Assembly: GCA_964602055.1 (NCBI GenBank)
Contig: CAZRPU010000003.1
Span: forward strand, 30,439 to 94,438
Length of the DNA: 64,000 nucleotides
Source of the DNA: an uncultured Ignavibacteriaceae bacterium
GTDB taxonomy: Bacteria > Bacteroidota > Ignavibacteria > UBA10030
Direction: 5' to 3'
The notes beneath the pieces were generated by a model, which was given only the letters and a program-made list of their open reading frames with translations, was not told the origin of the DNA and made no database searches. A program made the position numbers and the translations under genes. Positions within the stretch are counted from its first letter, which is position 1. Each line of letters opens with the position of its first letter. Of the stretch, positions 1 to 64,000 are shown one piece after another.

Positions 1-448
1 CGGTTTCCATCTGAAGATGAGCAGGCATTTCCAGTGATTCCTCCGCGGGCTGATCCGAGGGCTGTTCGGGCGCAGTCTCTTGTACGGCTTCTGGTGCCGC
101 TTCTTGTGGCGCCTCTGCCGCCGGCGGCGCAGAGAAATCCCCTAGAGGTGCTGGTGCGGCATCTCCGACAGCTTCGCGGAAACGGTCGACAACGAGGCTG
201 AGTTCCTCAACTGTATGATCCCCCTTTGCAGCGTCGGCTTCAATGCGCTCAGAGAGCCACATCAGGGACATCGCAAATTCCCCCATGCCGTGAACCCGAT
301 AGAGCGATCGCAGTTCCCCTTCGTAATCCTCCGCATCCATGAGCTTCTCCCTGATCTTTGCGAAAGTCAACCGATGCTCATCCGACGCGATATGCCCTTC
401 AGAAACGCTTTCCATGAGCGTTGCAATATACCGCTGGGCTCTTGTCAT
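1..448 (-). CDS. hypothetical protein, N-terminal ~149 aa only (gene runs off the left edge); helical acidic N-domain then Pro/Ala/Glu-rich linker
   Basis: Own reverse-strand translation: ATG at 448..446, then MTRAQRYIATLMESVSEGHIASDEHRLTFAKIREKLMDAEDYEGELRSLYRVHGMGEF...APEAVQETAPEQPSDQPAEESLEMPAHLQMET. The frame is open to position 1. The ATG overlaps the alr stop (ATGA, 445-448). It is absent from the ORF track because it is truncated. Confidence 0.6.
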   Translation of the reverse strand, partial: MTRAQRYIATLMESVSEGHIASDEHRLTFAKIREKLMDAEDYEGELRSLYRVHGMGEFAMSLMWLSERIEADAAKGDHTVEELSLVVDRFREAVGDAAPAPLGDFSAPPAAEAPQEAAPEAVQETAPEQPSDQPAEESLEMPAHLQMET

Positions 449-1701
449 GGCGTGTAGACCCTCGGAACTCGTGATGAAATGGCACAACAGATTTCATAGG
501 GAATGGTACCCGCTTTGTCCGCCAGATCCCACAAGGAGATGGCTTTACCATTCTGAGTGCCGACGATGACAGCTTCATCCCCGGATGCCACGTCTGTTTC
601 TCCAACGTCAACCATCAGCTGGTCCATACAAATGGTGCCGGCCACGGGAAATTCGCCTCCACCGATGAGGGCCGTCGCTTTCCCTGAAAGAAGGCGCGTA
701 ATGCCGTCGGCATAACCGATGGGCAGCGTGGCAATCTTCGTCCTGCGGGCGGCTCTGTACCGCCGGCCGTAACTGACGCTTTCCCCTGCCTCGATCCACT
801 TGACGAGAGAAACTCTTGTCTGAATGCTCATGGCTGCCCGAAGGGGGATGCTCTCCGATGTCGTTTTTGAAGGATAGCATCCGTACATCATCACTCCCGG
901 TCTCACCATGGAACAGTATGTTTCCGGAACATCAAGAATCGCCGCACTATTGGAGCAGTGGACCAACTCGGGTTGGACACCTTCGCCCGCAAGGTATTCG
1001 ACCACTGACTCAAACTCCTTGAACTGTTCTTTCAGAAAGTCCTTGTTTCTTTCGTCGGCATTGGCAAAATGTGTAAATACTCCGCGTACTTCAAGCCTTT
1101 TCGCCCTGCCAAGCTCCGACAGAATCCGGGGCAATTCGCTGCGTTGAATCCCGATTCTGTTCATCCCTGTTTCGATCTTGAGATGCACCGGAAGGGTGCG
1201 CTTGAGCCGCTGCGCCGCCGCATTCAGAACACGGATATTCCCCACCGTACTCACGGTTGCTTCAAGCCGATTCTCGGCAAAGAGGGCCCCTTGATTCTCC
1301 GCGGGAAGAGTGAAGACCTGGATTGGTTTCCTGATTCCCGCCTCTCGAAGCGCGCGACCCTCTTCCGGAAAAGCGACGCCAAAAGAATCCGCCAGGGACC
1401 TTTCCACAAATTGCGATACCCGCTCGATCCCATGTCCGTATGCATTTGCCTTGACCACGGCCATGATCTTGACCGATGGCCCTACGCGCGCACGGATTCC
1501 ACGAAGGTTAAAAGCGATGGCTTGAAGATCAATACGGGCAACTGTCGGACGGATGGAACGGCGGTGAGCCTGTTTAGGGGATTTGGTCTTCACACAATTG
1601 GCATGAATATAAGGCTTCTGATCCTGAATGTCAACGAGACCTACTCGTACAGGAGAACGGATGCCCGCTGCCTCTTGAATTCCCTGAGGGAGGGCGTCCA
1701 T
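445..1701 (-). CDS. alr: alanine racemase
   Basis: ORF 445..1701. It has RPTVARIDLQAIAFNL and the PLP-lysine region AVVKANAYGHG typical of Alr. The start is uncertain: ATG 1701 overlaps the upstream gene by 61 nt, and an in-frame GTG at 1593 is an alternative. Confidence 0.85.
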   Translation of the reverse strand: MDALPQGIQEAAGIRSPVRVGLVDIQDQKPYIHANCVKTKSPKQAHRRSIRPTVARIDLQAIAFNLRGIRARVGPSVKIMAVVKANAYGHGIERVSQFVERSLADSFGVAFPEEGRALREAGIRKPIQVFTLPAENQGALFAENRLEATVSTVGNIRVLNAAAQRLKRTLPVHLKIETGMNRIGIQRSELPRILSELGRAKRLEVRGVFTHFANADERNKDFLKEQFKEFESVVEYLAGEGVQPELVHCSNSAAILDVPETYCSMVRPGVMMYGCYPSKTTSESIPLRAAMSIQTRVSLVKWIEAGESVSYGRRYRAARRTKIATLPIGYADGITRLLSGKATALIGGGEFPVAGTICMDQLMVDVGETDVASGDEAVIVGTQNGKAISLWDLADKAGTIPYEICCAISSRVPRVYTP

Positions 1702-2849
1702 TCCTCCTCAAGATCGCGGAGGACCGTACGCTTCAATGTCGTCGAAGCGAGGTGCTTCAGTCGCGACGGCAAAGAGCCGCTCCCGAGAAGCAGTTGCATC
1801 GGAAGCCTGACGCGCTCATATTCGTACGGGGGATCATTATACTGAAACTCTTCCGGCGCAATGCGCATGGATGCCAACAGGACCCCAAGGCCCAATTGGT
1901 AGGGACGAACACGCCTCCCGTCATGGACAAGAAACTGCACGCCTCGGCACGATTGCTTTGCCCATTTGTGAAAGGTCGGTTCGAATACAGTAGGCCGCAG
2001 CGTGATTCCGGAGAGGGAGCAAATCCTGCCCAATTCCTTCATCCACAGAGCGAGATCCCTGATATAGGGCGCCCCGACAAGAAGAAAAGGCAATGTTGTT
2101 CCCCTCCCTTCGCTCATGTTGGTACCCTCCAGAAGCACCATGCCGGGATACACTTCCGGAATCTCCGGCGTTGGAATATTGGGGGATGTCATAACCCACA
2201 TCCGACCGGTATCTGCCCAATGCATCGAGCGCTTCCATCCCTTCATGCGAATGACTTCAAGGTCTACGGCTGGATCCTCCAACTGGTTGATCCACTTCGC
2301 TGCTTCTCCGATCGTCATTCCATGCCTCATCGGCGCCGGATATTCCCCAACAAAACTTCTCGAATCGTCCTCGAGGACGTTTCCCTCTATCTCCCTGCCA
2401 CCAATGGGATTGGGCCTGTCGAGGATGACCACTTTCTTGTTCGTTGAGGCGCACTTTCGCATGATTCCCGCAACTGTCCAGAGGAACGTATAAACACGCG
2501 TACCCACGTCCTGCAAATCGACAATCACCGTATCAATGTCTTTCAGCATTGCATCGGATGGTTCCCGAACGTCGCTGTAGAGGCTGTAGAATGGCAAGCC
2601 TGAAACAAAATCCTTTCCATGGCCGCTTTCGATCATGTTATCTTGTTTGTCCGCGCAAAGGCCGTGTTGGGGAGTGAAGAGGTGGACGAGCCGATTCTTC
2701 AAAATTGAATGGACAACCAGCTGCGAAGGACGGAGTGATCGGTCAACGCTTGCCTGATTCACCAGCAGGGCGCAGCGCCCCCAAGACTTCGCCCGGGACG
2801 GGTTTTCTGCGAGAATATCGAGGCCAACCTTGATCAAAGTGTTGTACAA
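1641..2849 (-). CDS. DUF1343 family protein (NamZ-like exo-beta-N-acetylmuramidase family)
   Basis: 402-aa ORF. VGLDIL...ALLVNQAS...LFTPQHG...DIDTVIVDLQDVGTRVYTF...ILDRPNPIGG matches my memory of the DUF1343/YzbB family. TTG start at 2849, exact start uncertain. Confidence 0.75.
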   Translation of the reverse strand: MYNTLIKVGLDILAENPSRAKSWGRCALLVNQASVDRSLRPSQLVVHSILKNRLVHLFTPQHGLCADKQDNMIESGHGKDFVSGLPFYSLYSDVREPSDAMLKDIDTVIVDLQDVGTRVYTFLWTVAGIMRKCASTNKKVVILDRPNPIGGREIEGNVLEDDSRSFVGEYPAPMRHGMTIGEAAKWINQLEDPAVDLEVIRMKGWKRSMHWADTGRMWVMTSPNIPTPEIPEVYPGMVLLEGTNMSEGRGTTLPFLLVGAPYIRDLALWMKELGRICSLSGITLRPTVFEPTFHKWAKQSCRGVQFLVHDGRRVRPYQLGLGVLLASMRIAPEEFQYNDPPYEYERVRLPMQLLLGSGSLPSRLKHLASTTLKRTVLRDLEEEWTPSLREFKRQRASVLLYE

Positions 2850-2906
2850 CAGAAAACCCGCCGATGGAAACAGTCGACGGGTTTGATGGGTATCTTCATG
2901 GCAGAG

Positions 2907-3314
2907 TTACGTTTTGGCTATTTTCAATCTGTTGAGAGCCCTCTCCATGGCGACTCGGGCGCGTTCGATATTGATGTCCGATTGACGGCTTTCCAGTCTT
3001 TGCTTTGCCCTGTCTCTGGCCGCGGTTGCCCGCTGGACGTCTATCTGGTCCGATCGCTCGGCCGTTTCCGCCAGCATCATCACCTTGTTCTCATGGACTT
3101 CCACAACTCCTCCGCTTGTCGCAAACCGGAATTCCTGACCGGCAGCATTGATCAGCTTTACTTCACCGACGGCGATATTGGAAAGAAGCGGGGCATGGCT
3201 CCTCAAGACCTGAAATCCGCCCACAACCCCGGGGGCAGTGAAACTCAATACCTGGTCGTTGAAAATGACTTTGCGTGGTGTAACAATCTCGAGATGATAG
3301 GTCTTTTCCGCCAT
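2907..3314 (-). CDS. atpC: F0F1 ATP synthase subunit epsilon
   Basis: 135 aa, LEIVTPRKVIFNDQVLSFTAPGVVGGFQVLRSHAPLLS. It lies immediately downstream of atpD (2-nt gap). Confidence 0.92.
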   Translation of the reverse strand: MAEKTYHLEIVTPRKVIFNDQVLSFTAPGVVGGFQVLRSHAPLLSNIAVGEVKLINAAGQEFRFATSGGVVEVHENKVMMLAETAERSDQIDVQRATAARDRAKQRLESRQSDINIERARVAMERALNRLKIAKT

Positions 3315-3315
3315 C

Positions 3316-4890
<1,575 letters not shown>

Positions 4891-4923
4891 TCAGCCTAGA
4901 CCTGATACAAGGCCCCTGCACTG

Positions 4924-4951
4924 AAACAAAAAAATCCGCGCAAAGGCGGAT
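4924..4951 (-). terminator. intrinsic terminator after tRNA-Thr
   Basis: Minus strand ATCCGC-CTTTGC-GCGGAT followed by TTTTTTTGTTT. Confidence 0.7.
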
Positions 4952-4981
4952 AGGTTCACCGAAACATCAATCAGAATCTTG

Positions 4982-5053
4982 AGCTGGTGGTCGGATTTGA
5001 ACCGACGACCTGCGGTTTACGAAACCGCTGCTCTACCGCTGAGCTACACCAGC
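4982..5053 (-). tRNA. tRNA-Thr (anticodon CGT)
   Basis: Hand-folded cloverleaf: GCTGGTG TA GCTC AGCGGTA GAGC A GCGGT TTCGTAA ACCGC AGGTC GTCGG TTCAAAT CCGAC CACCAGC T. All four stems are perfect, with a GTTC-type T-loop. CCA is not encoded. Confidence 0.95.
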
Positions 5054-5143
5054 ATTCCGACTTCCCGCCGAAGGCATCCCCATGAGCGGGCTTTTCGAAG
5101 GACAAATATACGAAAAAACTTTTATGAGAGCAATGAATGAATG

Positions 5144-6319
5144 TTACTCTGCGTGCTCAGCCAGCGTGGCTTCTTTGTTTTGGGATGATTGTGCGGGAAC
5201 ACGCTGTAGGATCACAAATGTTGTATCATCTCTCAATTCTTCACCATGACGGAAGCTCCAGAGACTCTTGAGCAATCGTTCCTTCACCTCCGAGGCGCTG
5301 GCTCCGTGCGAATCGAGCAGAACCTGCATCAAACGCCCCTCCCCGTATTCTTCATCCATGCGGTTGACACTCTCAATAACCCCGTCCGTGTAGAGCACCA
5401 CGGTGTCCATTTCTTCAAGAATGATTTCCTCGACCTCGAGCGATCCTTCGAAAATCGTGGAAGTCCCGCCGCTCTGCGGCTGGGTCTTCCCGGGTGGTGC
5501 GAGGCCTATTGCAGTTCCCTTCGGTTGGATCCATGAACAGACGCGCCGCGAGGCATCAAGTTTCAGGGCAGGCATATGCCCCGCGCGGCAAAAGAGAATT
5601 CTCCCATCGGGGAAGACATGCATCAGGGAAACCGTTAGAAAAAAGTTCCTCTTCAGCTGGCCATAGAGATATTCGTTGAGTCTGAGAAGAAGATCCCTGG
5701 CATCGTCGGTCTCCGGGGCCAGCATCTGCAGGGCGGTCTGGACCTTGACCATGTATAGGGCGGCGGAAATTCCCTTGCCCGACACATCGCCGATGACGAC
5801 AATCGTGCTTCCATCTTTCATAGGGAGGAAATCGAAGTAATCGCCCCCCACACTCTCGGCAACCTCGCTATGCGTCGCAACATCGAAGCCTGCGAGGGGA
5901 GTAACCTGATCGGGAAGAAGACTCAGCTGGATTTGACGCGCAAATTCCAGATCATCCCGTGTGACGAGCTTGTCCGCTAATTCCATGGCAAGGAGGAAAT
6001 TGATCACCACAAAGGCATAGAAGAGCTTCATGATATCGCCGTCCCAAAGACCGAGAGCCACGAGAAAAAAAGCGATCGCATAGAAGAGCCTGCGGGCGGG
6101 CGTCAGCTTCATGAGGAAGGCAAGAAACAGATACCACGTAAACTTGAAGAACCTGGCAATCCTCGAATCGTTGGGATTCCGGGATGGCATATTCTTTACA
6201 TAGAACGTGTACATCCCGCGGGTGTCGGCATTGACCAGTTTTTCAATCTCCGCACTCGTCAGCCCGCTCGTGAACAGCTTGTAGAAATCACTCAGGGATT
6301 GAATTGTTTTTTTCACCAT
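5144..6319 (-). CDS. membrane-anchored PP2C-family (SpoIIE/RsbU-like) serine phosphatase
   Basis: 391 aa. The N-terminal hydrophobic segments FKFTWYLFLAFLMKL and FYAIAFFLVALGLW are followed by GGDYFDFLP...VVIGDVSGKGISAALYM...LYTDGV, the PP2C/SpoIIE motifs. Confidence 0.85.
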   Translation of the reverse strand: MVKKTIQSLSDFYKLFTSGLTSAEIEKLVNADTRGMYTFYVKNMPSRNPNDSRIARFFKFTWYLFLAFLMKLTPARRLFYAIAFFLVALGLWDGDIMKLFYAFVVINFLLAMELADKLVTRDDLEFARQIQLSLLPDQVTPLAGFDVATHSEVAESVGGDYFDFLPMKDGSTIVVIGDVSGKGISAALYMVKVQTALQMLAPETDDARDLLLRLNEYLYGQLKRNFFLTVSLMHVFPDGRILFCRAGHMPALKLDASRRVCSWIQPKGTAIGLAPPGKTQPQSGGTSTIFEGSLEVEEIILEEMDTVVLYTDGVIESVNRMDEEYGEGRLMQVLLDSHGASASEVKERLLKSLWSFRHGEELRDDTTFVILQRVPAQSSQNKEATLAEHAE

Positions 6320-6380
6320 AGCAGAAATCTTCTTTTTTGGACCATTCTGTATACGAACACTCTTCTCAAATGTTCCTTGC

Positions 6381-7775
6381 TTATCCCTTTATTCCGGGTT
6401 CCGTCATTCCGCGAATGTCGAACACGGTCTGGATTTGCGAAGCGGTCAGCAGGCCCTTCTCTTCAACGACTTTGCGAAGGGGAATTCTGCGCTTGATCGA
6501 TTCTTTGACGACTTCTGCCGCAGCAGCATAGCCAATGTGGGGATTCAAAGCTGTCGCAAGGCTGACGGTGCCCTCTGCGTAATCCCTGCAACGATCCGTA
6601 TTTGCAGCAATCCCGGCGATGCATCGTTCGGCAAAAACGGAGACGGCATTCCCCATGATCTCGATTTCGTGCAGCAGATTGAACGCAACAACAGGCATCA
6701 TCACGTTCAGCTCCAGCTGTCCGGCCTGTGCAGACAGAAAGACGGTTGTGTCGCACCCTGCCACCTGGAGGCAGACCATATTGACCATCTCAGCAATCGA
6801 CGGATTAACCTTGCCGGGCATGATGGACGACCCGGGTTGTACTGCAGGCAGGGAGATTTCCGCCAGCCCCGTCGTGGGCCCCGACCCCATCAACCGGATA
6901 TCGTTGGCAATCCTCATGACGTCCTGCGACAGACTCCGCACGGCATGGGAAAGATCGACCATGGGCCGGAGACTTTGCATCGCTTCGAAGTAATTCTCCG
7001 CCGGACGAAATTCGATGCCGAGTTGCCGCCGCAGCTCGCTGATCATTTCCGAACGATACCTGGGATGGCTGTTCAATCCAGTCCCCACCGCGGTTCCCCC
7101 TATGCCCAGTTCGAGGCACGCATCCGCGGCCGCCGCGATGGAAGCGTGATGCTTCCCGATATTCACACCATAAGCGGTGAATTCCTGGCCAAGCCGTATC
7201 GGCACCGCGTCCATGAGGTGCGTCCTGCCCGACTTCAGAACGCCGTCAAATTCCCTTCCTTTTTCCATCAGGCGAGCTTCGAGCGTTTCCAGCTTCTCCA
7301 GCATGGGCCTGATTTCCATGAGTGCAGCAATGCGAATGGCGGTCGGACAAACATCGTTCGTCGATTGCGCCATGTTCACATGGTCGTTGGGATGAACAAC
7401 CGTATAATCTCCTTTCGAGCCTCCAAGGAGTTCGATCGCCCGGTTCGCAAGAACCTCATTGACGTTCATGTTGTGAGAGGTCCCTGCTCCCGCCTGGTAC
7501 ACGTCAACGACAAACCACTCGCGAAAGGCCCCGGCCAAGCCTTCATCAGCAGCCTTGACGATAGCGTCGGCGATGGCAGGGTCAAGAAGCCCCAGCGCGC
7601 GGTTCACAACTGCCGCTGCCCGTTTGATGTGAATCGTGGCGTCAACGTAGGAGTCTTTCCCCTTCAATCCGCTGATGGGAAAATTTTCCATTGCTCTGAG
7701 CGTTTGAATGCCAAAATAGGCTGACGCGGGAACGCGGCGTTCCCCCAACGAGTCTTTTTCCGTGCGAGTCTCCAT
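6381..7775 (-). CDS. aspA: aspartate ammonia-lyase (fumarase/aspartase superfamily)
   Basis: 464 aa. The N-terminus RTEKDSLGERRVPASAYFGIQTLRAMENFPIS looks more like aspartase than FumC. It carries the signature loop GSSIMPGKVNP. SD GAAGGAGGAAGG lies before the ATG. Confidence 0.8.
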   Translation of the reverse strand: METRTEKDSLGERRVPASAYFGIQTLRAMENFPISGLKGKDSYVDATIHIKRAAAVVNRALGLLDPAIADAIVKAADEGLAGAFREWFVVDVYQAGAGTSHNMNVNEVLANRAIELLGGSKGDYTVVHPNDHVNMAQSTNDVCPTAIRIAALMEIRPMLEKLETLEARLMEKGREFDGVLKSGRTHLMDAVPIRLGQEFTAYGVNIGKHHASIAAAADACLELGIGGTAVGTGLNSHPRYRSEMISELRRQLGIEFRPAENYFEAMQSLRPMVDLSHAVRSLSQDVMRIANDIRLMGSGPTTGLAEISLPAVQPGSSIMPGKVNPSIAEMVNMVCLQVAGCDTTVFLSAQAGQLELNVMMPVVAFNLLHEIEIMGNAVSVFAERCIAGIAANTDRCRDYAEGTVSLATALNPHIGYAAAAEVVKESIKRRIPLRKVVEEKGLLTASQIQTVFDIRGMTEPGIKG

Positions 7776-7802
7776 GACCTTCCTCCTTCAGGTTGCTGAG
7801 GT

Positions 7803-7838
7803 GAAACAACAAGGCACCGAGGTGTCACCCGGTGCCTT
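7803..7838 (-). terminator. intrinsic terminator-like hairpin after the fumarate hydratase gene
   Basis: Minus strand AAGGCACCG-GGTGACACCT-CGGTGCCTT (9-bp stem) followed by GTTGTTTCAC. Confidence 0.55.
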
Positions 7839-7865
7839 CAGTATCGCAAACATTCTGCAGACAAT

Positions 7866-9389
7866 TTATACCGCGACAGGCTCGGAGAACGAAGCAAGCT
7901 TCGCAGCCGAGGCCTTTTCAACGTCTGCATGAAGGCTGTTGCCGTGAGCGTCCATAGTGACAATTGCGGGGAAGTCCTTTACCTGCAAGTGCCACATCGC
8001 TTCCGGAATCCCGAAATCGAGGAAATCGACGCCGTCAACGGCCGTAATGCATCGTGTATAGTACTGCGCGGCGCCTCCGATGGCATTCAGATAGACCGCT
8101 CCCTGATCCTTGAGAGCAGCAAGGGTCTTTGCACCCATTCCCCCTTTTCCCATGACAATCCTCAGACCGAACTTCTTGATAATGTCGGCCTGATACGGCT
8201 CCTCGCGGCCGCTCGTCGTCGGCCCGGCCGCATTGATCATCCATCGGTCACCTTGCTTGAGCGCCACAGGTCCGCAATGATAGAGGGCGCCCCCCTGGAG
8301 ATCAACCGGTGAATCATGCGTGAGCAAATGGTGGTGAAGATTGTCTCGGCCCGTGTGTACCGGCCCGCTCAGGAGAACAACGTCCCCAACCTTCAGACTC
8401 CGTATTTGCTCTTCGCTGACAGGCGTGGTCAATCGGATTTCCCTCCCCGTCAGCGGCAGACTGTGATCCTTCGCCATGCGCATGACCGGCGAATCATCCT
8501 TGTACAGCCATTGCTTGATTGCTCCCGTTCCTGCGTCCAAGAGCACACCCTGTCTGCGAAAAGCCCAGCAGTCATATGCAACACTTACGAAGAAGCTCGC
8601 AGGGAGGCGATGAAGTACTCCGATCTTGCAGCCGATGAGGGTAACAGCTCCGCCAAAGCCCATTGTTCCTATTCCCAGCTTGTTGGCATCCTGCATGATC
8701 GTTTGCTCGAGCTTGGCCAGAGTCGGGTCCTGATTGACATCGTCAAGAGAGCGAAAGAGCTGCTGTTTGGCATAAGCGTATCCCGTGGTCCGGTCTCCGC
8801 CTATGGAGACTCCGATTGCACCCACGCTGCAGCCGTGGCCCTGGGCCTGGAATACGGCATGCATGATGCATTTGCGAACCCCCTCAAGGGTTCGGTCAGC
8901 GCGGCCGAGGTTGGGGATTTCCGCGGGAAGGGAGTACTGGATGTTCTTGTTCTCACAACCGCCTCCCTTCAGGAGGAGCTTGACTTCGATGTCTTGCCGC
9001 TCCCACTGCTCGAAATGGACCACCGGTGTTCCTTCCCCGAGGTTGTTCCCGCTGTTTTTTCCCGTAAGCGAATCAACAGAATTCGGGCGCAGTTTTCCCG
9101 CCTTGGTGGCATCCGCAATCGCCTCAAGGATCTGTTTCTTCATGACCATCTGGTTTGCCCCGACGGGGGTTTTGATTTCGAACGTGGGCATGCCCGTATC
9201 CTGGCAAATAGGAACAACTCCGTCGCATGCCATGTCCACGTTTACGGCAATCGTCTGCAATGCAAGCGAAGATTGGGTCTTGGGCTGTTCCTGTTTCATG
9301 GCGGCGGCCAGAGCCCTGCGCACATCGGGGGGCAAGTTCGAAGACGTATCGACAATGAGATTATAGACGCTTTCTTTGAAATTTTTCAT
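7866..9389 (-). CDS. class I (Fe-S) fumarate hydratase, fused alpha/beta type
   Basis: MKNFKESVYNLIVDTSSNLPPDVRRAL...VVPICQDTGMPTF is class-I fumarase/tartrate dehydratase alpha-like. The C-terminal half GDVVLLSGPVHTGRD...GKGGMG is beta-like. Start set to ATG 9389; the ORF-track start at 9485 is an extension. Confidence 0.85.
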   Translation of the reverse strand: MKNFKESVYNLIVDTSSNLPPDVRRALAAAMKQEQPKTQSSLALQTIAVNVDMACDGVVPICQDTGMPTFEIKTPVGANQMVMKKQILEAIADATKAGKLRPNSVDSLTGKNSGNNLGEGTPVVHFEQWERQDIEVKLLLKGGGCENKNIQYSLPAEIPNLGRADRTLEGVRKCIMHAVFQAQGHGCSVGAIGVSIGGDRTTGYAYAKQQLFRSLDDVNQDPTLAKLEQTIMQDANKLGIGTMGFGGAVTLIGCKIGVLHRLPASFFVSVAYDCWAFRRQGVLLDAGTGAIKQWLYKDDSPVMRMAKDHSLPLTGREIRLTTPVSEEQIRSLKVGDVVLLSGPVHTGRDNLHHHLLTHDSPVDLQGGALYHCGPVALKQGDRWMINAAGPTTSGREEPYQADIIKKFGLRIVMGKGGMGAKTLAALKDQGAVYLNAIGGAAQYYTRCITAVDGVDFLDFGIPEAMWHLQVKDFPAIVTMDAHGNSLHADVEKASAAKLASFSEPVAV

Positions 9390-9501
9390 TTTTTCTTTCT
9401 CCGGGTGACTCTGCGTCAGCCGGCAGGAGCAAACGCCCGGTGACAGCAGGTATTGAAAACTATCAACTCCCTGAATCAAAAGCAACGAACGACAAGTCGG
9501 A

Positions 9502-10773
9502 CTAGCGCGGCTGAAGTAGTGCTCGTACGACCTGAGGGTCTCCGCTGTTCTTGGCGGGGTTTATCCCAAGAAGCCTGCAGAGGAAGTTGTAAATATGGAT
9601 GTTTTCGAAGGCGTCAACCCTTCTGCCGGCCGCGATGGAGTGGCCGTAGGCAATAAACAAGCCCCGCATCGAAGCGGCTGTATTATCGTACCCGTGATTT
9701 CCGCCGCGATCACGACTTCTCCAGTAGTTCTGATCTCCCCGCACGGTGATGATCCATCCTTCGTCAGCCAGAAGGAGAATCGGCGCAATGCGTCTGTTGT
9801 TTCGATAGTGAAGCCGTTCAGGGATGGAATCCTTCAGAAAGACCTTCATATGCTGGTGAGCATCTCTGATGGCTTGATAGACTCCCGATTCTGTCCCGGG
9901 CTGCGGCCACAGGGAAACGACGATTCCCAAGTCCACAACGCGGACGGAGTCAGAATCCTTCAAGTAGTCGTCAAGATATATGGTCCGGCTTTTTTCCACA
10001 GGAGCCATGCCGTGATCCGATACAATGACAAGAGAAGTTGATTCCTGCAGACCCCGTTCTTTCAAGCCGTTCATCAGACGGCCAATCGCCTTATCGATGA
10101 TCCGTACGGCAGTGTCGACTGAGGCATAGTCGGGTCCGTATGCATGAGCGGCAATGTCAAGTTTCTCAAAATACAGTGTGATGAATCTCGGACGCCGCTC
10201 AGCGGGATACTCCATCCACGCGAGAACCTGATCGACGCGCTGTTCTTCAGGAATGGAAGCATCGAACCGTTTCCAGTAGCTCGGTTGTATTCCCTTGATA
10301 GGCGCCTCCGAGCCGGGCCAGAAAAACGAGGCGGTTGTTACTCCTTGACGTTCTGCGGTTACCCATATCGGCTCTCCCCCCCACCAACGGGGATTGGTCA
10401 CCTCATCCCGCTTCCGCATTGTGAAGAGAGCGTCAAACTCGGGATCGTACATCGTGTTTCCGACAACGCCATGTTCCTCCGCATAGAGTCCGGTGACAAT
10501 GCTGTAATGATTGGGGAAGGTCTTCGTCGGAAAGATGGGAATAAGCCAGCTGGCCCGGGTTCCCTCATCCGCCAGGCGCCGAAGATTGGGACAGGAGGTG
10601 TTCTCAAGAAAATCGGCCCGGAACCCGTCGATGGAGATCAAAATGACCGTCGCCGGGCGATCAGGAGTGGTGCTGAACAGCGGACGCCCGGGAAGGCAGA
10701 GGAGCAAAAGCAAGAAGAAGCAACATGCTTGCTTCGAGCGCCTACTTGTTCCGAACCCTTTGGCCCGGATCAT
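9502..10773 (-). CDS. secreted nucleotide pyrophosphatase/phosphodiesterase (ENPP / alkaline-phosphatase superfamily)
   Basis: 423 aa with a signal-like N-terminus. It has VILISIDGFRADFL...FPTKTFPNHYSIVTGLYAEEHGVVGN...VSDHGM. The ATG overlaps the upstream stop (ATGA at 10770-10773). Confidence 0.8.
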   Translation of the reverse strand: MIRAKGFGTSRRSKQACCFFLLLLLCLPGRPLFSTTPDRPATVILISIDGFRADFLENTSCPNLRRLADEGTRASWLIPIFPTKTFPNHYSIVTGLYAEEHGVVGNTMYDPEFDALFTMRKRDEVTNPRWWGGEPIWVTAERQGVTTASFFWPGSEAPIKGIQPSYWKRFDASIPEEQRVDQVLAWMEYPAERRPRFITLYFEKLDIAAHAYGPDYASVDTAVRIIDKAIGRLMNGLKERGLQESTSLVIVSDHGMAPVEKSRTIYLDDYLKDSDSVRVVDLGIVVSLWPQPGTESGVYQAIRDAHQHMKVFLKDSIPERLHYRNNRRIAPILLLADEGWIITVRGDQNYWRSRDRGGNHGYDNTAASMRGLFIAYGHSIAAGRRVDAFENIHIYNFLCRLLGINPAKNSGDPQVVRALLQPR

Positions 10774-12794
10774 CGAGTGTGCTCGTCAATCCAATCAAGC
10801 ACAGTCTTGTACCATAATTCCGCATTCGCAGGCTTCATCACCCAATGGCCTTCGTCCGGAAAATACAGCATTTTCGATTTCACGCCCCGCCGCTGGAGCG
10901 CAGTGAACAGCTGAAATCCTTCACTGATGTCCACACGGTAATCCAACTGCCCGTGCACAACGAGTGTGGGTGTTTTGAAGTTAGCGGCTGCATTCAAGGG
11001 CGACCATTGTTCGTAGAGGTCTGCTTTTTCATAGGGGGTTCCGCCAAACTCCCACTCGGGGAACCACAGCTCCTCCGTTGTTCCATACATGCTCTTCGGA
11101 TTAAAGACGCCGTCGTGGGATACAATGCTTCTGAAGCGATCGGTATGACCCGCCATCCAGTTCATCATGTACCCGCCATAGGAGGCTCCGGCGGCGGCAA
11201 TCCTCTTGCCGTCGATAAAAGGAAATTTTTTGAGCGCTTCATCAAGCCCGTTCATCAGATCAACGTACACCCGGCCTCCCCAATCCCGGCTTATCTCATC
11301 TGTGAACTTTTGGCCATACCCGGTGCTCCCCCGCGGGTTGACCATCAGCACCACATAACCGCGGGATGCAAACATCTGAGCACTCCAGCGATAATGGAAC
11401 TGATCTCCCCACTGACCTTGAGGGCCGCCGTGCACCAGATAGATCAAGGGATATTTCCTGGCCGCATTGAACCCCGGAGGCCTCACGATCCACCCATGTA
11501 CCCGGGCTCCCTCCGCTCCGGAGAACCAAAAGTCTTCAAGTGGATTCATGTCGAGGCCCGCGACCCTGTCTGCATTGATTCTGGTGAGTTGCTTCAGGTT
11601 CTTGCCGTTTGCATCCATGCTGAACAGTTCTGCGGGCGTGTTGATGGATTCTTTGATGAAGACAATGGATTTCCCGTCAGGCGTCAGGCGGAATGAGTGA
11701 TTGTATCCTTTACTGATGATAGTTTCGACGTTTCGCGTAGCGACCGAGATTCTGAAAATCGAGACATTTCCCTTGTCATCTGCGCTGAAATAGAGACTTT
11801 TGCTGTCTGAAGTCCATCGAACGTCGTCGACGCTGTAATCGAACGATTCCGTCAGATTGATATGCTTGCCGCTTGACCGGTCGAACAGAACCAGCTGACG
11901 ACGATCGGCCTCGAATCCTGCTCTATCCATCTTGCGATACGCTATGTATTTGCCGTCGGGCGAATAGAGGGGTTGACTGTCATTTGCCGGGTTATCGGTA
12001 ATGCGTGTGGTCTGGCCTCCTCCCGCGGGGACAATGAACAAATCGTTGTTGGTGCTTGTGGCCACCTGTTGATCCGTATTACGTGTGAAGACCACTTCCC
12101 TTCCGTCCGGCGAAAAGTCATAATCCCACCGGCCTCCCAGGTCAATCGGAGGTGTGTCAAAGTCTCCCGGCGTTATGTCGGTTACCTTTCCTCCCGCCGA
12201 GGGCATGACGAAGACATGGCTGCGTTTTCCGTCTTTCCAGTAGTTCCAAACTCTATAAGGCAGCCGATCAAATACCTTCGCCTGTATTTTGCTTTTTGCC
12301 AGTTCTGCATTACGCAATTCATTGCATTCGTCGGTATCGCAATCGGGAAAAACGTCCGATGTGAAAGCGATATGCCGGCCATCGGGCGAGAGGATCATTC
12401 CGGAAGCCTCCGTGGAAAGCGAAGAGACTTTCTTCGCCTCGCCGCCGTTCACCGGAATGGTCCACACCTGCGACTCGCCATCGCGCGAGGAGACAAACAT
12501 GAGGGAAGGCCCGTCGGGCATCCATCGGGGATTGTTGTTTGCCCGCGCTGAGTTCGTCAGTTGGCGGAGAGAAGAGCCATCCATCGAAACAAGGTAGATA
12601 TTACTATTGGAAGAGTTTTCCTTCTTCTTGTAATAGGTCACAACGAATGCGATGGTCTTGCCGTTCGGCGCCACTTGTGGATCGCTCACTCTCCCCATCC
12701 CGATCAGATCGTCGAACGTGATCGGCCTCTTTTGCTGGGCACTCGCTGAAAGTCCTGTAATGCATATGATGAAACACATCAGATATGTTTTCAT
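10770..12794 (-). CDS. S9-family serine peptidase (prolyl oligopeptidase/acylaminoacyl peptidase type) with N-terminal beta-propeller
   Basis: Signal peptide MKTYLMCFIICITGLSASAQQ, TolB-like repeats (SPDG...), nucleophile elbow GASYGGYM and C-terminal DEGHW. Start set to ATG 12794, preceded by GGAGG. Confidence 0.85.
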   Translation of the reverse strand: MKTYLMCFIICITGLSASAQQKRPITFDDLIGMGRVSDPQVAPNGKTIAFVVTYYKKKENSSNSNIYLVSMDGSSLRQLTNSARANNNPRWMPDGPSLMFVSSRDGESQVWTIPVNGGEAKKVSSLSTEASGMILSPDGRHIAFTSDVFPDCDTDECNELRNAELAKSKIQAKVFDRLPYRVWNYWKDGKRSHVFVMPSAGGKVTDITPGDFDTPPIDLGGRWDYDFSPDGREVVFTRNTDQQVATSTNNDLFIVPAGGGQTTRITDNPANDSQPLYSPDGKYIAYRKMDRAGFEADRRQLVLFDRSSGKHINLTESFDYSVDDVRWTSDSKSLYFSADDKGNVSIFRISVATRNVETIISKGYNHSFRLTPDGKSIVFIKESINTPAELFSMDANGKNLKQLTRINADRVAGLDMNPLEDFWFSGAEGARVHGWIVRPPGFNAARKYPLIYLVHGGPQGQWGDQFHYRWSAQMFASRGYVVLMVNPRGSTGYGQKFTDEISRDWGGRVYVDLMNGLDEALKKFPFIDGKRIAAAGASYGGYMMNWMAGHTDRFRSIVSHDGVFNPKSMYGTTEELWFPEWEFGGTPYEKADLYEQWSPLNAAANFKTPTLVVHGQLDYRVDISEGFQLFTALQRRGVKSKMLYFPDEGHWVMKPANAELWYKTVLDWIDEHTR

Positions 12795-12822
12795 GGAACC
12801 TCCGTCGTTCAAAATATTCGGG

Positions 12823-13071
12823 CTATGATGCTGCAGATTGCTGCGCCGGCTCGCCCTCGGTATAGGAAACCGTTCTCAGCATGGGACGAAACCGTTCGGG
12901 AATGCTCTCCCAGGCATGGTCCCAACACTGCGAGTTGGAAAGGAACCAGCTTGCAAGTGTATTTCCGTTATCGCTTTTCCACCTGTCCCAAAACCCGTCG
13001 CCGGGCCTGTCAATGGACCAAACGAAAGGCCTTCCACACTTCTGACATACCGACTCCCTGACAAATGCCAT
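12823..13071 (-). CDS. small hypothetical protein (82 aa), Trp/Cys-rich
   Basis: ATG 13071 is preceded by TAAGGAGTGTGCAT, so the SD AAGGAG overlaps the esterase stop. Sequence MAFVRESVCQKCGRPFVWSIDRPGDGFWDRWKSDNGNTLASWFLSNSQCWDHAWESIPERF.... I recognise no family. Confidence 0.5.
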   Translation of the reverse strand: MAFVRESVCQKCGRPFVWSIDRPGDGFWDRWKSDNGNTLASWFLSNSQCWDHAWESIPERFRPMLRTVSYTEGEPAQQSAAS

Positions 13072-13082
13072 ATGCACACTCC

Positions 13083-14267
13083 TTATCGATGTGTTCCGAA
13101 AAGAAAGATGAGCGGCCTCCACACTCGCCCGGCCCATGCCCGTTCGTTGTGGGTTGCTCCCTCATCAAGGAAGTATTCAAAATCCCGTCCCGCCTTATAT
13201 CCCTGTTCCGTGAGGATTCTTGCCATCGTTTCAGAACCCAGCCTGAGGCGATCTTCGAGGTCGAGAGTTCCGCAATCGAGATAGACCCGGATATCCTTTC
13301 GGCCACCTTTGAACTCCTTTACTTCTCTGAGAATCTTGTCGTGATCAACCAGAAAAGCGCTTGAAAGACAGCCCGCCTTGGAAAAAACCTCGGGGTGCCA
13401 CCAGGTGAACAGGAAGGAAATCAGCCCCCCCATGGACGATCCCATCACCGCGGTGTTCTCCCGGTCAGGCTTGGTTCTGTAGGTCTTATCAATAAGCGGC
13501 TTGACCACGCCAATAACAAACGCGGCGTAGCTGCGTCCCAATGGGGTATCGGAATACTCCGGAGACCGATCAGGCGAATTCGACATGCCGACAATGATAA
13601 TCTCCTCCATCGCCTTCGCGCGGATGAGGCTGTCCGAGACTTCGTCCATGTGCCAATCATAGCCGATAAAGGAGGTTGACGGATCGATGATATTCTGCCC
13701 GTCATGCATATAGAGGACGGGATAGCGGCGTTCGGGCTCTTTCTCATACGACGGAGGGAGCCAGACGATCAGGTCGCGCTTGTAGTTGAGACCCTCGCCG
13801 GCAAGATCCCGGTGGTAACGAACCGACCCGACAATCCCTCCGCCTGCTGGTTGTTCGGAGTCCTGCCAGGAAAAGGGTCGAATGACAATGGATGTATCTG
13901 CCGAGGCGATCCAACGCACGTTATCCGGAACTTCGCCTTTCCGATAGATCGCCTGTTTGTTCCAGGTTCCGCGCGTGATCTTCAACTCCACTACCGTATT
14001 GCGCGGAACATGAAATTGATATGTCCAGAGAGAATCGTTCGTTCGCACTAATTTCACGCTTCCAGGCTGCCAGTTCCCAAGCTCGGGCAAATTCCCGGCG
14101 ATATAGAGCTGATCTGCTGCCGGTGTTGACGACGGAGCCACGACGGTGACACTCACGTTCATGCTCTGTGCACAGGATTGAAAGATCGGAACAATGAACA
14201 GGACTATCGCCAGGAATATGGACTCCCGTCGATTTCTTGATACCCGACAACGGTTGTACAGCATCAT
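13083..14267 (-). CDS. secreted esterase-family alpha/beta hydrolase with N-terminal CBM20-like domain
   Basis: It has a signal peptide. LYIAGNLPELGNWQPGSVKL...WTYQF...ELKITRGTWNKQ resembles a CBM20 starch-binding module. YPVLYMHDGQN...MGSSMGGLISF matches the putative-esterase (Fes/IroE-like) fold. The ATG overlaps the upstream stop (ATGA 14264-14267). Confidence 0.75.
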   Translation of the reverse strand: MMLYNRCRVSRNRRESIFLAIVLFIVPIFQSCAQSMNVSVTVVAPSSTPAADQLYIAGNLPELGNWQPGSVKLVRTNDSLWTYQFHVPRNTVVELKITRGTWNKQAIYRKGEVPDNVRWIASADTSIVIRPFSWQDSEQPAGGGIVGSVRYHRDLAGEGLNYKRDLIVWLPPSYEKEPERRYPVLYMHDGQNIIDPSTSFIGYDWHMDEVSDSLIRAKAMEEIIIVGMSNSPDRSPEYSDTPLGRSYAAFVIGVVKPLIDKTYRTKPDRENTAVMGSSMGGLISFLFTWWHPEVFSKAGCLSSAFLVDHDKILREVKEFKGGRKDIRVYLDCGTLDLEDRLRLGSETMARILTEQGYKAGRDFEYFLDEGATHNERAWAGRVWRPLIFLFGTHR

Positions 14268-17200
14268 TCATCCTCCGGCTTCAGAATAACGCCCTTATTT
14301 TCCTGACCATTCATTTTCACCACGATCGGCTTCTTGAAGCGCACGTGACGAACAAATGGCCCCTGTTCGAGTGGTTCGCGACTGAGGAGCCATTCCCAGT
14401 CGAGAAAATCTTCGTCGTTTTTCGAGTTGATGGTGAAATACCCGACCATGAATGAAGTGATATTCTGAAAGAAATGCGATCCCTGTGAGGGCGCAACATC
14501 CATATCCCTCAGGCTGGCTTCGACAATCACCCTGGCCCCGGAGATCTGATCCCACTTGACCGGAATGCCAAGCCACGGATCCAGAGTTCCCCACCGACCC
14601 GTCCCAATGAGGAGATACTGGCGGCCTTCGGCTATAAGCTTCTCATTCAGCTGCATCACCTCTTTTGCTACTTCCTTGGTCTTCGAACGGTCAAAGCGGT
14701 CGATATCGACGACGACAACATCTTCCACATCTTTGACAATGCCGTGGCCCAGCACATGGCTGCTGACACAGATTGCTTTCTCTGTTTCCGTGGCTTCGAT
14801 ATTGAACTGCTCGATTTCTCGGCTCAGCACGAGTGGCCGCATCTGAAGGAGGCCAAACTCGGCGCGCTCATGGGCACGGAGAGATACGGCAAACTCGATT
14901 TCGACCGGGTTCCCCATTCCCCACGATCCTTTCTTGAGGAGGAGCTCGAGGATCCCGGGAAGGGGAAACATTTTATGACGGAGAATCGGAGCAAACGTCA
15001 CAATCCTCACACCGTCCCGCGAAAGTCCGTCATAAATGGCATCGTTCTCTTTCGAATAGGTCGACCCGACCGGGTGGAGCGTACCGTCCCGTTCCGCTGT
15101 CTCAAGGTCGAATGGTTTCAGGAGCTCATCCGTCGTTTCGGCATGCCGGAGCGGTGAATCATTCATGTCGAGAGCGTAGAATATTTTTTGATTGTTCTGG
15201 AGCGCCTGGGTGGGGGCAGAGAACTGGATGAGGTGCTGCGGATACTTCGGAGAGAACCGTACGGTTATTCCCCCGTCGACAATAATCTTCCCAAGCCCCA
15301 ATGCAGCAGAAACAATTCCGTCAGCCGGAGTTTGCGGAGGAAGGGGATAAAAATTGTAGGACTTTGCGACCCCCGAGAAGTGAGGATAGAAACGGTGCTC
15401 ATGCTGCTGGCCAACCATGCGCTGAATAATGACAGCCATCTTTTCTTCTTCAAGGCGGTACGAAGTGGCCTTGATGTAGTCCTTGGGACCTTGATAGAAC
15501 GTCGAGGCATACACTCTTTTGATAGTCGCTATCAGTTCCTGAAGCCTTACCCCCTTGTCCGGATTGTTATTCGGAATCATGTACGTGGCATAAACACCGG
15601 CAAAAGGATGATACTGGGAATCTTCAAGCAGGCTCGAAGACCGGACGGCGAGAGGAACACGGACAATATCAAGATAGGCACTCAGTTGTTCCACGACTCC
15701 CGGCGGAAACTTGTCGGCCTGCAAGAATCTCGTGGTGATCTCGAGATCGTCCGTTCCGTTGAGGGCAATTCCACGGAGATTGTTTTCCTCGATAAACTGA
15801 TCGAACACGGACGTACCGACAATGACCCCTGGGGGCACACTGATCCGGACCCCCTCAAACACATCCTTCATGCCATAGCTGTTGATGAGCTCATTGACAA
15901 ATGCGAGGCCGCGCGCCTTGCCTCCCAGCGATCCGCCGCCGATGCGGGCCATATCGCTCGCAGGATCGAACGAATCCTTTGAAAAATCAATAATAACACC
16001 TTGCCCGCGGGCCTTGCGGTATTCCTTGAGCGAACGTATCAGATCCTGCCGCAGCTCCTCAACCGATCCATAGTCGCTGACTTTGCGTGGACGAAGCTGA
16101 TATGCAAGCCAAAACTCGGTGCGCGCCTTGAGCCATCGCGAAAAATGGTTCCGTTCGGCGTGATATTCAATGCTCTCCTCCGGGACATAGCGGAGCTGTT
16201 CTTCGAGCGTTTTCAGGTTGCTTGCCCTGGCTACTTCCTCCCCGCCGAGCGTCCGAAAAACAAAATCTCCGAAACTGAAATATGCCGTCATATAGTTGCG
16301 CAATTCCAGCAAAAGGGTCGGGGAATCTTTGAGGGCGAATGAGGCACCCAGATCGTTCGCCGCCTGCCGATATTCGCTGGTTGTCGACTGGAGAAGAATG
16401 GGAATGTCGGAGTAATGCGCCTTGACCTCTTTGGCGAACAGAAGTCCGGCTTTTGGTTCAGCAACTCCGTTCTTGGGAAAGTCGATGTCGGAAATCACGC
16501 CCAGAATGTGATCCTCATATTTGAGGAAGTACTCCATTGCTTCTTCATAAGTTTTGCAAAGAAGGATCTTCGGGCGCGCCCTCATGCGGAGATACCGATG
16601 GGTCAGGTTGATTCCCTCTTGAATCAGCCGCTGCGATTGGTTCAGCACTTCAGAATAGATGATGGGAAGGTAGGAAGAGTAATAGCGGACGTTGTCTTCG
16701 ATGAGGATAATCGATTGCACGCCAACAGAGCGAGTATCATGCTCAACATTCATCCGATCTTCCAAATGCTTGATAATGGCAATAATGAGACGGAAATCGC
16801 CCTGCCAGATGAATACTCCGTCGAACATGGAAATATCATGATACGTCAGGAGATCCTTCAGTTCGCGATTATCATATGCCAAAAGGACAACGGGGATATC
16901 GAGGCCGGCCTCGCGGACCATTTGGACCAGCCGGAGGGATGTCATGTCTTCAATATGGAGCGTGGTGATAATGAGGTCAAACCGTCGCTCTTCCTGCGCA
17001 AGTTCAATTGCTTCCCGGCCGCTCGAGACACGGGTCAATTCGGGAGAATGGCTCAGCTGAAGGCCCTGATACTCATTGAGGATCAACTCGTAGAGGCGTC
17101 CATCCTCTTCAAAAAGGTAAAGATCGTACATGCTCGAAACCAACAACACATCACGGATTCTTTTCCGCATCAGATTCTGGAATCCGGGGAAACGGGTTCC

Positions 17201-17275
17201 TTCATCCTGTTCGATGCCGAAAGAATGAACTCCGCGTGGTACGTTGTTGTTTATCATCGGATCTTTCATTCGCAT
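14264..17275 (-). CDS. receiver-domain protein fused to a PEP/pyruvate-binding (PPDK_N ATP-grasp) domain, with no phosphohistidine swivel seen
   Basis: It has two receiver-like regions: IRDVLLVSSMYDLYLFEEDG and SIILIEDNVRYY...ILGVISDIDFP. These are followed by IGGGSLGGKARGLAFVNEL and ...EIEFAV...GLLQMRPL, typical of the PPDK/PEP synthase N-terminal domain. Start moved to ATG 17275 (or 17269/17257) because the gdhA terminator occupies 17283-17312. Confidence 0.8.
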   Translation of the reverse strand: MRMKDPMINNNVPRGVHSFGIEQDEGTRFPGFQNLMRKRIRDVLLVSSMYDLYLFEEDGRLYELILNEYQGLQLSHSPELTRVSSGREAIELAQEERRFDLIITTLHIEDMTSLRLVQMVREAGLDIPVVLLAYDNRELKDLLTYHDISMFDGVFIWQGDFRLIIAIIKHLEDRMNVEHDTRSVGVQSIILIEDNVRYYSSYLPIIYSEVLNQSQRLIQEGINLTHRYLRMRARPKILLCKTYEEAMEYFLKYEDHILGVISDIDFPKNGVAEPKAGLLFAKEVKAHYSDIPILLQSTTSEYRQAANDLGASFALKDSPTLLLELRNYMTAYFSFGDFVFRTLGGEEVARASNLKTLEEQLRYVPEESIEYHAERNHFSRWLKARTEFWLAYQLRPRKVSDYGSVEELRQDLIRSLKEYRKARGQGVIIDFSKDSFDPASDMARIGGGSLGGKARGLAFVNELINSYGMKDVFEGVRISVPPGVIVGTSVFDQFIEENNLRGIALNGTDDLEITTRFLQADKFPPGVVEQLSAYLDIVRVPLAVRSSSLLEDSQYHPFAGVYATYMIPNNNPDKGVRLQELIATIKRVYASTFYQGPKDYIKATSYRLEEEKMAVIIQRMVGQQHEHRFYPHFSGVAKSYNFYPLPPQTPADGIVSAALGLGKIIVDGGITVRFSPKYPQHLIQFSAPTQALQNNQKIFYALDMNDSPLRHAETTDELLKPFDLETAERDGTLHPVGSTYSKENDAIYDGLSRDGVRIVTFAPILRHKMFPLPGILELLLKKGSWGMGNPVEIEFAVSLRAHERAEFGLLQMRPLVLSREIEQFNIEATETEKAICVSSHVLGHGIVKDVEDVVVVDIDRFDRSKTKEVAKEVMQLNEKLIAEGRQYLLIGTGRWGTLDPWLGIPVKWDQISGARVIVEASLRDMDVAPSQGSHFFQNITSFMVGYFTINSKNDEDFLDWEWLLSREPLEQGPFVRHVRFKKPIVVKMNGQENKGVILKPEDE

Positions 17276-17282
17276 GGATAAT

Positions 17283-17312
17283 AACAAAATCGGAGTGGAT
17301 TGCTCCACTCCG
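17283..17312 (-). terminator. intrinsic terminator after gdhA
   Basis: Minus strand CGGAGTGG-AGCAAT-CCACTCCG (8-bp perfect stem) followed by ATTTTGTTAT. Confidence 0.7.
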
Positions 17313-17336
17313 ATTCGATGAACGAGAAGCCTCAGC

Positions 17337-18761
<1,425 letters not shown>

Positions 18762-18803
18762 TCATGTGAAGGTGTTGATTTGAGAGGCACTGCTGCAACA
18801 AAC

Positions 18804-20219
18804 CTAGGGGAAAATTCCCAATTCCATGTATGATGTAGCGATCTTGTTGATTGAATCGATAAATGCGGCGGTTCGGAGATCAATGCCTTTGACGCTCTTC
18901 CAGATCTTCCGGACTTCATGGTGGGCGTTGATCATGGTGTCTTCGAGGCCCGAGTTGACCAGATCTTCCTCATCAGGGCCCTTCACAAGATTGGCTCTTT
19001 GAGAATCCGAAAGAGATTTTCCTGTGGCTTTCTCGATAACGTCAAACACCTGCCCCATCGACCGTTCTGTAAAGCGCCGGCCCATACGGCCCATCCGAAC
19101 GTGCTGCAGGTTTTTCAACCATTCGAAATAGGAGACTGTCACGCCTCCGGCATTGAGGTACATGTCCGGCAAGATCATAATTCCCTTTTTCACGAGAATC
19201 CCTTCGCCGCTCGCCGTGATGGGGCCGTTTGCCGCTTCTCCGATGATCTTTGCCTTAATCTTCGGCGCATTGTCGCCGTTGATCTGGTTTTCCAACGCGG
19301 CAGGAACCAGGATATCGCACTCCAGTTCAAGAGCATCTTTGCTGTTCGGGATATTCGTTGCACCGGGAAAGCTGAGAATAGACCGTGTCTCGGTTCTGTG
19401 CTTGACCACGGCATCGATGTCAAGTCCCTGTGGATTGTAGATGGCGCCCTCATATTCAGCCAGTCCAACGATAACAGCTCCTCCCTCCTGAAGAAATTTC
19501 GCCGCATGATACCCCACGTTCCCCAACCCTTGAACGACAACCTTCTTCCCCTCAAGCCCCTTGCTGAGGCCGAGTCCTTTCATGTCTTCCGCAATGTCGC
19601 AGGCCTCCCGTATGCCGAAATAGACCCCCCGCCCCGTTGCTTCCTTCCGGCCGCGGATCCCGCCCTGGCTGACCGGCTTGCCCGTCACGCAGGCCGCCGC
19701 GTCGATACTGTCGGGCGTCAACGCCTGATACGTATCCATGATCCATGCCATTTCACGAGCACCAGTCCCATAGTCGGGAGCCGGAACATCGATGCCGGGT
19801 CCGATGAACTTCTTTTTGACAAGCTCGGCGGTATAACGGCGTGTAATCCGCTGCAGCTCGACGCTCGTGTACTTCTTCGGATCGATCTTAACGCCCCCTT
19901 TCGCACCGCCAAAAGGAACATCAACAATTGCACACTTGTAGGTCATCAGCGCAGCCAAGGCCTTGACCTCATCCTCCGTGACCTCCTCGCTGTATCGGAT
20001 CCCTCCTTTGGTCGGGAGCTTGTGCTGGCTGTGCTCCACTCTCCAGGCAGAGACCACCTCGTACGTTTCTCCCACTTGAATGGGGAATTGAAAATGATAG
20101 ATGCTGTTGCACACCTTGATCTGGTCGAGAAGCCCCTTGGGATGTTCCGTGTATGCGGCTGCACGATCAAAGTTGCTGCAAACAGTGTCAAAGAAACTGA
20201 CGTGAGATGCCTGCGGCAT
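18804..20219 (-). CDS. glutamate dehydrogenase, GLUD1-like (animal-type) subfamily
   Basis: [49 protein letters not shown]...[27 protein letters not shown]...[17 protein letters not shown] closely parallels vertebrate GLUD1 as I remember it. Start set to ATG 20219 (MPQASHV) with AAGGAG upstream; the ORF-track start at 20459 is an extension. Confidence 0.9.
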
Positions 20220-20269
20220 CGGGGCTCCTTGCGAAGTTTGAGAGAGGAACGGGGGAATGTACTCCCTCA

Positions 20270-20298
20270 AATATAGAATGATTTCGTTATCAGAACAA
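20270..20298 (-). promoter_or_regulatory. candidate promoter for the GDH pair (TTGTTC-17 nt-TATATT)
   Basis: Minus-strand read TTGTTC TGATAACGAAATCATTC TATATT, about 50 nt upstream of ATG 20219. Confidence 0.35.
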
Positions 20299-20422
20299 GA
20301 AATGGACCAAAAAAAAGGGCAAAAAAACGCTGAAAGCTCAAGTTTCGGGCTGATTCCATTCTGGAAATAGGAATCACGCCTTCTTTCTTCCAGAGTTCGG
20401 AATGAAGAGAGGAAGACGCGAC

Positions 20423-20950
20423 TTAGCGGGAAGTTTCTGATCCATGCTTGGTACGCCAAAGAAGGAAGAGGGATCCCTCAAAGAGCCCCACAAGAAGCCC
20501 CGTGAACATAAGGTCCCCGAGGAGGGAATTCCGGTAGAAAGGGATCGCCGCCGTGTAACAGAGTGCAAGGCCCTCAAGCGTCATTGGGTACACCGTTCCG
20601 TTGCCGTGAAACCATACGGCTGCATTCGTGATCAGGAAGAAGGCAAGAGAACCCACAAGAGATCCCAGAACAATTGATCCGATCGATTTCCTTTTTGCCA
20701 CCACTGTTCCGATGAAAACGGTGAGGGCTATCGCTGAGTACACCCAAACCATCATGGCGTGAAATCCCAATACGGTGTCGCTGAGCACCATCGCTGCAAC
20801 CGGGACGATAAGACTGATACGCCGGTCAAGATATATTCCTCCTGCAAGTGCCAAAGCCATCACCGGTGTCACGTTGGGGGGATGAGGAAGAAGCCGTGCA
20901 CTTGCAGCACCAAGAATGAGGATGACACCGAGGAACAGTGGGCTCTTCAT
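20423..20950 (-). CDS. small polytopic membrane protein (DUF6580-like / ECF S-component-like putative transporter)
   Basis: About 175 aa and almost entirely hydrophobic, with 6-7 predicted TM segments. It has the N-terminal motif [19 protein letters not shown] 20950 is preceded by AAGGA; ATG 20965 is an alternative. It starts 22 nt after the btuB-like stop. Confidence 0.7.
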
Positions 20951-20972
20951 GATCCGTCCTTTCATAAGTATT

Positions 20973-22898
20973 TTAGTACTCGAGCCGAATTCCGGCCTTC
21001 AACCTCCGTCCGGGCATGGGATACCCGGGCATAAGGGAATAGTTCCTGTCAAAAACGTTGTCAACGGAAAATGAGACCCTCATATGCCCCATTCCCAATA
21101 CCACTGGAACGGAGATTCCCGCATCAGTTGTATGCACCGGGGGAAGGGACTGGGAGTTGTCATCCGTCGTAAATCTTCGTCCCGTCATTGAATGATACAG
21201 AGACAGGCTGACCGGCCCGGTGTCGATGATCATGGACGCATTGAGAAGACTTGTTGGAATGAGCGCCAGTCTTTTCTCGTAGGCCGGGTCGTTTGATCCA
21301 TCTTTGTTCAGTTTCCGGGAGTCGGCAAAAGAATAATTGATCGAGAAATCCAGGAGATCGTCAAGAATTGCCGCAGAATAGCGAACTTCGAATCCCTTCG
21401 TCCCCGTTCGGCCTATGTTGTTCGGTTTGAAGATGGAGAGATCAAATACAATGCGGTCTGTAACGTTCAGCGCATACCACGTGATTTCCACCATATGCGG
21501 ACCGTCGAGATCGAATCCGGCGGTCAATCCTATGTCGGCGCTCGTCGACCTTTCCGGCCTGAGAAGCGGATTGTTGAACCCGACATAGTACAGATCATTG
21601 AATGAGGGTGCTCGAAAACTTCTTCCATAACTTCCACGAATTCGGACATCGCCGGTTCGGAGAATCCTCAAGTTGGCACCTACCTTCGGCGTTAAGGCTC
21701 TGTCAACATCTGAAATATTGTCATAGCGAAGAATCCCGTAAATGGAGAGCCGGTCTCCCCACCAGCGGTCCTGGGTCCAATGGTATTCCCCCGAAAGATA
21801 CAAGGCAGTGCTCACCCGTTTGACGATGTCCTCAAAGTCTCCTCCGCGGAGCCTCGCATCGCTCCATTCTGCCCCCAGGGTCAGCTTCATATCCCCCTGC
21901 GGAGTGAGGACAACCTGAGGGTTGATCGATATCGAAGAATTGTGATAATCGCTCTTGATGGGAAAGACCGGATTCGGATCCCGATAGCGCTGAAGCCCAT
22001 AGTGGAATCCTCCGCGCACTGAGAGGTCGAGGTTGGTCGTGGGCATCGTGTGATAGCTCAGGAGCACATCGGCAATATCATCAGCCTGGCGTGCTTCGGG
22101 ACTTGGGAATGAAATGGGTCCCGGCACACCGCTTTCAGCGCGGACAAACTGACCAAACAAAGAAACTGCAGAACTCTTGTCCGGCCCCCAATCGCCCTGA
22201 AAATGGATTTGACGTTTGCGGAAATCTGCATTCGACCGCGTTGCAGATGTATCGGGCAAGCCGGGACGAAGGATTCGAAACTGATAATCGTCCCTTCCCT
22301 CTTCTAAAGTCACACCGCCGAGAACTCCGATGGAGCCTTCCCGATGACTGGCTTCGGCAAGCCATCGCTGATAGCCGTACGACCCGCCCTCGCCCTGAAC
22401 GCGGGCCCCAAAACCCTCGACTGATGTTCTTGTGAAAATGTTCACCACACCGCCAAGTGCGTCTGCCCCGTAGAGCGCCGAGCTGCCTCCGCGGACTATT
22501 TCGATCCGATCCACATTGCTCAGCGACAACAATCCAAGATCGGCGAGGCCGTTTTGAAACGATGAGAGCCTGTTTCCATTGATCAGCACCAGAAGGTGCT
22601 GTGCTGCTGTCCCGCGAACCAAGGCGGTCTTGAGGGAGCCATATCCCCCGAGATCACGCAAAAACACGCCGTTGGCCCTGCGCAGCAGGGATCCTGCCGT
22701 GGATCCCCCGGTGGCATCAGCGTCGGACAACCTCAAAACTTCCACGGGCGAAGGAGAATCAGCCAGCGGAAGCGTGGATCGGGTTGCGGTGACCACCACT
22801 TCGCTCAGAACATACTCTCGCAGTGTGTCAGCCTGATTCTGGGCGGAAAGAAACTGAAGGCAAAAAAGAGGGGTGAGTGCTGCCAGGAAACGGTTCAT
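20973..22898 (-). CDS. btuB: TonB-dependent outer-membrane receptor, BtuB-like (cobalamin riboswitch-controlled)
   Basis: Signal peptide MNRFLAALTPLFCLQFLSAQ, plug motifs (VVVTATRS..., RIEIVRGGSSALYGADALGGVVNI) and a C-terminal ...LKAGIRLEY. ATG 22898 is preceded by GGAG. A cobalamin riboswitch lies upstream. Confidence 0.85.
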   Translation of the reverse strand: MNRFLAALTPLFCLQFLSAQNQADTLREYVLSEVVVTATRSTLPLADSPSPVEVLRLSDADATGGSTAGSLLRRANGVFLRDLGGYGSLKTALVRGTAAQHLLVLINGNRLSSFQNGLADLGLLSLSNVDRIEIVRGGSSALYGADALGGVVNIFTRTSVEGFGARVQGEGGSYGYQRWLAEASHREGSIGVLGGVTLEEGRDDYQFRILRPGLPDTSATRSNADFRKRQIHFQGDWGPDKSSAVSLFGQFVRAESGVPGPISFPSPEARQADDIADVLLSYHTMPTTNLDLSVRGGFHYGLQRYRDPNPVFPIKSDYHNSSISINPQVVLTPQGDMKLTLGAEWSDARLRGGDFEDIVKRVSTALYLSGEYHWTQDRWWGDRLSIYGILRYDNISDVDRALTPKVGANLRILRTGDVRIRGSYGRSFRAPSFNDLYYVGFNNPLLRPERSTSADIGLTAGFDLDGPHMVEITWYALNVTDRIVFDLSIFKPNNIGRTGTKGFEVRYSAAILDDLLDFSINYSFADSRKLNKDGSNDPAYEKRLALIPTSLLNASMIIDTGPVSLSLYHSMTGRRFTTDDNSQSLPPVHTTDAGISVPVVLGMGHMRVSFSVDNVFDRNYSLMPGYPMPGRRLKAGIRLEY

Positions 22899-22923
22899 GA
22901 TCGCTCCATCGAAGTACCTGAAA

Positions 22924-22960
22924 TGGAAAAAGCTCGGGCCTGCGGAAAGGGACCAGAGCT
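22924..22960 (-). terminator. candidate attenuator/terminator hairpin in the riboswitch expression platform
   Basis: Minus strand AGCTCTGGTCC...GGCCCGAGCT (imperfect stem of about 9 bp) followed by TTTTTCC. It lies between the aptamer and the btuB SD. Confidence 0.4.
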
Positions 22961-23016
22961 TCAACGGCAATCAACGAACCGGATGCGCACCTTCCCGCGA
23001 AGGCTTCACAACGTGG

Positions 23017-23208
23017 GCTTTGGCAGGTCTCCTGGCTCTCCCTCCCCGGCGAGTCTTCCCGTTCATCGTTGAACAGTGACTGGTTCCGTCGGGGTCCTTC
23101 CTCTGTGGAAGGAAAGGGACTACAGTTGCGGGGCAGCTTCCGATTTCTCACATGATCGTGAGGCACGGAATTCCCTTTTCATCCCGCTGTTAGGCGGGAC
23201 ACCAAAGC
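23017..23208 (-). promoter_or_regulatory. cobalamin (B12) riboswitch aptamer
   Basis: Minus-strand read: GCTTTGGTG...GAAAAGGGAATTCCGTGCC...GTGAGAAATCGGAAGCTGCCCCGCAACTGTAG...GAGCCAGGAGACCTGCCAAAGC. The conserved AAGGGAA, GCCCCGCAACTGTA and B12-box AGCCAGGAGACCTGCC (23022-23037) elements are all present. P1 pairs GCTTTGG with CCAAAGC. Confidence 0.85.
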
Positions 23209-23236
23209 ATTCTTTGAAAGAACAAGACAACGCATT

Positions 23237-23265
23237 AATGTAGGTAATCGGTTCCGGAGAGTCAA
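23237..23265 (-). promoter_or_regulatory. sigma70-type promoter for the riboswitch-btuB unit (TTGACT-17 nt-TACATT)
   Basis: Minus-strand read TTGACT CTCCGGAACCGATTACC TACATT, about 30 nt upstream of riboswitch P1. Confidence 0.5.
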
Positions 23266-23268
23266 GAA

Positions 23269-24981
23269 CTAATAGCCGATGGCGGCACCATGTCCTCTCT
23301 TATCCGAAACGCCGACAAGCACTCCATCGTCGGAGATGAGTATCCCTTCCGCCCTTCCATACTCTCCGGTGAGTTCCACGACTATGTAGCCTCTCTTGAT
23401 CAGACCGCGGTTTATCGATGGTGGGAGCCCGCCGCGCTCGAAAAAAAGCGTGTCAGGCCTCCATTGATGATGAATTCTCGGGGCGTTGACAGCTTTTTCG
23501 AGCTTCATTTCATAGTCGAGGACATTAACGAGAATCTGTAGAATTGTCGTAATAATGCGTGAGCCCCCCGGCGTTCCCAGAACGAGATAGGGCCGATCGT
23601 CTTTCAGAACGATGGTGGGTGTCATGGCACTTAACATCCTCTTCCCTGGTGCAATGGCATTTGCTTCTCCTCCGACAAGGCCAAATTGATTCGGTATCCC
23701 GGGCTTTGCCGAGAAATCATCCATCTCGTTGTTCAGGAAGAACCCTCCCCCCTCAACAAGAACGCCGCATCCGAAAAAGTCGTTGATGGTTGTTGTAACG
23801 CTTACACAATTGCCCCAACGATCGACAATGGAATAGTGCGTTGTTTCCGTCTTTTCGCCCGCGGGAACCTCCCCGTGGGAAATCTTGTCGCTCGGAGTTG
23901 CCCGGCCTGACCTTACCAGTTTCCTCCTCTCTGCGGCAAAGGACTTTGACACTAGCTTGTCCGTGGGAACCGAGACAAAATCCGGATCACCGAGAAATTG
24001 CGCCCTGTCGGCATAAGCGATCTTCATCGTCTCACCGAGGATGTTTGCCGTGGTAAGAGACCCATATCCCGTCTTGCGAAGATTGAAGCCTTCAAGAATG
24101 TTGAGCATTTCGATCAGAACGACGCCTCCGGAACTCGGAGGACCCATGGAAATGATCTGATACCCCCGATACGATCCTTTGACGGGTATGCGTTCTGCAA
24201 CAGAATATCCGGCGAGGTCTTCCAGGGTAATTATTCCACCATATTTCTCCATTTCCCGTTTGATCTGTGCGGCAGTTTCACCTTTATAGAATCCGTCTCT
24301 CCCGCTGTTCCTGATACGTTCGAGCGTTGCAGCAAGGCTGGATTGTCTCAGTGTATCCCCCAGGCCAAGTGGCTTGCCGTTCCGTGTAAAGACCGGCAGA
24401 CCGGCGGGGTATCGCTTGAAAAGATCGACATTTGAAGATATTTCCCTTGCCAGAAACCGATTTCTGATGACAAACCCGTCCCGCGCAAGGGAGATCGCCG
24501 GCCGGAGAACCGCAGAGCGCCTCATCGTACCGTAGCGGTCTAATGCGTAAAGTAATCCTGCAACCGAGCCCGGAACCCCTGAGGCCAGAGGTCCCTTCTG
24601 GCTTCTTGCCGATACAAAAGCACCACGACGGTCGAGGTACATGCCGCGTGTTGCCCCTGCAGGCGCTTTTTCTCTAAAGTCAATGGTCGTCGCACGACCG
24701 TCGGCCAACCTGATGACCATAAATCCTCCCCCTCCGATATTTCCGGCGAGGGGGAAAGTAACCGCCAGAGCAAATCCAACCGCCACACCTGCATCAACGG
24801 CATTCCCCCCCTTCCTGAGGATTTCCACGCCTACAGCGCTGGCGATCGAATCTGCCGAAACTATCATTCCGTTCTTCCCCAGCGAGCGTTGCTGGGCAAG
24901 AGCCTGAAGACAAGTTGAACTTGATGCGAAAACAATGAACAGCGGGAGCAGGGAGAGTGCTATTCGGCGCTTGAGGTTCAA
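23269..24981 (-). CDS. ggt: gamma-glutamyltranspeptidase
   Basis: 570 aa with a signal peptide. The autoprocessing/nucleophile region is ...EKTETTHYSIVDRWGNCVSVTTTIN, followed by GTPGGSRII. TTG start at 24981. Confidence 0.9.
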   Translation of the reverse strand: MNLKRRIALSLLPLFIVFASSSTCLQALAQQRSLGKNGMIVSADSIASAVGVEILRKGGNAVDAGVAVGFALAVTFPLAGNIGGGGFMVIRLADGRATTIDFREKAPAGATRGMYLDRRGAFVSARSQKGPLASGVPGSVAGLLYALDRYGTMRRSAVLRPAISLARDGFVIRNRFLAREISSNVDLFKRYPAGLPVFTRNGKPLGLGDTLRQSSLAATLERIRNSGRDGFYKGETAAQIKREMEKYGGIITLEDLAGYSVAERIPVKGSYRGYQIISMGPPSSGGVVLIEMLNILEGFNLRKTGYGSLTTANILGETMKIAYADRAQFLGDPDFVSVPTDKLVSKSFAAERRKLVRSGRATPSDKISHGEVPAGEKTETTHYSIVDRWGNCVSVTTTINDFFGCGVLVEGGGFFLNNEMDDFSAKPGIPNQFGLVGGEANAIAPGKRMLSAMTPTIVLKDDRPYLVLGTPGGSRIITTILQILVNVLDYEMKLEKAVNAPRIHHQWRPDTLFFERGGLPPSINRGLIKRGYIVVELTGEYGRAEGILISDDGVLVGVSDKRGHGAAIGY

Positions 24982-25003
24982 GGGAATTCTTTGAGGAATG
25001 AAG

Positions 25004-25035
25004 CCTCGGTCTCCGGGGAGTTCCGGAAACCGAGG
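25004..25035 (-). terminator. long hairpin downstream of ssb (terminator-like, weak U-tract)
   Basis: Minus strand CCTCGGTTTCCGG-AACTCC-CCGGAGACCGAGG, a 13-bp stem including one G-U pair. Confidence 0.45.
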
Positions 25036-25044
25036 AAGTATTCT

Positions 25045-25467
25045 TTAGAAAGGCAGATCGTCGGCCTTCTCGGCGGGATGCTCTTCTTGCGCGGGCGATG
25101 GACCCGATTCCATTGATGGGCTTCCGCCTCCCCTGGAGTCGAGCATAACCATCTCATCGAGGACCACTTCCGTCACATACCGTTTGACCCCGTTTTTGTC
25201 GTCATAATTCCTGTGCTGGAGCCGACCTTCAACATACACTTTCCCCCCTTTTTTCAGGTATTCTCCGCAGATTTCTGCAAGCTTCCTCCAGGCAACAATG
25301 TTATGCCATTGTGTTCTTTCCTGAAGGTTGCCATCAACGTCTTTCCACGATTCATTCGTCGCAATGCTGAACGTCGCAACCGCGACTCCGCTGCTGGTAT
25401 AGCGCAGCTCCGGGTCTTTCCCCAGATTTCCGATGAGAATAACCTTGTTAACGCTTCGCGCTGCCAT
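25045..25467 (-). CDS. ssb: single-stranded DNA-binding protein
   Basis: [41 protein letters not shown]... with the acidic C-terminal tip DDLPF. SD GAGGAGG. Confidence 0.93.
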
Positions 25468-25516
25468 AAAACCTCCTCAAAATAGAAATTTGAAATCGGG
25501 GGGCACAAGTGCGTGC

Positions 25517-25545
25517 AAAATAGAGGAAAAGCGAGAAAATGTCAA
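25517..25545 (-). promoter_or_regulatory. sigma70-type promoter for ssb (TTGACA-17 nt-TATTTT)
   Basis: Minus-strand read TTGACA TTTTCTCGCTTTTCCTC TATTTT, about 50 nt upstream of the ssb ATG. Confidence 0.55.
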
Positions 25546-25549
25546 CTGT

Positions 25550-26425
25550 TTAACGTGACGCGGGCTCCATCCGGAAAATGCCTACGCGGCTTGGAGAGAC
25601 GATGAGGAGGCGATCTTTCCACATCGCCACATCCTGCAAGGGAGCGAGAGAATATTCCGAGAGAATTTCCGACGCTGCCATCGCCCATCGTACTGATCCC
25701 TTCGAATCGAACAGATGGAGAGTGTCATTGGCAACAACCATAATACCCCTGCGGCCCACCGCCATGCCCTTTGCGCCCGTGAATGTTCCCCGGCCGATGG
25801 AGCTCAGAAAATTCCCTGCGTAGTCGAATTGCGCTATGCGGTCGGGCTCGAGCACAAGAACCTTGTCATCTTCCGAAACGGCCACTTCGAGTGGACGCTG
25901 GAGCCTGCCCTCACCTGCTTCAAGGGAGCCAAAAGAGCGGACAAACCCCGACCGGCTGTCGAATTGGACGACTCTGAGATTCTCTCCATCGAGAACGAAA
26001 AGATCTCCTTGTTTCGACAGAGCGAGGCCGAGAGGGTAGCCAAACTGTGCGGAGGAAATTGAAGTATCGCGGGTCGATAACGCTGAAAGAAAGACAAGAT
26101 TGCGGTCGTACCGGACAATCCGGTGGTTCCCGTAGTCTGAAACGTAGATTGTCAGCCCATCCGTAGCGACCCCCGTGGGCCGATCGAGAGTGGTGGCGTC
26201 CCAGCCGTACCCACCCACAAGACGCTGATGAGTGCCCCGCTCTGAAAACAGCGAGAGCGTATGTCTCGCATCGTCAAGAACGTAGATTGTGCCGCTCGCG
26301 TCAACCGCTATCCTGGCTGCGTTGCCAAACGATCCAAAAAAACTCTCCTCAACAAAAAGGGTATCCTGAGCCTGGAGTCCCGGTACGCAAAGAAGTAAAC
26401 CGGCTATTGCAGCAAGCGCGACCAA
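25550..26425 (-). CDS. NHL-repeat (six-bladed beta-propeller) protein, secreted
   Basis: 291 aa with repeated ...G.iYV.D..NHRI/..v.vfd... units (for example IYVSDYGNHRIVRYD, LFVLDGENLRVVQFD). Hydrophobic N-terminus. The TTG start overlaps the upstream gene by 22 nt. Confidence 0.7.
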   Translation of the reverse strand: MVALAAIAGLLLCVPGLQAQDTLFVEESFFGSFGNAARIAVDASGTIYVLDDARHTLSLFSERGTHQRLVGGYGWDATTLDRPTGVATDGLTIYVSDYGNHRIVRYDRNLVFLSALSTRDTSISSAQFGYPLGLALSKQGDLFVLDGENLRVVQFDSRSGFVRSFGSLEAGEGRLQRPLEVAVSEDDKVLVLEPDRIAQFDYAGNFLSSIGRGTFTGAKGMAVGRRGIMVVANDTLHLFDSKGSVRWAMAASEILSEYSLAPLQDVAMWKDRLLIVSPSRVGIFRMEPASR

Positions 26426-27774
26426 TCGTCGTCCCAGAGTTCTCCCCGTTTCGTTGAATGGACAAGGGTGTATTCCCCGAAACCGGTGCGATCGACAAAG
26501 ATGAACGAAACGCCGTTTTCGATGTTAAAGTACCGCCATATCTCATACGGTCGAGCAACCTCCGTGGTGCTGGGATATCTCTCCGTGTCATCCGGCTCTC
26601 CGTACAGAATTGCCACGCGACCCCTGTCTGTCGACCATCCCGGGCGATTGAAAGCACGAAAACGTTCGTTTGCCTTGCGGGCCCGGTCGAGATATTCCGT
26701 GCGGGTAATCCCGGGACGACCACCCTTTCCTTTTGCCACTTCGGCCCAAAACGCAGAGAGATATTCCCTCCGCCCGTCCGGCGATGTGATCTGAGCAAAG
26801 GTCTTGATTTCATCTTTCGTCGCGTGGTACTGCGCCATTCTGAATTCCTCTGCGAGTTCATCAGGGGTCAGGCCGCCGAGCTCCGATTCAACCAGTTTTG
26901 CATCCGAAAGAACAGGCGCGGCAACCCGGGGATTATACACATAGAACACTTTTTCCGTTTTGGTAATCGGTTCGGAAGACGGGCTCAGGATCAGAGCCTG
27001 AAAGTAGTATTTACCGGACTTGAGTTTCACAATGTTGGTGGTCCCGATTTCCACCGAGTTTCTTATCTTGTACTTCCGCTTCTTGGCATTTTCCTGGATG
27101 GGTTTCCGCGCGTCATCGAGAATCAGCGTACGCAGCACGTATTCCTTATCCGGATCAATGTCGTAGAGCTCAAAATAATGAAAAATGACGGGATGGTTGC
27201 TCGTACCGAAGAGAAGGGTGGGATTCGGGACGACGTCAAACGAGTTCTTATAGAAAAGGTTCTCCTTGTCGGACGACTCACGAATATTTGAGCACAGTTC
27301 GAGGTCGCTCGCTGCAAGTCCCGGCCCCAATGGCTCCATGGTGCTCGAGATCCTGACGGTATCGGATCGGGAAGGATCGAGCGAATCGGACGCCGTGATC
27401 TGGAAAACATACTCTCCAAAAGGAAGCGAGTATCCCATTTGCGAGATCAGTGTCGAGCCGGCTGCGATCCCGGCGCTGTCTCTTGCGCTCAGGGGAATCC
27501 TTCGGCGATCTCGCCTGACCACTTCTCCCGTTTGCTTGCTCGAAATTTCGGTGTTGAGGAAAATAGTTCCTTCAAACGCATCTCCAACAGGCCGGTAAGT
27601 CGTCAGGTGAGGAAAAACAGCAAAATAGAATTCCACATACGTGGTGCTGTCACTGTGGCGAAACCTCGCATAGTCGAAGTTCATGGTGAACGGGGAGCTC
27701 GTCAACAGGATCTGTGAAGACGCCGTGGACGCGAAGATGCCAGCAACGAATATGAACATTCCAATCTTTTTCAT
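26404..27774 (-). CDS. GWxTD domain-containing protein, secreted
   Basis: 456 aa with signal peptide MKKIGMFIFVAGIFASTASSQ. The C-terminal region contains ...FNRPGWSTDRGRVAILYGEPDD..., the name-giving GWxTD motif. Confidence 0.75.
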   Translation of the reverse strand: MKKIGMFIFVAGIFASTASSQILLTSSPFTMNFDYARFRHSDSTTYVEFYFAVFPHLTTYRPVGDAFEGTIFLNTEISSKQTGEVVRRDRRRIPLSARDSAGIAAGSTLISQMGYSLPFGEYVFQITASDSLDPSRSDTVRISSTMEPLGPGLAASDLELCSNIRESSDKENLFYKNSFDVVPNPTLLFGTSNHPVIFHYFELYDIDPDKEYVLRTLILDDARKPIQENAKKRKYKIRNSVEIGTTNIVKLKSGKYYFQALILSPSSEPITKTEKVFYVYNPRVAAPVLSDAKLVESELGGLTPDELAEEFRMAQYHATKDEIKTFAQITSPDGRREYLSAFWAEVAKGKGGRPGITRTEYLDRARKANERFRAFNRPGWSTDRGRVAILYGEPDDTERYPSTTEVARPYEIWRYFNIENGVSFIFVDRTGFGEYTLVHSTKRGELWDDDWSRLLQ

Positions 27775-27788
27775 GAAGTCCTCAGGCG

Positions 27789-30137
27789 TTATTCTCTATT
27801 GCTGATGATATTGGCGAACAATCGTAGTACTCCCGGATGCAAGTTCATCATTTGATGCTTTAAATCCAAATCAACATACGTGATCCTCCCTTTTCCCGTT
27901 TTCTCGGTAACAATCATCGGGTATCCGGTTTCTGCCTGCCGAAGAACCACTTCGACACTTCCACTCTCTGGAACGGTCACCCGGTGATATGCCCGAAAGA
28001 AGAGCCATGAGTCCCATAATGAACTATCAACAGCATTGGGAAAGCGAAAAAGGCGGTTCGCATCATTGAATGTTGCCTCCGTTGCAGCTCCAAATTCATG
28101 CGTCCGTTCCAGTTGAACCCCCGAAAGAAGGGGATTAGCATTCCAGTCATCCTCCTCTTGCCTCAGAATGATCACATGCCCCCCTCGAGAGGCAAACGAG
28201 CGGATTTCAGAGCGTGTTGTTCCATCAACCCTCAGGAGGGAAAGGGAACGCTCGTCAACCACCAAGGCACCTATCGGCTGCGTTGCGATGCTCCCCGGCG
28301 AGACTACCGAAGCTTGCGCGCCAATGTCCCTCAGCGCATGAACCGTTGTTCCAAACGGGAATGGCGTAACAATACTGATCGAATCTCGCCTCCCGACGGT
28401 GACCGGAAAACTCCTCACCGCGACATTCATCACATGCACAGATCCGATGGAGAGCGGAATGATCATCGAAGTATCCTTCAGCGCCTGCTTCCAATGAAGC
28501 TTCAGTGTATCTGTAAAGGAGGAGCCCTTCGTCGACGCCCGAAAGTTACTTCCCTCTCCTTCGACCAAGTCGCTCTCAATGCGTATCCTGTCTGCGACAC
28601 CGTCATAGGTGTTATTCGTAAACCGAACTATGACCTCAGCACCTTCATCCGCTTTCACCATCGGCGTAAGGATATCAAGAGTGTGCCTTGGCGAAAAAAG
28701 CAATGGAATGACTGTCCGCACAGCAAAACTCTCTTCCCGAGTGGCTCCCCGATGGAGGATGAAGAAGGAAAAATCATACCGGGGTGAAGTGCGTTCCAAA
28801 CCAAAGAGGTCGGCTGGAAGGTGATAGTCGGGCTTCTCAGGCGATACGATTCTATAGGCAACTCCCGTTCGAAGAGGAAGAAGACGCTCCCGAGCCTCGT
28901 CGATAATCCAATCATCTTCAATAGAAGGGAACAGAATCTCCAGCCTTCCCTTCAGAGGCGGTCCACTGACGGAGTCAATGGTGAGATGAGCTAGCTGCCT
29001 TGGTGAAAGAACTGTATGCTCAATCGAAAAATGCACTTGAACATCGAGAAGAAGGTTCCTCAATTGCTCCAATGACCTCTTCCACGAAATAAGATGCTTT
29101 CTTTGGCGCGGCGTCGGCCGAAGAGGCTGTGAAAATCGGCCGTCGACAGAATCTATCAACGAAACCACCCCCTTCAACATCTTCATCCTTGAGGACCGAA
29201 ACTTTGCCGAACTTCCCACGTTAGCGACAAGTTCGGAGCTCAAGCGCGCGAGAGCCGCGTGGATTTGATCCAGCGGCTTCCCCGGCGCAGAACCAAGTCC
29301 CTGATCCAGCATCTTCACGGTAGAAGCCTTTGGCAGCGAGCCATACAGCAGCTCGTACCGAAGAGGGTTCGATCGCCTCCAGACGGATTGCTGATGAGCC
29401 AAGGAGGGATATCGCTCAATTGCTTCCGCTGCCCGCTTGCGGGCAAGCAACGCCAATGGACCTGTTACCTTGGAATAGTCCAGACTGATACCACCCCGTT
29501 TCACTTCGGCGAACACACGCCTCACATCCCAGCGCTCATGAGTCCCCCGCGGGAGCCGACCCTCACGATTCACACCTGACATGAGTGAGTCTCTCACTTC
29601 GAGAACAAGAGAAGCGAGAGCATCCCGGAGAGGGCTTTTTCCCTTCACTCGGGGATCGCCGGCAATAACGATAATATCCGGCTTGACCTCAAGGACGAGT
29701 TTCTCCAATGTGGCAATAAGTGACTCTTTGGACCAACGTTCCCACACATCCGACTCGGATGCAGAGGCACCCGGATCTTCAAGATTCAGAAACCGCACTT
29801 CCCCTTCCAGCACAGAGCTTGCCTGATAGGCCTCTTCACGGAGTGTCGCAGCGAGCTGGCTCGGATATTGGTTCCTCACATCACTGTCGCCGGATTCACC
29901 ATTGGTGCAAAATACCGAAACTACCTTTGCGCCGCGCACGGAGCGAAGCATGGCCAGAGTTGTGAGATCCTCGAATCCCGGCTGGAGAGCAAGATTCATG
30001 ACGGTCAGGCTGTTCGGCAGGTGAGTTGCAACTTCCCTCAACTGCACAGGAACAGAGCTCTGGGACACCAAACGGCTGAGTGGAAGAAGGATAATAAGGG
30101 AAAAAATGGCGAAGAAGAGAAAAAACCGAAACTTCAT
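27789..30137 (-). CDS. large secreted protein with N-terminal LmbE/PIG-L-like fold (metal-binding motif degenerate) and C-terminal GATase1/ThuA-like region
   Basis: ATG 30137 (MKFRFFLFFAIFSLIILLPLS) is preceded by AAGGAAG. TVMNLALQPGFEDLT...VVSVFCTNGESGD...KPDIIVIAGDP parallels the LmbE pattern AHPDDE...TDGExG...PDvv, but with the His/Asp positions replaced. The C-terminus has GGHVIILRQEEDDW.... The assignment is from memory of large LmbE-family proteins in Bacteroidota. Confidence 0.5.
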   Translation of the reverse strand: MKFRFFLFFAIFSLIILLPLSRLVSQSSVPVQLREVATHLPNSLTVMNLALQPGFEDLTTLAMLRSVRGAKVVSVFCTNGESGDSDVRNQYPSQLAATLREEAYQASSVLEGEVRFLNLEDPGASASESDVWERWSKESLIATLEKLVLEVKPDIIVIAGDPRVKGKSPLRDALASLVLEVRDSLMSGVNREGRLPRGTHERWDVRRVFAEVKRGGISLDYSKVTGPLALLARKRAAEAIERYPSLAHQQSVWRRSNPLRYELLYGSLPKASTVKMLDQGLGSAPGKPLDQIHAALARLSSELVANVGSSAKFRSSRMKMLKGVVSLIDSVDGRFSQPLRPTPRQRKHLISWKRSLEQLRNLLLDVQVHFSIEHTVLSPRQLAHLTIDSVSGPPLKGRLEILFPSIEDDWIIDEARERLLPLRTGVAYRIVSPEKPDYHLPADLFGLERTSPRYDFSFFILHRGATREESFAVRTVIPLLFSPRHTLDILTPMVKADEGAEVIVRFTNNTYDGVADRIRIESDLVEGEGSNFRASTKGSSFTDTLKLHWKQALKDTSMIIPLSIGSVHVMNVAVRSFPVTVGRRDSISIVTPFPFGTTVHALRDIGAQASVVSPGSIATQPIGALVVDERSLSLLRVDGTTRSEIRSFASRGGHVIILRQEEDDWNANPLLSGVQLERTHEFGAATEATFNDANRLFRFPNAVDSSLWDSWLFFRAYHRVTVPESGSVEVVLRQAETGYPMIVTEKTGKGRITYVDLDLKHQMMNLHPGVLRLFANIISNRE

Positions 30138-30169
30138 GATTGCTTCCTTACACAAGAGGTGGGGCGGAA

Positions 30170-30209
30170 TAAGCAAAAGAAAAGGCTGCCTTTTGTGGAA
30201 GGCAGCCTT
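30170..30209 (-). terminator. strong intrinsic terminator after porV-like gene
   Basis: Minus strand AAGGCTGCCTT-CCACAA-AAGGCAGCCTT (11-bp perfect stem) followed by TTCTTTTGCTT. Confidence 0.8.
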
Positions 30210-30237
30210 CTCCATCTGCAGCCAAACACGCTACATC

Positions 30238-31311
30238 TTAGAAGCCAAACTTCACGGCGATGACTGAGTTCCCGTCAAAGAACTGGACCGTTCTGTAGGC
30301 AAAATCCACGGTCACATCGATGCCGCTTGTTGCATAACGGACACCGAGGCCAAACGACGGGCCGAAGATATTTTCATCTTCGCTCTTATCGGAATCAGCT
30401 CCGAGGAGCTTTGCCTGAGGAACGAAATTGGTGCCAACGCGGCCAAACAGGGTCAACGATTGGAGCCCATAGCTCAGCTCGCCGCCAATTCGGAATTCAT
30501 CCACGTACAGATTGTTGTTCGCAAAGGATCCACCAACTGTGTAATTGATATTCTCCCTGATACTCGACATATAAGAGAGCCCAATTTCGACAGTGGAGGG
30601 AAGTTCGAACGCAGCCGCGATCGTGCTATACTTCTGCTCGGGTCTGCGGCCTTCCGAGGAAGACGCGTCTCTGAGCAACCCGGAACCTTCGAACTGCATC
30701 TGGGGGCCGATGTTCTTCACCGCAACACCGATCTGCAGTCCATTGATGCCGGCAAGGCCCGAATATTGCACTCCGAAATCAAGCGCAAAACCCGATGAGT
30801 TGACGCGGTCGATCTGTTCCGACACCAGCTTGAGAGATCCACCGACAGAAATCGCATCCGTCAACGCGCGGCCGTAGGAAAGGCCGATTGTCACGTACGT
30901 CGGTGAGAAGATCCGGCCCGAACGGCCCTCGGGATCATCATCGGTGGTCAACGCAATGTCGCCGAAGCCGACGGACTTTACGCTGAAAGCGACCGTACCA
31001 AAATCACCGAACTGAGATCCAACAGCCCCGAAGGCGACATCAACGTCGCCAATCCAGGTAAGACTTGAGAACATTGCTTCTGTCGATGAGCGAAGCCTTC
31101 CAAGCCCGGCCGGATTCCAGTAGATCGATTCCAAGCCGGTGGAGTTTGAAATGGTGGAGCCACCCATGGCAAAATCGCGGGCTCCTGTGGGAATCAGGAG
31201 CTCTGTTGCCGCAGCGGTCCCAATGCGTTTGTTTTGCGCAACGGTCTGCGGAACCACCATGAGCACCACGCTCACAACAAGAGCAGCGGCGATCAGTTTT
31301 GTTTTCATCAT
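30238..31311 (-). CDS. porV: PorV/PorQ-family outer-membrane beta-barrel protein (T9SS-associated)
   Basis: 357 aa with a signal peptide. GTAAATELLIPTGARDFAMGGSTISNSTGLESIYWNPAGLG matches the PorV/LptO N-terminal pattern as I remember it. It has alternating beta-strand character and a C-terminal aromatic (..AVKFGF). SD AAGGAG. Confidence 0.72.
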   Translation of the reverse strand: MMKTKLIAAALVVSVVLMVVPQTVAQNKRIGTAAATELLIPTGARDFAMGGSTISNSTGLESIYWNPAGLGRLRSSTEAMFSSLTWIGDVDVAFGAVGSQFGDFGTVAFSVKSVGFGDIALTTDDDPEGRSGRIFSPTYVTIGLSYGRALTDAISVGGSLKLVSEQIDRVNSSGFALDFGVQYSGLAGINGLQIGVAVKNIGPQMQFEGSGLLRDASSSEGRRPEQKYSTIAAAFELPSTVEIGLSYMSSIRENINYTVGGSFANNNLYVDEFRIGGELSYGLQSLTLFGRVGTNFVPQAKLLGADSDKSEDENIFGPSFGLGVRYATSGIDVTVDFAYRTVQFFDGNSVIAVKFGF

Positions 31312-31344
31312 ATTTCTCCTTCAACCTTTGGTTGTGTGATCCCA

Positions 31345-31369
31345 GCGTGCGGCCACGTGTGCCGCACGC
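31345..31369 (-). other. GC-rich 9-bp hairpin in the cargo-porV intergenic spacer (no U-tract)
   Basis: GCGTGCGGC-(7 nt)-GCCGCACGC is a perfect palindromic stem. It lies 19 nt after the upstream stop and 33 nt before the porV ATG. Confidence 0.5.
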
Positions 31370-31388
31370 CGGTGGCAATCAGGGTCTT

Positions 31389-34300
31389 CTAGAAAACGTC
31401 GAGTACTTCCTGTTCCATGATGACAGCGACCTTAAGAACTTTGGAGGTTCCAAGCTCAGGCATATCAACGTGGACAATATAGATACCGCTCGCAACCGGG
31501 AAGTTGTACTGGTTCGTGAGATTCCAGCGCATGAACTGGCCCGGAGTCTGAACGGGATCCTTCACCAACGTTTTCACCAGTTGCCCCGCCAGATTGAAGA
31601 TTCTGATGGTCGCACGATCTGGCAAGAAATTAAATGTTACGAACCGGTTAAATCTATTCGTTTCTGCAGGATTGAATCCATAATAAGGATTCGGGAACAC
31701 GCCCACCTTCTGAACATCGGCCTTCGCTGTAGCGGTGTTGAAGGCGACAGGCGCCGGAGCCGTGAACGAGAAGGTCTCTGTGGCCGGAACTGAAGGATTG
31801 GAAATCTTCACACGCGTGACATCTCCCGTCCGCCACTTGGGCCTGTCAGCCGAGGTAACCCCAGGTGCGAATATCCATGTCCCTTTGGGATTATCCCGCG
31901 GAACGGCCGTAACACCGGCAGCAGTCGCATCCGCGGTGTAAGGTGTTGAAACTGCTCCGATATACGCCCGACCGTTTCCAGCCAATCGGATGTATAAGGG
32001 TGTTCCGCCGCTACCCCATGGAGAGGCTCCGTCAGCATTTCGATCGCGGACCACTGCGTTAATCTGCCTGTTCCGCCCCGTCCCTGCGTCGACCTCCCAG
32101 AGTTCGAAAGGCACTCTCAAACGAATAATCGTCGCCGCATTCGAACTGGTTACGGTTGCTATCGACCCTCCGGAAACAATCACGGTGTCTTCCGCGAATG
32201 TCCCGTTTGGTCGTGTTGCACGAACACCCGTGAACCTGAATTCGAGGTCGGTCACAAGATCCGTCTGAGTCGTCGTATTCGTCGTTTGCGGCAAGAGAGA
32301 CGAATAAGAGTAGCCGAAACCGCTATAGGACAACAGACCGTCACCGACATTGGCCGGGTCTTGTGCGAGTGAATAGTCTGCCGGATTGCTCCAGACGGGC
32401 TGCCCAATCTTCGCCTGTAGACCATCGAAGATGGGGTACGTTTCGTCCTGACTGTAGTTCTGCTGGAATGTAAACAGCGTTGTCGATCCTCTGTTGATAT
32501 AGTATGGGTAGTTCGTCACATCCATCTGAGCCTGGACCGTGTCAACGCTTGTAATAATCGTCGCATACACATTTCCCGCTGTCAGAGCCTGCACAAGGGC
32601 AGCGGTCAGCGGTTGAGTGCCATCAGTGGTAGTCCACTTTCCGCTGGCATGGGCATTACCGAGCGTAACCGTGTAGCCGATATTCTTGAAGGCACCGGCC
32701 GTCCCGGTTGTATCGAAGTAGATTCCTGTAATCGGGCCAGCAAGGTTTGAAATGTTGTTCACTGTGATGTCGTATGACAGCGCGGTTGCTGCTGCATTCA
32801 AGGTGCCATCAATAGTGAAGTTCCAAGTGGCCGGACTGTTAACGGGATCTTCTGTGAACCCATGAAACCTGTCTGGTTGACCGGACCAACCAATCGTATA
32901 GGATTGACCCGTGACTTGAGAGGGATCGACTACTGCTACCTCTATGGGTACATCACCAATTCCATTCGTATGGCTAATCGTCAGCCCGCTACCCGACTTT
33001 GTGGAATATACGACTCCGGGTTGCGGAGACTGCGGACGAAGAGCGAAGATTGTCGGTGAAGACTCCAAAGTGGCCGGCAGATATCCCGTTGTAGTGCGGG
33101 AATAAGCCGTAACTGCGTAGTAGTATTCCTGCCCGTTATAGAGCCTGTCGATATCCCTCACATAATCTCGTTTGAGAGAGACATATCGTTTCAGGCCCGA
33201 GTTCGACCCAAACTGCACGGGCTTGAAAAGAATGACCCCTGATTGGTCGGCCTGTTCGTCTGTGATAACCGCAGGGTCCGTCGGAAGGTCGAATGTCGCT
33301 ATACGCACCCAATCAGAAATCGGTGAGCCAGCGCTGGGGAGTTGGTAAACATTGTACCCCTCAAATACATAAGCACCGGGGTTGCTGACCGTCGTTTCGG
33401 TCTGTTGAACCCGATTGACATTGGAGCCCCATTCCAGAACGATTTCCCCGTCAAGTTCGGAATACTTCACCGCGGGACTTGCGGGGGACTGTGGCACAAC
33501 GAATAGGTCGTTGAACGTGTTTTGCACGAACCGGTCGTTGAAGCGCATGACCGCGACGCTCGAGATTCTATCCGCGCCTATGCCAGCTACGACGCCCATG
33601 ACAACTTCCTGCGTGTCACCAGGCACCATCGAGAAAGGTCCCGAGGTCATGATCAGTCGACGATCACCGGGTATAAAGGACCATGCAGTTCCCTGGCCGT
33701 CAAGATGTCCAGTCCCGGCAACAGGGTCACCGGAAAGACTGAACCGCGTGTTAGGCATTCCCGGGGGCAAAGGATACAGGACGTCTGGCCCGTCAAGGGG
33801 AACAAATCCACGAAACATCTTCCACCAGCGGAGTGTGCCGGTAGCGTACGGAGATGGCGGATCAGAGTATGCCGCGCTTGCCGCGAACCATGTGAACGCG
33901 GACATCGGAAGATTCTTGTAGCCGTAAATCTTCTTGAGGCCAAAAACTCCTGAGTCGCCAGGAGCTACAACAAGCGGCCCCTGGAGGAAGTCATACCCCG
34001 CCGAGGGAGGAGCGAGACTTACTTTTTGATATTCATTATCGACGGGATAGCCGTTGTAGATGAAACCAAGACTCAATGTGGAATCAGATCCAATAACGTC
34101 ATCACCTGCATTACCAAGGTCGGGGTCGGACCATTGTGCAACGTACATGCTGTCGATGTAAAACGTTCCTTTGGTCCCTGCACCATCCACATCGACACCG
34201 CCCTTATTGATGAACTTGTAGCGCTTGAAGTAGAGATTTCCAAGGGCATCGGTTCTCTTGTACCCCCATGTAGTAGCCTGTATTTCCAAACCAATAGGCT

Positions 34301-35147
34301 CTGACCCATTCAAAGCGACCGTTGTTGCGCGTGCAAGGTCATTGAACACGCACCAGAGCACTTGATCTGCCGGTGAATTGGGATCCGCTCCGGCGACGCC
34401 TGGCTCATCTCTCCCCTGTGTAATAAGGCTGTCGTGTGTGAACAATGTCCCTACGGCCGGATCATAATTGAACGCCGGCGGTGGATCGTACACCCCGTTG
34501 CCATTACGATCGATAAACGGGGCACCTCTGGGAACCACGAGGGCCCAATCCTTCCAGTCTTTGTCATAAAAGTCCAGCACCTGGGCCAATTCACTCGCTG
34601 TAACTTCGGCTACGGGTTTTTCGAACGACTCCGCGGCGTCGCGAATCAGCTCTGATTCCGGGATCACTTTGTAGTCTCTTCTAATTCGAAACGTACGAGT
34701 GAGAACATCATTTTGGTCTTGTCCTGTTCCTGAGGTACCACTCCCATTGATCCATCCATTCACCGTACCTGAACGGTAGTGGGATCCACCCATACGGATC
34801 GTTTGCGAAAAAGGACCCGGGATGGTTTTGGCTGCATCACGGAACACCTTGCCGCCCCAAACGAGGCCGTCTTCGTAGATGAGCCACTTCGTTCCTCGGG
34901 GATAATACATACCATTATCTCCGTCGGGAGAGTGATTGGAGAGTCCATCGTTCTTCATCCACGTGCTGAGGTTATTGATATTCAGCACCTTGTACTTCTC
35001 CTCATTTGAAAGCGCGCTTGTCTTCGAAAGCTGCTGCTTTCCCTTTTTGTCTCCACCCTCTCCTTCGCCGGCAATCGTCGCGACAGAGAAAATCGCTGTC
35101 AGACCAAGGGAGAGTATGATGAAACGCATCAATCTGTTAGTTGGCAT
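31389..35147 (-). CDS. large (~1252 aa) secreted protein with T9SS-type C-terminal sorting domain; function unknown
   Basis: ATG 35147 (MPTNRLMRFIILSLGLTAIFSVATIAG) is preceded by GAAGGAG. The C-terminal ~100 aa VGVFPNPYYGF...ATIRIFNLAGQLVKTLV...WNLTNQYNFPVASGIYIVHVDM...SKVLKVAVI resemble Por_Secre_tail / FlgD-Ig-like sorting domains. I recognised no catalytic motif. Confidence 0.7.
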   Translation of the reverse strand: MPTNRLMRFIILSLGLTAIFSVATIAGEGEGGDKKGKQQLSKTSALSNEEKYKVLNINNLSTWMKNDGLSNHSPDGDNGMYYPRGTKWLIYEDGLVWGGKVFRDAAKTIPGPFSQTIRMGGSHYRSGTVNGWINGSGTSGTGQDQNDVLTRTFRIRRDYKVIPESELIRDAAESFEKPVAEVTASELAQVLDFYDKDWKDWALVVPRGAPFIDRNGNGVYDPPPAFNYDPAVGTLFTHDSLITQGRDEPGVAGADPNSPADQVLWCVFNDLARATTVALNGSEPIGLEIQATTWGYKRTDALGNLYFKRYKFINKGGVDVDGAGTKGTFYIDSMYVAQWSDPDLGNAGDDVIGSDSTLSLGFIYNGYPVDNEYQKVSLAPPSAGYDFLQGPLVVAPGDSGVFGLKKIYGYKNLPMSAFTWFAASAAYSDPPSPYATGTLRWWKMFRGFVPLDGPDVLYPLPPGMPNTRFSLSGDPVAGTGHLDGQGTAWSFIPGDRRLIMTSGPFSMVPGDTQEVVMGVVAGIGADRISSVAVMRFNDRFVQNTFNDLFVVPQSPASPAVKYSELDGEIVLEWGSNVNRVQQTETTVSNPGAYVFEGYNVYQLPSAGSPISDWVRIATFDLPTDPAVITDEQADQSGVILFKPVQFGSNSGLKRYVSLKRDYVRDIDRLYNGQEYYYAVTAYSRTTTGYLPATLESSPTIFALRPQSPQPGVVYSTKSGSGLTISHTNGIGDVPIEVAVVDPSQVTGQSYTIGWSGQPDRFHGFTEDPVNSPATWNFTIDGTLNAAATALSYDITVNNISNLAGPITGIYFDTTGTAGAFKNIGYTVTLGNAHASGKWTTTDGTQPLTAALVQALTAGNVYATIITSVDTVQAQMDVTNYPYYINRGSTTLFTFQQNYSQDETYPIFDGLQAKIGQPVWSNPADYSLAQDPANVGDGLLSYSGFGYSYSSLLPQTTNTTTQTDLVTDLEFRFTGVRATRPNGTFAEDTVIVSGGSIATVTSSNAATIIRLRVPFELWEVDAGTGRNRQINAVVRDRNADGASPWGSGGTPLYIRLAGNGRAYIGAVSTPYTADATAAGVTAVPRDNPKGTWIFAPGVTSADRPKWRTGDVTRVKISNPSVPATETFSFTAPAPVAFNTATAKADVQKVGVFPNPYYGFNPAETNRFNRFVTFNFLPDRATIRIFNLAGQLVKTLVKDPVQTPGQFMRWNLTNQYNFPVASGIYIVHVDMPELGTSKVLKVAVIMEQEVLDVF

Positions 35148-35215
35148 ACCAAACTCCTTCATTTGATCTTATGCTTGATGCTCGGAGGTTCTCTTCAAAT
35201 CTGCCGAGCGTACGC

Positions 35216-38200
35216 TTAGTACTCAATCCGGATTCCAGCGCGAATCTGTCGTGGTGTACCATACACGTCGACGCCCGCCTGATTATACATGGCCCAGCGG
35301 TTGTCAAGGTTAATGGCCCTGTAGAAAGGCGCATACAACGGGTCGCCTGCAATCATGGTGCTCGCAGCAGGATTTCTCAACCATCCATCATCCTGGGCGG
35401 TACCAGTCGTCGGATACACGTTGATAATGTGCTTCGTATTCAGAAGATTCAGCACGTTGACGTACGCTTCCACCGTAAACCCAGGAAGCTGATAGAAGAC
35501 CTTGTTGAACACGAGGTCAATGTTGAACACCCAGGGAGTGGTGGAGTTGTTAATCGGTTCAATCGGGAACCTGTTCCGCACATCGCCCAACATGCGAACA
35601 CCGATGTTCCATGGGGTCGTTTGACCACTGTAGTTCTTGTCGGACAACTTCGTATAGGGATGTCCGCTGTTGAACGTCAAGAGGAGGTTTAGTCCCATAC
35701 CTTCGAGCACCGGACCTCCATCTCCTTTCGCAAAGCGGTAGTCAATCATCACTGTGCCGCGATGCGCCTGGTTCTGGTCAAGAATGCTTGTGAAATTCGG
35801 ATAGCGTGCGAGAGCATCGCTCACGACAACCCGGGAAGAATTGATCGAAGATCCGGTTCCGCGGGCATCTGAAAGAGTGTAGTTCACTTTCGCGGCCAGC
35901 CTTTCAGTTCTTCGAACTTCAAGAGTCAGCTCGAGACCTTTTGTCGTTCCAAAGTCGTCATTTACCCACCCGGCGAACAGCAAGCTGCCTGACGAAGAGT
36001 AAATACGGCCCTGGAGGAGCTGGTCGCGCAGGTCATTGTAGAATCCGGTGACGGTCAAAGCGAAGTTATCCGCCATCAATTGCCGGATACCGACCTCATA
36101 TTTTGTCGTCCTTTCCGGGCTTGCCGTGAATCCTGCGAACTGGCCAAAATACCCATACGGTGATCGCGTGTCAAGCCCTGTCACGTTGCTCAGGTTCACC
36201 GAGCTTGTATAGACCTGGTTCAGAGACACCGGTTGAATATATTTGCCGTATTGAGCAAAGAACACCGTTCTGTCTGTCACAGGGAACGAGAAGTTGATCC
36301 TGGGCAAAAGGTACGCAAACGGTTCCCGCTCGACGAGGGTTGATTCATCGAGAAGGTCAAGGTTCGCATTGTAGTTCGTTGGATTCTCGAGGTTATCCGG
36401 CATCTTCGCTTTCGTATCGATGTACTCGTAGCGGAGACCAAAGTTCAGGATGAGGTCTTTGAACTCGAACTTATTCTGGACATAGGCCGATGCGGAAAGA
36501 GGCTTGAAAGGAGCATCAGGCCCATCGTCCACTTGCTTTCCATCAACATCATAACCGAAGAAACTCATTCCGCCGCGACGATGCAGGTTCACACGACGGT
36601 CGAGCTTGATGCTGTCGATCTGGGCCGCTGTGAGGCCTGGAGCGCTCAGATTATAGCGAGGGGTTTTTCCATCGATTCCGTTCTCATACTCAAGATACGA
36701 ACGGATATTCCCCACGGACCAGTTTCTCATGGTCCAGGTATCAAGCGTACCACCAACTCTGAGCTCCCAGTTTGCATTTACCTGGGATGTAAAATCGACG
36801 GTTGCTCCGATTCCAAATTGCTTGTTCTTGCTGTAGCTGTTGATAGGCTCATTGGGGTCGGCAATCGAGAAGCTGTTAATGACAAGATATCTCGATGGAC
36901 CTTGGTACTTGGCTTCCCATCCTCTGCCTTGGTTCGAGGAACTGTCTACATATGCCTTCCAATTGCTTTTGAACTCTTCGTCATATGCGACGAACTTTCT
37001 CTGTTGAGCAGAGATTCCGACTTCGTAGTAAGTCGTTGGATTCAGGATGTGCGTGAGACGGGCATTGACGAATCCAATCTCGGTCTTACGCTGCTGATTC
37101 TTCCCTTGGTTAAAGTAGAAGGTCAGAGCATTCGGCCATTCACCGCCCAAAGGAGCATACGACAAAGAGTAGCTCCCCGACAATGCGATCTTAAAGGGAT
37201 TAAAATCAGCAGTCGCTTTCCCCTGGAAGTCAAGGTTGTCAGTATAATTGTTGTAGAGATAGTTCTCCTGGAACTCAATGGGGCCCGGGAGCGGTGTGCC
37301 GGCTGCTTTGGCACCGTTATCCAGGTTGGTCACAAGGTTCTCAAACTTGAAGGGGGTGATCCAGATATTCTGGTCGTTCCGCCGGAACTCCGATTTTCCA
37401 GCAACGAAAAACCGGATCTGCGAAAATGAAGGAACCGGACCACTTATGGTACCGACGATATTGCGGAATCCCGATGAGGAGGTGCCCAGGAATTTCTTCC
37501 CCGGACTTGCAAAGTCGTCGGAGCTGATATCCAACGACGCTTTGTAGGTTGTGCCTCCGGAGCGCATCGTGGACCTTAAGAGTCCTCCGCCTGCTCCACC
37601 GAGCTCTGCGGTGTATCCGCCGGTCTGGAGCTGAACCTCTTCAAGGGCCTCTTGGATCAAGGAGACGTTCTCGCTGTTGAAATACGGGTTCGTTGCGTTC
37701 GCACCATCGACGAAGAAGCCGATGTTGTTCGAGCGGCTTCCGCGAACATACAACACACCATTCTGTTGAACAACTCCCGCTTCCAACGCGACGATGTTCT
37801 GAATACCTCGATACGGGATGTAGCGAATTTCTTCCTGCGTATTCACACGAACGGTGTTCGTCGTATTCCTCTGAATGAGGGGACGTTGAGCAACGACCTC
37901 CACGGCTTCAACCTGGATTGCAGTGCTCGAGAGAGCAAAGTCCTGCGTCGTTGTGATGTTCGATGAAACGCGGATGTTGGAAATCGTGTAAGGAGAGTAT
38001 CCTATGTACGACCCCTTCACGGTGTAGATTCCGGGAGGAACACCGAGGATGATATATTCACCGTTGAGGTCGGTTGACGCGCCAAGGCTCGTCCCTTCGA
38101 TGGTGACGTTGGCGCCTATGAGAGGTTCACCGGACTCCTTGTCCGTTACTCTTCCACGGAGTTTCCCATCCTGTGCCAGCAACAGCACTGGGAGAAGGAA

Positions 38201-38236
38201 AAGGGCGGTGAAAGCCACGAGTAGCTTGCGAAGCAT
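35216..38236 (-). CDS. TonB-dependent receptor with N-terminal carboxypeptidase-regulatory-like domain
   Basis: 1006 aa with a signal peptide. GKLRGRVTDKESGEPLIGANVTIEGTSLGASTDLNGEYIILGVPPGIYTV is a CarboxypepD_reg domain. It also has a plug-like LYVRGSRSNNIGFFVDGA and the C-terminal ...RAGIRIEY. A perfect SD GAAGGAGGT lies before ATG 38236. Confidence 0.85.
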   Translation of the reverse strand: MLRKLLVAFTALFLLPVLLLAQDGKLRGRVTDKESGEPLIGANVTIEGTSLGASTDLNGEYIILGVPPGIYTVKGSYIGYSPYTISNIRVSSNITTTQDFALSSTAIQVEAVEVVAQRPLIQRNTTNTVRVNTQEEIRYIPYRGIQNIVALEAGVVQQNGVLYVRGSRSNNIGFFVDGANATNPYFNSENVSLIQEALEEVQLQTGGYTAELGGAGGGLLRSTMRSGGTTYKASLDISSDDFASPGKKFLGTSSSGFRNIVGTISGPVPSFSQIRFFVAGKSEFRRNDQNIWITPFKFENLVTNLDNGAKAAGTPLPGPIEFQENYLYNNYTDNLDFQGKATADFNPFKIALSGSYSLSYAPLGGEWPNALTFYFNQGKNQQRKTEIGFVNARLTHILNPTTYYEVGISAQQRKFVAYDEEFKSNWKAYVDSSSNQGRGWEAKYQGPSRYLVINSFSIADPNEPINSYSKNKQFGIGATVDFTSQVNANWELRVGGTLDTWTMRNWSVGNIRSYLEYENGIDGKTPRYNLSAPGLTAAQIDSIKLDRRVNLHRRGGMSFFGYDVDGKQVDDGPDAPFKPLSASAYVQNKFEFKDLILNFGLRYEYIDTKAKMPDNLENPTNYNANLDLLDESTLVEREPFAYLLPRINFSFPVTDRTVFFAQYGKYIQPVSLNQVYTSSVNLSNVTGLDTRSPYGYFGQFAGFTASPERTTKYEVGIRQLMADNFALTVTGFYNDLRDQLLQGRIYSSSGSLLFAGWVNDDFGTTKGLELTLEVRRTERLAAKVNYTLSDARGTGSSINSSRVVVSDALARYPNFTSILDQNQAHRGTVMIDYRFAKGDGGPVLEGMGLNLLLTFNSGHPYTKLSDKNYSGQTTPWNIGVRMLGDVRNRFPIEPINNSTTPWVFNIDLVFNKVFYQLPGFTVEAYVNVLNLLNTKHIINVYPTTGTAQDDGWLRNPAASTMIAGDPLYAPFYRAINLDNRWAMYNQAGVDVYGTPRQIRAGIRIEY

Positions 38237-38447
38237 ATTCTACCTCCTTCATGATGTAGAATGTGTTTTGAATTGACTGCGGGACTGTTTACTACGGAAA
38301 CGCCGTTAAGCTAGTTGTTTCGGCGGATGAATCTGCAGGAAAGTGTTACAAGGGTTTGCGCTAGGCATCCTCTGTCAAGAGACACTTGCGCGAAATCACC
38401 TCCTTCTTGCAAAGCGTTGATTTATTGAGACTTATAATTCGTGGGAA

Positions 38448-38476
38448 AATATAGGACATGCCCCCCCATTTGTCAA
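38448..38476 (-). promoter_or_regulatory. consensus sigma70-type promoter (TTGACA-17 nt-TATATT) for the TBDR/cargo/porV unit
   Basis: Minus-strand read TTGACA AATGGGGGGGCATGTCC TATATT. It implies a 5' leader of about 205 nt before ATG 38236. Confidence 0.6.
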
Positions 38477-38540
38477 GTCTTTTTTTACGAAATAACTTCA
38501 AATTCGAAGCCAATTCATCACATTCCTTAGTGACGAATGA

Positions 38541-40118
38541 CTAGAGCCTTGCGCTTCTTACTTCGAAAACACCATCAATCAATTCCATTTTCTTTAATAT
38601 TTCCCCCGGTATAGGACCGTCAACATTTATAATAGTAAGAGCCTTTTTCCCCGGTTCATCCCTCCCCAGCGCCAATCCCCCTATGTTTATTCCGGCAGCC
38701 GCCAGAATCGCCCCAACGGCCGCAAGCATTCCCGGCTTGTCCGTATTCTTATAGAAGAGCATCGTGCCCTCCGGCACAATCTCGAGCCTGTATCCGTCCA
38801 TCTGCACGATACGCGGATAGGCATTCTCGAAAACCGTCCCTGCCACGACTCTGTTCCCCTGATCCGATTCATAGTCCACTTCCAGGAGATGAGTAAATGA
38901 CCCGCCATCCAAATCGCGCTTCTCTTCAATGGCAATGCCCAGTTCTCGCGCAATGACCTGCGCATTCACGAGATTCACAGGCTCAGTCAGCCGCTGGGAA
39001 AGGACACCCTTGAGAACCGCCGATGCCACCAGCTCGCTTGATTGCGCAAGCTGAACACCGGCAACTCTCACTCTTATATGTTTCAGTTTTCCCGGAACGA
39101 GTTGTGCTTCAAGACTTCCGAGTTTTTCCGCCAATTGAACATACAACCGTAAGTCCTGTCGCATGGCCAGCCGGATAAGCTCGGCGTTGACCGCACCTGC
39201 AATACCGCGCTCATGCAGGAGATCGGCAATCTGAACGGCGATCTGCCTGGCAACTTTTTCCTGCGCTTCCTCTGTTGATGCACCGAGGTGAGGCGTTGCG
39301 ATCAGCCTGGGATGCTGCAACAGGAGTTTGTTGGTCGGCGGTTCTTCGACAAAGACGTCGAGCGCGGCACCCCCGACTTTTCCCGACTCCAGACCTCTGA
39401 GCAGAGCTCCTTCGTCAACGATTCCACCCCTCGCACAATTGATAATCCGAACTCCCTGCTTGCACGCCCGGATTTCTTCATCACCGATGAGTCCGCGGGT
39501 CTCGTCATTGAGGGGAGTGTGAACGGTGATAACGTCGGACCGCGCATAAAGATCCGGCAAGGAAACGACTTCGATGTTCATCTTGGCCGCCACTTCCGAG
39601 GACAGAACAGGATCGAATCCTATCGTCGCCATACCGAACGCCTGGCACCGGACAGCAACTTCACGGCCTATTTTGCCCAGCCCGACAATGCCGATGGTCT
39701 TTCCCATCAGTTCCATGCCTGTAAACTTCTTCCGATCCCATTTCCCCGCCCTCAGCGAGTCAAAGGCATGCGGGATGTTGCGCGCCATTGACAGAAGAAG
39801 TGAAACAGTGTGCTCTGCGGTAGAAATGGTATTGCCGCCCGGTGTATTCATGACCACAACGCCTCTCCGCGTTGCAGTGTCGCAGTCAATATTGTCCACC
39901 CCTGCTCCTGCCCTGCCGATGACTTTGAGATTCTTTGCAGCTCCGAGGATGTCTGATGTTACCTGTGTTGCGCTCCGCACCACGAGTCCGTCGTACTCTC
40001 CGATCACCTGCTTCAGCTCTTCCGAGGTCATCCCGGGACGCGACACAACATCAAACCCTTCTCTCTTCAGAACATCCATACAGACGCTTTCAACCTGATC
40101 GCTGATGAGGATTTTCAT
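38541..40118 (-). CDS. serA: D-3-phosphoglycerate dehydrogenase with C-terminal ACT domain
   Basis: 525 aa. MKILISDQV...GKTIGIVGLGKIGREVA (NAD fold)...CARGGIVDE...PHLGAST, plus a C-terminal ACT-like segment. Confidence 0.92.
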   Translation of the reverse strand: MKILISDQVESVCMDVLKREGFDVVSRPGMTSEELKQVIGEYDGLVVRSATQVTSDILGAAKNLKVIGRAGAGVDNIDCDTATRRGVVVMNTPGGNTISTAEHTVSLLLSMARNIPHAFDSLRAGKWDRKKFTGMELMGKTIGIVGLGKIGREVAVRCQAFGMATIGFDPVLSSEVAAKMNIEVVSLPDLYARSDVITVHTPLNDETRGLIGDEEIRACKQGVRIINCARGGIVDEGALLRGLESGKVGGAALDVFVEEPPTNKLLLQHPRLIATPHLGASTEEAQEKVARQIAVQIADLLHERGIAGAVNAELIRLAMRQDLRLYVQLAEKLGSLEAQLVPGKLKHIRVRVAGVQLAQSSELVASAVLKGVLSQRLTEPVNLVNAQVIARELGIAIEEKRDLDGGSFTHLLEVDYESDQGNRVVAGTVFENAYPRIVQMDGYRLEIVPEGTMLFYKNTDKPGMLAAVGAILAAAGINIGGLALGRDEPGKKALTIINVDGPIPGEILKKMELIDGVFEVRSARL

Positions 40119-40122
40119 GGAG

Positions 40123-41256
40123 TCACCGGGACAATATGCGTTGCGCTGCCCTCACACCGGAGCCTGATTCGAAGGAAAAGCCGCATTCCCCCAAGGTCAT
40201 TTCCAGGGCAGAGATCATGGTAATCATGTCAAGTTCATCATAGTAGCCGAGGTGAGAGATTCTGAAGATCCTTCCGGAAAGGGCCCCTTGTCCCCCGGCG
40301 ACCGTTATTCCGTATGTTCCCTTGAGAATTCGGTTGAATTTCTTGCCGTCAACAGATTCGGGGATCCAAATGGCAGTGAGGGCAGCTGAAGGGTTCCGGG
40401 CGAGGATTTTCAGGCCTAAAGCGGCCGCTCCTTCGCGAACAGCTTCAGAAAGCTTAGCATGGCGCGCCCAGACGTTTTCGATTCCCTCACGCTCGATCAT
40501 CTGCAACGCCTCGTCGACACCGATAACAAGGGAGATTGCCGGCGTCCAGGGCGTATCATCTGATTGGAGAGCCTTGCGGGCCAGGAGAAGGTCGAAATAG
40601 TAACGGGGGACTTTCGACCCCTCTACGGCCAACCATGCCCGGGGACTTACCGCCACAAAGGCCAGGCCCGGAGGGATCATGAGTCCTTTTTGAGAGCCGG
40701 TAACAACGATATCCAGTCCCCATTCATCCATTTTCAGTTCCATTGCGCCGATTGCCGTAATGCCATCCACGACGATGAGGGCCTCAGAACAACTGCGTAC
40801 AGCCGCTGCAACCGCACGAATGTCCGTTGCTGCTCCGGTCGACGTTTCACTGTGGGTCAGATACACCGCCTTCACGTCCTTTTGACCCTTCAGTACTTCT
40901 ATGAGTCGATCGGGGGAAACTGAGTCTCCCCATTCGACCTTGATCTCGACAGGATTGACCCCGTAGGCCCGGAGGAGCTCGCCCCACCTTTCGCCGAATT
41001 TTCCGCCGTTGACGAAGACAGCCCGCTCCCCGGGCGAATGTACATTGCAGACAGCGGCTTCCATCGCTCCTGTGCCGGAGGAGGTCAACGTCAAGACGTC
41101 ACCCGCAGTCTGAAAGAGATACTTGAGATTCTTCGTTACCCGTGAGAGAATCTGGGTAAATTCGGGATGGCGATGGTGAATAATCGGGCTCGCCATTTTC
41201 AACATGATCGCCTCAGGTACGGGTGTGGGACCCGGCGTAAACAATCGGCTTTTCAA
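40123..41256 (-). CDS. class-V PLP aminotransferase (AGXT/serine-glyoxylate family; probably the phosphoserine aminotransferase partner of serA)
   Basis: LFTPGPTPVPEAI...SSGTGAMEAAV...VVTGSQKGLMIPPGL (PLP Lys). TTG start at 41256 preceded by AGGAG. There is a 4-nt gap to serA. Confidence 0.85.
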   Translation of the reverse strand: MKSRLFTPGPTPVPEAIMLKMASPIIHHRHPEFTQILSRVTKNLKYLFQTAGDVLTLTSSGTGAMEAAVCNVHSPGERAVFVNGGKFGERWGELLRAYGVNPVEIKVEWGDSVSPDRLIEVLKGQKDVKAVYLTHSETSTGAATDIRAVAAAVRSCSEALIVVDGITAIGAMELKMDEWGLDIVVTGSQKGLMIPPGLAFVAVSPRAWLAVEGSKVPRYYFDLLLARKALQSDDTPWTPAISLVIGVDEALQMIEREGIENVWARHAKLSEAVREGAAALGLKILARNPSAALTAIWIPESVDGKKFNRILKGTYGITVAGGQGALSGRIFRISHLGYYDELDMITMISALEMTLGECGFSFESGSGVRAAQRILSR

Positions 41257-41293
41257 GCGGCTCCTGACAATAAGTTCATGGTCTGTTCAATCG

Positions 41294-41322
41294 AAAATAC
41301 CACAACAGGATCCGATATGCAA
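41294..41322 (-). promoter_or_regulatory. candidate promoter for the aminotransferase-serA pair (TTGCAT-17 nt-TATTTT, TG-extended)
   Basis: Minus-strand read TTGCAT ATCGGATCCTGTTGTGG TATTTT. Confidence 0.5.
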
Positions 41323-41363
41323 GGAAGAGGGCTGCTGGCGAGTATTTGACGGATCATCGGCGA

Positions 41364-41395
41364 ACAAGAAAAAGCCCCGGTCATTCTGCCGGGGC
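41364..41395 (-). terminator. intrinsic terminator ending the alpha-operon/engB transcript
   Basis: Minus strand GCCCCGG-CAGAATGA-CCGGGGC followed by TTTTTCTTGTT. Confidence 0.8.
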
Positions 41396-41425
41396 TCAAG
41401 AGCATTCTTCTTTCTCTAGGTTCTT

Positions 41426-42055
41426 TTATACAGCTTCTTTCTTTTGTGTCTTCGTTTCGCGAAAACTCCCTTCGATCATCTTCACGAGGGCCGATTTTCC
41501 TTCGCCCGAGACAACCGAAAACGGTACGATGCCCTTGCAGCATCCTTCCGTCATCTCAGCCTGAAAACGCTTCTCGTATCCTTCCACCTGTTTGCCCAGC
41601 TTGCTGACAGGGAGCTTGTCAGCCTTCGTCAGGACCAACACATAGGGGATCTCATAATATTCCAGCCAGTCCATCATCATGAGGTCGAGCGGAGTGGGCT
41701 CTTGACGCGAATCGATAAGCTGCATGGCAATGGCAATAGGTTCTCCCCGCTGGAGGAAATCCTCGATGAGTTTCTTCCATCCTGCGCGCATCTGTTCCGG
41801 CACTTTCGCGTAGCCGTATCCGGGGAGATCGACAAAATAGAAATCATCGTTGACGATATAGTAATTGATTTCACGCGTTTTTCCGGGCGTCGAACTCGAG
41901 CGAGCAAGGTTCTTCCTGCCGCAGAGCTTGTTCAGCAAAGAAGATTTCCCGACGTTCGACCGGCCGATAAAGAGTACTTCTCTGAGTTCTCGCTTGGGAA
42001 GTTGCCGAAGGTCTGCAACCCCTTGAAGAAATTCCGCTGTAGATATTTTGATCAT
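41426..42055 (-). CDS. engB: ribosome-biogenesis GTPase YihA/YsxC
   Basis: 209 aa. FIGRSNVGKSSLLNKL (G1)...TPGKTREINYY...DLPGYGYAKV...LTKADKL. Confidence 0.9.
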   Translation of the reverse strand: MIKISTAEFLQGVADLRQLPKRELREVLFIGRSNVGKSSLLNKLCGRKNLARSSSTPGKTREINYYIVNDDFYFVDLPGYGYAKVPEQMRAGWKKLIEDFLQRGEPIAIAMQLIDSRQEPTPLDLMMMDWLEYYEIPYVLVLTKADKLPVSKLGKQVEGYEKRFQAEMTEGCCKGIVPFSVVSGEGKSALVKMIEGSFRETKTQKKEAV

Positions 42056-42110
42056 GATACTCTACCTCGTTTGTTTGAAACAACTTCACATCACCTGCTC
42101 AGATGTCTTG

Positions 42111-42638
42111 CTATCCCTCTTTTCCGGCGCTGGATTCTTCAGAAGCTGCCACCGCCTCTTTCTTCGCCGGTTTGCTGCCTTTCGCCTGCTTCTTCCGGGG
42201 AGCCTTGCTTTTCTTCTCAGCGGTTTTCGCTGATTGCTTTTCCTGGCCTGTGTTGTAGTCGACCAGCTCCAGGATAGCGACATGTGCACCGTCGCCATGT
42301 CGCTGGCCCAGCTTCACGACGCGTGTGTACCCACCAGGCCTTGACGTCACTTTGGGCGCAATATCATTAAAAAGCGCGGAAACGGCATTGCGGTCCCGAA
42401 GAAACGAAAACACTTCCCGACGAGCATGCACATCCTTGCTCTTTCCATCTCCTTCACGCATGACCGCCCGCTTTGCCCGCGTAATGAGTTTTTCGACAAC
42501 AGTACGTGCTTCCTTCGCTTTTGCGGTGGTCGTTCGGATTCTCTTGTGCTGAATCAACGAAACACTCAACGCCGAAAGCGTCGCCTTTCGGTGGCTGTGT
42601 GTGCGTCCCAGTTTTCGGCCAGACTTAAGATGCCGCAT
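42111..42638 (-). CDS. rplQ: 50S ribosomal protein L17 (with Lys/Ala-rich C-terminal extension)
   Basis: MRHLKSGRKLGRTHSHRKATLSAL...; it lies after rpoA. Confidence 0.95.
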   Translation of the reverse strand: MRHLKSGRKLGRTHSHRKATLSALSVSLIQHKRIRTTTAKAKEARTVVEKLITRAKRAVMREGDGKSKDVHARREVFSFLRDRNAVSALFNDIAPKVTSRPGGYTRVVKLGQRHGDGAHVAILELVDYNTGQEKQSAKTAEKKSKAPRKKQAKGSKPAKKEAVAASEESSAGKEG

Positions 42639-42664
42639 TCTTGTTTTCCTCTGTCAAATCGTGC

Positions 42665-43654
42665 TTATTCGTTGCCATCTTTGAGATATTTGTCCACATC
42701 CATGCCGAAGCTGAGCCCCATCTCTTCGACGATCGCTGACAGTTCGGCGAGTGACTTGCGGCCGAAATTCCTGAATTTCAAAAGCTCACCCTCGTCCCGG
42801 CGAACGAGATCCGCCAGCGTTCTGATGTTTGCCGATCGAAGGCAGTTGTGCGACCGGACAGAGAGCTCGAGTTCATCAACTGACATCCTCAATTTCTCCC
42901 GGACCTTCGCCGTTTCTGCCTCTTGACCCGCTTCCATGCGTTCCGTTTCGGGCTCTGCCTCGAAATTGATGAAGAGCCTCACGTGATCCTGGAGTATTCG
43001 CCCGGCATGTGTCAGGGCATCGCGGGGAGAAATCGACCCATCCGTTTCGACTTCAAGTACCAGTTTCTCAAAATCGGTTTGACCCCCGACCCTTGTCGGC
43101 TCGACAAAATAGCGGACATTCTTGATGGGCGTAAAGATCGAATCGATGGCGATTGTTCCCAGAGGCTGATCAGGAATCTTGTTTTCCTCTGCCGGCACAT
43201 ATCCTTTCCCTCTGCCGAGTCGTAATTCGAGCTCGAAGTCAGCGTCCTTATTGAGGGTCGCAACCTGGGCATCCGGGTTCAGAACTTCAATTTCCGATGA
43301 TGCTTTCTGGATATCCTGGCCGGTAAAGGCACCGGGGCCCTTGAGCGTGACAAGAACCTTGGAGGCCTTTTTGTTGATTGGCCTGATGCGGACCTGTTTC
43401 AGGTTCAGGATCATGTCGGAAACGTCTTCGACGACGCCCTTGATCGTTGAAAACTCATGTTGAATATTATCCACACGAATTGCGGTGATAGCGGTTCCCG
43501 GAAGAGACGAGAGGAGTACGCGTCTCAGGGAATTTCCGATCGTCACACCAAATCCTTTTTCGAGCGGTTGAACCGTGAATCGACCGAAGGTACCGCTTGC
43601 ATTGGACTCATCAAGCTCTATTTTTTCCGGCATCTGTAACAGCGTGTTGCTCAT
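42665..43654 (-). CDS. rpoA: DNA-directed RNA polymerase subunit alpha
   Basis: ATG 43654 (MSNTLLQMPEKIELDES...) is preceded by GAGGAG. It has GFGVTIGNSLRRVLLSSLPG and a C-terminal domain ...ELELSVRSHNCLRSANIRTLADLV. Confidence 0.95.
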   Translation of the reverse strand: MSNTLLQMPEKIELDESNASGTFGRFTVQPLEKGFGVTIGNSLRRVLLSSLPGTAITAIRVDNIQHEFSTIKGVVEDVSDMILNLKQVRIRPINKKASKVLVTLKGPGAFTGQDIQKASSEIEVLNPDAQVATLNKDADFELELRLGRGKGYVPAEENKIPDQPLGTIAIDSIFTPIKNVRYFVEPTRVGGQTDFEKLVLEVETDGSISPRDALTHAGRILQDHVRLFINFEAEPETERMEAGQEAETAKVREKLRMSVDELELSVRSHNCLRSANIRTLADLVRRDEGELLKFRNFGRKSLAELSAIVEEMGLSFGMDVDKYLKDGNE

Positions 43655-43733
43655 ACGTTCTTTCTCCTCGCGGGGACGGCGGTCATGACGACGCCGTTGC
43701 GTCAATAAATGAAAATTTCATTGAACAGCGTGC

Positions 43734-44363
43734 TTACTTCGAGTACAACTCGACGATGAGCTGTTCGTTTGCGTTTAATGGAATGTCGGCTCGTTCCGGC
43801 ACATTGAGGAACGTCCCCGTCAATGTCGCTTTGTCCAGCGTCAGCCAGGGAAACATGGCGGTGTCCTTCATCCTCTTCATCGAAGAATGGATCAGTTCCA
43901 GTTTTCTGCTTGCTTCGCGAACCTGAATGATATCTCCCGGCTTCATGAGATACGATGGGATATCAACAATGGTGTTGTTGACGGTAAAGTGCCGGTGAAG
44001 AACAAGCTGCCTTGCGGACTTTCTCGAAGGGGCAAATCCCATCCGATAGACGACGTTATCCAGGCGGCGCTCCAGCGTCTTCACGAGTTGTTCACCCGTT
44101 CGACCTGTCTGCGTCAGGGCACGCTCGAAATAATTGCGGAATTGCTTTTCCACCAATCCGTACGTCCGGCGGACTTTCTGTTTTTCTCTCAGCTGAACGC
44201 CGTATTCGGAAATTTTCGAACGTCTGTTCTGACCGTGTTGTCCGGGAGGATAGTTTCTTTTTTCAATGGGACATTTCTCCGTGTAGCATTTCGTCCCTTT
44301 CAGAAAGAGCTTCTGTCTCTCCCTCCGGCACAGTTTACAGCTTGCATCAATGTAACGGGCCAT
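43734..44363 (-). CDS. rpsD: 30S ribosomal protein S4
   Basis: ATG 44363 (MARYIDASCKLCRRERQKLFLKG...) is preceded by AAGGAG. Confidence 0.95.
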   Translation of the reverse strand: MARYIDASCKLCRRERQKLFLKGTKCYTEKCPIEKRNYPPGQHGQNRRSKISEYGVQLREKQKVRRTYGLVEKQFRNYFERALTQTGRTGEQLVKTLERRLDNVVYRMGFAPSRKSARQLVLHRHFTVNNTIVDIPSYLMKPGDIIQVREASRKLELIHSSMKRMKDTAMFPWLTLDKATLTGTFLNVPERADIPLNANEQLIVELYSK

Positions 44364-44389
44364 CGTTCTCCTTACGCAATGACAATCGA

Positions 44390-44788
44390 TTAGACACGGC
44401 GCCGTTTTGGTGGACGGCATCCGTTATGGGGAATCGGGGTAATGTCCTTGATCATTGTTACTTCGAGCCCCGAAGTCTGAAGCGATCGAACGGCTGCTTC
44501 TCTTCCTGCCCCGGGTCCTTTGATGAATACTTCGACTTTTCTCAGACCGAGATCATGTGCTTCGCGGGCTGCGGCCTCGGCCGAAACCTGTGCAGCGTAG
44601 GGCGTATTCTTCCTTGATCCCTTGAAGCCATTCTTTCCAGCCGAAGACCATGCAATGGTGTTTCCGTACATATCCGTCAGCGTCACAATCACATTGTTGA
44701 AAGTCGCCTTGATGAACGCCTTCCCGCTGGAATCGACGTGGACTTTTTTCTTTTTCTTTGTTACCGGGGCTGCTGCTTGTTTTGCCAC
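44390..44788 (-). CDS. rpsK: 30S ribosomal protein S11
   Basis: 132 aa. ...[42 protein letters not shown]. Confidence 0.96.
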
Positions 44789-44829
44789 CCTCGTTCTCCT
44801 TGTTCAGAATGTGACATTCTACCGCCGTG

Positions 44830-45213
44830 CTACTTTTTCTCGAGCACCTTTTTCTTGCCGGCAACCGTTTTCCTCTTACCCTTGCGCGTGCGGGCGTTCG
44901 TTCTCGTCCTTTGACCCCGCAGGGGAAGCCCCTTTCTGTGCCGAAGGCCCCGATAGGAGCCGACATCCATCAACCGCTTGATATTCATCTGAACTTCCGA
45001 TCGAAGCGCTCCCTCAACCTTAAAGTCGGACTGGATGACAGCCCTGATCTTGGCAACTTCTTCATCGTTCAGTTCGGCAACGCGCTTGGAGGCTCCGACG
45101 CCTGCCTTCTCGAGAATCGCTTTCGATGTTGATCGGCCGATGCCATAGATGTAGGTAAGGCCGATTTCCACGCGCTTGTTTTTCGGTAAATCCACTCCTG
45201 CTATCCGGGCCAC
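44830..45213 (-). CDS. rpsM: 30S ribosomal protein S13
   Basis: [26 protein letters not shown]...; GTG start at 45213 preceded by TAGGAGG. Confidence 0.96.
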
Positions 45214-45240
45214 TAAAGTCCTCCTAAGAATCTGAATAAT

Positions 45241-45268
45241 TTCGAATTCCGAATCCCGAAACCCGAAG
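45241..45268 (-). repeat. four tandem degenerate heptads TTCGGGT/TTCGGGA/TTCGGAA/TTCGAA in the rpmJ-rpsM spacer
   Basis: Read directly from the minus strand: C TTCGGGT TTCGGGA TTCGGAA TTCGAA. Confidence 0.6.
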
Positions 45269-45276
45269 TCTTCATC

Positions 45277-45390
45277 TTACCCCTGACGCTGTTTATGTTT
45301 TGGATTCTTGCAGATGACCCGCACAACCCCTTTTCGGCGGATGATCTTGCAATTGTCGCACAGTTTCTTGATCGATGATCGAACTTTCAT
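45277..45390 (-). CDS. rpmJ: 50S ribosomal protein L36 (Zn-binding type)
   Basis: Not in the ORF track because it is under 60 aa. Own translation: [37 protein letters not shown] (37 aa). Confidence 0.93.
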
Positions 45391-45419
45391 GATTCTGCTC
45401 CGTCCACCGCCCAAACATT

Positions 45420-45638
45420 CTACTTGTAGCGGTAAGTGATTCTTCCTTTTGTCAGGTCATACGGCGACATTTCCACTGTTACCCGGTCGCCGACCAGAAT
45501 TTTGATAAAGTGCATCCGCATTTTGCCCGATATGTGGGCCAGTATTTCCACGCCGTTGTCCAGCTTCACCCGGAACGTCGCATTCGGCAGGGTTTCTGTT
45601 ATCACGCCGTCAATTTTTATCGGGCCCTGTTTCGCCAT
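45420..45638 (-). CDS. infA: translation initiation factor IF-1
   Basis: 72 aa. ...[47 protein letters not shown]. Confidence 0.96.
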
Positions 45639-46397
45639 TTATTGAGTCAGTATCTCCGGCTTTCCGTTTACGACAGCGATTGTGTGCTCGAAGTGAGCCG
45701 ACGGTTCCCCGTCGAGCGTCACGACAGTCCAGCCATCCGCCAGAAACCTCACCTCCCAGCTCCCCATGTTGACCATTGGCTCAATGGCCAGCGTCATACC
45801 GTTCTCAATGTGAGGCCCTTTTCCGGGGCTTCCGAAATTCGGGACGCTTGGTTCTTCATGAAGCTGCTTCCCCACACCATGTCCCACCAGATCGCGAACT
45901 ACAGAGAAACCATGCGACTCAACATGCCTTTGGATCGCATGTGAAATATCTTCAATGTGATTCCCGGCGACCGCCTTTTCAATCCCTTTATAAAGAGACT
46001 CTTCCGTCACCTTGAGGAGCTTCTCTTTTTCCTCCGAAACTTTTCCGATCCTGAACGACCGAGCACCATCTCCAAAGTAGCCCGCTTTCTTCACCCCAAC
46101 ATCAATTGAAAGGAGGTCACCTTCCTTGAGCGTCCTGGCCCCCGGAATTCCATGCACCACTTCGTCGTCGACCGATGTGCACAGCGTTCCGGGAAACGGA
46201 TTGTCTTTTCTTCCGTAACCTTTGAAGGCCGGAACCGCCCCCCGAGAACGAATAAGGTCTTCGGCCATTTCATCGAGGTGCTTCGTGCTTACGCCGGGCC
46301 TTGCTTCACTTCCCACCAGGCTCAGAACCTCGGCCACAATACGGGAACTCTCCCGGACAAGATCTATCTCGTGTTTCGACTTCAGTCTGACCATCAA
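45639..46397 (-). CDS. map: type I methionine aminopeptidase
   Basis: 252 aa. ...CTSVDDEVVHGIP...DVGVKKAGYFGD...GHGVG...EPMVN...HFEHTI. Confidence 0.94.
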   Translation of the reverse strand: MMVRLKSKHEIDLVRESSRIVAEVLSLVGSEARPGVSTKHLDEMAEDLIRSRGAVPAFKGYGRKDNPFPGTLCTSVDDEVVHGIPGARTLKEGDLLSIDVGVKKAGYFGDGARSFRIGKVSEEKEKLLKVTEESLYKGIEKAVAGNHIEDISHAIQRHVESHGFSVVRDLVGHGVGKQLHEEPSVPNFGSPGKGPHIENGMTLAIEPMVNMGSWEVRFLADGWTVVTLDGEPSAHFEHTIAVVNGKPEILTQ

Positions 46398-46404
46398 CCC
46401 GTCA

Positions 46405-47733
46405 TCAGCTTCTCCGGCTTCGAAGCTTTCCGCTCTTCATGAAGCCGTCATAGTGCCGCATCAAAAGATGCGATTCGATCTGCTGGAGAGTGTCGAGGGC
46501 CACGCCGACGACAATCAGCAGGCTCGTACCGCCAAAGAATGATGCAAAATTCGGTGTCACTCCCGCCTTGATCATCATCGTCGGCAGGATGGCGATGAGG
46601 GCCAAAAAGATGGACCCCGGAAGCGTGATCTTCGTGAGAATGTTATCAATGAAATCAGCTGTATGAGTCCCTGGCCGAATGCCTGGGATGAAGCCGCCCT
46701 GCCTCTTCATGTTGTCAGCCACATCTTTCGGGTTGAACGCAATCGCCGTGTAGAAATACGTGAAAAACACAATCATGAGTCCATAAATCAGCGAATAGGT
46801 CCATGATGTATAATTGAACCAATCAGTGTTGAGCTCGTTGATAAAATCGCTCTCCGGAAAAAAAGAGAAAACAATTTGCGGAACGAACATGATTGCCTGA
46901 GCAAAGATAATGGGCATGACGCCAGCCGTGTTGACGCGGAGCGGAATGTATTGCGTTACCCCTCCATAGACTTTTCTTCCAACCACTCGCTTCGCATACT
47001 GCACCGGTATTCTTCTCGTTCCTTGTGTGACAAGGACGACTCCTGCAACCACCACTCCCATAAGGGCGACAAGAACGATTTCAATAATCAAATTGACGCC
47101 GATCGTGAACTCGCTGAAGACGGCCTCGGGAAAACGTGCGATGATGCCAATAAAGATGATCAATGAAATGCCGTTTCCGATGCCTCGTTCCGTAATCTGC
47201 TCCCCCAACCACATCATGAATATTGTTCCGGCCGTCAGTACGATCACCGTGCTCAACGCGAAGCTCATTCCCTGAACCTCGGGCGGCACGATCGGCCCCT
47301 GAGGTGTGGTCGTATTCAGAAGTTTGACGACCACTCCGCTCGCCTGGAGCATCGAAATGAGTACTGTTCCATACCTGGTATACTGCGTGATCTTCTTTCT
47401 TCCGTCTTCGCCTTCCTTTTGGAGCTTTTGGAAGTATGGAACGACGGCGCCCAACAGCTGAATGACAATGGACGAGCTGATATAGGGCATGATGCCGAGG
47501 GCGAATACTGCTGCATTGCTGAATGCACCGCCTACGAACAAGTCATAGAGCCCGAAGAGTGTTCCTTCCGAGGAACGCCGAATCGTATCAGCGAGAAGAC
47601 TTGCGTCGACTCCGGGAAGCGTAACGTGTGATCCGATTCGGACAACAACGAGGAGTGCCGCGGTAAACATCAACCGCTCGCGCAGTTCCTGGATCTTAAA
47701 GATATTTGTAAACGTTTCGGTTAGCTTACTCAT
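46405..47733 (-). CDS. secY: preprotein translocase subunit SecY
   Basis: 442 aa and polytopic. ...LGIMPYISSSIVIQLL...GRKKITQYTRY... Confidence 0.95.
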   Translation of the reverse strand: MSKLTETFTNIFKIQELRERLMFTAALLVVVRIGSHVTLPGVDASLLADTIRRSSEGTLFGLYDLFVGGAFSNAAVFALGIMPYISSSIVIQLLGAVVPYFQKLQKEGEDGRKKITQYTRYGTVLISMLQASGVVVKLLNTTTPQGPIVPPEVQGMSFALSTVIVLTAGTIFMMWLGEQITERGIGNGISLIIFIGIIARFPEAVFSEFTIGVNLIIEIVLVALMGVVVAGVVLVTQGTRRIPVQYAKRVVGRKVYGGVTQYIPLRVNTAGVMPIIFAQAIMFVPQIVFSFFPESDFINELNTDWFNYTSWTYSLIYGLMIVFFTYFYTAIAFNPKDVADNMKRQGGFIPGIRPGTHTADFIDNILTKITLPGSIFLALIAILPTMMIKAGVTPNFASFFGGTSLLIVVGVALDTLQQIESHLLMRHYDGFMKSGKLRSRRS

Positions 47734-47757
47734 TGATGCCTGATTCTCGGAATCTGA

Positions 47758-48222
47758 TTACGAAAGGACGGTTGCCTTTCCTCCGGCCGCCTGAATCTTG
47801 ATCAGTGCGGATTTGCTGAATGCATGAGCAGAAATCTCGAGCTTGCTCTTCAGATCTCCATTTCCGAGAATCTTCACGCGGTCATTTTTCTTCGAAATAG
47901 CGCCGGCCTGAAAGAGGCTTTCCGGCGTAATCGCCCCTGCGAGTTTTTTCTCAACGACCATCTTTTCCAGCGTTTCGACGTTCACAATCTGCATCTCGAC
48001 CCGGTTGCGGGGCCTGAATCCGAACTTGGGTAACCGTCGGGACAAAGGCATCTGTCCGCCTTCGAACCATTCGCGGAATTTATGGCCGGAGCGGGAGCGT
48101 GCACCTTTGTGTCCCTTGGTCGCAGTGCCGCCATGACCGGAGCCTTGACCTCGGCCGATACGCTTGACTTTTCGCCGCGACCCCTTTGCCGGGGTCAGAT
48201 TGCTAAGAATGTCTTTTGCCAT
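47758..48222 (-). CDS. rplO: 50S ribosomal protein L15
   Basis: ...RIGRGQGSGHGGTATKGHKGARSRSG... Confidence 0.95.
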   Translation of the reverse strand: MAKDILSNLTPAKGSRRKVKRIGRGQGSGHGGTATKGHKGARSRSGHKFREWFEGGQMPLSRRLPKFGFRPRNRVEMQIVNVETLEKMVVEKKLAGAITPESLFQAGAISKKNDRVKILGNGDLKSKLEISAHAFSKSALIKIQAAGGKATVLS

Positions 48223-48242
48223 TGCAGATTCCGTTCTTTCGA

Positions 48243-48443
48243 CTATGACTTGACTTCTTCAAAAGTAACCAGATGCCGGACTTTGCGAATCATCCCCCTG
48301 ATCTGGGGAGTGTCGCCCTTGACAACAACATAATTGGGCCTGCCCAAACCCAGAGCCTTGATCGTTCGCTTGGCGTTCTCCAGCTCCTTAATGACGCTTC
48401 GCGTTTGGGTAATCTTGATTTTCTTGTTTGCCGCCATAGTCAC
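48243..48443 (-). CDS. rpmD: 50S ribosomal protein L30
   Basis: ...KIKITQTRSVIKELENAKRTIKALGLGRPNYVVVKGDTPQIRGMIRKVRHLV. Confidence 0.93.
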   Translation of the reverse strand: MTMAANKKIKITQTRSVIKELENAKRTIKALGLGRPNYVVVKGDTPQIRGMIRKVRHLVTFEEVKS

Positions 48444-48449
48444 ACCGGT

Positions 48450-48953
48450 CTAGTTTTGAAACATTTCTTGTAAGGAAATCCCCCGCCTTTGTGCAGCAGT
48501 GCGGGCATCGGAGAGGGACAAAAGAGCCGCCATGGTGGCTTTCACGACGTTATGTGGATTGGCCGATCCCATTTGTTTCGTCAAGACATCCCTGACGCCG
48601 GCCGACTCGAGAACCGCACGAACGCCTCCGCCTGCAATGCATCCGGTTCCAGGCGAAGCCGGCTTGAGAAGAACCTTTCCCGCCCCGAATTTTCCAATGA
48701 CTTCATGGGGGATGGTACCACGAATGACCGGAACTGTGACAACGCTCTTCTTTGCATCTTCAACACCTTTTGCGATCGCATCTGCGACTTCATTGGCTTT
48801 TCCGAGGCCTACGCCCACATGGCCGTTTCCATCACCAACCACCACAATCGCATTGAAACTGAATCTGCGTCCTCCCTTAACGACTTTTGCGACCCGATTG
48901 ATGTGGACAAGGCGTTCTTTCAGCTCAAATTCGCCTGCTTTGAATTTTGACAT
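48450..48953 (-). CDS. rpsE: 30S ribosomal protein S5
   Basis: ...[41 protein letters not shown]... Confidence 0.96.
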
Positions 48954-48973
48954 AGCGATCCGATTGGTTGAAG

Positions 48974-49342
48974 TTAGAATTTCAGACCGGCTTCCCGGGC
49001 ACCGTCTGCAACAGCCTTGATGCGGCCGTGAAACAGGAATCCGTTCCGATCAAAAACAACATTCGTGATTTTCTTTTCCAGGGCAAGTTTCGCAGCGGCC
49101 TTCCCCACCAGCTTGCAAACGTCCTTCTCTCCGGCAGCCGCCTTAACCTGTTCTTTCAATTCCTTTGACACTGATGAAGCCGCTACCAGCGTTTTCCCGC
49201 TGGTATCATCGATAATCTGGGCATAGATGTGCTTTGCACTTCGGAAAACCGTCAATCGCGGCCGTTCCGCGGTGCCGAAGATCTTTTTGCGCACTCTCCC
49301 CTTCTTCCTTGCGCGGCGTTCTATTGTGTTTTTGAGAATCAT
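48974..49342 (-). CDS. rplR: 50S ribosomal protein L18
   Basis: ...[20 protein letters not shown]...[26 protein letters not shown]. Confidence 0.96.
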
Positions 49343-49366
49343 GAGTTCATCCTTCTTTCAGCTTGA

Positions 49367-49915
49367 TTACTTCGCTGCTGCTGCAGCCGCCTTTCCTGCT
49401 TTGCGGCGGATATACTCCCCTTCATACTTCACACCTTTTCCCTTGTAGGGCTCGGGGGGACGGAACGAACGAATCTTCGAAGCAACGAGTCCAACCAGTT
49501 GTTTGTCGATGCCGCTGATAACAATGTTCGTTTGCGTTGGCGTCTCAATCTTCACGGAATCGGGAGCGCCAAAGAGGATCGGATGAGAATAACCGAGCAA
49601 CAGATGGAGCTTCTTTCCCTTCATCTCTGCGCGATAGCCTACCCCTACGATTTCGAGCTTCTTGGAATACCCTGTCGTGACGCCTTTGATCATGTTCTGC
49701 ACCAAGGCCCTCCACAACCCATGCAACGCTTTGTTCGCCTTTTCATCGTTCTTGCGGGCAAAGGAGACATGATTGTCCTTGATCTCAACGTTGATATTCG
49801 GATGAACCTCTGCCGAAAGTTCCCCTTTGGGGCCTTTGACGCTGATGACGTTCTTGTTCAAGGTTACGGTGACGCCATTGATAATCTGTATGGGTTTACG
49901 ACCTACTCGAGACAC
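49367..49915 (-). CDS. rplF: 50S ribosomal protein L6
   Basis: MSRVGRKPIQIINGVTVTL...LEIVGVGYRAE... Confidence 0.96.
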   Translation of the reverse strand: MSRVGRKPIQIINGVTVTLNKNVISVKGPKGELSAEVHPNINVEIKDNHVSFARKNDEKANKALHGLWRALVQNMIKGVTTGYSKKLEIVGVGYRAEMKGKKLHLLLGYSHPILFGAPDSVKIETPTQTNIVISGIDKQLVGLVASKIRSFRPPEPYKGKGVKYEGEYIRRKAGKAAAAAAK

Positions 49916-49935
49916 GATTTTCTCCCTTTGTCATT

Positions 49936-50328
49936 CTACCAGACATATGCGAGGATTTCGCCGCCAATGTTCTTCTTCTTGGCCTGAGCATCCGTCATGA
50001 CTCCCTGCGATGTCGAGACGATAGCGATGCCCATTCCTCCGATCACGCGTGGAAGCTGATCTTTCCCGCGGTATTGACGGATACCGGGGCGGCTTACGCG
50101 CCTTAATCCGCTGATGACAGGTTTGCCGTCATTGTATTTCAGATTGATTCTCAGGACGCCCTGTTTTCCATCTTCCAGAAAAGCAAAATTTGAAATGAAT
50201 TTCTGATCGAGGAGAATCTGCGCAATGGACTTCTTGAGATTGGAAGCCGGGATGTCCACCCTGCGATGTTTCGCCTTGACGGCGTTACGAACGCGAGTGA
50301 GAAAATCTGCAATTGGATCAGTTACCAT
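49936..50328 (-). CDS. rpsH: 30S ribosomal protein S8
   Basis: ATG 50328 gives [16 protein letters not shown].... The ORF-track extension to 50412 overlaps rpsN. ATG 50337 is an alternative start. Confidence 0.94.
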
Positions 50329-50365
50329 CGAAACCATTCTCCTCTTGAAAATGATGAAGACATTC

Positions 50366-50551
50366 TTACCAGCTGGCCTTCCGCAAACCGGGGACTTTCC
50401 CCTCGAGTGCAAGGTTGCGGAGGCAAATGCGGCAAATGCCGAATTTCCGGTAATATGCCCTCGGTCTGCCGCAGATGTTACACCGATGGTGTTGACGAAC
50501 CTTATACTTGGGCGTTCTCTTCGCCTTAACGATCATCGCTAAACGTGCCAA
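50366..50551 (-). CDS. rpsN: 30S ribosomal protein S14, short Zn-ribbon (type Z) form
   Basis: 61 aa. ...[39 protein letters not shown]. Confidence 0.95.
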
Positions 50552-50569
50552 AAAAGTCCTCCTGTGTCC

Positions 50570-51226
50570 TTATGCCGTAGCTGCGGGAGTTTGAAGAATT
50601 TCCTGTCGCTTCACAAACGGCAGGCCCAGCGCTTTCAGGAGCTCGTATGCCTCCTGATCGGTTTTCGCTGTCGTCACAAACGTAATATCCATGCCGGTAA
50701 TTCGTGAAACCTTGTCGACATCGATCTCGGGGAAGATGATCTGCTCTTTCACTCCGATTGTGTAGTTCCCGTGACCGTCGAATGACTTGTCCGAAACGCC
50801 TCGAAAGTCGCGGACCCTTGGAAGGGCTACGCTGATAAAACGGTCAAGGAACTCATACATCATGGCCTTTCTCAGGGTCACGCGGCAGCCTATGGGAATG
50901 CCCTCGCGGAGTTTGAAGTTCGAAATTGCCTTCTTCGCCTTTGTCACGGCGACTTTTTGCCCTGTAATTGCTTCAAGCTCCTTCACCGCTATATCGAGCA
51001 ATTTGGCATCCTGCGTTGCTTGTCCGACACCGATATTGATCGAGATTTTTTCGAGCCGGGGAACCTGCATTGAGCTCTTGTATTCGAAGCGCTTCATCAG
51101 CTGGCCAACGACTTCCTTCTTATAATAGAGTCCCAACCTCGGTGGCGCTCCTTTTTCCTGAGCAGCCCCCTTGGGCGCCGGCGCCGGCTGAGTTTTTTCG
51201 CTTTTTGGAGCTTTTTCTTTTGCCAT
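50570..51226 (-). CDS. rplE: 50S ribosomal protein L5 (with ~30-aa Lys/Ala/Pro-rich N-terminal extension)
   Basis: ATG 51226 gives [31 protein letters not shown].... The core is ...[18 protein letters not shown]... Confidence 0.94.
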
Positions 51227-51237
51227 GACTCTTTCCC

Positions 51238-51561
51238 TTAAAACATCTCTTGACAATGTCTGCACACACGCATCTTCTTTTCCTTGCCGCTTGTTGCGTC
51301 CGTGACGTGTTTATGCCCGATTCTTGTCGGTTTGCCGCATTTGGGGCAAATCACCATCACGTTGGACAAATGGATCGGCGCCTCCTTCTGGACAATTCCC
51401 GCCTGCGGATTTTTTTGCGACGGACGGGAGTGCCGTTTCACAATGTTGACGCCTTCAATGATCAGACGGTTCTTTTCGGGAAAAATCTTGAGAACTTTCC
51501 CCTGCTTTCCGACTGAATTTCCGGAGACGACGGTCACAGTGTCATTTTTTCGAACGTTCAT
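51238..51561 (-). CDS. rplX: 50S ribosomal protein L24 (C-terminal CxxC...CxxC)
   Basis: ATG 51561 gives [27 protein letters not shown]..., preceded by GAGGA. The C-terminus is ...[15 protein letters not shown]...[10 protein letters not shown]. Confidence 0.94.
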
Positions 51562-51571
51562 AGCATCCTCG

Positions 51572-51940
51572 TTATAGAACTTCCGGAGCAAGGGAGATAA
51601 TCTTCATGAACTGACGCTCACGAAGCTCACGTGCCACGGGACCAAAAATTCTTGTACCGCGCGGTTCGCCCTGGGGATTGAGAAGGACCGCAGCGTTTTC
51701 ATCAAAACGAATGAATGAGCCGTCTTTTCTCTGGACCTCTTTCTTGGTCCGGACAACAACCGCGCGTGAAACGTCGCCCTTTTTGACCGGCGCTCCAGGT
51801 ATCGCGCTTTTGACCGAAACGACAATCAGATCACCCAGCGAGGCGTAACGCTTGTCGTGGCCGCCGAGAACCCTGATGCAGCGGATTTTCTTTGCCCCGG
51901 AATTATCTGCCACCACGAGATTCGTTTCTTCCTGAATCAT
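51572..51940 (-). CDS. rplN: 50S ribosomal protein L14
   Basis: [27 protein letters not shown]... Confidence 0.97.
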
Positions 51941-51960
51941 ACTGGACTCCTTGTCACCGA

Positions 51961-52236
51961 CTATTTCGCTTTTTCGACGACTTCAATCAGGCGCCATCGC
52001 TTTTGTTTGCTCATCGGACGAGTTTCCATCACCCGGACGATGTCACCGATCGCCGCTTGCTGCTTCTCATCATGGGCCATCAGCGTGGAAGTGCGGCGGA
52101 AATACTTCTTGTAAATCGGATGAGGGACTTTCCGTTCGATCGAGACAACAATGCTCTTTTGCATCTTGTTGCTGACGACTTTCCCTATCCTGATCTTTCG
52201 CCGGCCGCGCTCTTGTGTTGGGGTTTCCGTTGTCAT
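51961..52236 (-). CDS. rpsQ: 30S ribosomal protein S17
   Basis: ...[35 protein letters not shown]...; the ATG overlaps the rpmC stop (ATGA). Confidence 0.95.
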
Positions 52237-52469
52237 GACTGTGCCTTTGCTGCAACGTGTTGATCGGAAGAACTCGAAGCCTTGATCGAACGCTCCCTGA
52301 GGATGGTTTTCATCCTGGCAATATCGCGCCTTGCATGGCGGAATTTCATAGGATTTTCAACCTGACTGAGCGCCTTTTGGAAATTCAGGTTGGCGAGGTT
52401 TTCCTCTTCGTCCTGAATCCTTTTTTTCAGCTCTTCGTCCGACAGCTGCCGTAATTCATGAGCCTTCAT
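52233..52469 (-). CDS. rpmC: 50S ribosomal protein L29
   Basis: [31 protein letters not shown]... Confidence 0.94.
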
Positions 52470-52472
52470 GGG

Positions 52473-52892
52473 TTATCCTTCGTAATCCACGCGAGTAACA
52501 AACTTTGTGCGAATGGGAAGCTTGTGTGCCGCCAGCCGAAGGGCCTCCTCCGCTACGTTCTTGGTAACGCCACCGAGCTCAAAGAGCACGCGGCCGGGCT
52601 TGACCACCGCGACCCAGAACTCCGGAATCCCTTTCCCGGAACCCATTCTCGTCTCAGCAGGCTTCTTCGTAACGGGCTTATCGGGAAAAATCCTGATCCA
52701 CACTTTCCCTTCACGCTTCATCATTCTTGTCAGGGCAACACGGGATGCCTCAATCTGCCTTTGGGTAATCCACCCCGGTTGCATGGCTTTTAGTCCGAAG
52801 TCGCCAAACGACACCATGGCTCCGCGCGTTGCTTTGCCGGACATCCGTCCTCGCTGGGCCTTGCGAAACTTCACTCTTTTGGGCATCAACAT
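52473..52892 (-). CDS. rplP: 50S ribosomal protein L16
   Basis: [24 protein letters not shown]... Confidence 0.97.
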
Positions 52893-52907
52893 TGCGTACG
52901 AACTCCT

Positions 52908-53546
52908 TTATGCTCGACTTGGTCCGAGAATCTCACCCTTACAAATCCACACCTTCACCCCAATGGCTCCATAGATCGTGCGACTCGTTGCGGTCGCATA
53001 ATCAATGTCGGCGCGGATGGTCTGGAGGGGAATCCTTCCCTCTTTATACTGCTCCGAACGTGCAATGTCTGAACCGCCCAACCGGCCTCCGCACATCACA
53101 CGAACTCCTTCGGCTCCCATGCGCATGGCGGCTGTAATCGCCTGTTTCATCGCCCGTCGAAAGGAGATTCTTCCTTCAAGCTGACCGGCGATGGTCTCGG
53201 CCACCAGGTAGGCGTCAAGCTCGGGTCTTTTAATCTCGTTAATCAGAATCTTGACTTCTTTCGAAGTAATCTTCTTCAGTTCCTCTTCCAGCTGAGCAAT
53301 TTCCTTGCCGCTCTTTCCGATAACGATACCGGGACGAGAAGTGTGGATAGTGATGACCGCTCGCTTTGCGGTCCGGTCAATCTGAATCCGCGAGATCCCA
53401 GCTTTCTTCAGTCTGTTCCGGACATAGTTCCGGACCATGAGATCTTCCTGAAGCTTATCCTTAAATCCCCGTTCATCGTACCAGTTTGAATCCCAGGAAC
53501 GAGTGACTCCGAGACGGAATCCGACCGGATTAGTTTTTTGACCCAA
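52908..53546 (-). CDS. rpsC: 30S ribosomal protein S3
   Basis: [23 protein letters not shown]... Confidence 0.97.
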
Positions 53547-53561
53547 GAGATCCTCCGATTC

Positions 53562-54044
53562 TTAGCGCTTTTTCGACTTCTTCTCTACTGCGGCTGTTTT
53601 CTTCTTTGCTTTCGCCCTGGGCGCCTTCACGGCTGTTGGTTGCTTCTCAACGGCTTGTGCTTCGGCCTTTGGCTGAGCGGCAACGACCGCCGCTTTCTTC
53701 TGCTCACGCTGCGCAACGATAATCGTCAAATGGTTCGAACGTTTCCTAATGCGATAAGCACGCCCCATGGGTGCCGGGCTGATACGCTTTGCCACCGGGC
53801 CGCCGTCGACAAAAACGGCCTTGACAAAGAGGGTGGCCGTATCCACGCGTCCAGACTCGTCCTTGTTCTGGTAATTCGAAATCGCCGAACGCAGAACTTG
53901 CTCCGCCGTCTTGGCAGCATGCTTCGGAGAAAAATGAAGGATGTTCAAAGCTTCTTCCACTCCGCGGCCCCTGATAAGATCAATAACGAGGCGCATTTTC
54001 CGGGGAGACGATCCGATATATCTGTTAATGGCACGTGCTTCCAT
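53562..54044 (-). CDS. rplV: 50S ribosomal protein L22 (with Lys/Ala-rich C-terminal extension)
   Basis: ATG 54044 gives MEARAINRYIGSSPRKMRLVIDLIRG.... The tail is ...KKAAVVAAQPKAEAQAVEKQPTAVKAPRAKAKKKTAAVEKKSKKR. Confidence 0.94.
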   Translation of the reverse strand: MEARAINRYIGSSPRKMRLVIDLIRGRGVEEALNILHFSPKHAAKTAEQVLRSAISNYQNKDESGRVDTATLFVKAVFVDGGPVAKRISPAPMGRAYRIRKRSNHLTIIVAQREQKKAAVVAAQPKAEAQAVEKQPTAVKAPRAKAKKKTAAVEKKSKKR

Positions 54045-54064
54045 AACGGTTCTCAAATTTCCTT

Positions 54065-54352
54065 TTACGCGGGGGTTGTGGTCTTTTCTGACTTAATACC
54101 CGGATGACCACGAAAGATTCTCGTGGGGGCAAACTCTCCCAGCTTATGGCCTACCATCGCTTCAGTGATGTACACGGGGATGAACTTGTTGCCATTGTGA
54201 ACGGCAAACGTGTGCCCCACGAATTCCGGAAGGATTGTGCAATCGCGCGCCCATGTCTTCAGGACTTTTTTCTGATTCGACTTGTTCAAGGCCTCCACTT
54301 TCGCGGAGAGCTTGTCGTCGATATAAGGACCTTTTTTTAGTGACCGGCTCAT
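54065..54352 (-). CDS. rpsS: 30S ribosomal protein S19
   Basis: [15 protein letters not shown]...[32 protein letters not shown]. Confidence 0.97.
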
Positions 54353-54363
54353 AGACTCAATCG

Positions 54364-55197
54364 TTATTTGCGACGTTTGACAATCAGTTTATTGGACAAC
54401 AACCTTCTTCTCCGTGTTTTCAATCCTTTGGCATATTGGCCCCAGGGAGACTCAGGGTGCTGCCATCCTCCGCCGGATTTCGAACGGCCTTCTCCGCCGC
54501 CCATCGGGTGATCGACGGGATTCATTGCCATTCCCCGTGTTTGGGGCCGAATCCCGAGCCAGCGAAACCTGCCCGCTTTGCCATAGCTGATATTCTCATG
54601 ATCCGCATTACCGACCGACCCAATCGTCGCATAACATTCGGCTCGTACGCGACGGACTTCTCCTGAGGGAAGTTTCAATGTTGCGTACTCCCCCTCTTTT
54701 GCCATCAGCTGGAGGGCGTTTCCTGCGCTCCGGCCAAGCTGTCCCCCTTTTCCCTTGCGTAATTCGACACACTGGACAAATGTACCTACCGGCACGTTGC
54801 TCAGGGGCATCGCATTGCCCGTGATGACTTCTGCATTCGGACCGGAGACAATCGTCGATCCGACTTTCAATCCATCGGGGGCCAGGACATAACGTTTCTC
54901 TCCGTCTTTGTACTGGATCAGCGCAATTCGAGCAGAGCGATTCGGGTCGTATTCGATGGCAATTACTTTGGCATCAATACCATGCTTCTCGCGCTTGAAA
55001 TCGATCACACGGTACATGCGCTTGTGTCCACCCCCACGATGGCGCGACGTAACGCGCCCACCGTTGTTTCTTCCACCCGATTTTTTCAGCGGCTCCAACA
55101 ACGCTTTCTCCGGCTTCGTTTTTGTAACTTCCTCGAAGGTGGAAACCGAATACCATCGGGTTCCGGGGGTCATTGGACGTAGTTTTCGAATTGCCAT
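54364..55197 (-). CDS. rplB: 50S ribosomal protein L2
   Basis: [14 protein letters not shown]...[19 protein letters not shown]...[14 protein letters not shown]. Confidence 0.97.
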
Positions 55198-55216
55198 AAT
55201 GTTCTCGTTGCCTCAG

Positions 55217-55507
55217 TTACACGTTCTCGAGGTAATCGATCTTGTCGCCCTCTTTCAACGTCACCATAGCCTTTTTCCATTCCCGTGTACGACCTGAAAA
55301 ACGACCTCGCCGCGTCATCTGCGTCTTGTTTTTCCCCTTCACGCGGACAGTCCTGACGCTCAGCACCGTGACATGGAACTTCTTCTCGACTGCATTCGCA
55401 ATTGCAACTTTGTTTGCCGACTCTTCAACTTCGAAAGCATATTGCCTTCGGTCCTGAAGGGCAGTAATCTTTTCCGTTAATATCGGGCGCTTGATAATTC
55501 CGACCAT
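55217..55507 (-). CDS. rplW: 50S ribosomal protein L23
   Basis: ...IKRPILTEKITALQD..QYAFEV...KGKNK...KKAMVTLKEGDKID. Confidence 0.94.
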   Translation of the reverse strand: MVGIIKRPILTEKITALQDRRQYAFEVEESANKVAIANAVEKKFHVTVLSVRTVRVKGKNKTQMTRRGRFSGRTREWKKAMVTLKEGDKIDYLENV

Positions 55508-55517
55508 GATTGAACCC

Positions 55518-56147
55518 TCAGTTCTTCAGCGAGTTTTGGAGAGCTGACAACGCGCTCTTTTGAATCAGCAAGACATTGCTGTTGACGATTTCGTACGTCG
55601 ATGCGGTCACGGCATCGCGAATATTCAAGGTTGGGATGTTGCGCCCCGACTTCAAAACAGATTCATTCTTTCCCGCTGTCAGCAGCAGCGTCTTCTTCTT
55701 CCCGAGAGCAAAAGCCTTCAGAAGACCTGCCATCTCCTTCGTTTTTACCGTATCGAACGAGAAGTCTTCGACTACCGTTATCGCTGCATCCTTCGCCTTG
55801 TATGAGAGGGCGGATTTCCGGGCAAGCTTCCGGAGCTTTGCAGAGACCTTGACTACATAGTCGTGCGGCGTCGGCCCAAAAATGGAACCACCACCGACCC
55901 AAAGAGGGGAACGACTTGTTCCGGCCCTTGCACGTCCCGTTTTTTTCTGACGGAATGGCTTTTTTCCGCCTCCGCGCACTTCATTACGCGGTTTCACTTT
56001 GTGCGTGCCCTGCCTCTGGTTCGCCATCAGTGATCGCACCGACATATAGATTGCGTGATCACTCGGCTGGATCTCGAAGATTGCCGGATCAAGAGTGATT
56101 TTTTCGCCCGACGGAGACCCGTCCTTTTTGTATAATTCCACTTGCAT
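55518..56147 (-). CDS. rplD: 50S ribosomal protein L4
   Basis: ATG 56147 gives MQVELYKKDGSPSGEKITLDPAIF... and ...RGGGKKPFRQKKTGRARAGTSRSPLWVGGG. SD GAAGGAAG. The ORF-track extension to 56258 overlaps rplC. Confidence 0.95.
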   Translation of the reverse strand: MQVELYKKDGSPSGEKITLDPAIFEIQPSDHAIYMSVRSLMANQRQGTHKVKPRNEVRGGGKKPFRQKKTGRARAGTSRSPLWVGGGSIFGPTPHDYVVKVSAKLRKLARKSALSYKAKDAAITVVEDFSFDTVKTKEMAGLLKAFALGKKKTLLLTAGKNESVLKSGRNIPTLNIRDAVTASTYEIVNSNVLLIQKSALSALQNSLKN

Positions 56148-56172
56148 GGTGCGACTTCCTTCGGCTTGGACT

Positions 56173-56799
56173 TCAGCCTTCCTTGACAATTTCGAGATAA
56201 CCGTTGATCGCTCCCGGCACCGAGCCCTTGACGATGATGAGGTTCGATTCGGGTACAACTTTGAGAACCCTCAGATTTCGGACTGTCACTTGTTCAAAGC
56301 CCATTCTTCCGGCCATTCGCATTCCCTTGAAAACCCTTGAAGGATACGAACTCGAGCCAATAGAACCAGGTGCTCGGACACGGTCGGACTGCCCGTGGGT
56401 TGTCATGCCAACACCGCCAAAATGGTGGCGCTTGACAACACCCTGAAAGCCACGACCTTTCGATTTCCCGGTCACACTCACAATATCACCCTGGTGGAAT
56501 TGATCCACGCGAACTTCTTCTCCCTGCTTCAGGGGCTGACCGTTGAAATTCCGGAACTCACGAATGAGATTCATGACCTTCACTTTGGCTTTCGCAAAGT
56601 GGCCCCGTAAGGGTTTGGTGGTCAGGCGTTCTTTCTTCTCATCGAATCCCAGCTGAACGGCGTCATAGCCATCCCGTTCTTTTGTCTTTACCTGGGTGAC
56701 GTAGCACGGACCTGCTTCGATGACAGTGCATGGAACGGCCTGGCCGTTTTCATCGAAAATGCTCGTCATGCCAATTTTTTTTCCAAGAATACCGCTCAC
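56173..56799 (-). CDS. rplC: 50S ribosomal protein L3
   Basis: [32 protein letters not shown]...; GTG start. Confidence 0.96.
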
Positions 56800-56870
56800 G
56801 ATTATGCTCCTTCGTTCCGCTCGATGCGATTCAGAGGGACACGCTTAGAAAAACAGCTTATCAGGACAAC

Positions 56871-57179
56871 CTACACCTTGATTTCCACGTCTACGCCGGC
56901 CGGAAGTTCCAATTTCATCAACGAATCCACCGTCTTGTTGGTGGAATTGAGAATGTCGATCAAACGCTTATGCGAGCGTGTTTCGAATTGCTCACGGGAC
57001 TTTTTGTCGACGTGCGGTGACCTGTTCACGGTGATGACCGTTCGCTTCGTGGGAAGCGGAATCGGACCGGAAACAACGGCACCCGTCGATTTCACCGTCT
57101 TGATGATCTTCTCAGCAGACTTGTCAATCAGGTTGTGATCGTACGATTTCAGTTTGATGCGAATTCTTTGACCAGCCAA
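56871..57179 (-). CDS. rpsJ: 30S ribosomal protein S10
   Basis: ...[39 protein letters not shown]...; TTG start at 57179 preceded by AAGGAG. Confidence 0.96.
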
Positions 57180-57191
57180 GGATGGCTCCTT

Positions 57192-57233
57192 CTTTAAAAC
57201 AACTGTGGTTCCGATTCAGAGAACCGGAACCAC
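57192..57233 (-). terminator. terminator/attenuator hairpin between tuf and rpsJ
   Basis: Minus strand GTGGTTCCG-(11 nt)-CGGAACCAC (9-bp stem) followed by AGTTGTTTTAAAG. Confidence 0.6.
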
Positions 57234-57240
57234 GGAGGAC

Positions 57241-58452
57241 TTATTCCACGATTTTCGTAACGACTCCTGCTCCCACCGTTCTGCCGCCTTCGCGGACTGC
57301 AAAACGAAGACCCTCTTCCATAGCGATGGGGGTAATGAGATCAACGGACATTGAGTCAACATTGTCGCCGGGCATCACCATCTCAACACCGCTGGGGAGC
57401 TGGACCACACCGGTGACGTCTGTCGTCCGGAAATAGAACTGCGGCCGATATCCATTGAGGAAGGGAGTATGGCGGCCACCCTCTTCCTTTGTCAGGACGT
57501 AGACCTGCGCCGTAAACTTCTTGTGCGGAGTAATCGATCCAGGCTTGGCAATAACCATCCCACGCTCAAGCTCATTCTTTTCCACTCCGCGCAGCAGGAG
57601 TCCCGCGTTGTCTCCAGCCACGACCTCGTCGAGTTCCTTGCGGAACATCTCTGCACCGGTAATGACTGTTTTCTTGTGTTGGCCAAGTCCGATGACCTCC
57701 ACTTCGTCGCTCACCTTTGCGCGACCGCGTTCGACGCGTCCTGTTCCGACTGTTCCGCGACCGGTGATCGAGAAAACGTCTTCGACGGACATCAAGAAGG
57801 GTTTGTCGACATCACGTTGCGGGAGCGGCACATAGGTGTCAACCGCAGCCATCAGCTCATCGATGCATTTGAATGCCGGGTCTTCGGGTTTCGAATCGGC
57901 ACGAAGCGCAGCTTCCATGGCCTTAAGAGCTGATCCACGGACGATGGGAATATCATCACCCGGGAACTCATATTTCTTGAGAAGATCCCGAAGTTCCAGT
58001 TCAACGAGATCGAGGAGCTCTTTGTCATCCACGGCGTCGACCTTGTTCATGAAGACGACGATCTTGGGGACACCCACCTGACGAGCAAGAAGGATATGTT
58101 CGCGCGTTTGCGGCATGGGGCCGTCTGTGGCCGCCACAACCAGAATCGCGCCGTCCATCTGGGCTGCGCCGGTGATCATGTTCTTCACATAGTCAGCATG
58201 ACCCGGGCAATCGACGTGTGCATAATGGCGATTGGCAGTCGAGTATTCCACGTGCGCAGTGGCAATCGTGATCCCACGGGCGCGCTCTTCAGGAGCATTG
58301 TCGATGGAATCAAACGTTCGCACCTGCGAAAGACCCTTCTTCGCAAGAACCATCGTAATCGCTGCGGTCAGCGTTGTTTTCCCGTGATCGACGTGACCGA
58401 TGGTCCAGATGTTGACGTGCGGCTTGCTTCGATCAAATTTTTCTTTTGCCAT
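57241..58452 (-). CDS. tuf: elongation factor Tu
   Basis: 403 aa. [28 protein letters not shown]...DCPGHADY...NKVD.... Confidence 0.97.
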
Positions 58453-58498
58453 TGGATGAGTCTCCTTTTATAAACTGGGAACGGAAAATAAGCGAAAC

Positions 58499-60601
58499 TT
58501 AAGCAACGACGGCTTCCTTGCCTTTGACCTTTTCAATGATCTGATCCGAAATCGATTTCGGCGTCTGCTCATAGTGAGAGAATTGCATGGTATAGAGAGC
58601 CCTGCCCTGGGTCATTGATCGGAGCTGCGTCGCGTAGCCGAACATCTCCGCCAGCGGCACCATCGCCTTGACGACCTGTGCATCTTTTCGGGGATTCATT
58701 CCTTCGATCTTTCCCCGCCGCGAATTCAAGTCGCCCATCACATCGCCCAGATATTCCTCAGGCGTTACTACTTCGACACCCATGATAGGCTCAAGAAGCG
58801 CAGGTCCTGCTTTCCGGGCGCCGTCTTTGAACGCCATCGAGCCAGCGATCTTGAACGCCATTTCGGACGAATCGACCGCGTGGAAGGAGCCGTCAAACAA
58901 CTTCACTTTCACGTCTTCGACGGGATAGCCCGCCAAAACACCGTTCTTCATCGCCTCGACGATTCCCTGCTCGGTCGGTTTGATATATTCCCTCGGCACG
59001 ACACCGCCGACAATCGCATTCTCAAATTCGAAGCCTTTTCCCTTCTCGTTCGGTTCCACTTCGATGACGACGTGACCATACTGGCCGCGGCCACCGCTCT
59101 GGCGCACAAACTTTCCTTCCGAGGTAACCTTCTTCGTAATCGTTTCTTTATAAGCAACCTGAGGCTTGCCGACATTCGCTTCGACCTTGAATTCTCTCTT
59201 CATCCGGTCGATGATGATCTCAAGGTGGAGCTCGCCCATCCCGCTGATAATCGTTTGCCCTGTCTCCTCGTTGGAGGAAATTCGGAACGTCGGATCCTCT
59301 TCGGCGAGCCTCTGAAGCGCTTCACCGAGCTTCTCCTGATCGGCCTTTGTTTTCGGCTCGATGGCAACATCGATCACAGGTTCGGGAAAGATCATCTTTT
59401 CAAGAATAATGGGATCTTTCTCATCAGTGAGCGTATCGCCTGTCCTAGTGTTCTTCAGTCCGATCGCAGCGACGATGTCGCCGGCGTAGGCTTCGGAGAT
59501 TTCTTCCCTGTGATTCGCGTGCATCCTCAGGATTCTCGCGATTCGTTCTTTCTTATCGGAACTCACATTGTAGGCGTACGAACCGGCTTTGAGCGTTCCT
59601 GAATAGACGCGAAAGTAGGTCAGGCGGCCCACAAAGGGATCGCTCATGATTTTGAAGGCCAAGGCCGTAAATTTTTCTTCGTCAGAAGCTTTACGGATGA
59701 CGTCGTCGTGCCGGTGAGGATGATGACCATGCACTTCTCCATTATTGATATCAATGGGCGAAGGCAGGAAGTCCACAACGGCATCGAGCAGAAGCTGAAC
59801 GCCCTTGTTCTTGAATGAGGAACCGCACAAAACCGGAACAATGCTGGCTTTTAAACAGGCTCGCCGCAGAACATTTCGGACTTCGGCGGGGGAAATTTCC
59901 TTCCCTTCAAGGTATTTTTCAAGAAGCGAATCATCTTCGTCGGCCACGGCTTCGAGCATTTTTTGCCGGTATTCCGCCGATTTCGCCTTGAGCGATTCCG
60001 GGATGTCAATTTCATCCCATGACATTCCTTGCGAGCCCTCGTGATACATTCGGGCCTTCATGGTGATGAGGTCGATGATACCGACGAACATGTCGCCTTC
60101 TCCCACAGGGAGATGGACGGGAATGGCATTGGCGCCAAGCCTTGCCTTCATCATTTGGACGACGCCGAGAAAATCAGCTCCCGCCCGGTCCATCTTATTC
60201 ACAAAGGCAATGCGGGGAACGCCGTACTTGTCCGCCTGCCGCCAGACTGTTTCGGATTGAGGCTCAACGCCCCCGACCGAACAAAAAAGCGCAACAGCAC
60301 CGTCGAGAACCCGAAGGGAGCGCTCAACTTCGATGGTGAAATCCACATGCCCCGGCGTATCAATAATATTAATGCGGTTGTCATTCCAGAAGCAAGTGGT
60401 TGCAGCACTCGTAATGGTAATGCCGCGCTCTTTTTCCTGCTCCATCCAGTCCATCGTTGCAGCACCGTCATGGACTTCACCCATCCGATGCAATACACCG
60501 GTATAGAACAGAATGCGTTCTGTCGTTGTCGTCTTCCCGGCATCGATATGCGCCATGATGCCGATGTTACGCGTTCGTTCTAATGAAAATTCTCGAGCCA
60601 T
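58499..60601 (-). CDS. fusA: elongation factor G
   Basis: ATG 60601 gives [35 protein letters not shown]..., preceded by GAAGGAAG. Confidence 0.97.
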
Positions 60602-60681
60602 TGCTTCCTTCACTCTCCGGAATGCAGACTTCTCCCCGGAGGAATCGTCATTTGTGTTTACAACCGCTTGTTAACTGCGTG

Positions 60682-61149
60682 TTACCACTTGAAGTGCGCG
60701 AAAGCCTTGTTGGCCTCCGCCATCCGGTGAACATCTTCCTTCTTCTTGATCGCTCCTCCTTCACCGGCCGCCGCAGCAATGAACTCTGCTGCCAGCTTGT
60801 GCGACATGGACTTATCCGAGCGTTCCTGGGCGTTGAGAATCAACCAGCGGATAGCAAGAGCGGTTCGCCGCTCGGGGCGAACTTCTGTGGGTACTTGATA
60901 GGTAGCACCACCAACCCTGCGTGCTCTAACCTCCAACATCGGAGAAGCGTTGTTCACGGCTTTCCGAAAGACATCGATTGGCTTATTCTTTGTCCGATCT
61001 TCGATCATGGTAAACGCCGAATAGAGAATTCGGCGCGCAACATGCTTCTTCCCCTCTTTCAGAAGAGAATTAATGAACCGCGCAACCAGCACATCCTGGA
61101 ATTTCGGATCGGGTCCGAGGTGTCGTTTTGTCGCTCTTTTCTTTCTCAT
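60682..61149 (-). CDS. rpsG: 30S ribosomal protein S7
   Basis: ...PDPKFQDVLVARFINSLLKEGKK..A.RI...A...... Confidence 0.96.
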   Translation of the reverse strand: MRKKRATKRHLGPDPKFQDVLVARFINSLLKEGKKHVARRILYSAFTMIEDRTKNKPIDVFRKAVNNASPMLEVRARRVGGATYQVPTEVRPERRTALAIRWLILNAQERSDKSMSHKLAAEFIAAAAGEGGAIKKKEDVHRMAEANKAFAHFKW

Positions 61150-61152
61150 AGC

Positions 61153-61533
61153 TTACTGCGCAAGCTTAGGCTTTTTTGCTCCATATTTAGACCTGCCCTG
61201 TTTTCGATCCTGCACACCCTGCGTATCGAGGGTCCCGCGGATAATATGATAACGGACGCCCGGCAGATCTTTCACCCTGCCGCCCCGGATCATCACCAAC
61301 GAATGCTCCTGCAGGTTGTGCCCTTCGCCCGGAATATAGGCGATCACTTCCTGCTGATTCGTGAGGCGGACTTTTGCTACCTTCCGCAACGCGGAATTCG
61401 GCTTCTTCGGGGTCGTTGTATAGACTCGTGTGCAGACGCCTCGTTTTTGTGGGCAAGATTGAAGAGCGGGAGATTTGCTCTTCCATGTTACCCGTTCGCG
61501 GCTGTTCCGGACTAGCTGATTAATTGTGGGCAA
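61153..61533 (-). CDS. rpsL: 30S ribosomal protein S12
   Basis: [13 protein letters not shown]...[31 protein letters not shown]...; TTG start at 61533. Confidence 0.97.
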
Positions 61534-61588
61534 TCGGTAAAACTCCCTTTCAACATTCCAAAATCTCGTGGGGTTAAAAAAGCTTATT

Positions 61589-61617
61589 AATGTACGTTAT
61601 TTCCCGCTCATTGTCAA
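61589..61617 (-). promoter_or_regulatory. candidate str-operon promoter (TTGACA-17 nt-TACATT)
   Basis: Minus-strand read TTGACA ATGAGCGGGAAATAACG TACATT in the rpoC-rpsL spacer. Confidence 0.5.
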
Positions 61618-61630
61618 TGATAGCAGTTCA

Positions 61631-64000
61631 TTACGACGCTGCCACTCGGGATTTTCGCTTCTTTTTCTTGGGCTCCTCGTCTGATCCTTCACCCTCTCCC
61701 GTGCTCTCTTCTGCCACCACCTCTTCCACAACTTCGTCCGGCTCTTTCGTGGTAACGAGGATGTCCCGAAACAGCTTTTGACCTGTCCCGGCCGGGATGA
61801 GACTTCCCATGATCACGTTCTCTTTGAGGCCCATAAAATGGTCGATCTTTGCCTCGATAGCGGCATCGGTCAATACCTTCGTTGTTTCCTGGAAGGAAGC
61901 CGCTGAGAAGAAGCTCTCCGTCGAGAGTGAGGCCTGCGTGATACCGAGAAGAATAGGCTCAGAGACCGCCGGAAGCGTGTCGCGTACTTCAGCCACCTTC
62001 TTCGATTTCTTCTTCAGGTCGGCATTGGTTTCCCGAGCCAGTTTTTTGGCGACGACCTGGCCGTTTTTGTACTTCGAATCACCTTTGCTGACCACCACCA
62101 CTTTGCCGCGGAGTGAGTCGTTTTCGTCGTAGATTCTCCCTTTGTCCACGTTGTCCCCTTCAAGATACTTCGTGTCGCCGGGATCGGCGATTCGCTCTTT
62201 TTGCATCATCTGGCTGACAATGATCTCGATATGTTTGTCGTTGATCTTGACTCCCTGCATCCGGTACACTTCCTGGATCTCGTTCACGAGATACTCCTGG
62301 ACTGCCGTGGTGCCCTGGATGCGCAGAATATCGTGCGGATCAATCGCTCCCGCCGAAAGCCTTTCTCCGGCCCGCACAACATCGTTTTCCTGGACAAGAA
62401 TATGCTTGCCGAGGGGAATCAGGTACGTTCGACGGTCTTTTCCATCATGGCTCTCCACAAACACTTCCCTCGAGCCACGTTTCGGCTGACCGATCTTGAC
62501 CACGCCGTCGATTTCGGTCACAACGGCCGGATCGCTGGGATGCCGTGCTTCAAAAAGCTCCGTCACCCGAGGCAAGCCGCCTGTGATGTCGCGCGTCTTT
62601 CCGATATCGCGTGCAATCTTCACCAGGACCGCTCCGGCCTTGACCTCTTCTTCATTGTCCACGATCAGGTGTGCCCTCGTGGGGATGGGGTAGTTGGCTA
62701 CCTTTTGCCCCTTGGCGTTGACAATGGTCAGGGCGGGAATAAGATTGCGATCCTTACTGTCGATGACCACCTTCTGAATATGCCCGGTCTGTTCGTCGGG
62801 TTCTTCGCGATAAGTCACGCTCTCCTTGAGATCCAGGTATTTCACAGTTCCGCCATGTTCCGAAATGATGACGGCATTGTACGGATCCCATTCGTAGATC
62901 AGCTCTCCCCGCGTTGTTTGCTGACCATCGCGTACCATAAGGGTGGCGCCATACGGAACATCGTACTTCGTGAGAACACGGTTGTCTTTGTCGAGGATGT
63001 TGATAATGCCGCTTCGTCCGGATACCACGGGATGTTTTTCCTCGTCGGATCCGTATTCGATGAACTTCACACCCTCATATTTCACCCGCCCGTCGAACTT
63101 TGACAGGATCTGCGACTGCGAAGCAATAAGACTCGCTGTTCCTCCCGTGTGGAATGTCCGGAGGGTCAACTGTGTGCCGGGTTCGCCGATGGATTGTGCC
63201 GCTATCACTCCGACAGCTGTGCCGGATTCGACAAGCTTTCCGGTGGTGAGGTCACGACCGTAGCATTTCGCACAGACGCCGCGGCGCGCTTCACAGGTCA
63301 GCACAGAACGGATTTCGACTGTCTCGATGGATGTTTCTGAGATCTTCTGCGCCTTGTCTTCGTCAATGGTTTCTCCCGCCTTGACGATCGTCTCGCCGCT
63401 GAGAGGATCCGTGACGTCATGGACGGACACCCTTCCCAGGATTCTCTCTGAGAGCGGTTCCTTGACGTCCTCTCCCTCTTTCAGGGCTCCGGTGGGGACA
63501 CCGAGAATGGTGCCGCAGTCATCATCGGAAATGATGGCATCCTGGGCAACATCGATCAGGCGGCGCGTCAGATATCCGGCGTCGGCCGTTTTCAACGCAG
63601 TATCGGCAAGCCCTTTTCGGGCACCGTGCGTGGAAATGAAGTATTCCAGAATCGACAGGCCTTCGCGGAAATTTGCCGTGATAGGATTTTCAATCAATTC
63701 GCCGGTTGCACCCGAGAGAGACTTCTGGGGCTTGGCCATCAGACCGCGCATTCCGGCCAGCTGCCGGACCTGCTCTTTGGATCCGCGGGCTCCGGAATCG
63801 ACCATCATATAAAGAGAATTAAATCCCACCTTCGAATGCGAGAGCTCGTCGAACAACCGCTCCGCAATCCGGTTGGTGGCCCGTGTCCAGATATCAATCA
63901 CCTTATTGTATCTCTCGCCGTTGGTAATGAATCCGCGGTAGTACTGGTTCTCGACCGATTCGACGTCCTTCTGCGCTTTCGTGACGATCTCGTACTTCTC
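61631..64000 (-). CDS. rpoC: DNA-directed RNA polymerase subunit beta-prime, C-terminal ~790 aa (gene continues beyond the right edge)
   Basis: ...[23 protein letters not shown]...[30 protein letters not shown].... The frame stays open upstream of the ORF-track Met at 63901 through to 64000. Confidence 0.95.

Follow-up and report, generated by a model that had tools for sequence, protein, structure and literature searches.

A conserved operon for a TonB-dependent receptor, a large type IX sorting-domain protein and a PorV-family barrel in Ignavibacteria and related lineages

Three kinds of outer-membrane assembly offer the closest described comparisons for the locus reported here. In SusC/SusD (RagA/RagB) a transporter with a CarboxypepD_reg extension, a TonB box and a plug is encoded immediately upstream of its surface partner. 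In PorZ-PorQ and PorU-PorV a large secreted protein is retained by its type A sorting domain on the matching PorV-family barrel (PMC10202324): PorZ keeps its domain bound to PorQ, and PorU to PorV (PMC10202324; PMC11285876). In ordinary type A domains the translocon-contacting surface is poorly conserved except for one Lys (PMC10994853). In BamA-BamG-BamH and SprA-PorV a FadL/PorV-like 14-strand barrel sits on a larger barrel and holds an extracellular canopy protein (PMC12611786, PMC12578637).

The 64-kb stretch of DNA analysed here, referred to as the window, carries genes for a TonB-dependent receptor, a large secreted protein and a PorV-family barrel in this order (Table 1). The trio resembles SusC/SusD in the layout and position of the transporter gene, in the presence of several paralogous sets per genome and in its occurrence in utilisation loci (by annotation, in the Rhodothermus marinus alginate locus, PMC9530828). 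It differs in that the partner is a beta-rich T9SS sorting-domain protein and not a SusD TPR lipoprotein (it has no signal-peptide cysteine, no SusD model match and a predicted beta-rich fold), in that the sequence conservation of this partner is far above that usual for SusD, in the obligatory third gene and in a receptor score below the SusC/RagA cut-off. The order of the large-protein and barrel genes is that of porU-porV, and retention of the sorting domain on the barrel would parallel PorZ-PorQ and PorU-PorV; however, the body of the trio protein is unrelated, without PorZ beta-propellers or a PorU Cys/His peptidase, and the trio includes a TonB-dependent receptor, is found in several copies per genome and has a barrel under every equivalog cut-off. 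The likeness to BamA-BamG-BamH and SprA-PorV is architectural, an analogy in which the large barrel would be a TonB-dependent receptor and the canopy a T9SS cargo instead of a lipoprotein.

Table 1. Features of the trio locus and its downstream neighbours (window coordinates)
Feature	Position	Strand	Remarks
NHL-repeat protein with signal peptide	25550..26425	-	overlaps end of GWxTD gene by 22 nt
GWxTD-domain protein with signal peptide	26404..27774	-	14 nt after PIG-L gene
Secreted 782-aa protein, N-terminal PIG-L (GlcNAc deacetylase superfamily)	27789..30137	-	Pfam PIG-L
Intrinsic terminator closing the trio	30168..30213	-	15-pair stem 30213-30178
PorV/PorQ-family outer-membrane barrel, FadL-like, 357 aa	30238..31311	-	NF033709
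Secreted surface protein, 1252 aa	31389..35147	-	ATG behind GAAGGAG; longest ORF start 35162
Type A sorting domain, residues 1148-1243, with 9-residue tail	31392..31706	-	profile matches
Variable middle, residues 706-1140	31728..33032	-	beta-sandwich domains; 27-35% identity
FN3-like domain, residues 556-705	33033..33482	-	63% identity
Head domain, residues 53-555	33483..34991	-	beta-supersandwich with helical insert; model pLDDT 92.2
TonB-dependent receptor, 1006 aa	35216..38236	-	Pfam CarboxypepD_reg 67.5 bits, Plug 28.4 bits
5' leader, about 205 nt	38237..38447	-	between promoter and receptor gene
Sigma-70-type promoter TTGACA-17-TATATT	38448..38476	-	11/12 consensus match

An earlier note on this DNA had described a promoter, three minus-strand genes with strong Shine-Dalgarno sequences and a terminator, and all of these were recovered at the positions it gave. 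The promoter was the top-ranked of 11 promoter-like sites in the region; as 8.1 such sites were expected from shuffled sequences, their number alone is not significant. Its position is conserved, as 32 of 66 related loci have TTGACA-16..18-TAnnnT 5' of the start codon of the receptor gene, usually as TTGACAAA...TATATT and in most cases 164-327 nt from it. An SD-like AAGAAGGAGGTGA within the leader (38408-38396) is not followed by a start codon, and the genuine ribosome-binding site can base-pair with a pyrimidine stretch of the leader (TTCTAC here, UCUCC in relatives); RNAalifold returned this as the sole pairing in the leader, without covariation. A riboswitch was rejected, as Rfam gave no match at E<=5 beyond noise and the folding energy did not differ from that of shuffled sequences. 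The three genes are preceded by strong ribosome-binding sites (GAAGGAGG, GAAGGAG and GAAGGAG, respectively), and the terminator core is an 11-bp perfect AAGGCTGCCTT/AAGGCAGCCTT followed by TTTGCTTATT. No terminator-like site was found in the internal spacers of 68 nt and 77 nt, as the earlier note had also reported. The same pattern was repeated in relatives, where a strong hairpin with a T-run was located 3' of the PorV-like gene in 41 of 61 loci, after the receptor gene in four of 80 and after the large gene in four of 66. By codon-adaptation index (reference: ribosomal and EF genes) the trio was not separable from neighbouring genes, and no claim on its expression level is therefore made.

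The order of the genes was compared across 78 loci in the genomes of related Ignavibacteria, KSB1 and Marinimicrobia. The receptor gene was upstream of the large-protein gene in 65 of 66 loci and the PorV-like gene downstream of it in 58 of 59, an order that extends to Rhodothermota and bears out what the earlier note had expected of relatives; chance adjacency was rejected on this synteny. Several genomes hold two or three trios, the copies of which have diverged, and tandem duplication of the whole trio was seen at L004/L017 and at L047, each trio with its own PorV-like copy. One variant (L080) has the order receptor, large protein, large protein, receptor, without a PorV-like gene. In at least four FCB lineages the trio genes form a single conserved operon closed by a terminator, and they duplicate together. 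The trio proteins are 56-64% identical across phyla, about the conservation of the adjacent SerA. Proteins that capture nutrients are rarely conserved to this degree, which would suit a housekeeping role in the envelope as well. The locus adjoins ribosomal-protein operons.

The trio is bounded by its promoter and terminator, as first proposed, but the conserved neighbourhood runs on downstream through the PIG-L, GWxTD and NHL genes. The PIG-L gene starts 41 nt past the terminator stem and is the next gene after the trio in 38 of 45 loci, and a GWxTD gene follows it in 24 of 45. Beyond its PIG-L domain the protein is uncharacterised, with ~35% identity among orthologues; a homologue search gave four matches, few because the method relies on shared exact words. 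PDB sequence searches with the PIG-L and GWxTD proteins returned no relatives.

The receptor had been called a CarboxypepD_reg-type TonB-dependent receptor, and both Pfam domains were confirmed in the window protein, with Plug (PF07715) above its cut-off of 23.9 bits. A signal peptide, the CarboxypepD_reg N-terminal extension, a TonB-box-like VEAVEVVAQRP, the plug and a large barrel ending ...IRIEY follow one another. At motif level, the TonB box, which lies between extension and plug, has the consensus AVEIVAERPLIQRNTTNT, and A116, P119 and Q122-T128 are invariant in this region. CarboxypepD_reg was detected in 31 of 31 orthologues, Plug in 28 and TonB_dep_Rec_b-barrel in 19 (best E 7.5e-29); no barrel model (PF00593 or related) was detected in the window receptor at E<=0.01. 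The family profile matched the RagA N-terminal extension and the PhuR barrel in the PDB (E 7.6e-6), while the SusC/RagA subfamily model (TIGR04056) gave 60.2 bits against a cut-off of 368, with the match confined to residues 25-148.

The CarboxypepD_reg N-terminal domain also occurs in Oar-type transporters, and Oar exports PopC in Myxococcus. The receptor-type barrel might accordingly secrete the large protein, with the PorV-like barrel receiving it, independently of the T9SS translocon; the shared domain would fit such an export role, as would the result that no core T9SS gene was seen within the 64-kb window. This is most improbable, as no Oar-type barrel model matched the receptor or its orthologues, the cargo ends in a genuine type A sorting domain that keeps the conserved Lys, and a folded 130-kDa multidomain cargo is implausible for a plugged 22-strand barrel. 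Moreover, SprA translocons are reported in these phyla (PMC12611786), and among FCB phyla, Chlorobiota excepted, SprA and type IX systems have been described (PMC12611786, PMC11285876); the presence of a T9SS in the genome of the window is taken from these reports.

The sorting domain proposed for the C-terminus of the large protein was upheld at the level of the family (40 of 40 members), although the window protein itself scored 19.5 bits with Por_Secre_tail (TIGR04183 / PF18962), just under the curated cut-off of 23. Of the 40 family members tested, all matched Por_Secre_tail (E<=0.01, with 1.3e-7 as the best value) and likewise the PorZ model over its sorting-domain part, and 16 matched the PorU model (E>=1.5e-5); the last ~100 aa of the window protein matched the same part of the PorZ model at E 1e-10. 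Seven strands are predicted (model residues 1097-1190), K1239 in KVLKVAVI is invariant and the domain is closer to its counterparts in PorZ and PorU than to the generic model. At 69% identity no other region of domain size in the protein is as conserved, in contrast to the weakly conserved translocon-facing surface of ordinary type A domains (PMC10994853), and the short tail (MEQEVLDVF here, consensus IIQEQEVLDVF) reaches 72%. The resemblance does not extend to PorZ or PorU as whole proteins: their models match the sorting domain only, at 40 bits for PorZ against equivalog cut-offs of 260 (PorZ) and 420 (PorU), and in the head a supersandwich takes the place of a propeller. Across the family the large protein has no invariant Cys or His, and a PorU-like protease was rejected.

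The third protein had been assigned to the PorV/PorQ family, as opposed to the generic porins, and this assignment was sustained by NF033709 (132 bits, cut-off 90), by 29 of 29 orthologues with the same model and by its sole PDB relative, PorV (6h3i, E 5.6e-14). Every equivalog score was below its cut-off (PorQ 79.5/220, PorV2 59.8/325, PorV 56.3/250, BamG 34.8/250), and since these models were built mainly from Bacteroidota a deep orthologue could also score below; orthology with BamG was rejected on its score. The barrel is unlikely to be the sole housekeeping porV of the genome, given equivalog scores far below cut-off, the separate copy in each tandem trio and a second PorV-family gene 6 kb away at locus L032.

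The PIG-L superfamily acts on GlcNAc-glycolipids. With the gene for a large sorting-domain protein placed ahead of that for a PorV-family barrel as in porU-porV, a sorting domain closest to PorZ and PorU, such an enzyme downstream, conservation at housekeeping level and a location beside ribosomal-protein operons, the trio might be a lineage-specific counterpart of PorZ-PorQ or PorU-PorV, engaged in cargo processing, cargo attachment or glycolipid delivery, to which the receptor-type barrel is accessory. This is regarded as quite unlikely. The large protein lacks the PorU-type catalytic dyad, as it has no invariant Cys or His, its PorZ and PorU matches stop at the sorting domain, and the receptor retains a plug and a TonB-box-like strand. 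The several diverged trios per genome, the plasmid copy with peptidoglycan hydrolases described below and the same annotated order in an alginate locus are what is seen with substrate-specific systems rather than with a core machine.

The signal peptide of the large protein has no lipobox cysteine, and a PDB sequence search with this protein returned no relatives. Its AlphaFold2 model (pLDDT 85.7) gave only generic FN3/Ig chains and PorZ (5m11 among the top matches) in a whole-chain Foldseek search, and the head was therefore modelled separately. The head has a mean pairwise identity of 64% across phyla and many invariant Asp, Arg, Tyr and Trp residues. Foldseek aligned its model with sandwich domains at the N-termini of GH116, GH94 and GH65 proteins and of a dextran dextrinase (probability ~1); the predicted fold may thus resemble the sandwich domains with which glycoside hydrolases and phosphorylases bind sugars, and owing to the weak similarity (TM 0.23-0.27) this is only a lead for glycan binding. 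In the variable middle, a CHRD-like insert (residues 785-871, Pfam CHRD 25.2 bits) is confined to the subfamily of ~1250-1300 aa. The head is also found in stand-alone T9SS cargo proteins that contain BNR propellers and a canonical sorting domain and whose genes have neither a receptor gene nor a PorV-like gene in their vicinity, and head-domain relatives of other architectures pass Pfam's sorting-domain cut-off at 34-36 bits. The head is therefore an autonomous module and not obviously or simply a lid for the receptor.

A protein of ~1150-1300 aa built as a chain of beta-sandwich and FN3-like domains, expressed from a consensus promoter with strong ribosome-binding sites and a strong terminator, could also be an abundant coat protein or adhesin anchored via the PorV-like barrel, with the receptor as a pedestal or unrelated; Tannerella has type IX-secreted S-layer proteins. 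Such sequences normally diverge fast, however, and the head is highly conserved; codon usage gave no sign of exceptional expression, and the obligatory receptor with plug and TonB box and the neighbouring enzymes would be left unexplained. A surface-layer or adhesin role is accordingly held to be very unlikely.

Homologues of all three proteins were located in the same order on the R. marinus plasmid pRMAR01 (RMAR_RS14120, RMAR_RS14115 and RMAR_RS14110). In hhalign comparisons the receptor matched its homologue with probability 100 (E 6e-72), the large protein at E 4e-12 (head and FN3) and E 7e-13 (sorting domain) and the PorV-like protein at E 5e-21. The plasmid genes are separated by 5-13 nt or overlap, and genes for Amidase_2 (muramoyl-alanine amidase) and Beta-lactamase2 (beta-lactamase-fold serine hydrolase) are packed behind them. 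The two trios are 23-34% identical; in R. marinus the large protein, annotated 'hypothetical protein', has no C-terminal tail, and the genes downstream of the trio are the amidase and serine hydrolase rather than PIG-L, GWxTD and NHL. In the R. marinus alginate utilisation locus a TonB-dependent receptor, a T9SS type A sorting-domain protein and a PorV/PorQ family protein are again encoded in this order (PMC9530828), the likeness of tonB-hypA-hypB to the window trio being one of annotated product names alone. The earlier note knew of no described function for the trio, and a literature search found no function assignment either; the sole mention was the uncommented gene order in that report.

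The reading favoured here, and held with slightly better than even confidence, is that the trio forms a TonB-powered three-part uptake complex in which a surface cap is exported by the T9SS and held by its own PorV-family barrel. The sorting domain would stay uncleaved and docked on the extracellular loops of the co-encoded barrel, on the model of PorZ on PorQ and PorU on PorV, which would make the barrel a dedicated membrane anchor. The head, comprising the beta-supersandwich with the FN3-like domain, would lie over or beside the receptor, the variable middle serving as a spacer or specificity module, so that the large protein would take the role of the SusD lipoprotein; with its large barrel, FadL-like barrel and extracellular canopy, the complex would also share the layout of BamA-BamG-BamH and SprA-PorV. 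The head would capture, and possibly process, a glycan-type ligand, which the receptor would then import with TonB energy. The weakest step concerns the ligand, which might be a polymer containing GlcNAc or MurNAc, such as peptidoglycan debris, as suggested by the PIG-L-type deacetylase downstream here and the amidase and beta-lactamase-fold hydrolase behind the R. marinus trio. The earlier suggestion of a SusC/SusD-like complex is partly supported: it is favoured by the annotated trio order in the alginate locus (PMC9530828) and by the peptidoglycan-acting enzymes beside the R. marinus trio, whereas the occurrence of the head in stand-alone proteins and a neighbourhood of more than three genes speak against its simplest form.

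The genes may instead be co-regulated without forming one machine, a T9SS surface enzyme or binder being held on its own PorV-family anchor while the receptor imports the released products, with no stable contact between receptor and cap. Ordinary polysaccharide utilisation loci likewise combine secreted enzymes and transporters, and operon membership alone is no proof of contact; the autonomous head is present in stand-alone cargo, too. Separate secreted lyases are also encoded in the R. marinus alginate locus, each with a sorting domain (PMC9530828). Against this stand the near-invariant order and adjacency across phyla, the duplication of the trio as a unit, the unusual conservation of all three proteins and the distances of the head, which follow those of the receptor and not of the PorV-like protein. 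The correlation of distance matrices between head and receptor was r 0.91 (partial 0.66 given the PorV-like protein), compared with a partial of -0.04 between head and PorV-like protein, and the sorting domain gave partials of 0.31 with the PorV-like protein and 0.14 with the receptor; such mirror-tree values are confounded by shared phylogeny and are only suggestive. These data point to tighter coupling than that of ordinary locus neighbours, and simple co-regulation is considered unlikely.

More tentatively, and at somewhat less than even odds, the non-Bacteroidia FCB phyla Ignavibacteriota, KSB1, Marinimicrobia and Rhodothermota may use an unrecognised class of TonB-dependent uptake system, in which a non-lipoprotein T9SS cap keeps its sorting domain uncleaved and is thereby fixed for good to a PorV-family barrel of its own, itself docked on the transporter; the most conserved lineage, that of the window, would perhaps scavenge peptidoglycan or other GlcNAc polymers. 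If true, the T9SS would gain a structural role in building nutrient importers. One such complex would link two hallmarks of the FCB group, TonB-dependent SusC-like import and type IX secretion, would represent a second solution to capping a TonB-dependent transporter and would add to the shuttle role of PorV-family barrels that of a permanent anchor at a transporter. Utilisation loci outside Bacteroidia, where SusD-based searches miss such systems, could be better annotated, and the homologous operon of the cultured R. marinus makes the idea directly testable.

At 50% identity, the large-protein family comprises 4148 clusters at E<=1e-3 and 1199 at E<=1e-30. It is abundant in sediment, groundwater and ocean lineages without cultured models.

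The earlier note proposed that a TonB-dependent receptor, a large secreted protein and a PorV-like barrel are encoded on the minus strand of the window as one promoter-to-terminator unit. The promoter, the three open reading frames, the ribosome-binding sites and the terminator were all located as proposed (see table), and no terminator-like site was found in either internal spacer (68 and 77 nt). GAAGGAG(G) preceded the start codon of each gene; the start of the large protein was taken as the ATG behind GAAGGAG, the longest open reading frame beginning five codons earlier. The promoter was the best promoter-like site in the region, where the bare number of such sites (11 versus 8.1 expected) was not above chance; the weight rests on conservation across loci, a TTGACA-type promoter being present 5' of the receptor start codon in 32/66.

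Coordinates of the window features and of the related loci
Feature	Record	Positions	Strand	Details
rpoC, fusA, tuf, ribosomal-protein genes, secY, map, rpoA, GTPase, class V aminotransferase, serA	window	38541-63901	minus	housekeeping run
Promoter TTGACA-17-TATATT	window	38476-38448	minus	11/12 positions matched
Leader	window	38237-38447	minus	~205 nt
SD-like element of leader	window	38408-38396		
Receptor ORF	window	35216-38236	minus	1006 aa
Large-protein ORF	window	31389-35147	minus	1252 aa
PorV-like barrel ORF	window	30238-31311	minus	357 aa
Terminator	window	30213-30178	minus	15-pair stem, 11-bp perfect core, T-rich tail
PIG-L, GWxTD and NHL-repeat genes	window	25550-30137	minus	782, 456 and 291 aa; behind the trio terminator
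BtuB-like receptor, DUF6580 protein	window	20423-22970	minus	
Dehydrogenase region	window	14264-20459	minus	genes at 17337-18698 and 18804-20459
Second receptor module	L032	16785-21755		'Chlorobi bacterium CHB1' contig
Locus with two large proteins	L080	1-10448		1162 and 1168 aa
Diverged large-protein paralogue	L039	1-2579		
pRMAR01 operon	L091, NC_013502.1	8638-21117		
Head-bearing protein P0146	L088	5635-9984		without trio
Head-bearing protein P0149	L090	3295-8412		without trio
Head-bearing protein P0153	L089			without trio
Head-bearing protein P0187				without trio

A scan of one genome per species yielded 200 relatives of the large protein, and 78 loci were examined; they belong to Ignavibacteria (an Ignavibacterium album genome among them), Marinimicrobia, candidate division KSB1 and MAGs filed as unclassified 'Bacteroidota'. 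The gene order was conserved in these relatives, as the proposal required: counting only where the contig left room, the receptor gene lay directly upstream of the large gene in 65/66 loci and the PorV-like gene directly downstream in 58/59. A PIG-L gene came next in 38/45, followed by a GWxTD gene in 24/45. A strong hairpin with a T-run was found within 110 nt 3' of the PorV-like gene in 41/61 loci, versus 4/80 after the receptor gene and 4/66 after the large gene, which indicates that the three-gene, terminator-bounded unit is itself conserved. Whole-block duplications were found in tandem in L004/L017 and in L047, and several genomes carried two or three diverged trios. Pairwise identity averaged 56% among receptors and 58% among barrels, and conservation of the trio proteins was comparable to that of the adjacent serA gene. 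The trio is a single conserved operon, its three products all secreted or located in the outer membrane, and chance does not account for such conservation.

The signal peptide of the large protein is not of the lipoprotein type, and a sequence search of the PDB gave no relative. In AlphaFold2 models (pLDDT 85.7 for the whole protein, 92.2 for the head modelled separately) the head, residues 53-555, is predicted as a beta-supersandwich of ~500 residues with a helical insert, followed by an FN3-like domain, a variable run of beta-sandwiches, and a C-terminal seven-strand domain with a 9-residue tail. A CHRD-like insert occurs in the variable middle of the subfamily from the window. The head resembled sandwich domains that stand at the N-terminus of GH116, GH94 and GH65 enzymes and of a dextran dextrinase (probability near 1, TM-score only 0.23-0.27) and lacks the catalytic (alpha/alpha)6 domain of these enzymes; the modelled fold may be taken as a lead towards sugar binding, with no enzyme assignment. 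The family is large: among library representatives clustered at 50% identity, 4148 match at E<=1e-3, and 1199 of them reach E<=1e-30. Mean pairwise identity was 64% in the head, 63% in the FN3-like domain, 27-35% in the middle, 69% in the sorting domain and 72% in the tail, making the sorting domain the most conserved domain-sized region.

The type IX (T9SS) sorting domain claimed for this C-terminus held for the family, Por_Secre_tail and the sorting-domain part of the PorZ model being matched in 40/40 members, although the window protein itself scored below the cut-off (19.5 versus 23 bits). The PorU model was matched in 16/40 members. The Lys conserved in ordinary type A domains is invariant, and the domain is followed by a further conserved tail, IIQEQEVLDVF. 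Invariant Cys and His residues are absent from the family, which excludes a PorU-type peptidase.

The PorV/PorQ-family identity suggested for the 357-aa protein was borne out by the family model (132 bits, cut-off 90), which matched 29/29 orthologues, and PorV was its sole PDB relative. Its scores with the PorV, PorQ, PorV2 and BamG models were far below all four equivalog cut-offs. That the gene is simply the housekeeping porV is countered by indirect evidence, namely these sub-threshold scores, the presence of a barrel gene in each duplicated trio, and the finding of another PorV-family gene in L032. There, a second module directly follows the trio and PIG-L gene; it consists of an 855-aa TonB-dependent receptor of heme type that carries a CarboxypepD_reg extension, a pair of small paralogous lipoproteins (LSC lipobox) and a PorV/PorQ-family barrel (183 bits), so PorV-family barrels also go with receptors that have lipoprotein partners.

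The receptor begins with a signal peptide and an N-terminal extension of the CarboxypepD_reg type; the TonB-box-like strand VEAVEVVAQRP and a plug come next, and the long C-terminal region ends ...IRIEY. The plug was present in 28/31 orthologues; the barrel model matched 19/31 and gave no match in the window receptor itself. SusC/RagA family membership was rejected (60 bits versus a curated cut-off of 368, the match being confined to the N-terminus).

The analogy to SusC/SusD drawn in the earlier note stood in part: SusC/SusD is the system closest in working to the whole trio, but the large protein failed every SusD criterion and the receptor fell under the SusC cut-off. Likewise, PorZ-PorQ and PorU-PorV are closest in working to the pair of large protein and barrel, yet this pair failed the membership tests for all four proteins. 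In the full-text literature searched, in which journal coverage was partial, no function was assigned to the trio, the large-protein family or the GWxTD proteins, and GWxTD went unmentioned. Given this likeness with failed membership and the absence of an assigned function, the trio was taken as a variant combining both kinds: somewhat more probably than otherwise, it is a TonB-dependent transporter whose surface partner keeps its sorting domain and is anchored through it to a PorV-family barrel. Such a conserved cross-phylum fusion of type IX secretion and Sus-like transport would probably surprise specialists in either.

The mechanism that we favour, at slightly better than even odds, is a cap exported by the type IX system and held by its own PorV-family barrel. 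The large protein would be exported, its sorting domain would be kept and bound to the co-encoded barrel, the conserved head would act as a capture device at the receptor, and the receptor would import the ligand. No core type IX genes were found within the 64-kb window; presence of the system in these phyla is taken from the literature (PMC12611786, PMC11285876). The argument for anchoring is drawn from the conservation of the sorting domain, the resemblance to PorZ and PorU, and the extra tail. In ordinary type A domains a single Lys is conserved on a translocon-contacting surface that otherwise shows little conservation (PMC10994853). PorZ and PorU are documented cases of a sorting domain retained and bound to PorQ or PorV (PMC10202324; PMC11285876), and cognate PorV-like barrels have been suggested to shield such domains from cleavage (PMC10202324). 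Contact of the head with the receptor is a weaker step than anchoring. Across 29 trios, and with all correlations inflated by shared phylogeny, head distances correlated with those of the receptor (r 0.91; partial 0.66 given the barrel) versus a partial correlation of -0.04 with the barrel, while sorting-domain distances gave partial correlations of 0.31 with the barrel versus 0.14 with the receptor. Architectural precedent for a barrel-bound barrel exists in the Bacteroidota BAM, where BamG, a FadL-like barrel, is bound to the BamA barrel and holds extracellular BamH, and in PorV bound to the SprA barrel (PMC12611786, PMC12578637).

Several observations argue against the favoured mechanism, the lack of core type IX genes in the window among them. 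L080 encodes a receptor, two large proteins and a second receptor, with no PorV-like gene. The head also occurs outside the trio, in 1400-1970-aa proteins fused to BNR/Sortilin-type beta-propellers or Ig-like domains (P0146, P0187, P0149 and P0153), with a canonical Por_Secre_tail in all except P0153. The three with readable neighbourhoods are stand-alone genes with no adjoining receptor or PorV-like gene; the P0153 contig carries no other gene. The head is thus an autonomous functional module, present in stand-alone type IX cargo, from which the trio-type proteins differ in having the FN3-like domain, a special sorting domain and the tail. A diverged paralogue in L039 has a sorting domain of the same style with another tail (IMPQKQIQRY), and the PorV-like gene behind it shows only 36% identity.

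A tblastn search of plasmids identified Rhodothermus marinus DSM 4252 plasmid pRMAR01, on which the gene order is an FG-GAP protein with a sorting domain, RMAR_RS14120 (TonB-dependent receptor), RMAR_RS14115 (1132-aa 'hypothetical protein', the large-protein homologue), RMAR_RS14110 (PorV/PorQ family protein), an Amidase_2 protein (N-acetylmuramoyl-L-alanine amidase) and a Beta-lactamase2-family serine hydrolase. The genes are separated by 5-13 nt, apart from a pair that overlaps by 29 nt. By alignment to the window trio all three core proteins are homologous: the receptor with hhalign probability 100 (E 6e-72, 29% identity over 839 columns), the large protein with E 4e-12 over head and FN3 and E 7e-13 over the sorting domain, and the barrel with 27% identity (E 5e-21). 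This operon offers a cultured organism, with genetic tools available, in which the system is directly testable. Within a few kb of it there is a type I-U CRISPR-Cas locus. Independently, the alginate utilisation locus of R. marinus (PMC9530828, Figure 2; hypA and hypB in GenBank ON640824) resembles the window trio in the order of its annotated products, namely TonB-dependent receptor, T9SS type A sorting-domain protein and PorV/PorQ family protein; hypA and hypB are treated there as hypothetical genes with no proposed role.

The modelled head fold points loosely to a glycan ligand. With low confidence, this may be a GlcNAc/MurNAc-containing polymer, e.g. peptidoglycan debris, which would fit the neighbouring genes in the window and in R. 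marinus; the alginate locus suggests that other family members serve other glycans. In the window these neighbours are the PIG-L, GWxTD and NHL-repeat genes (14-nt spacer, 22-nt overlap), all with signal peptides, a block that follows the trio in Ignavibacteria, KSB1 and Marinimicrobia. The PIG-L superfamily is one of GlcNAc deacetylases; in the secreted PIG-L protein the ~600 residues past the deacetylase domain had no family or PDB match. Also counting against the favoured mechanism, a housekeeping envelope role for the trio would suit its cross-phylum conservation and the ribosomal-protein operons alongside. The trio lies directly downstream of the housekeeping run, and the aminotransferase-serA-trio linkage is kept in many Ignavibacteria loci, not in KSB1.

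The layout of the operon leader is conserved among Ignavibacteria-type loci (also compared in L085, L059, L014, L069, L074, L068, L020, L087, L084, L024, L058 and L010). An SD-like AAGAAGGAGGTGA that no start codon follows lies ~30-55 nt past the likely transcription start; after it come hairpins whose stem sequences vary between loci, a UUUCCUC-type motif, and UCUCCAC 10-15 nt ahead of the real ribosome-binding site. UCUCCAC is able to pair with that site, five pairs being kept in 11-13 of 13 sequences, without covariation. No Rfam family matched the leader and its folding energy was not above that of shuffles. The leader could be a translational switch or a STAB-SD-type 5' stabiliser.

Further along the window minus strand, a BtuB-like TonB-dependent receptor (TonB-B12 model 217 bits, below cut-off) and the DUF6580 membrane protein that comes after it probably form a pair for corrinoid uptake, unrelated to the trio. 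Tandem glutamate/leucine-type dehydrogenase genes are adjoined by a gene for a 1014-aa protein with response-regulator receiver and PPDK_N (PEP-utilising, ATP-binding) domains.
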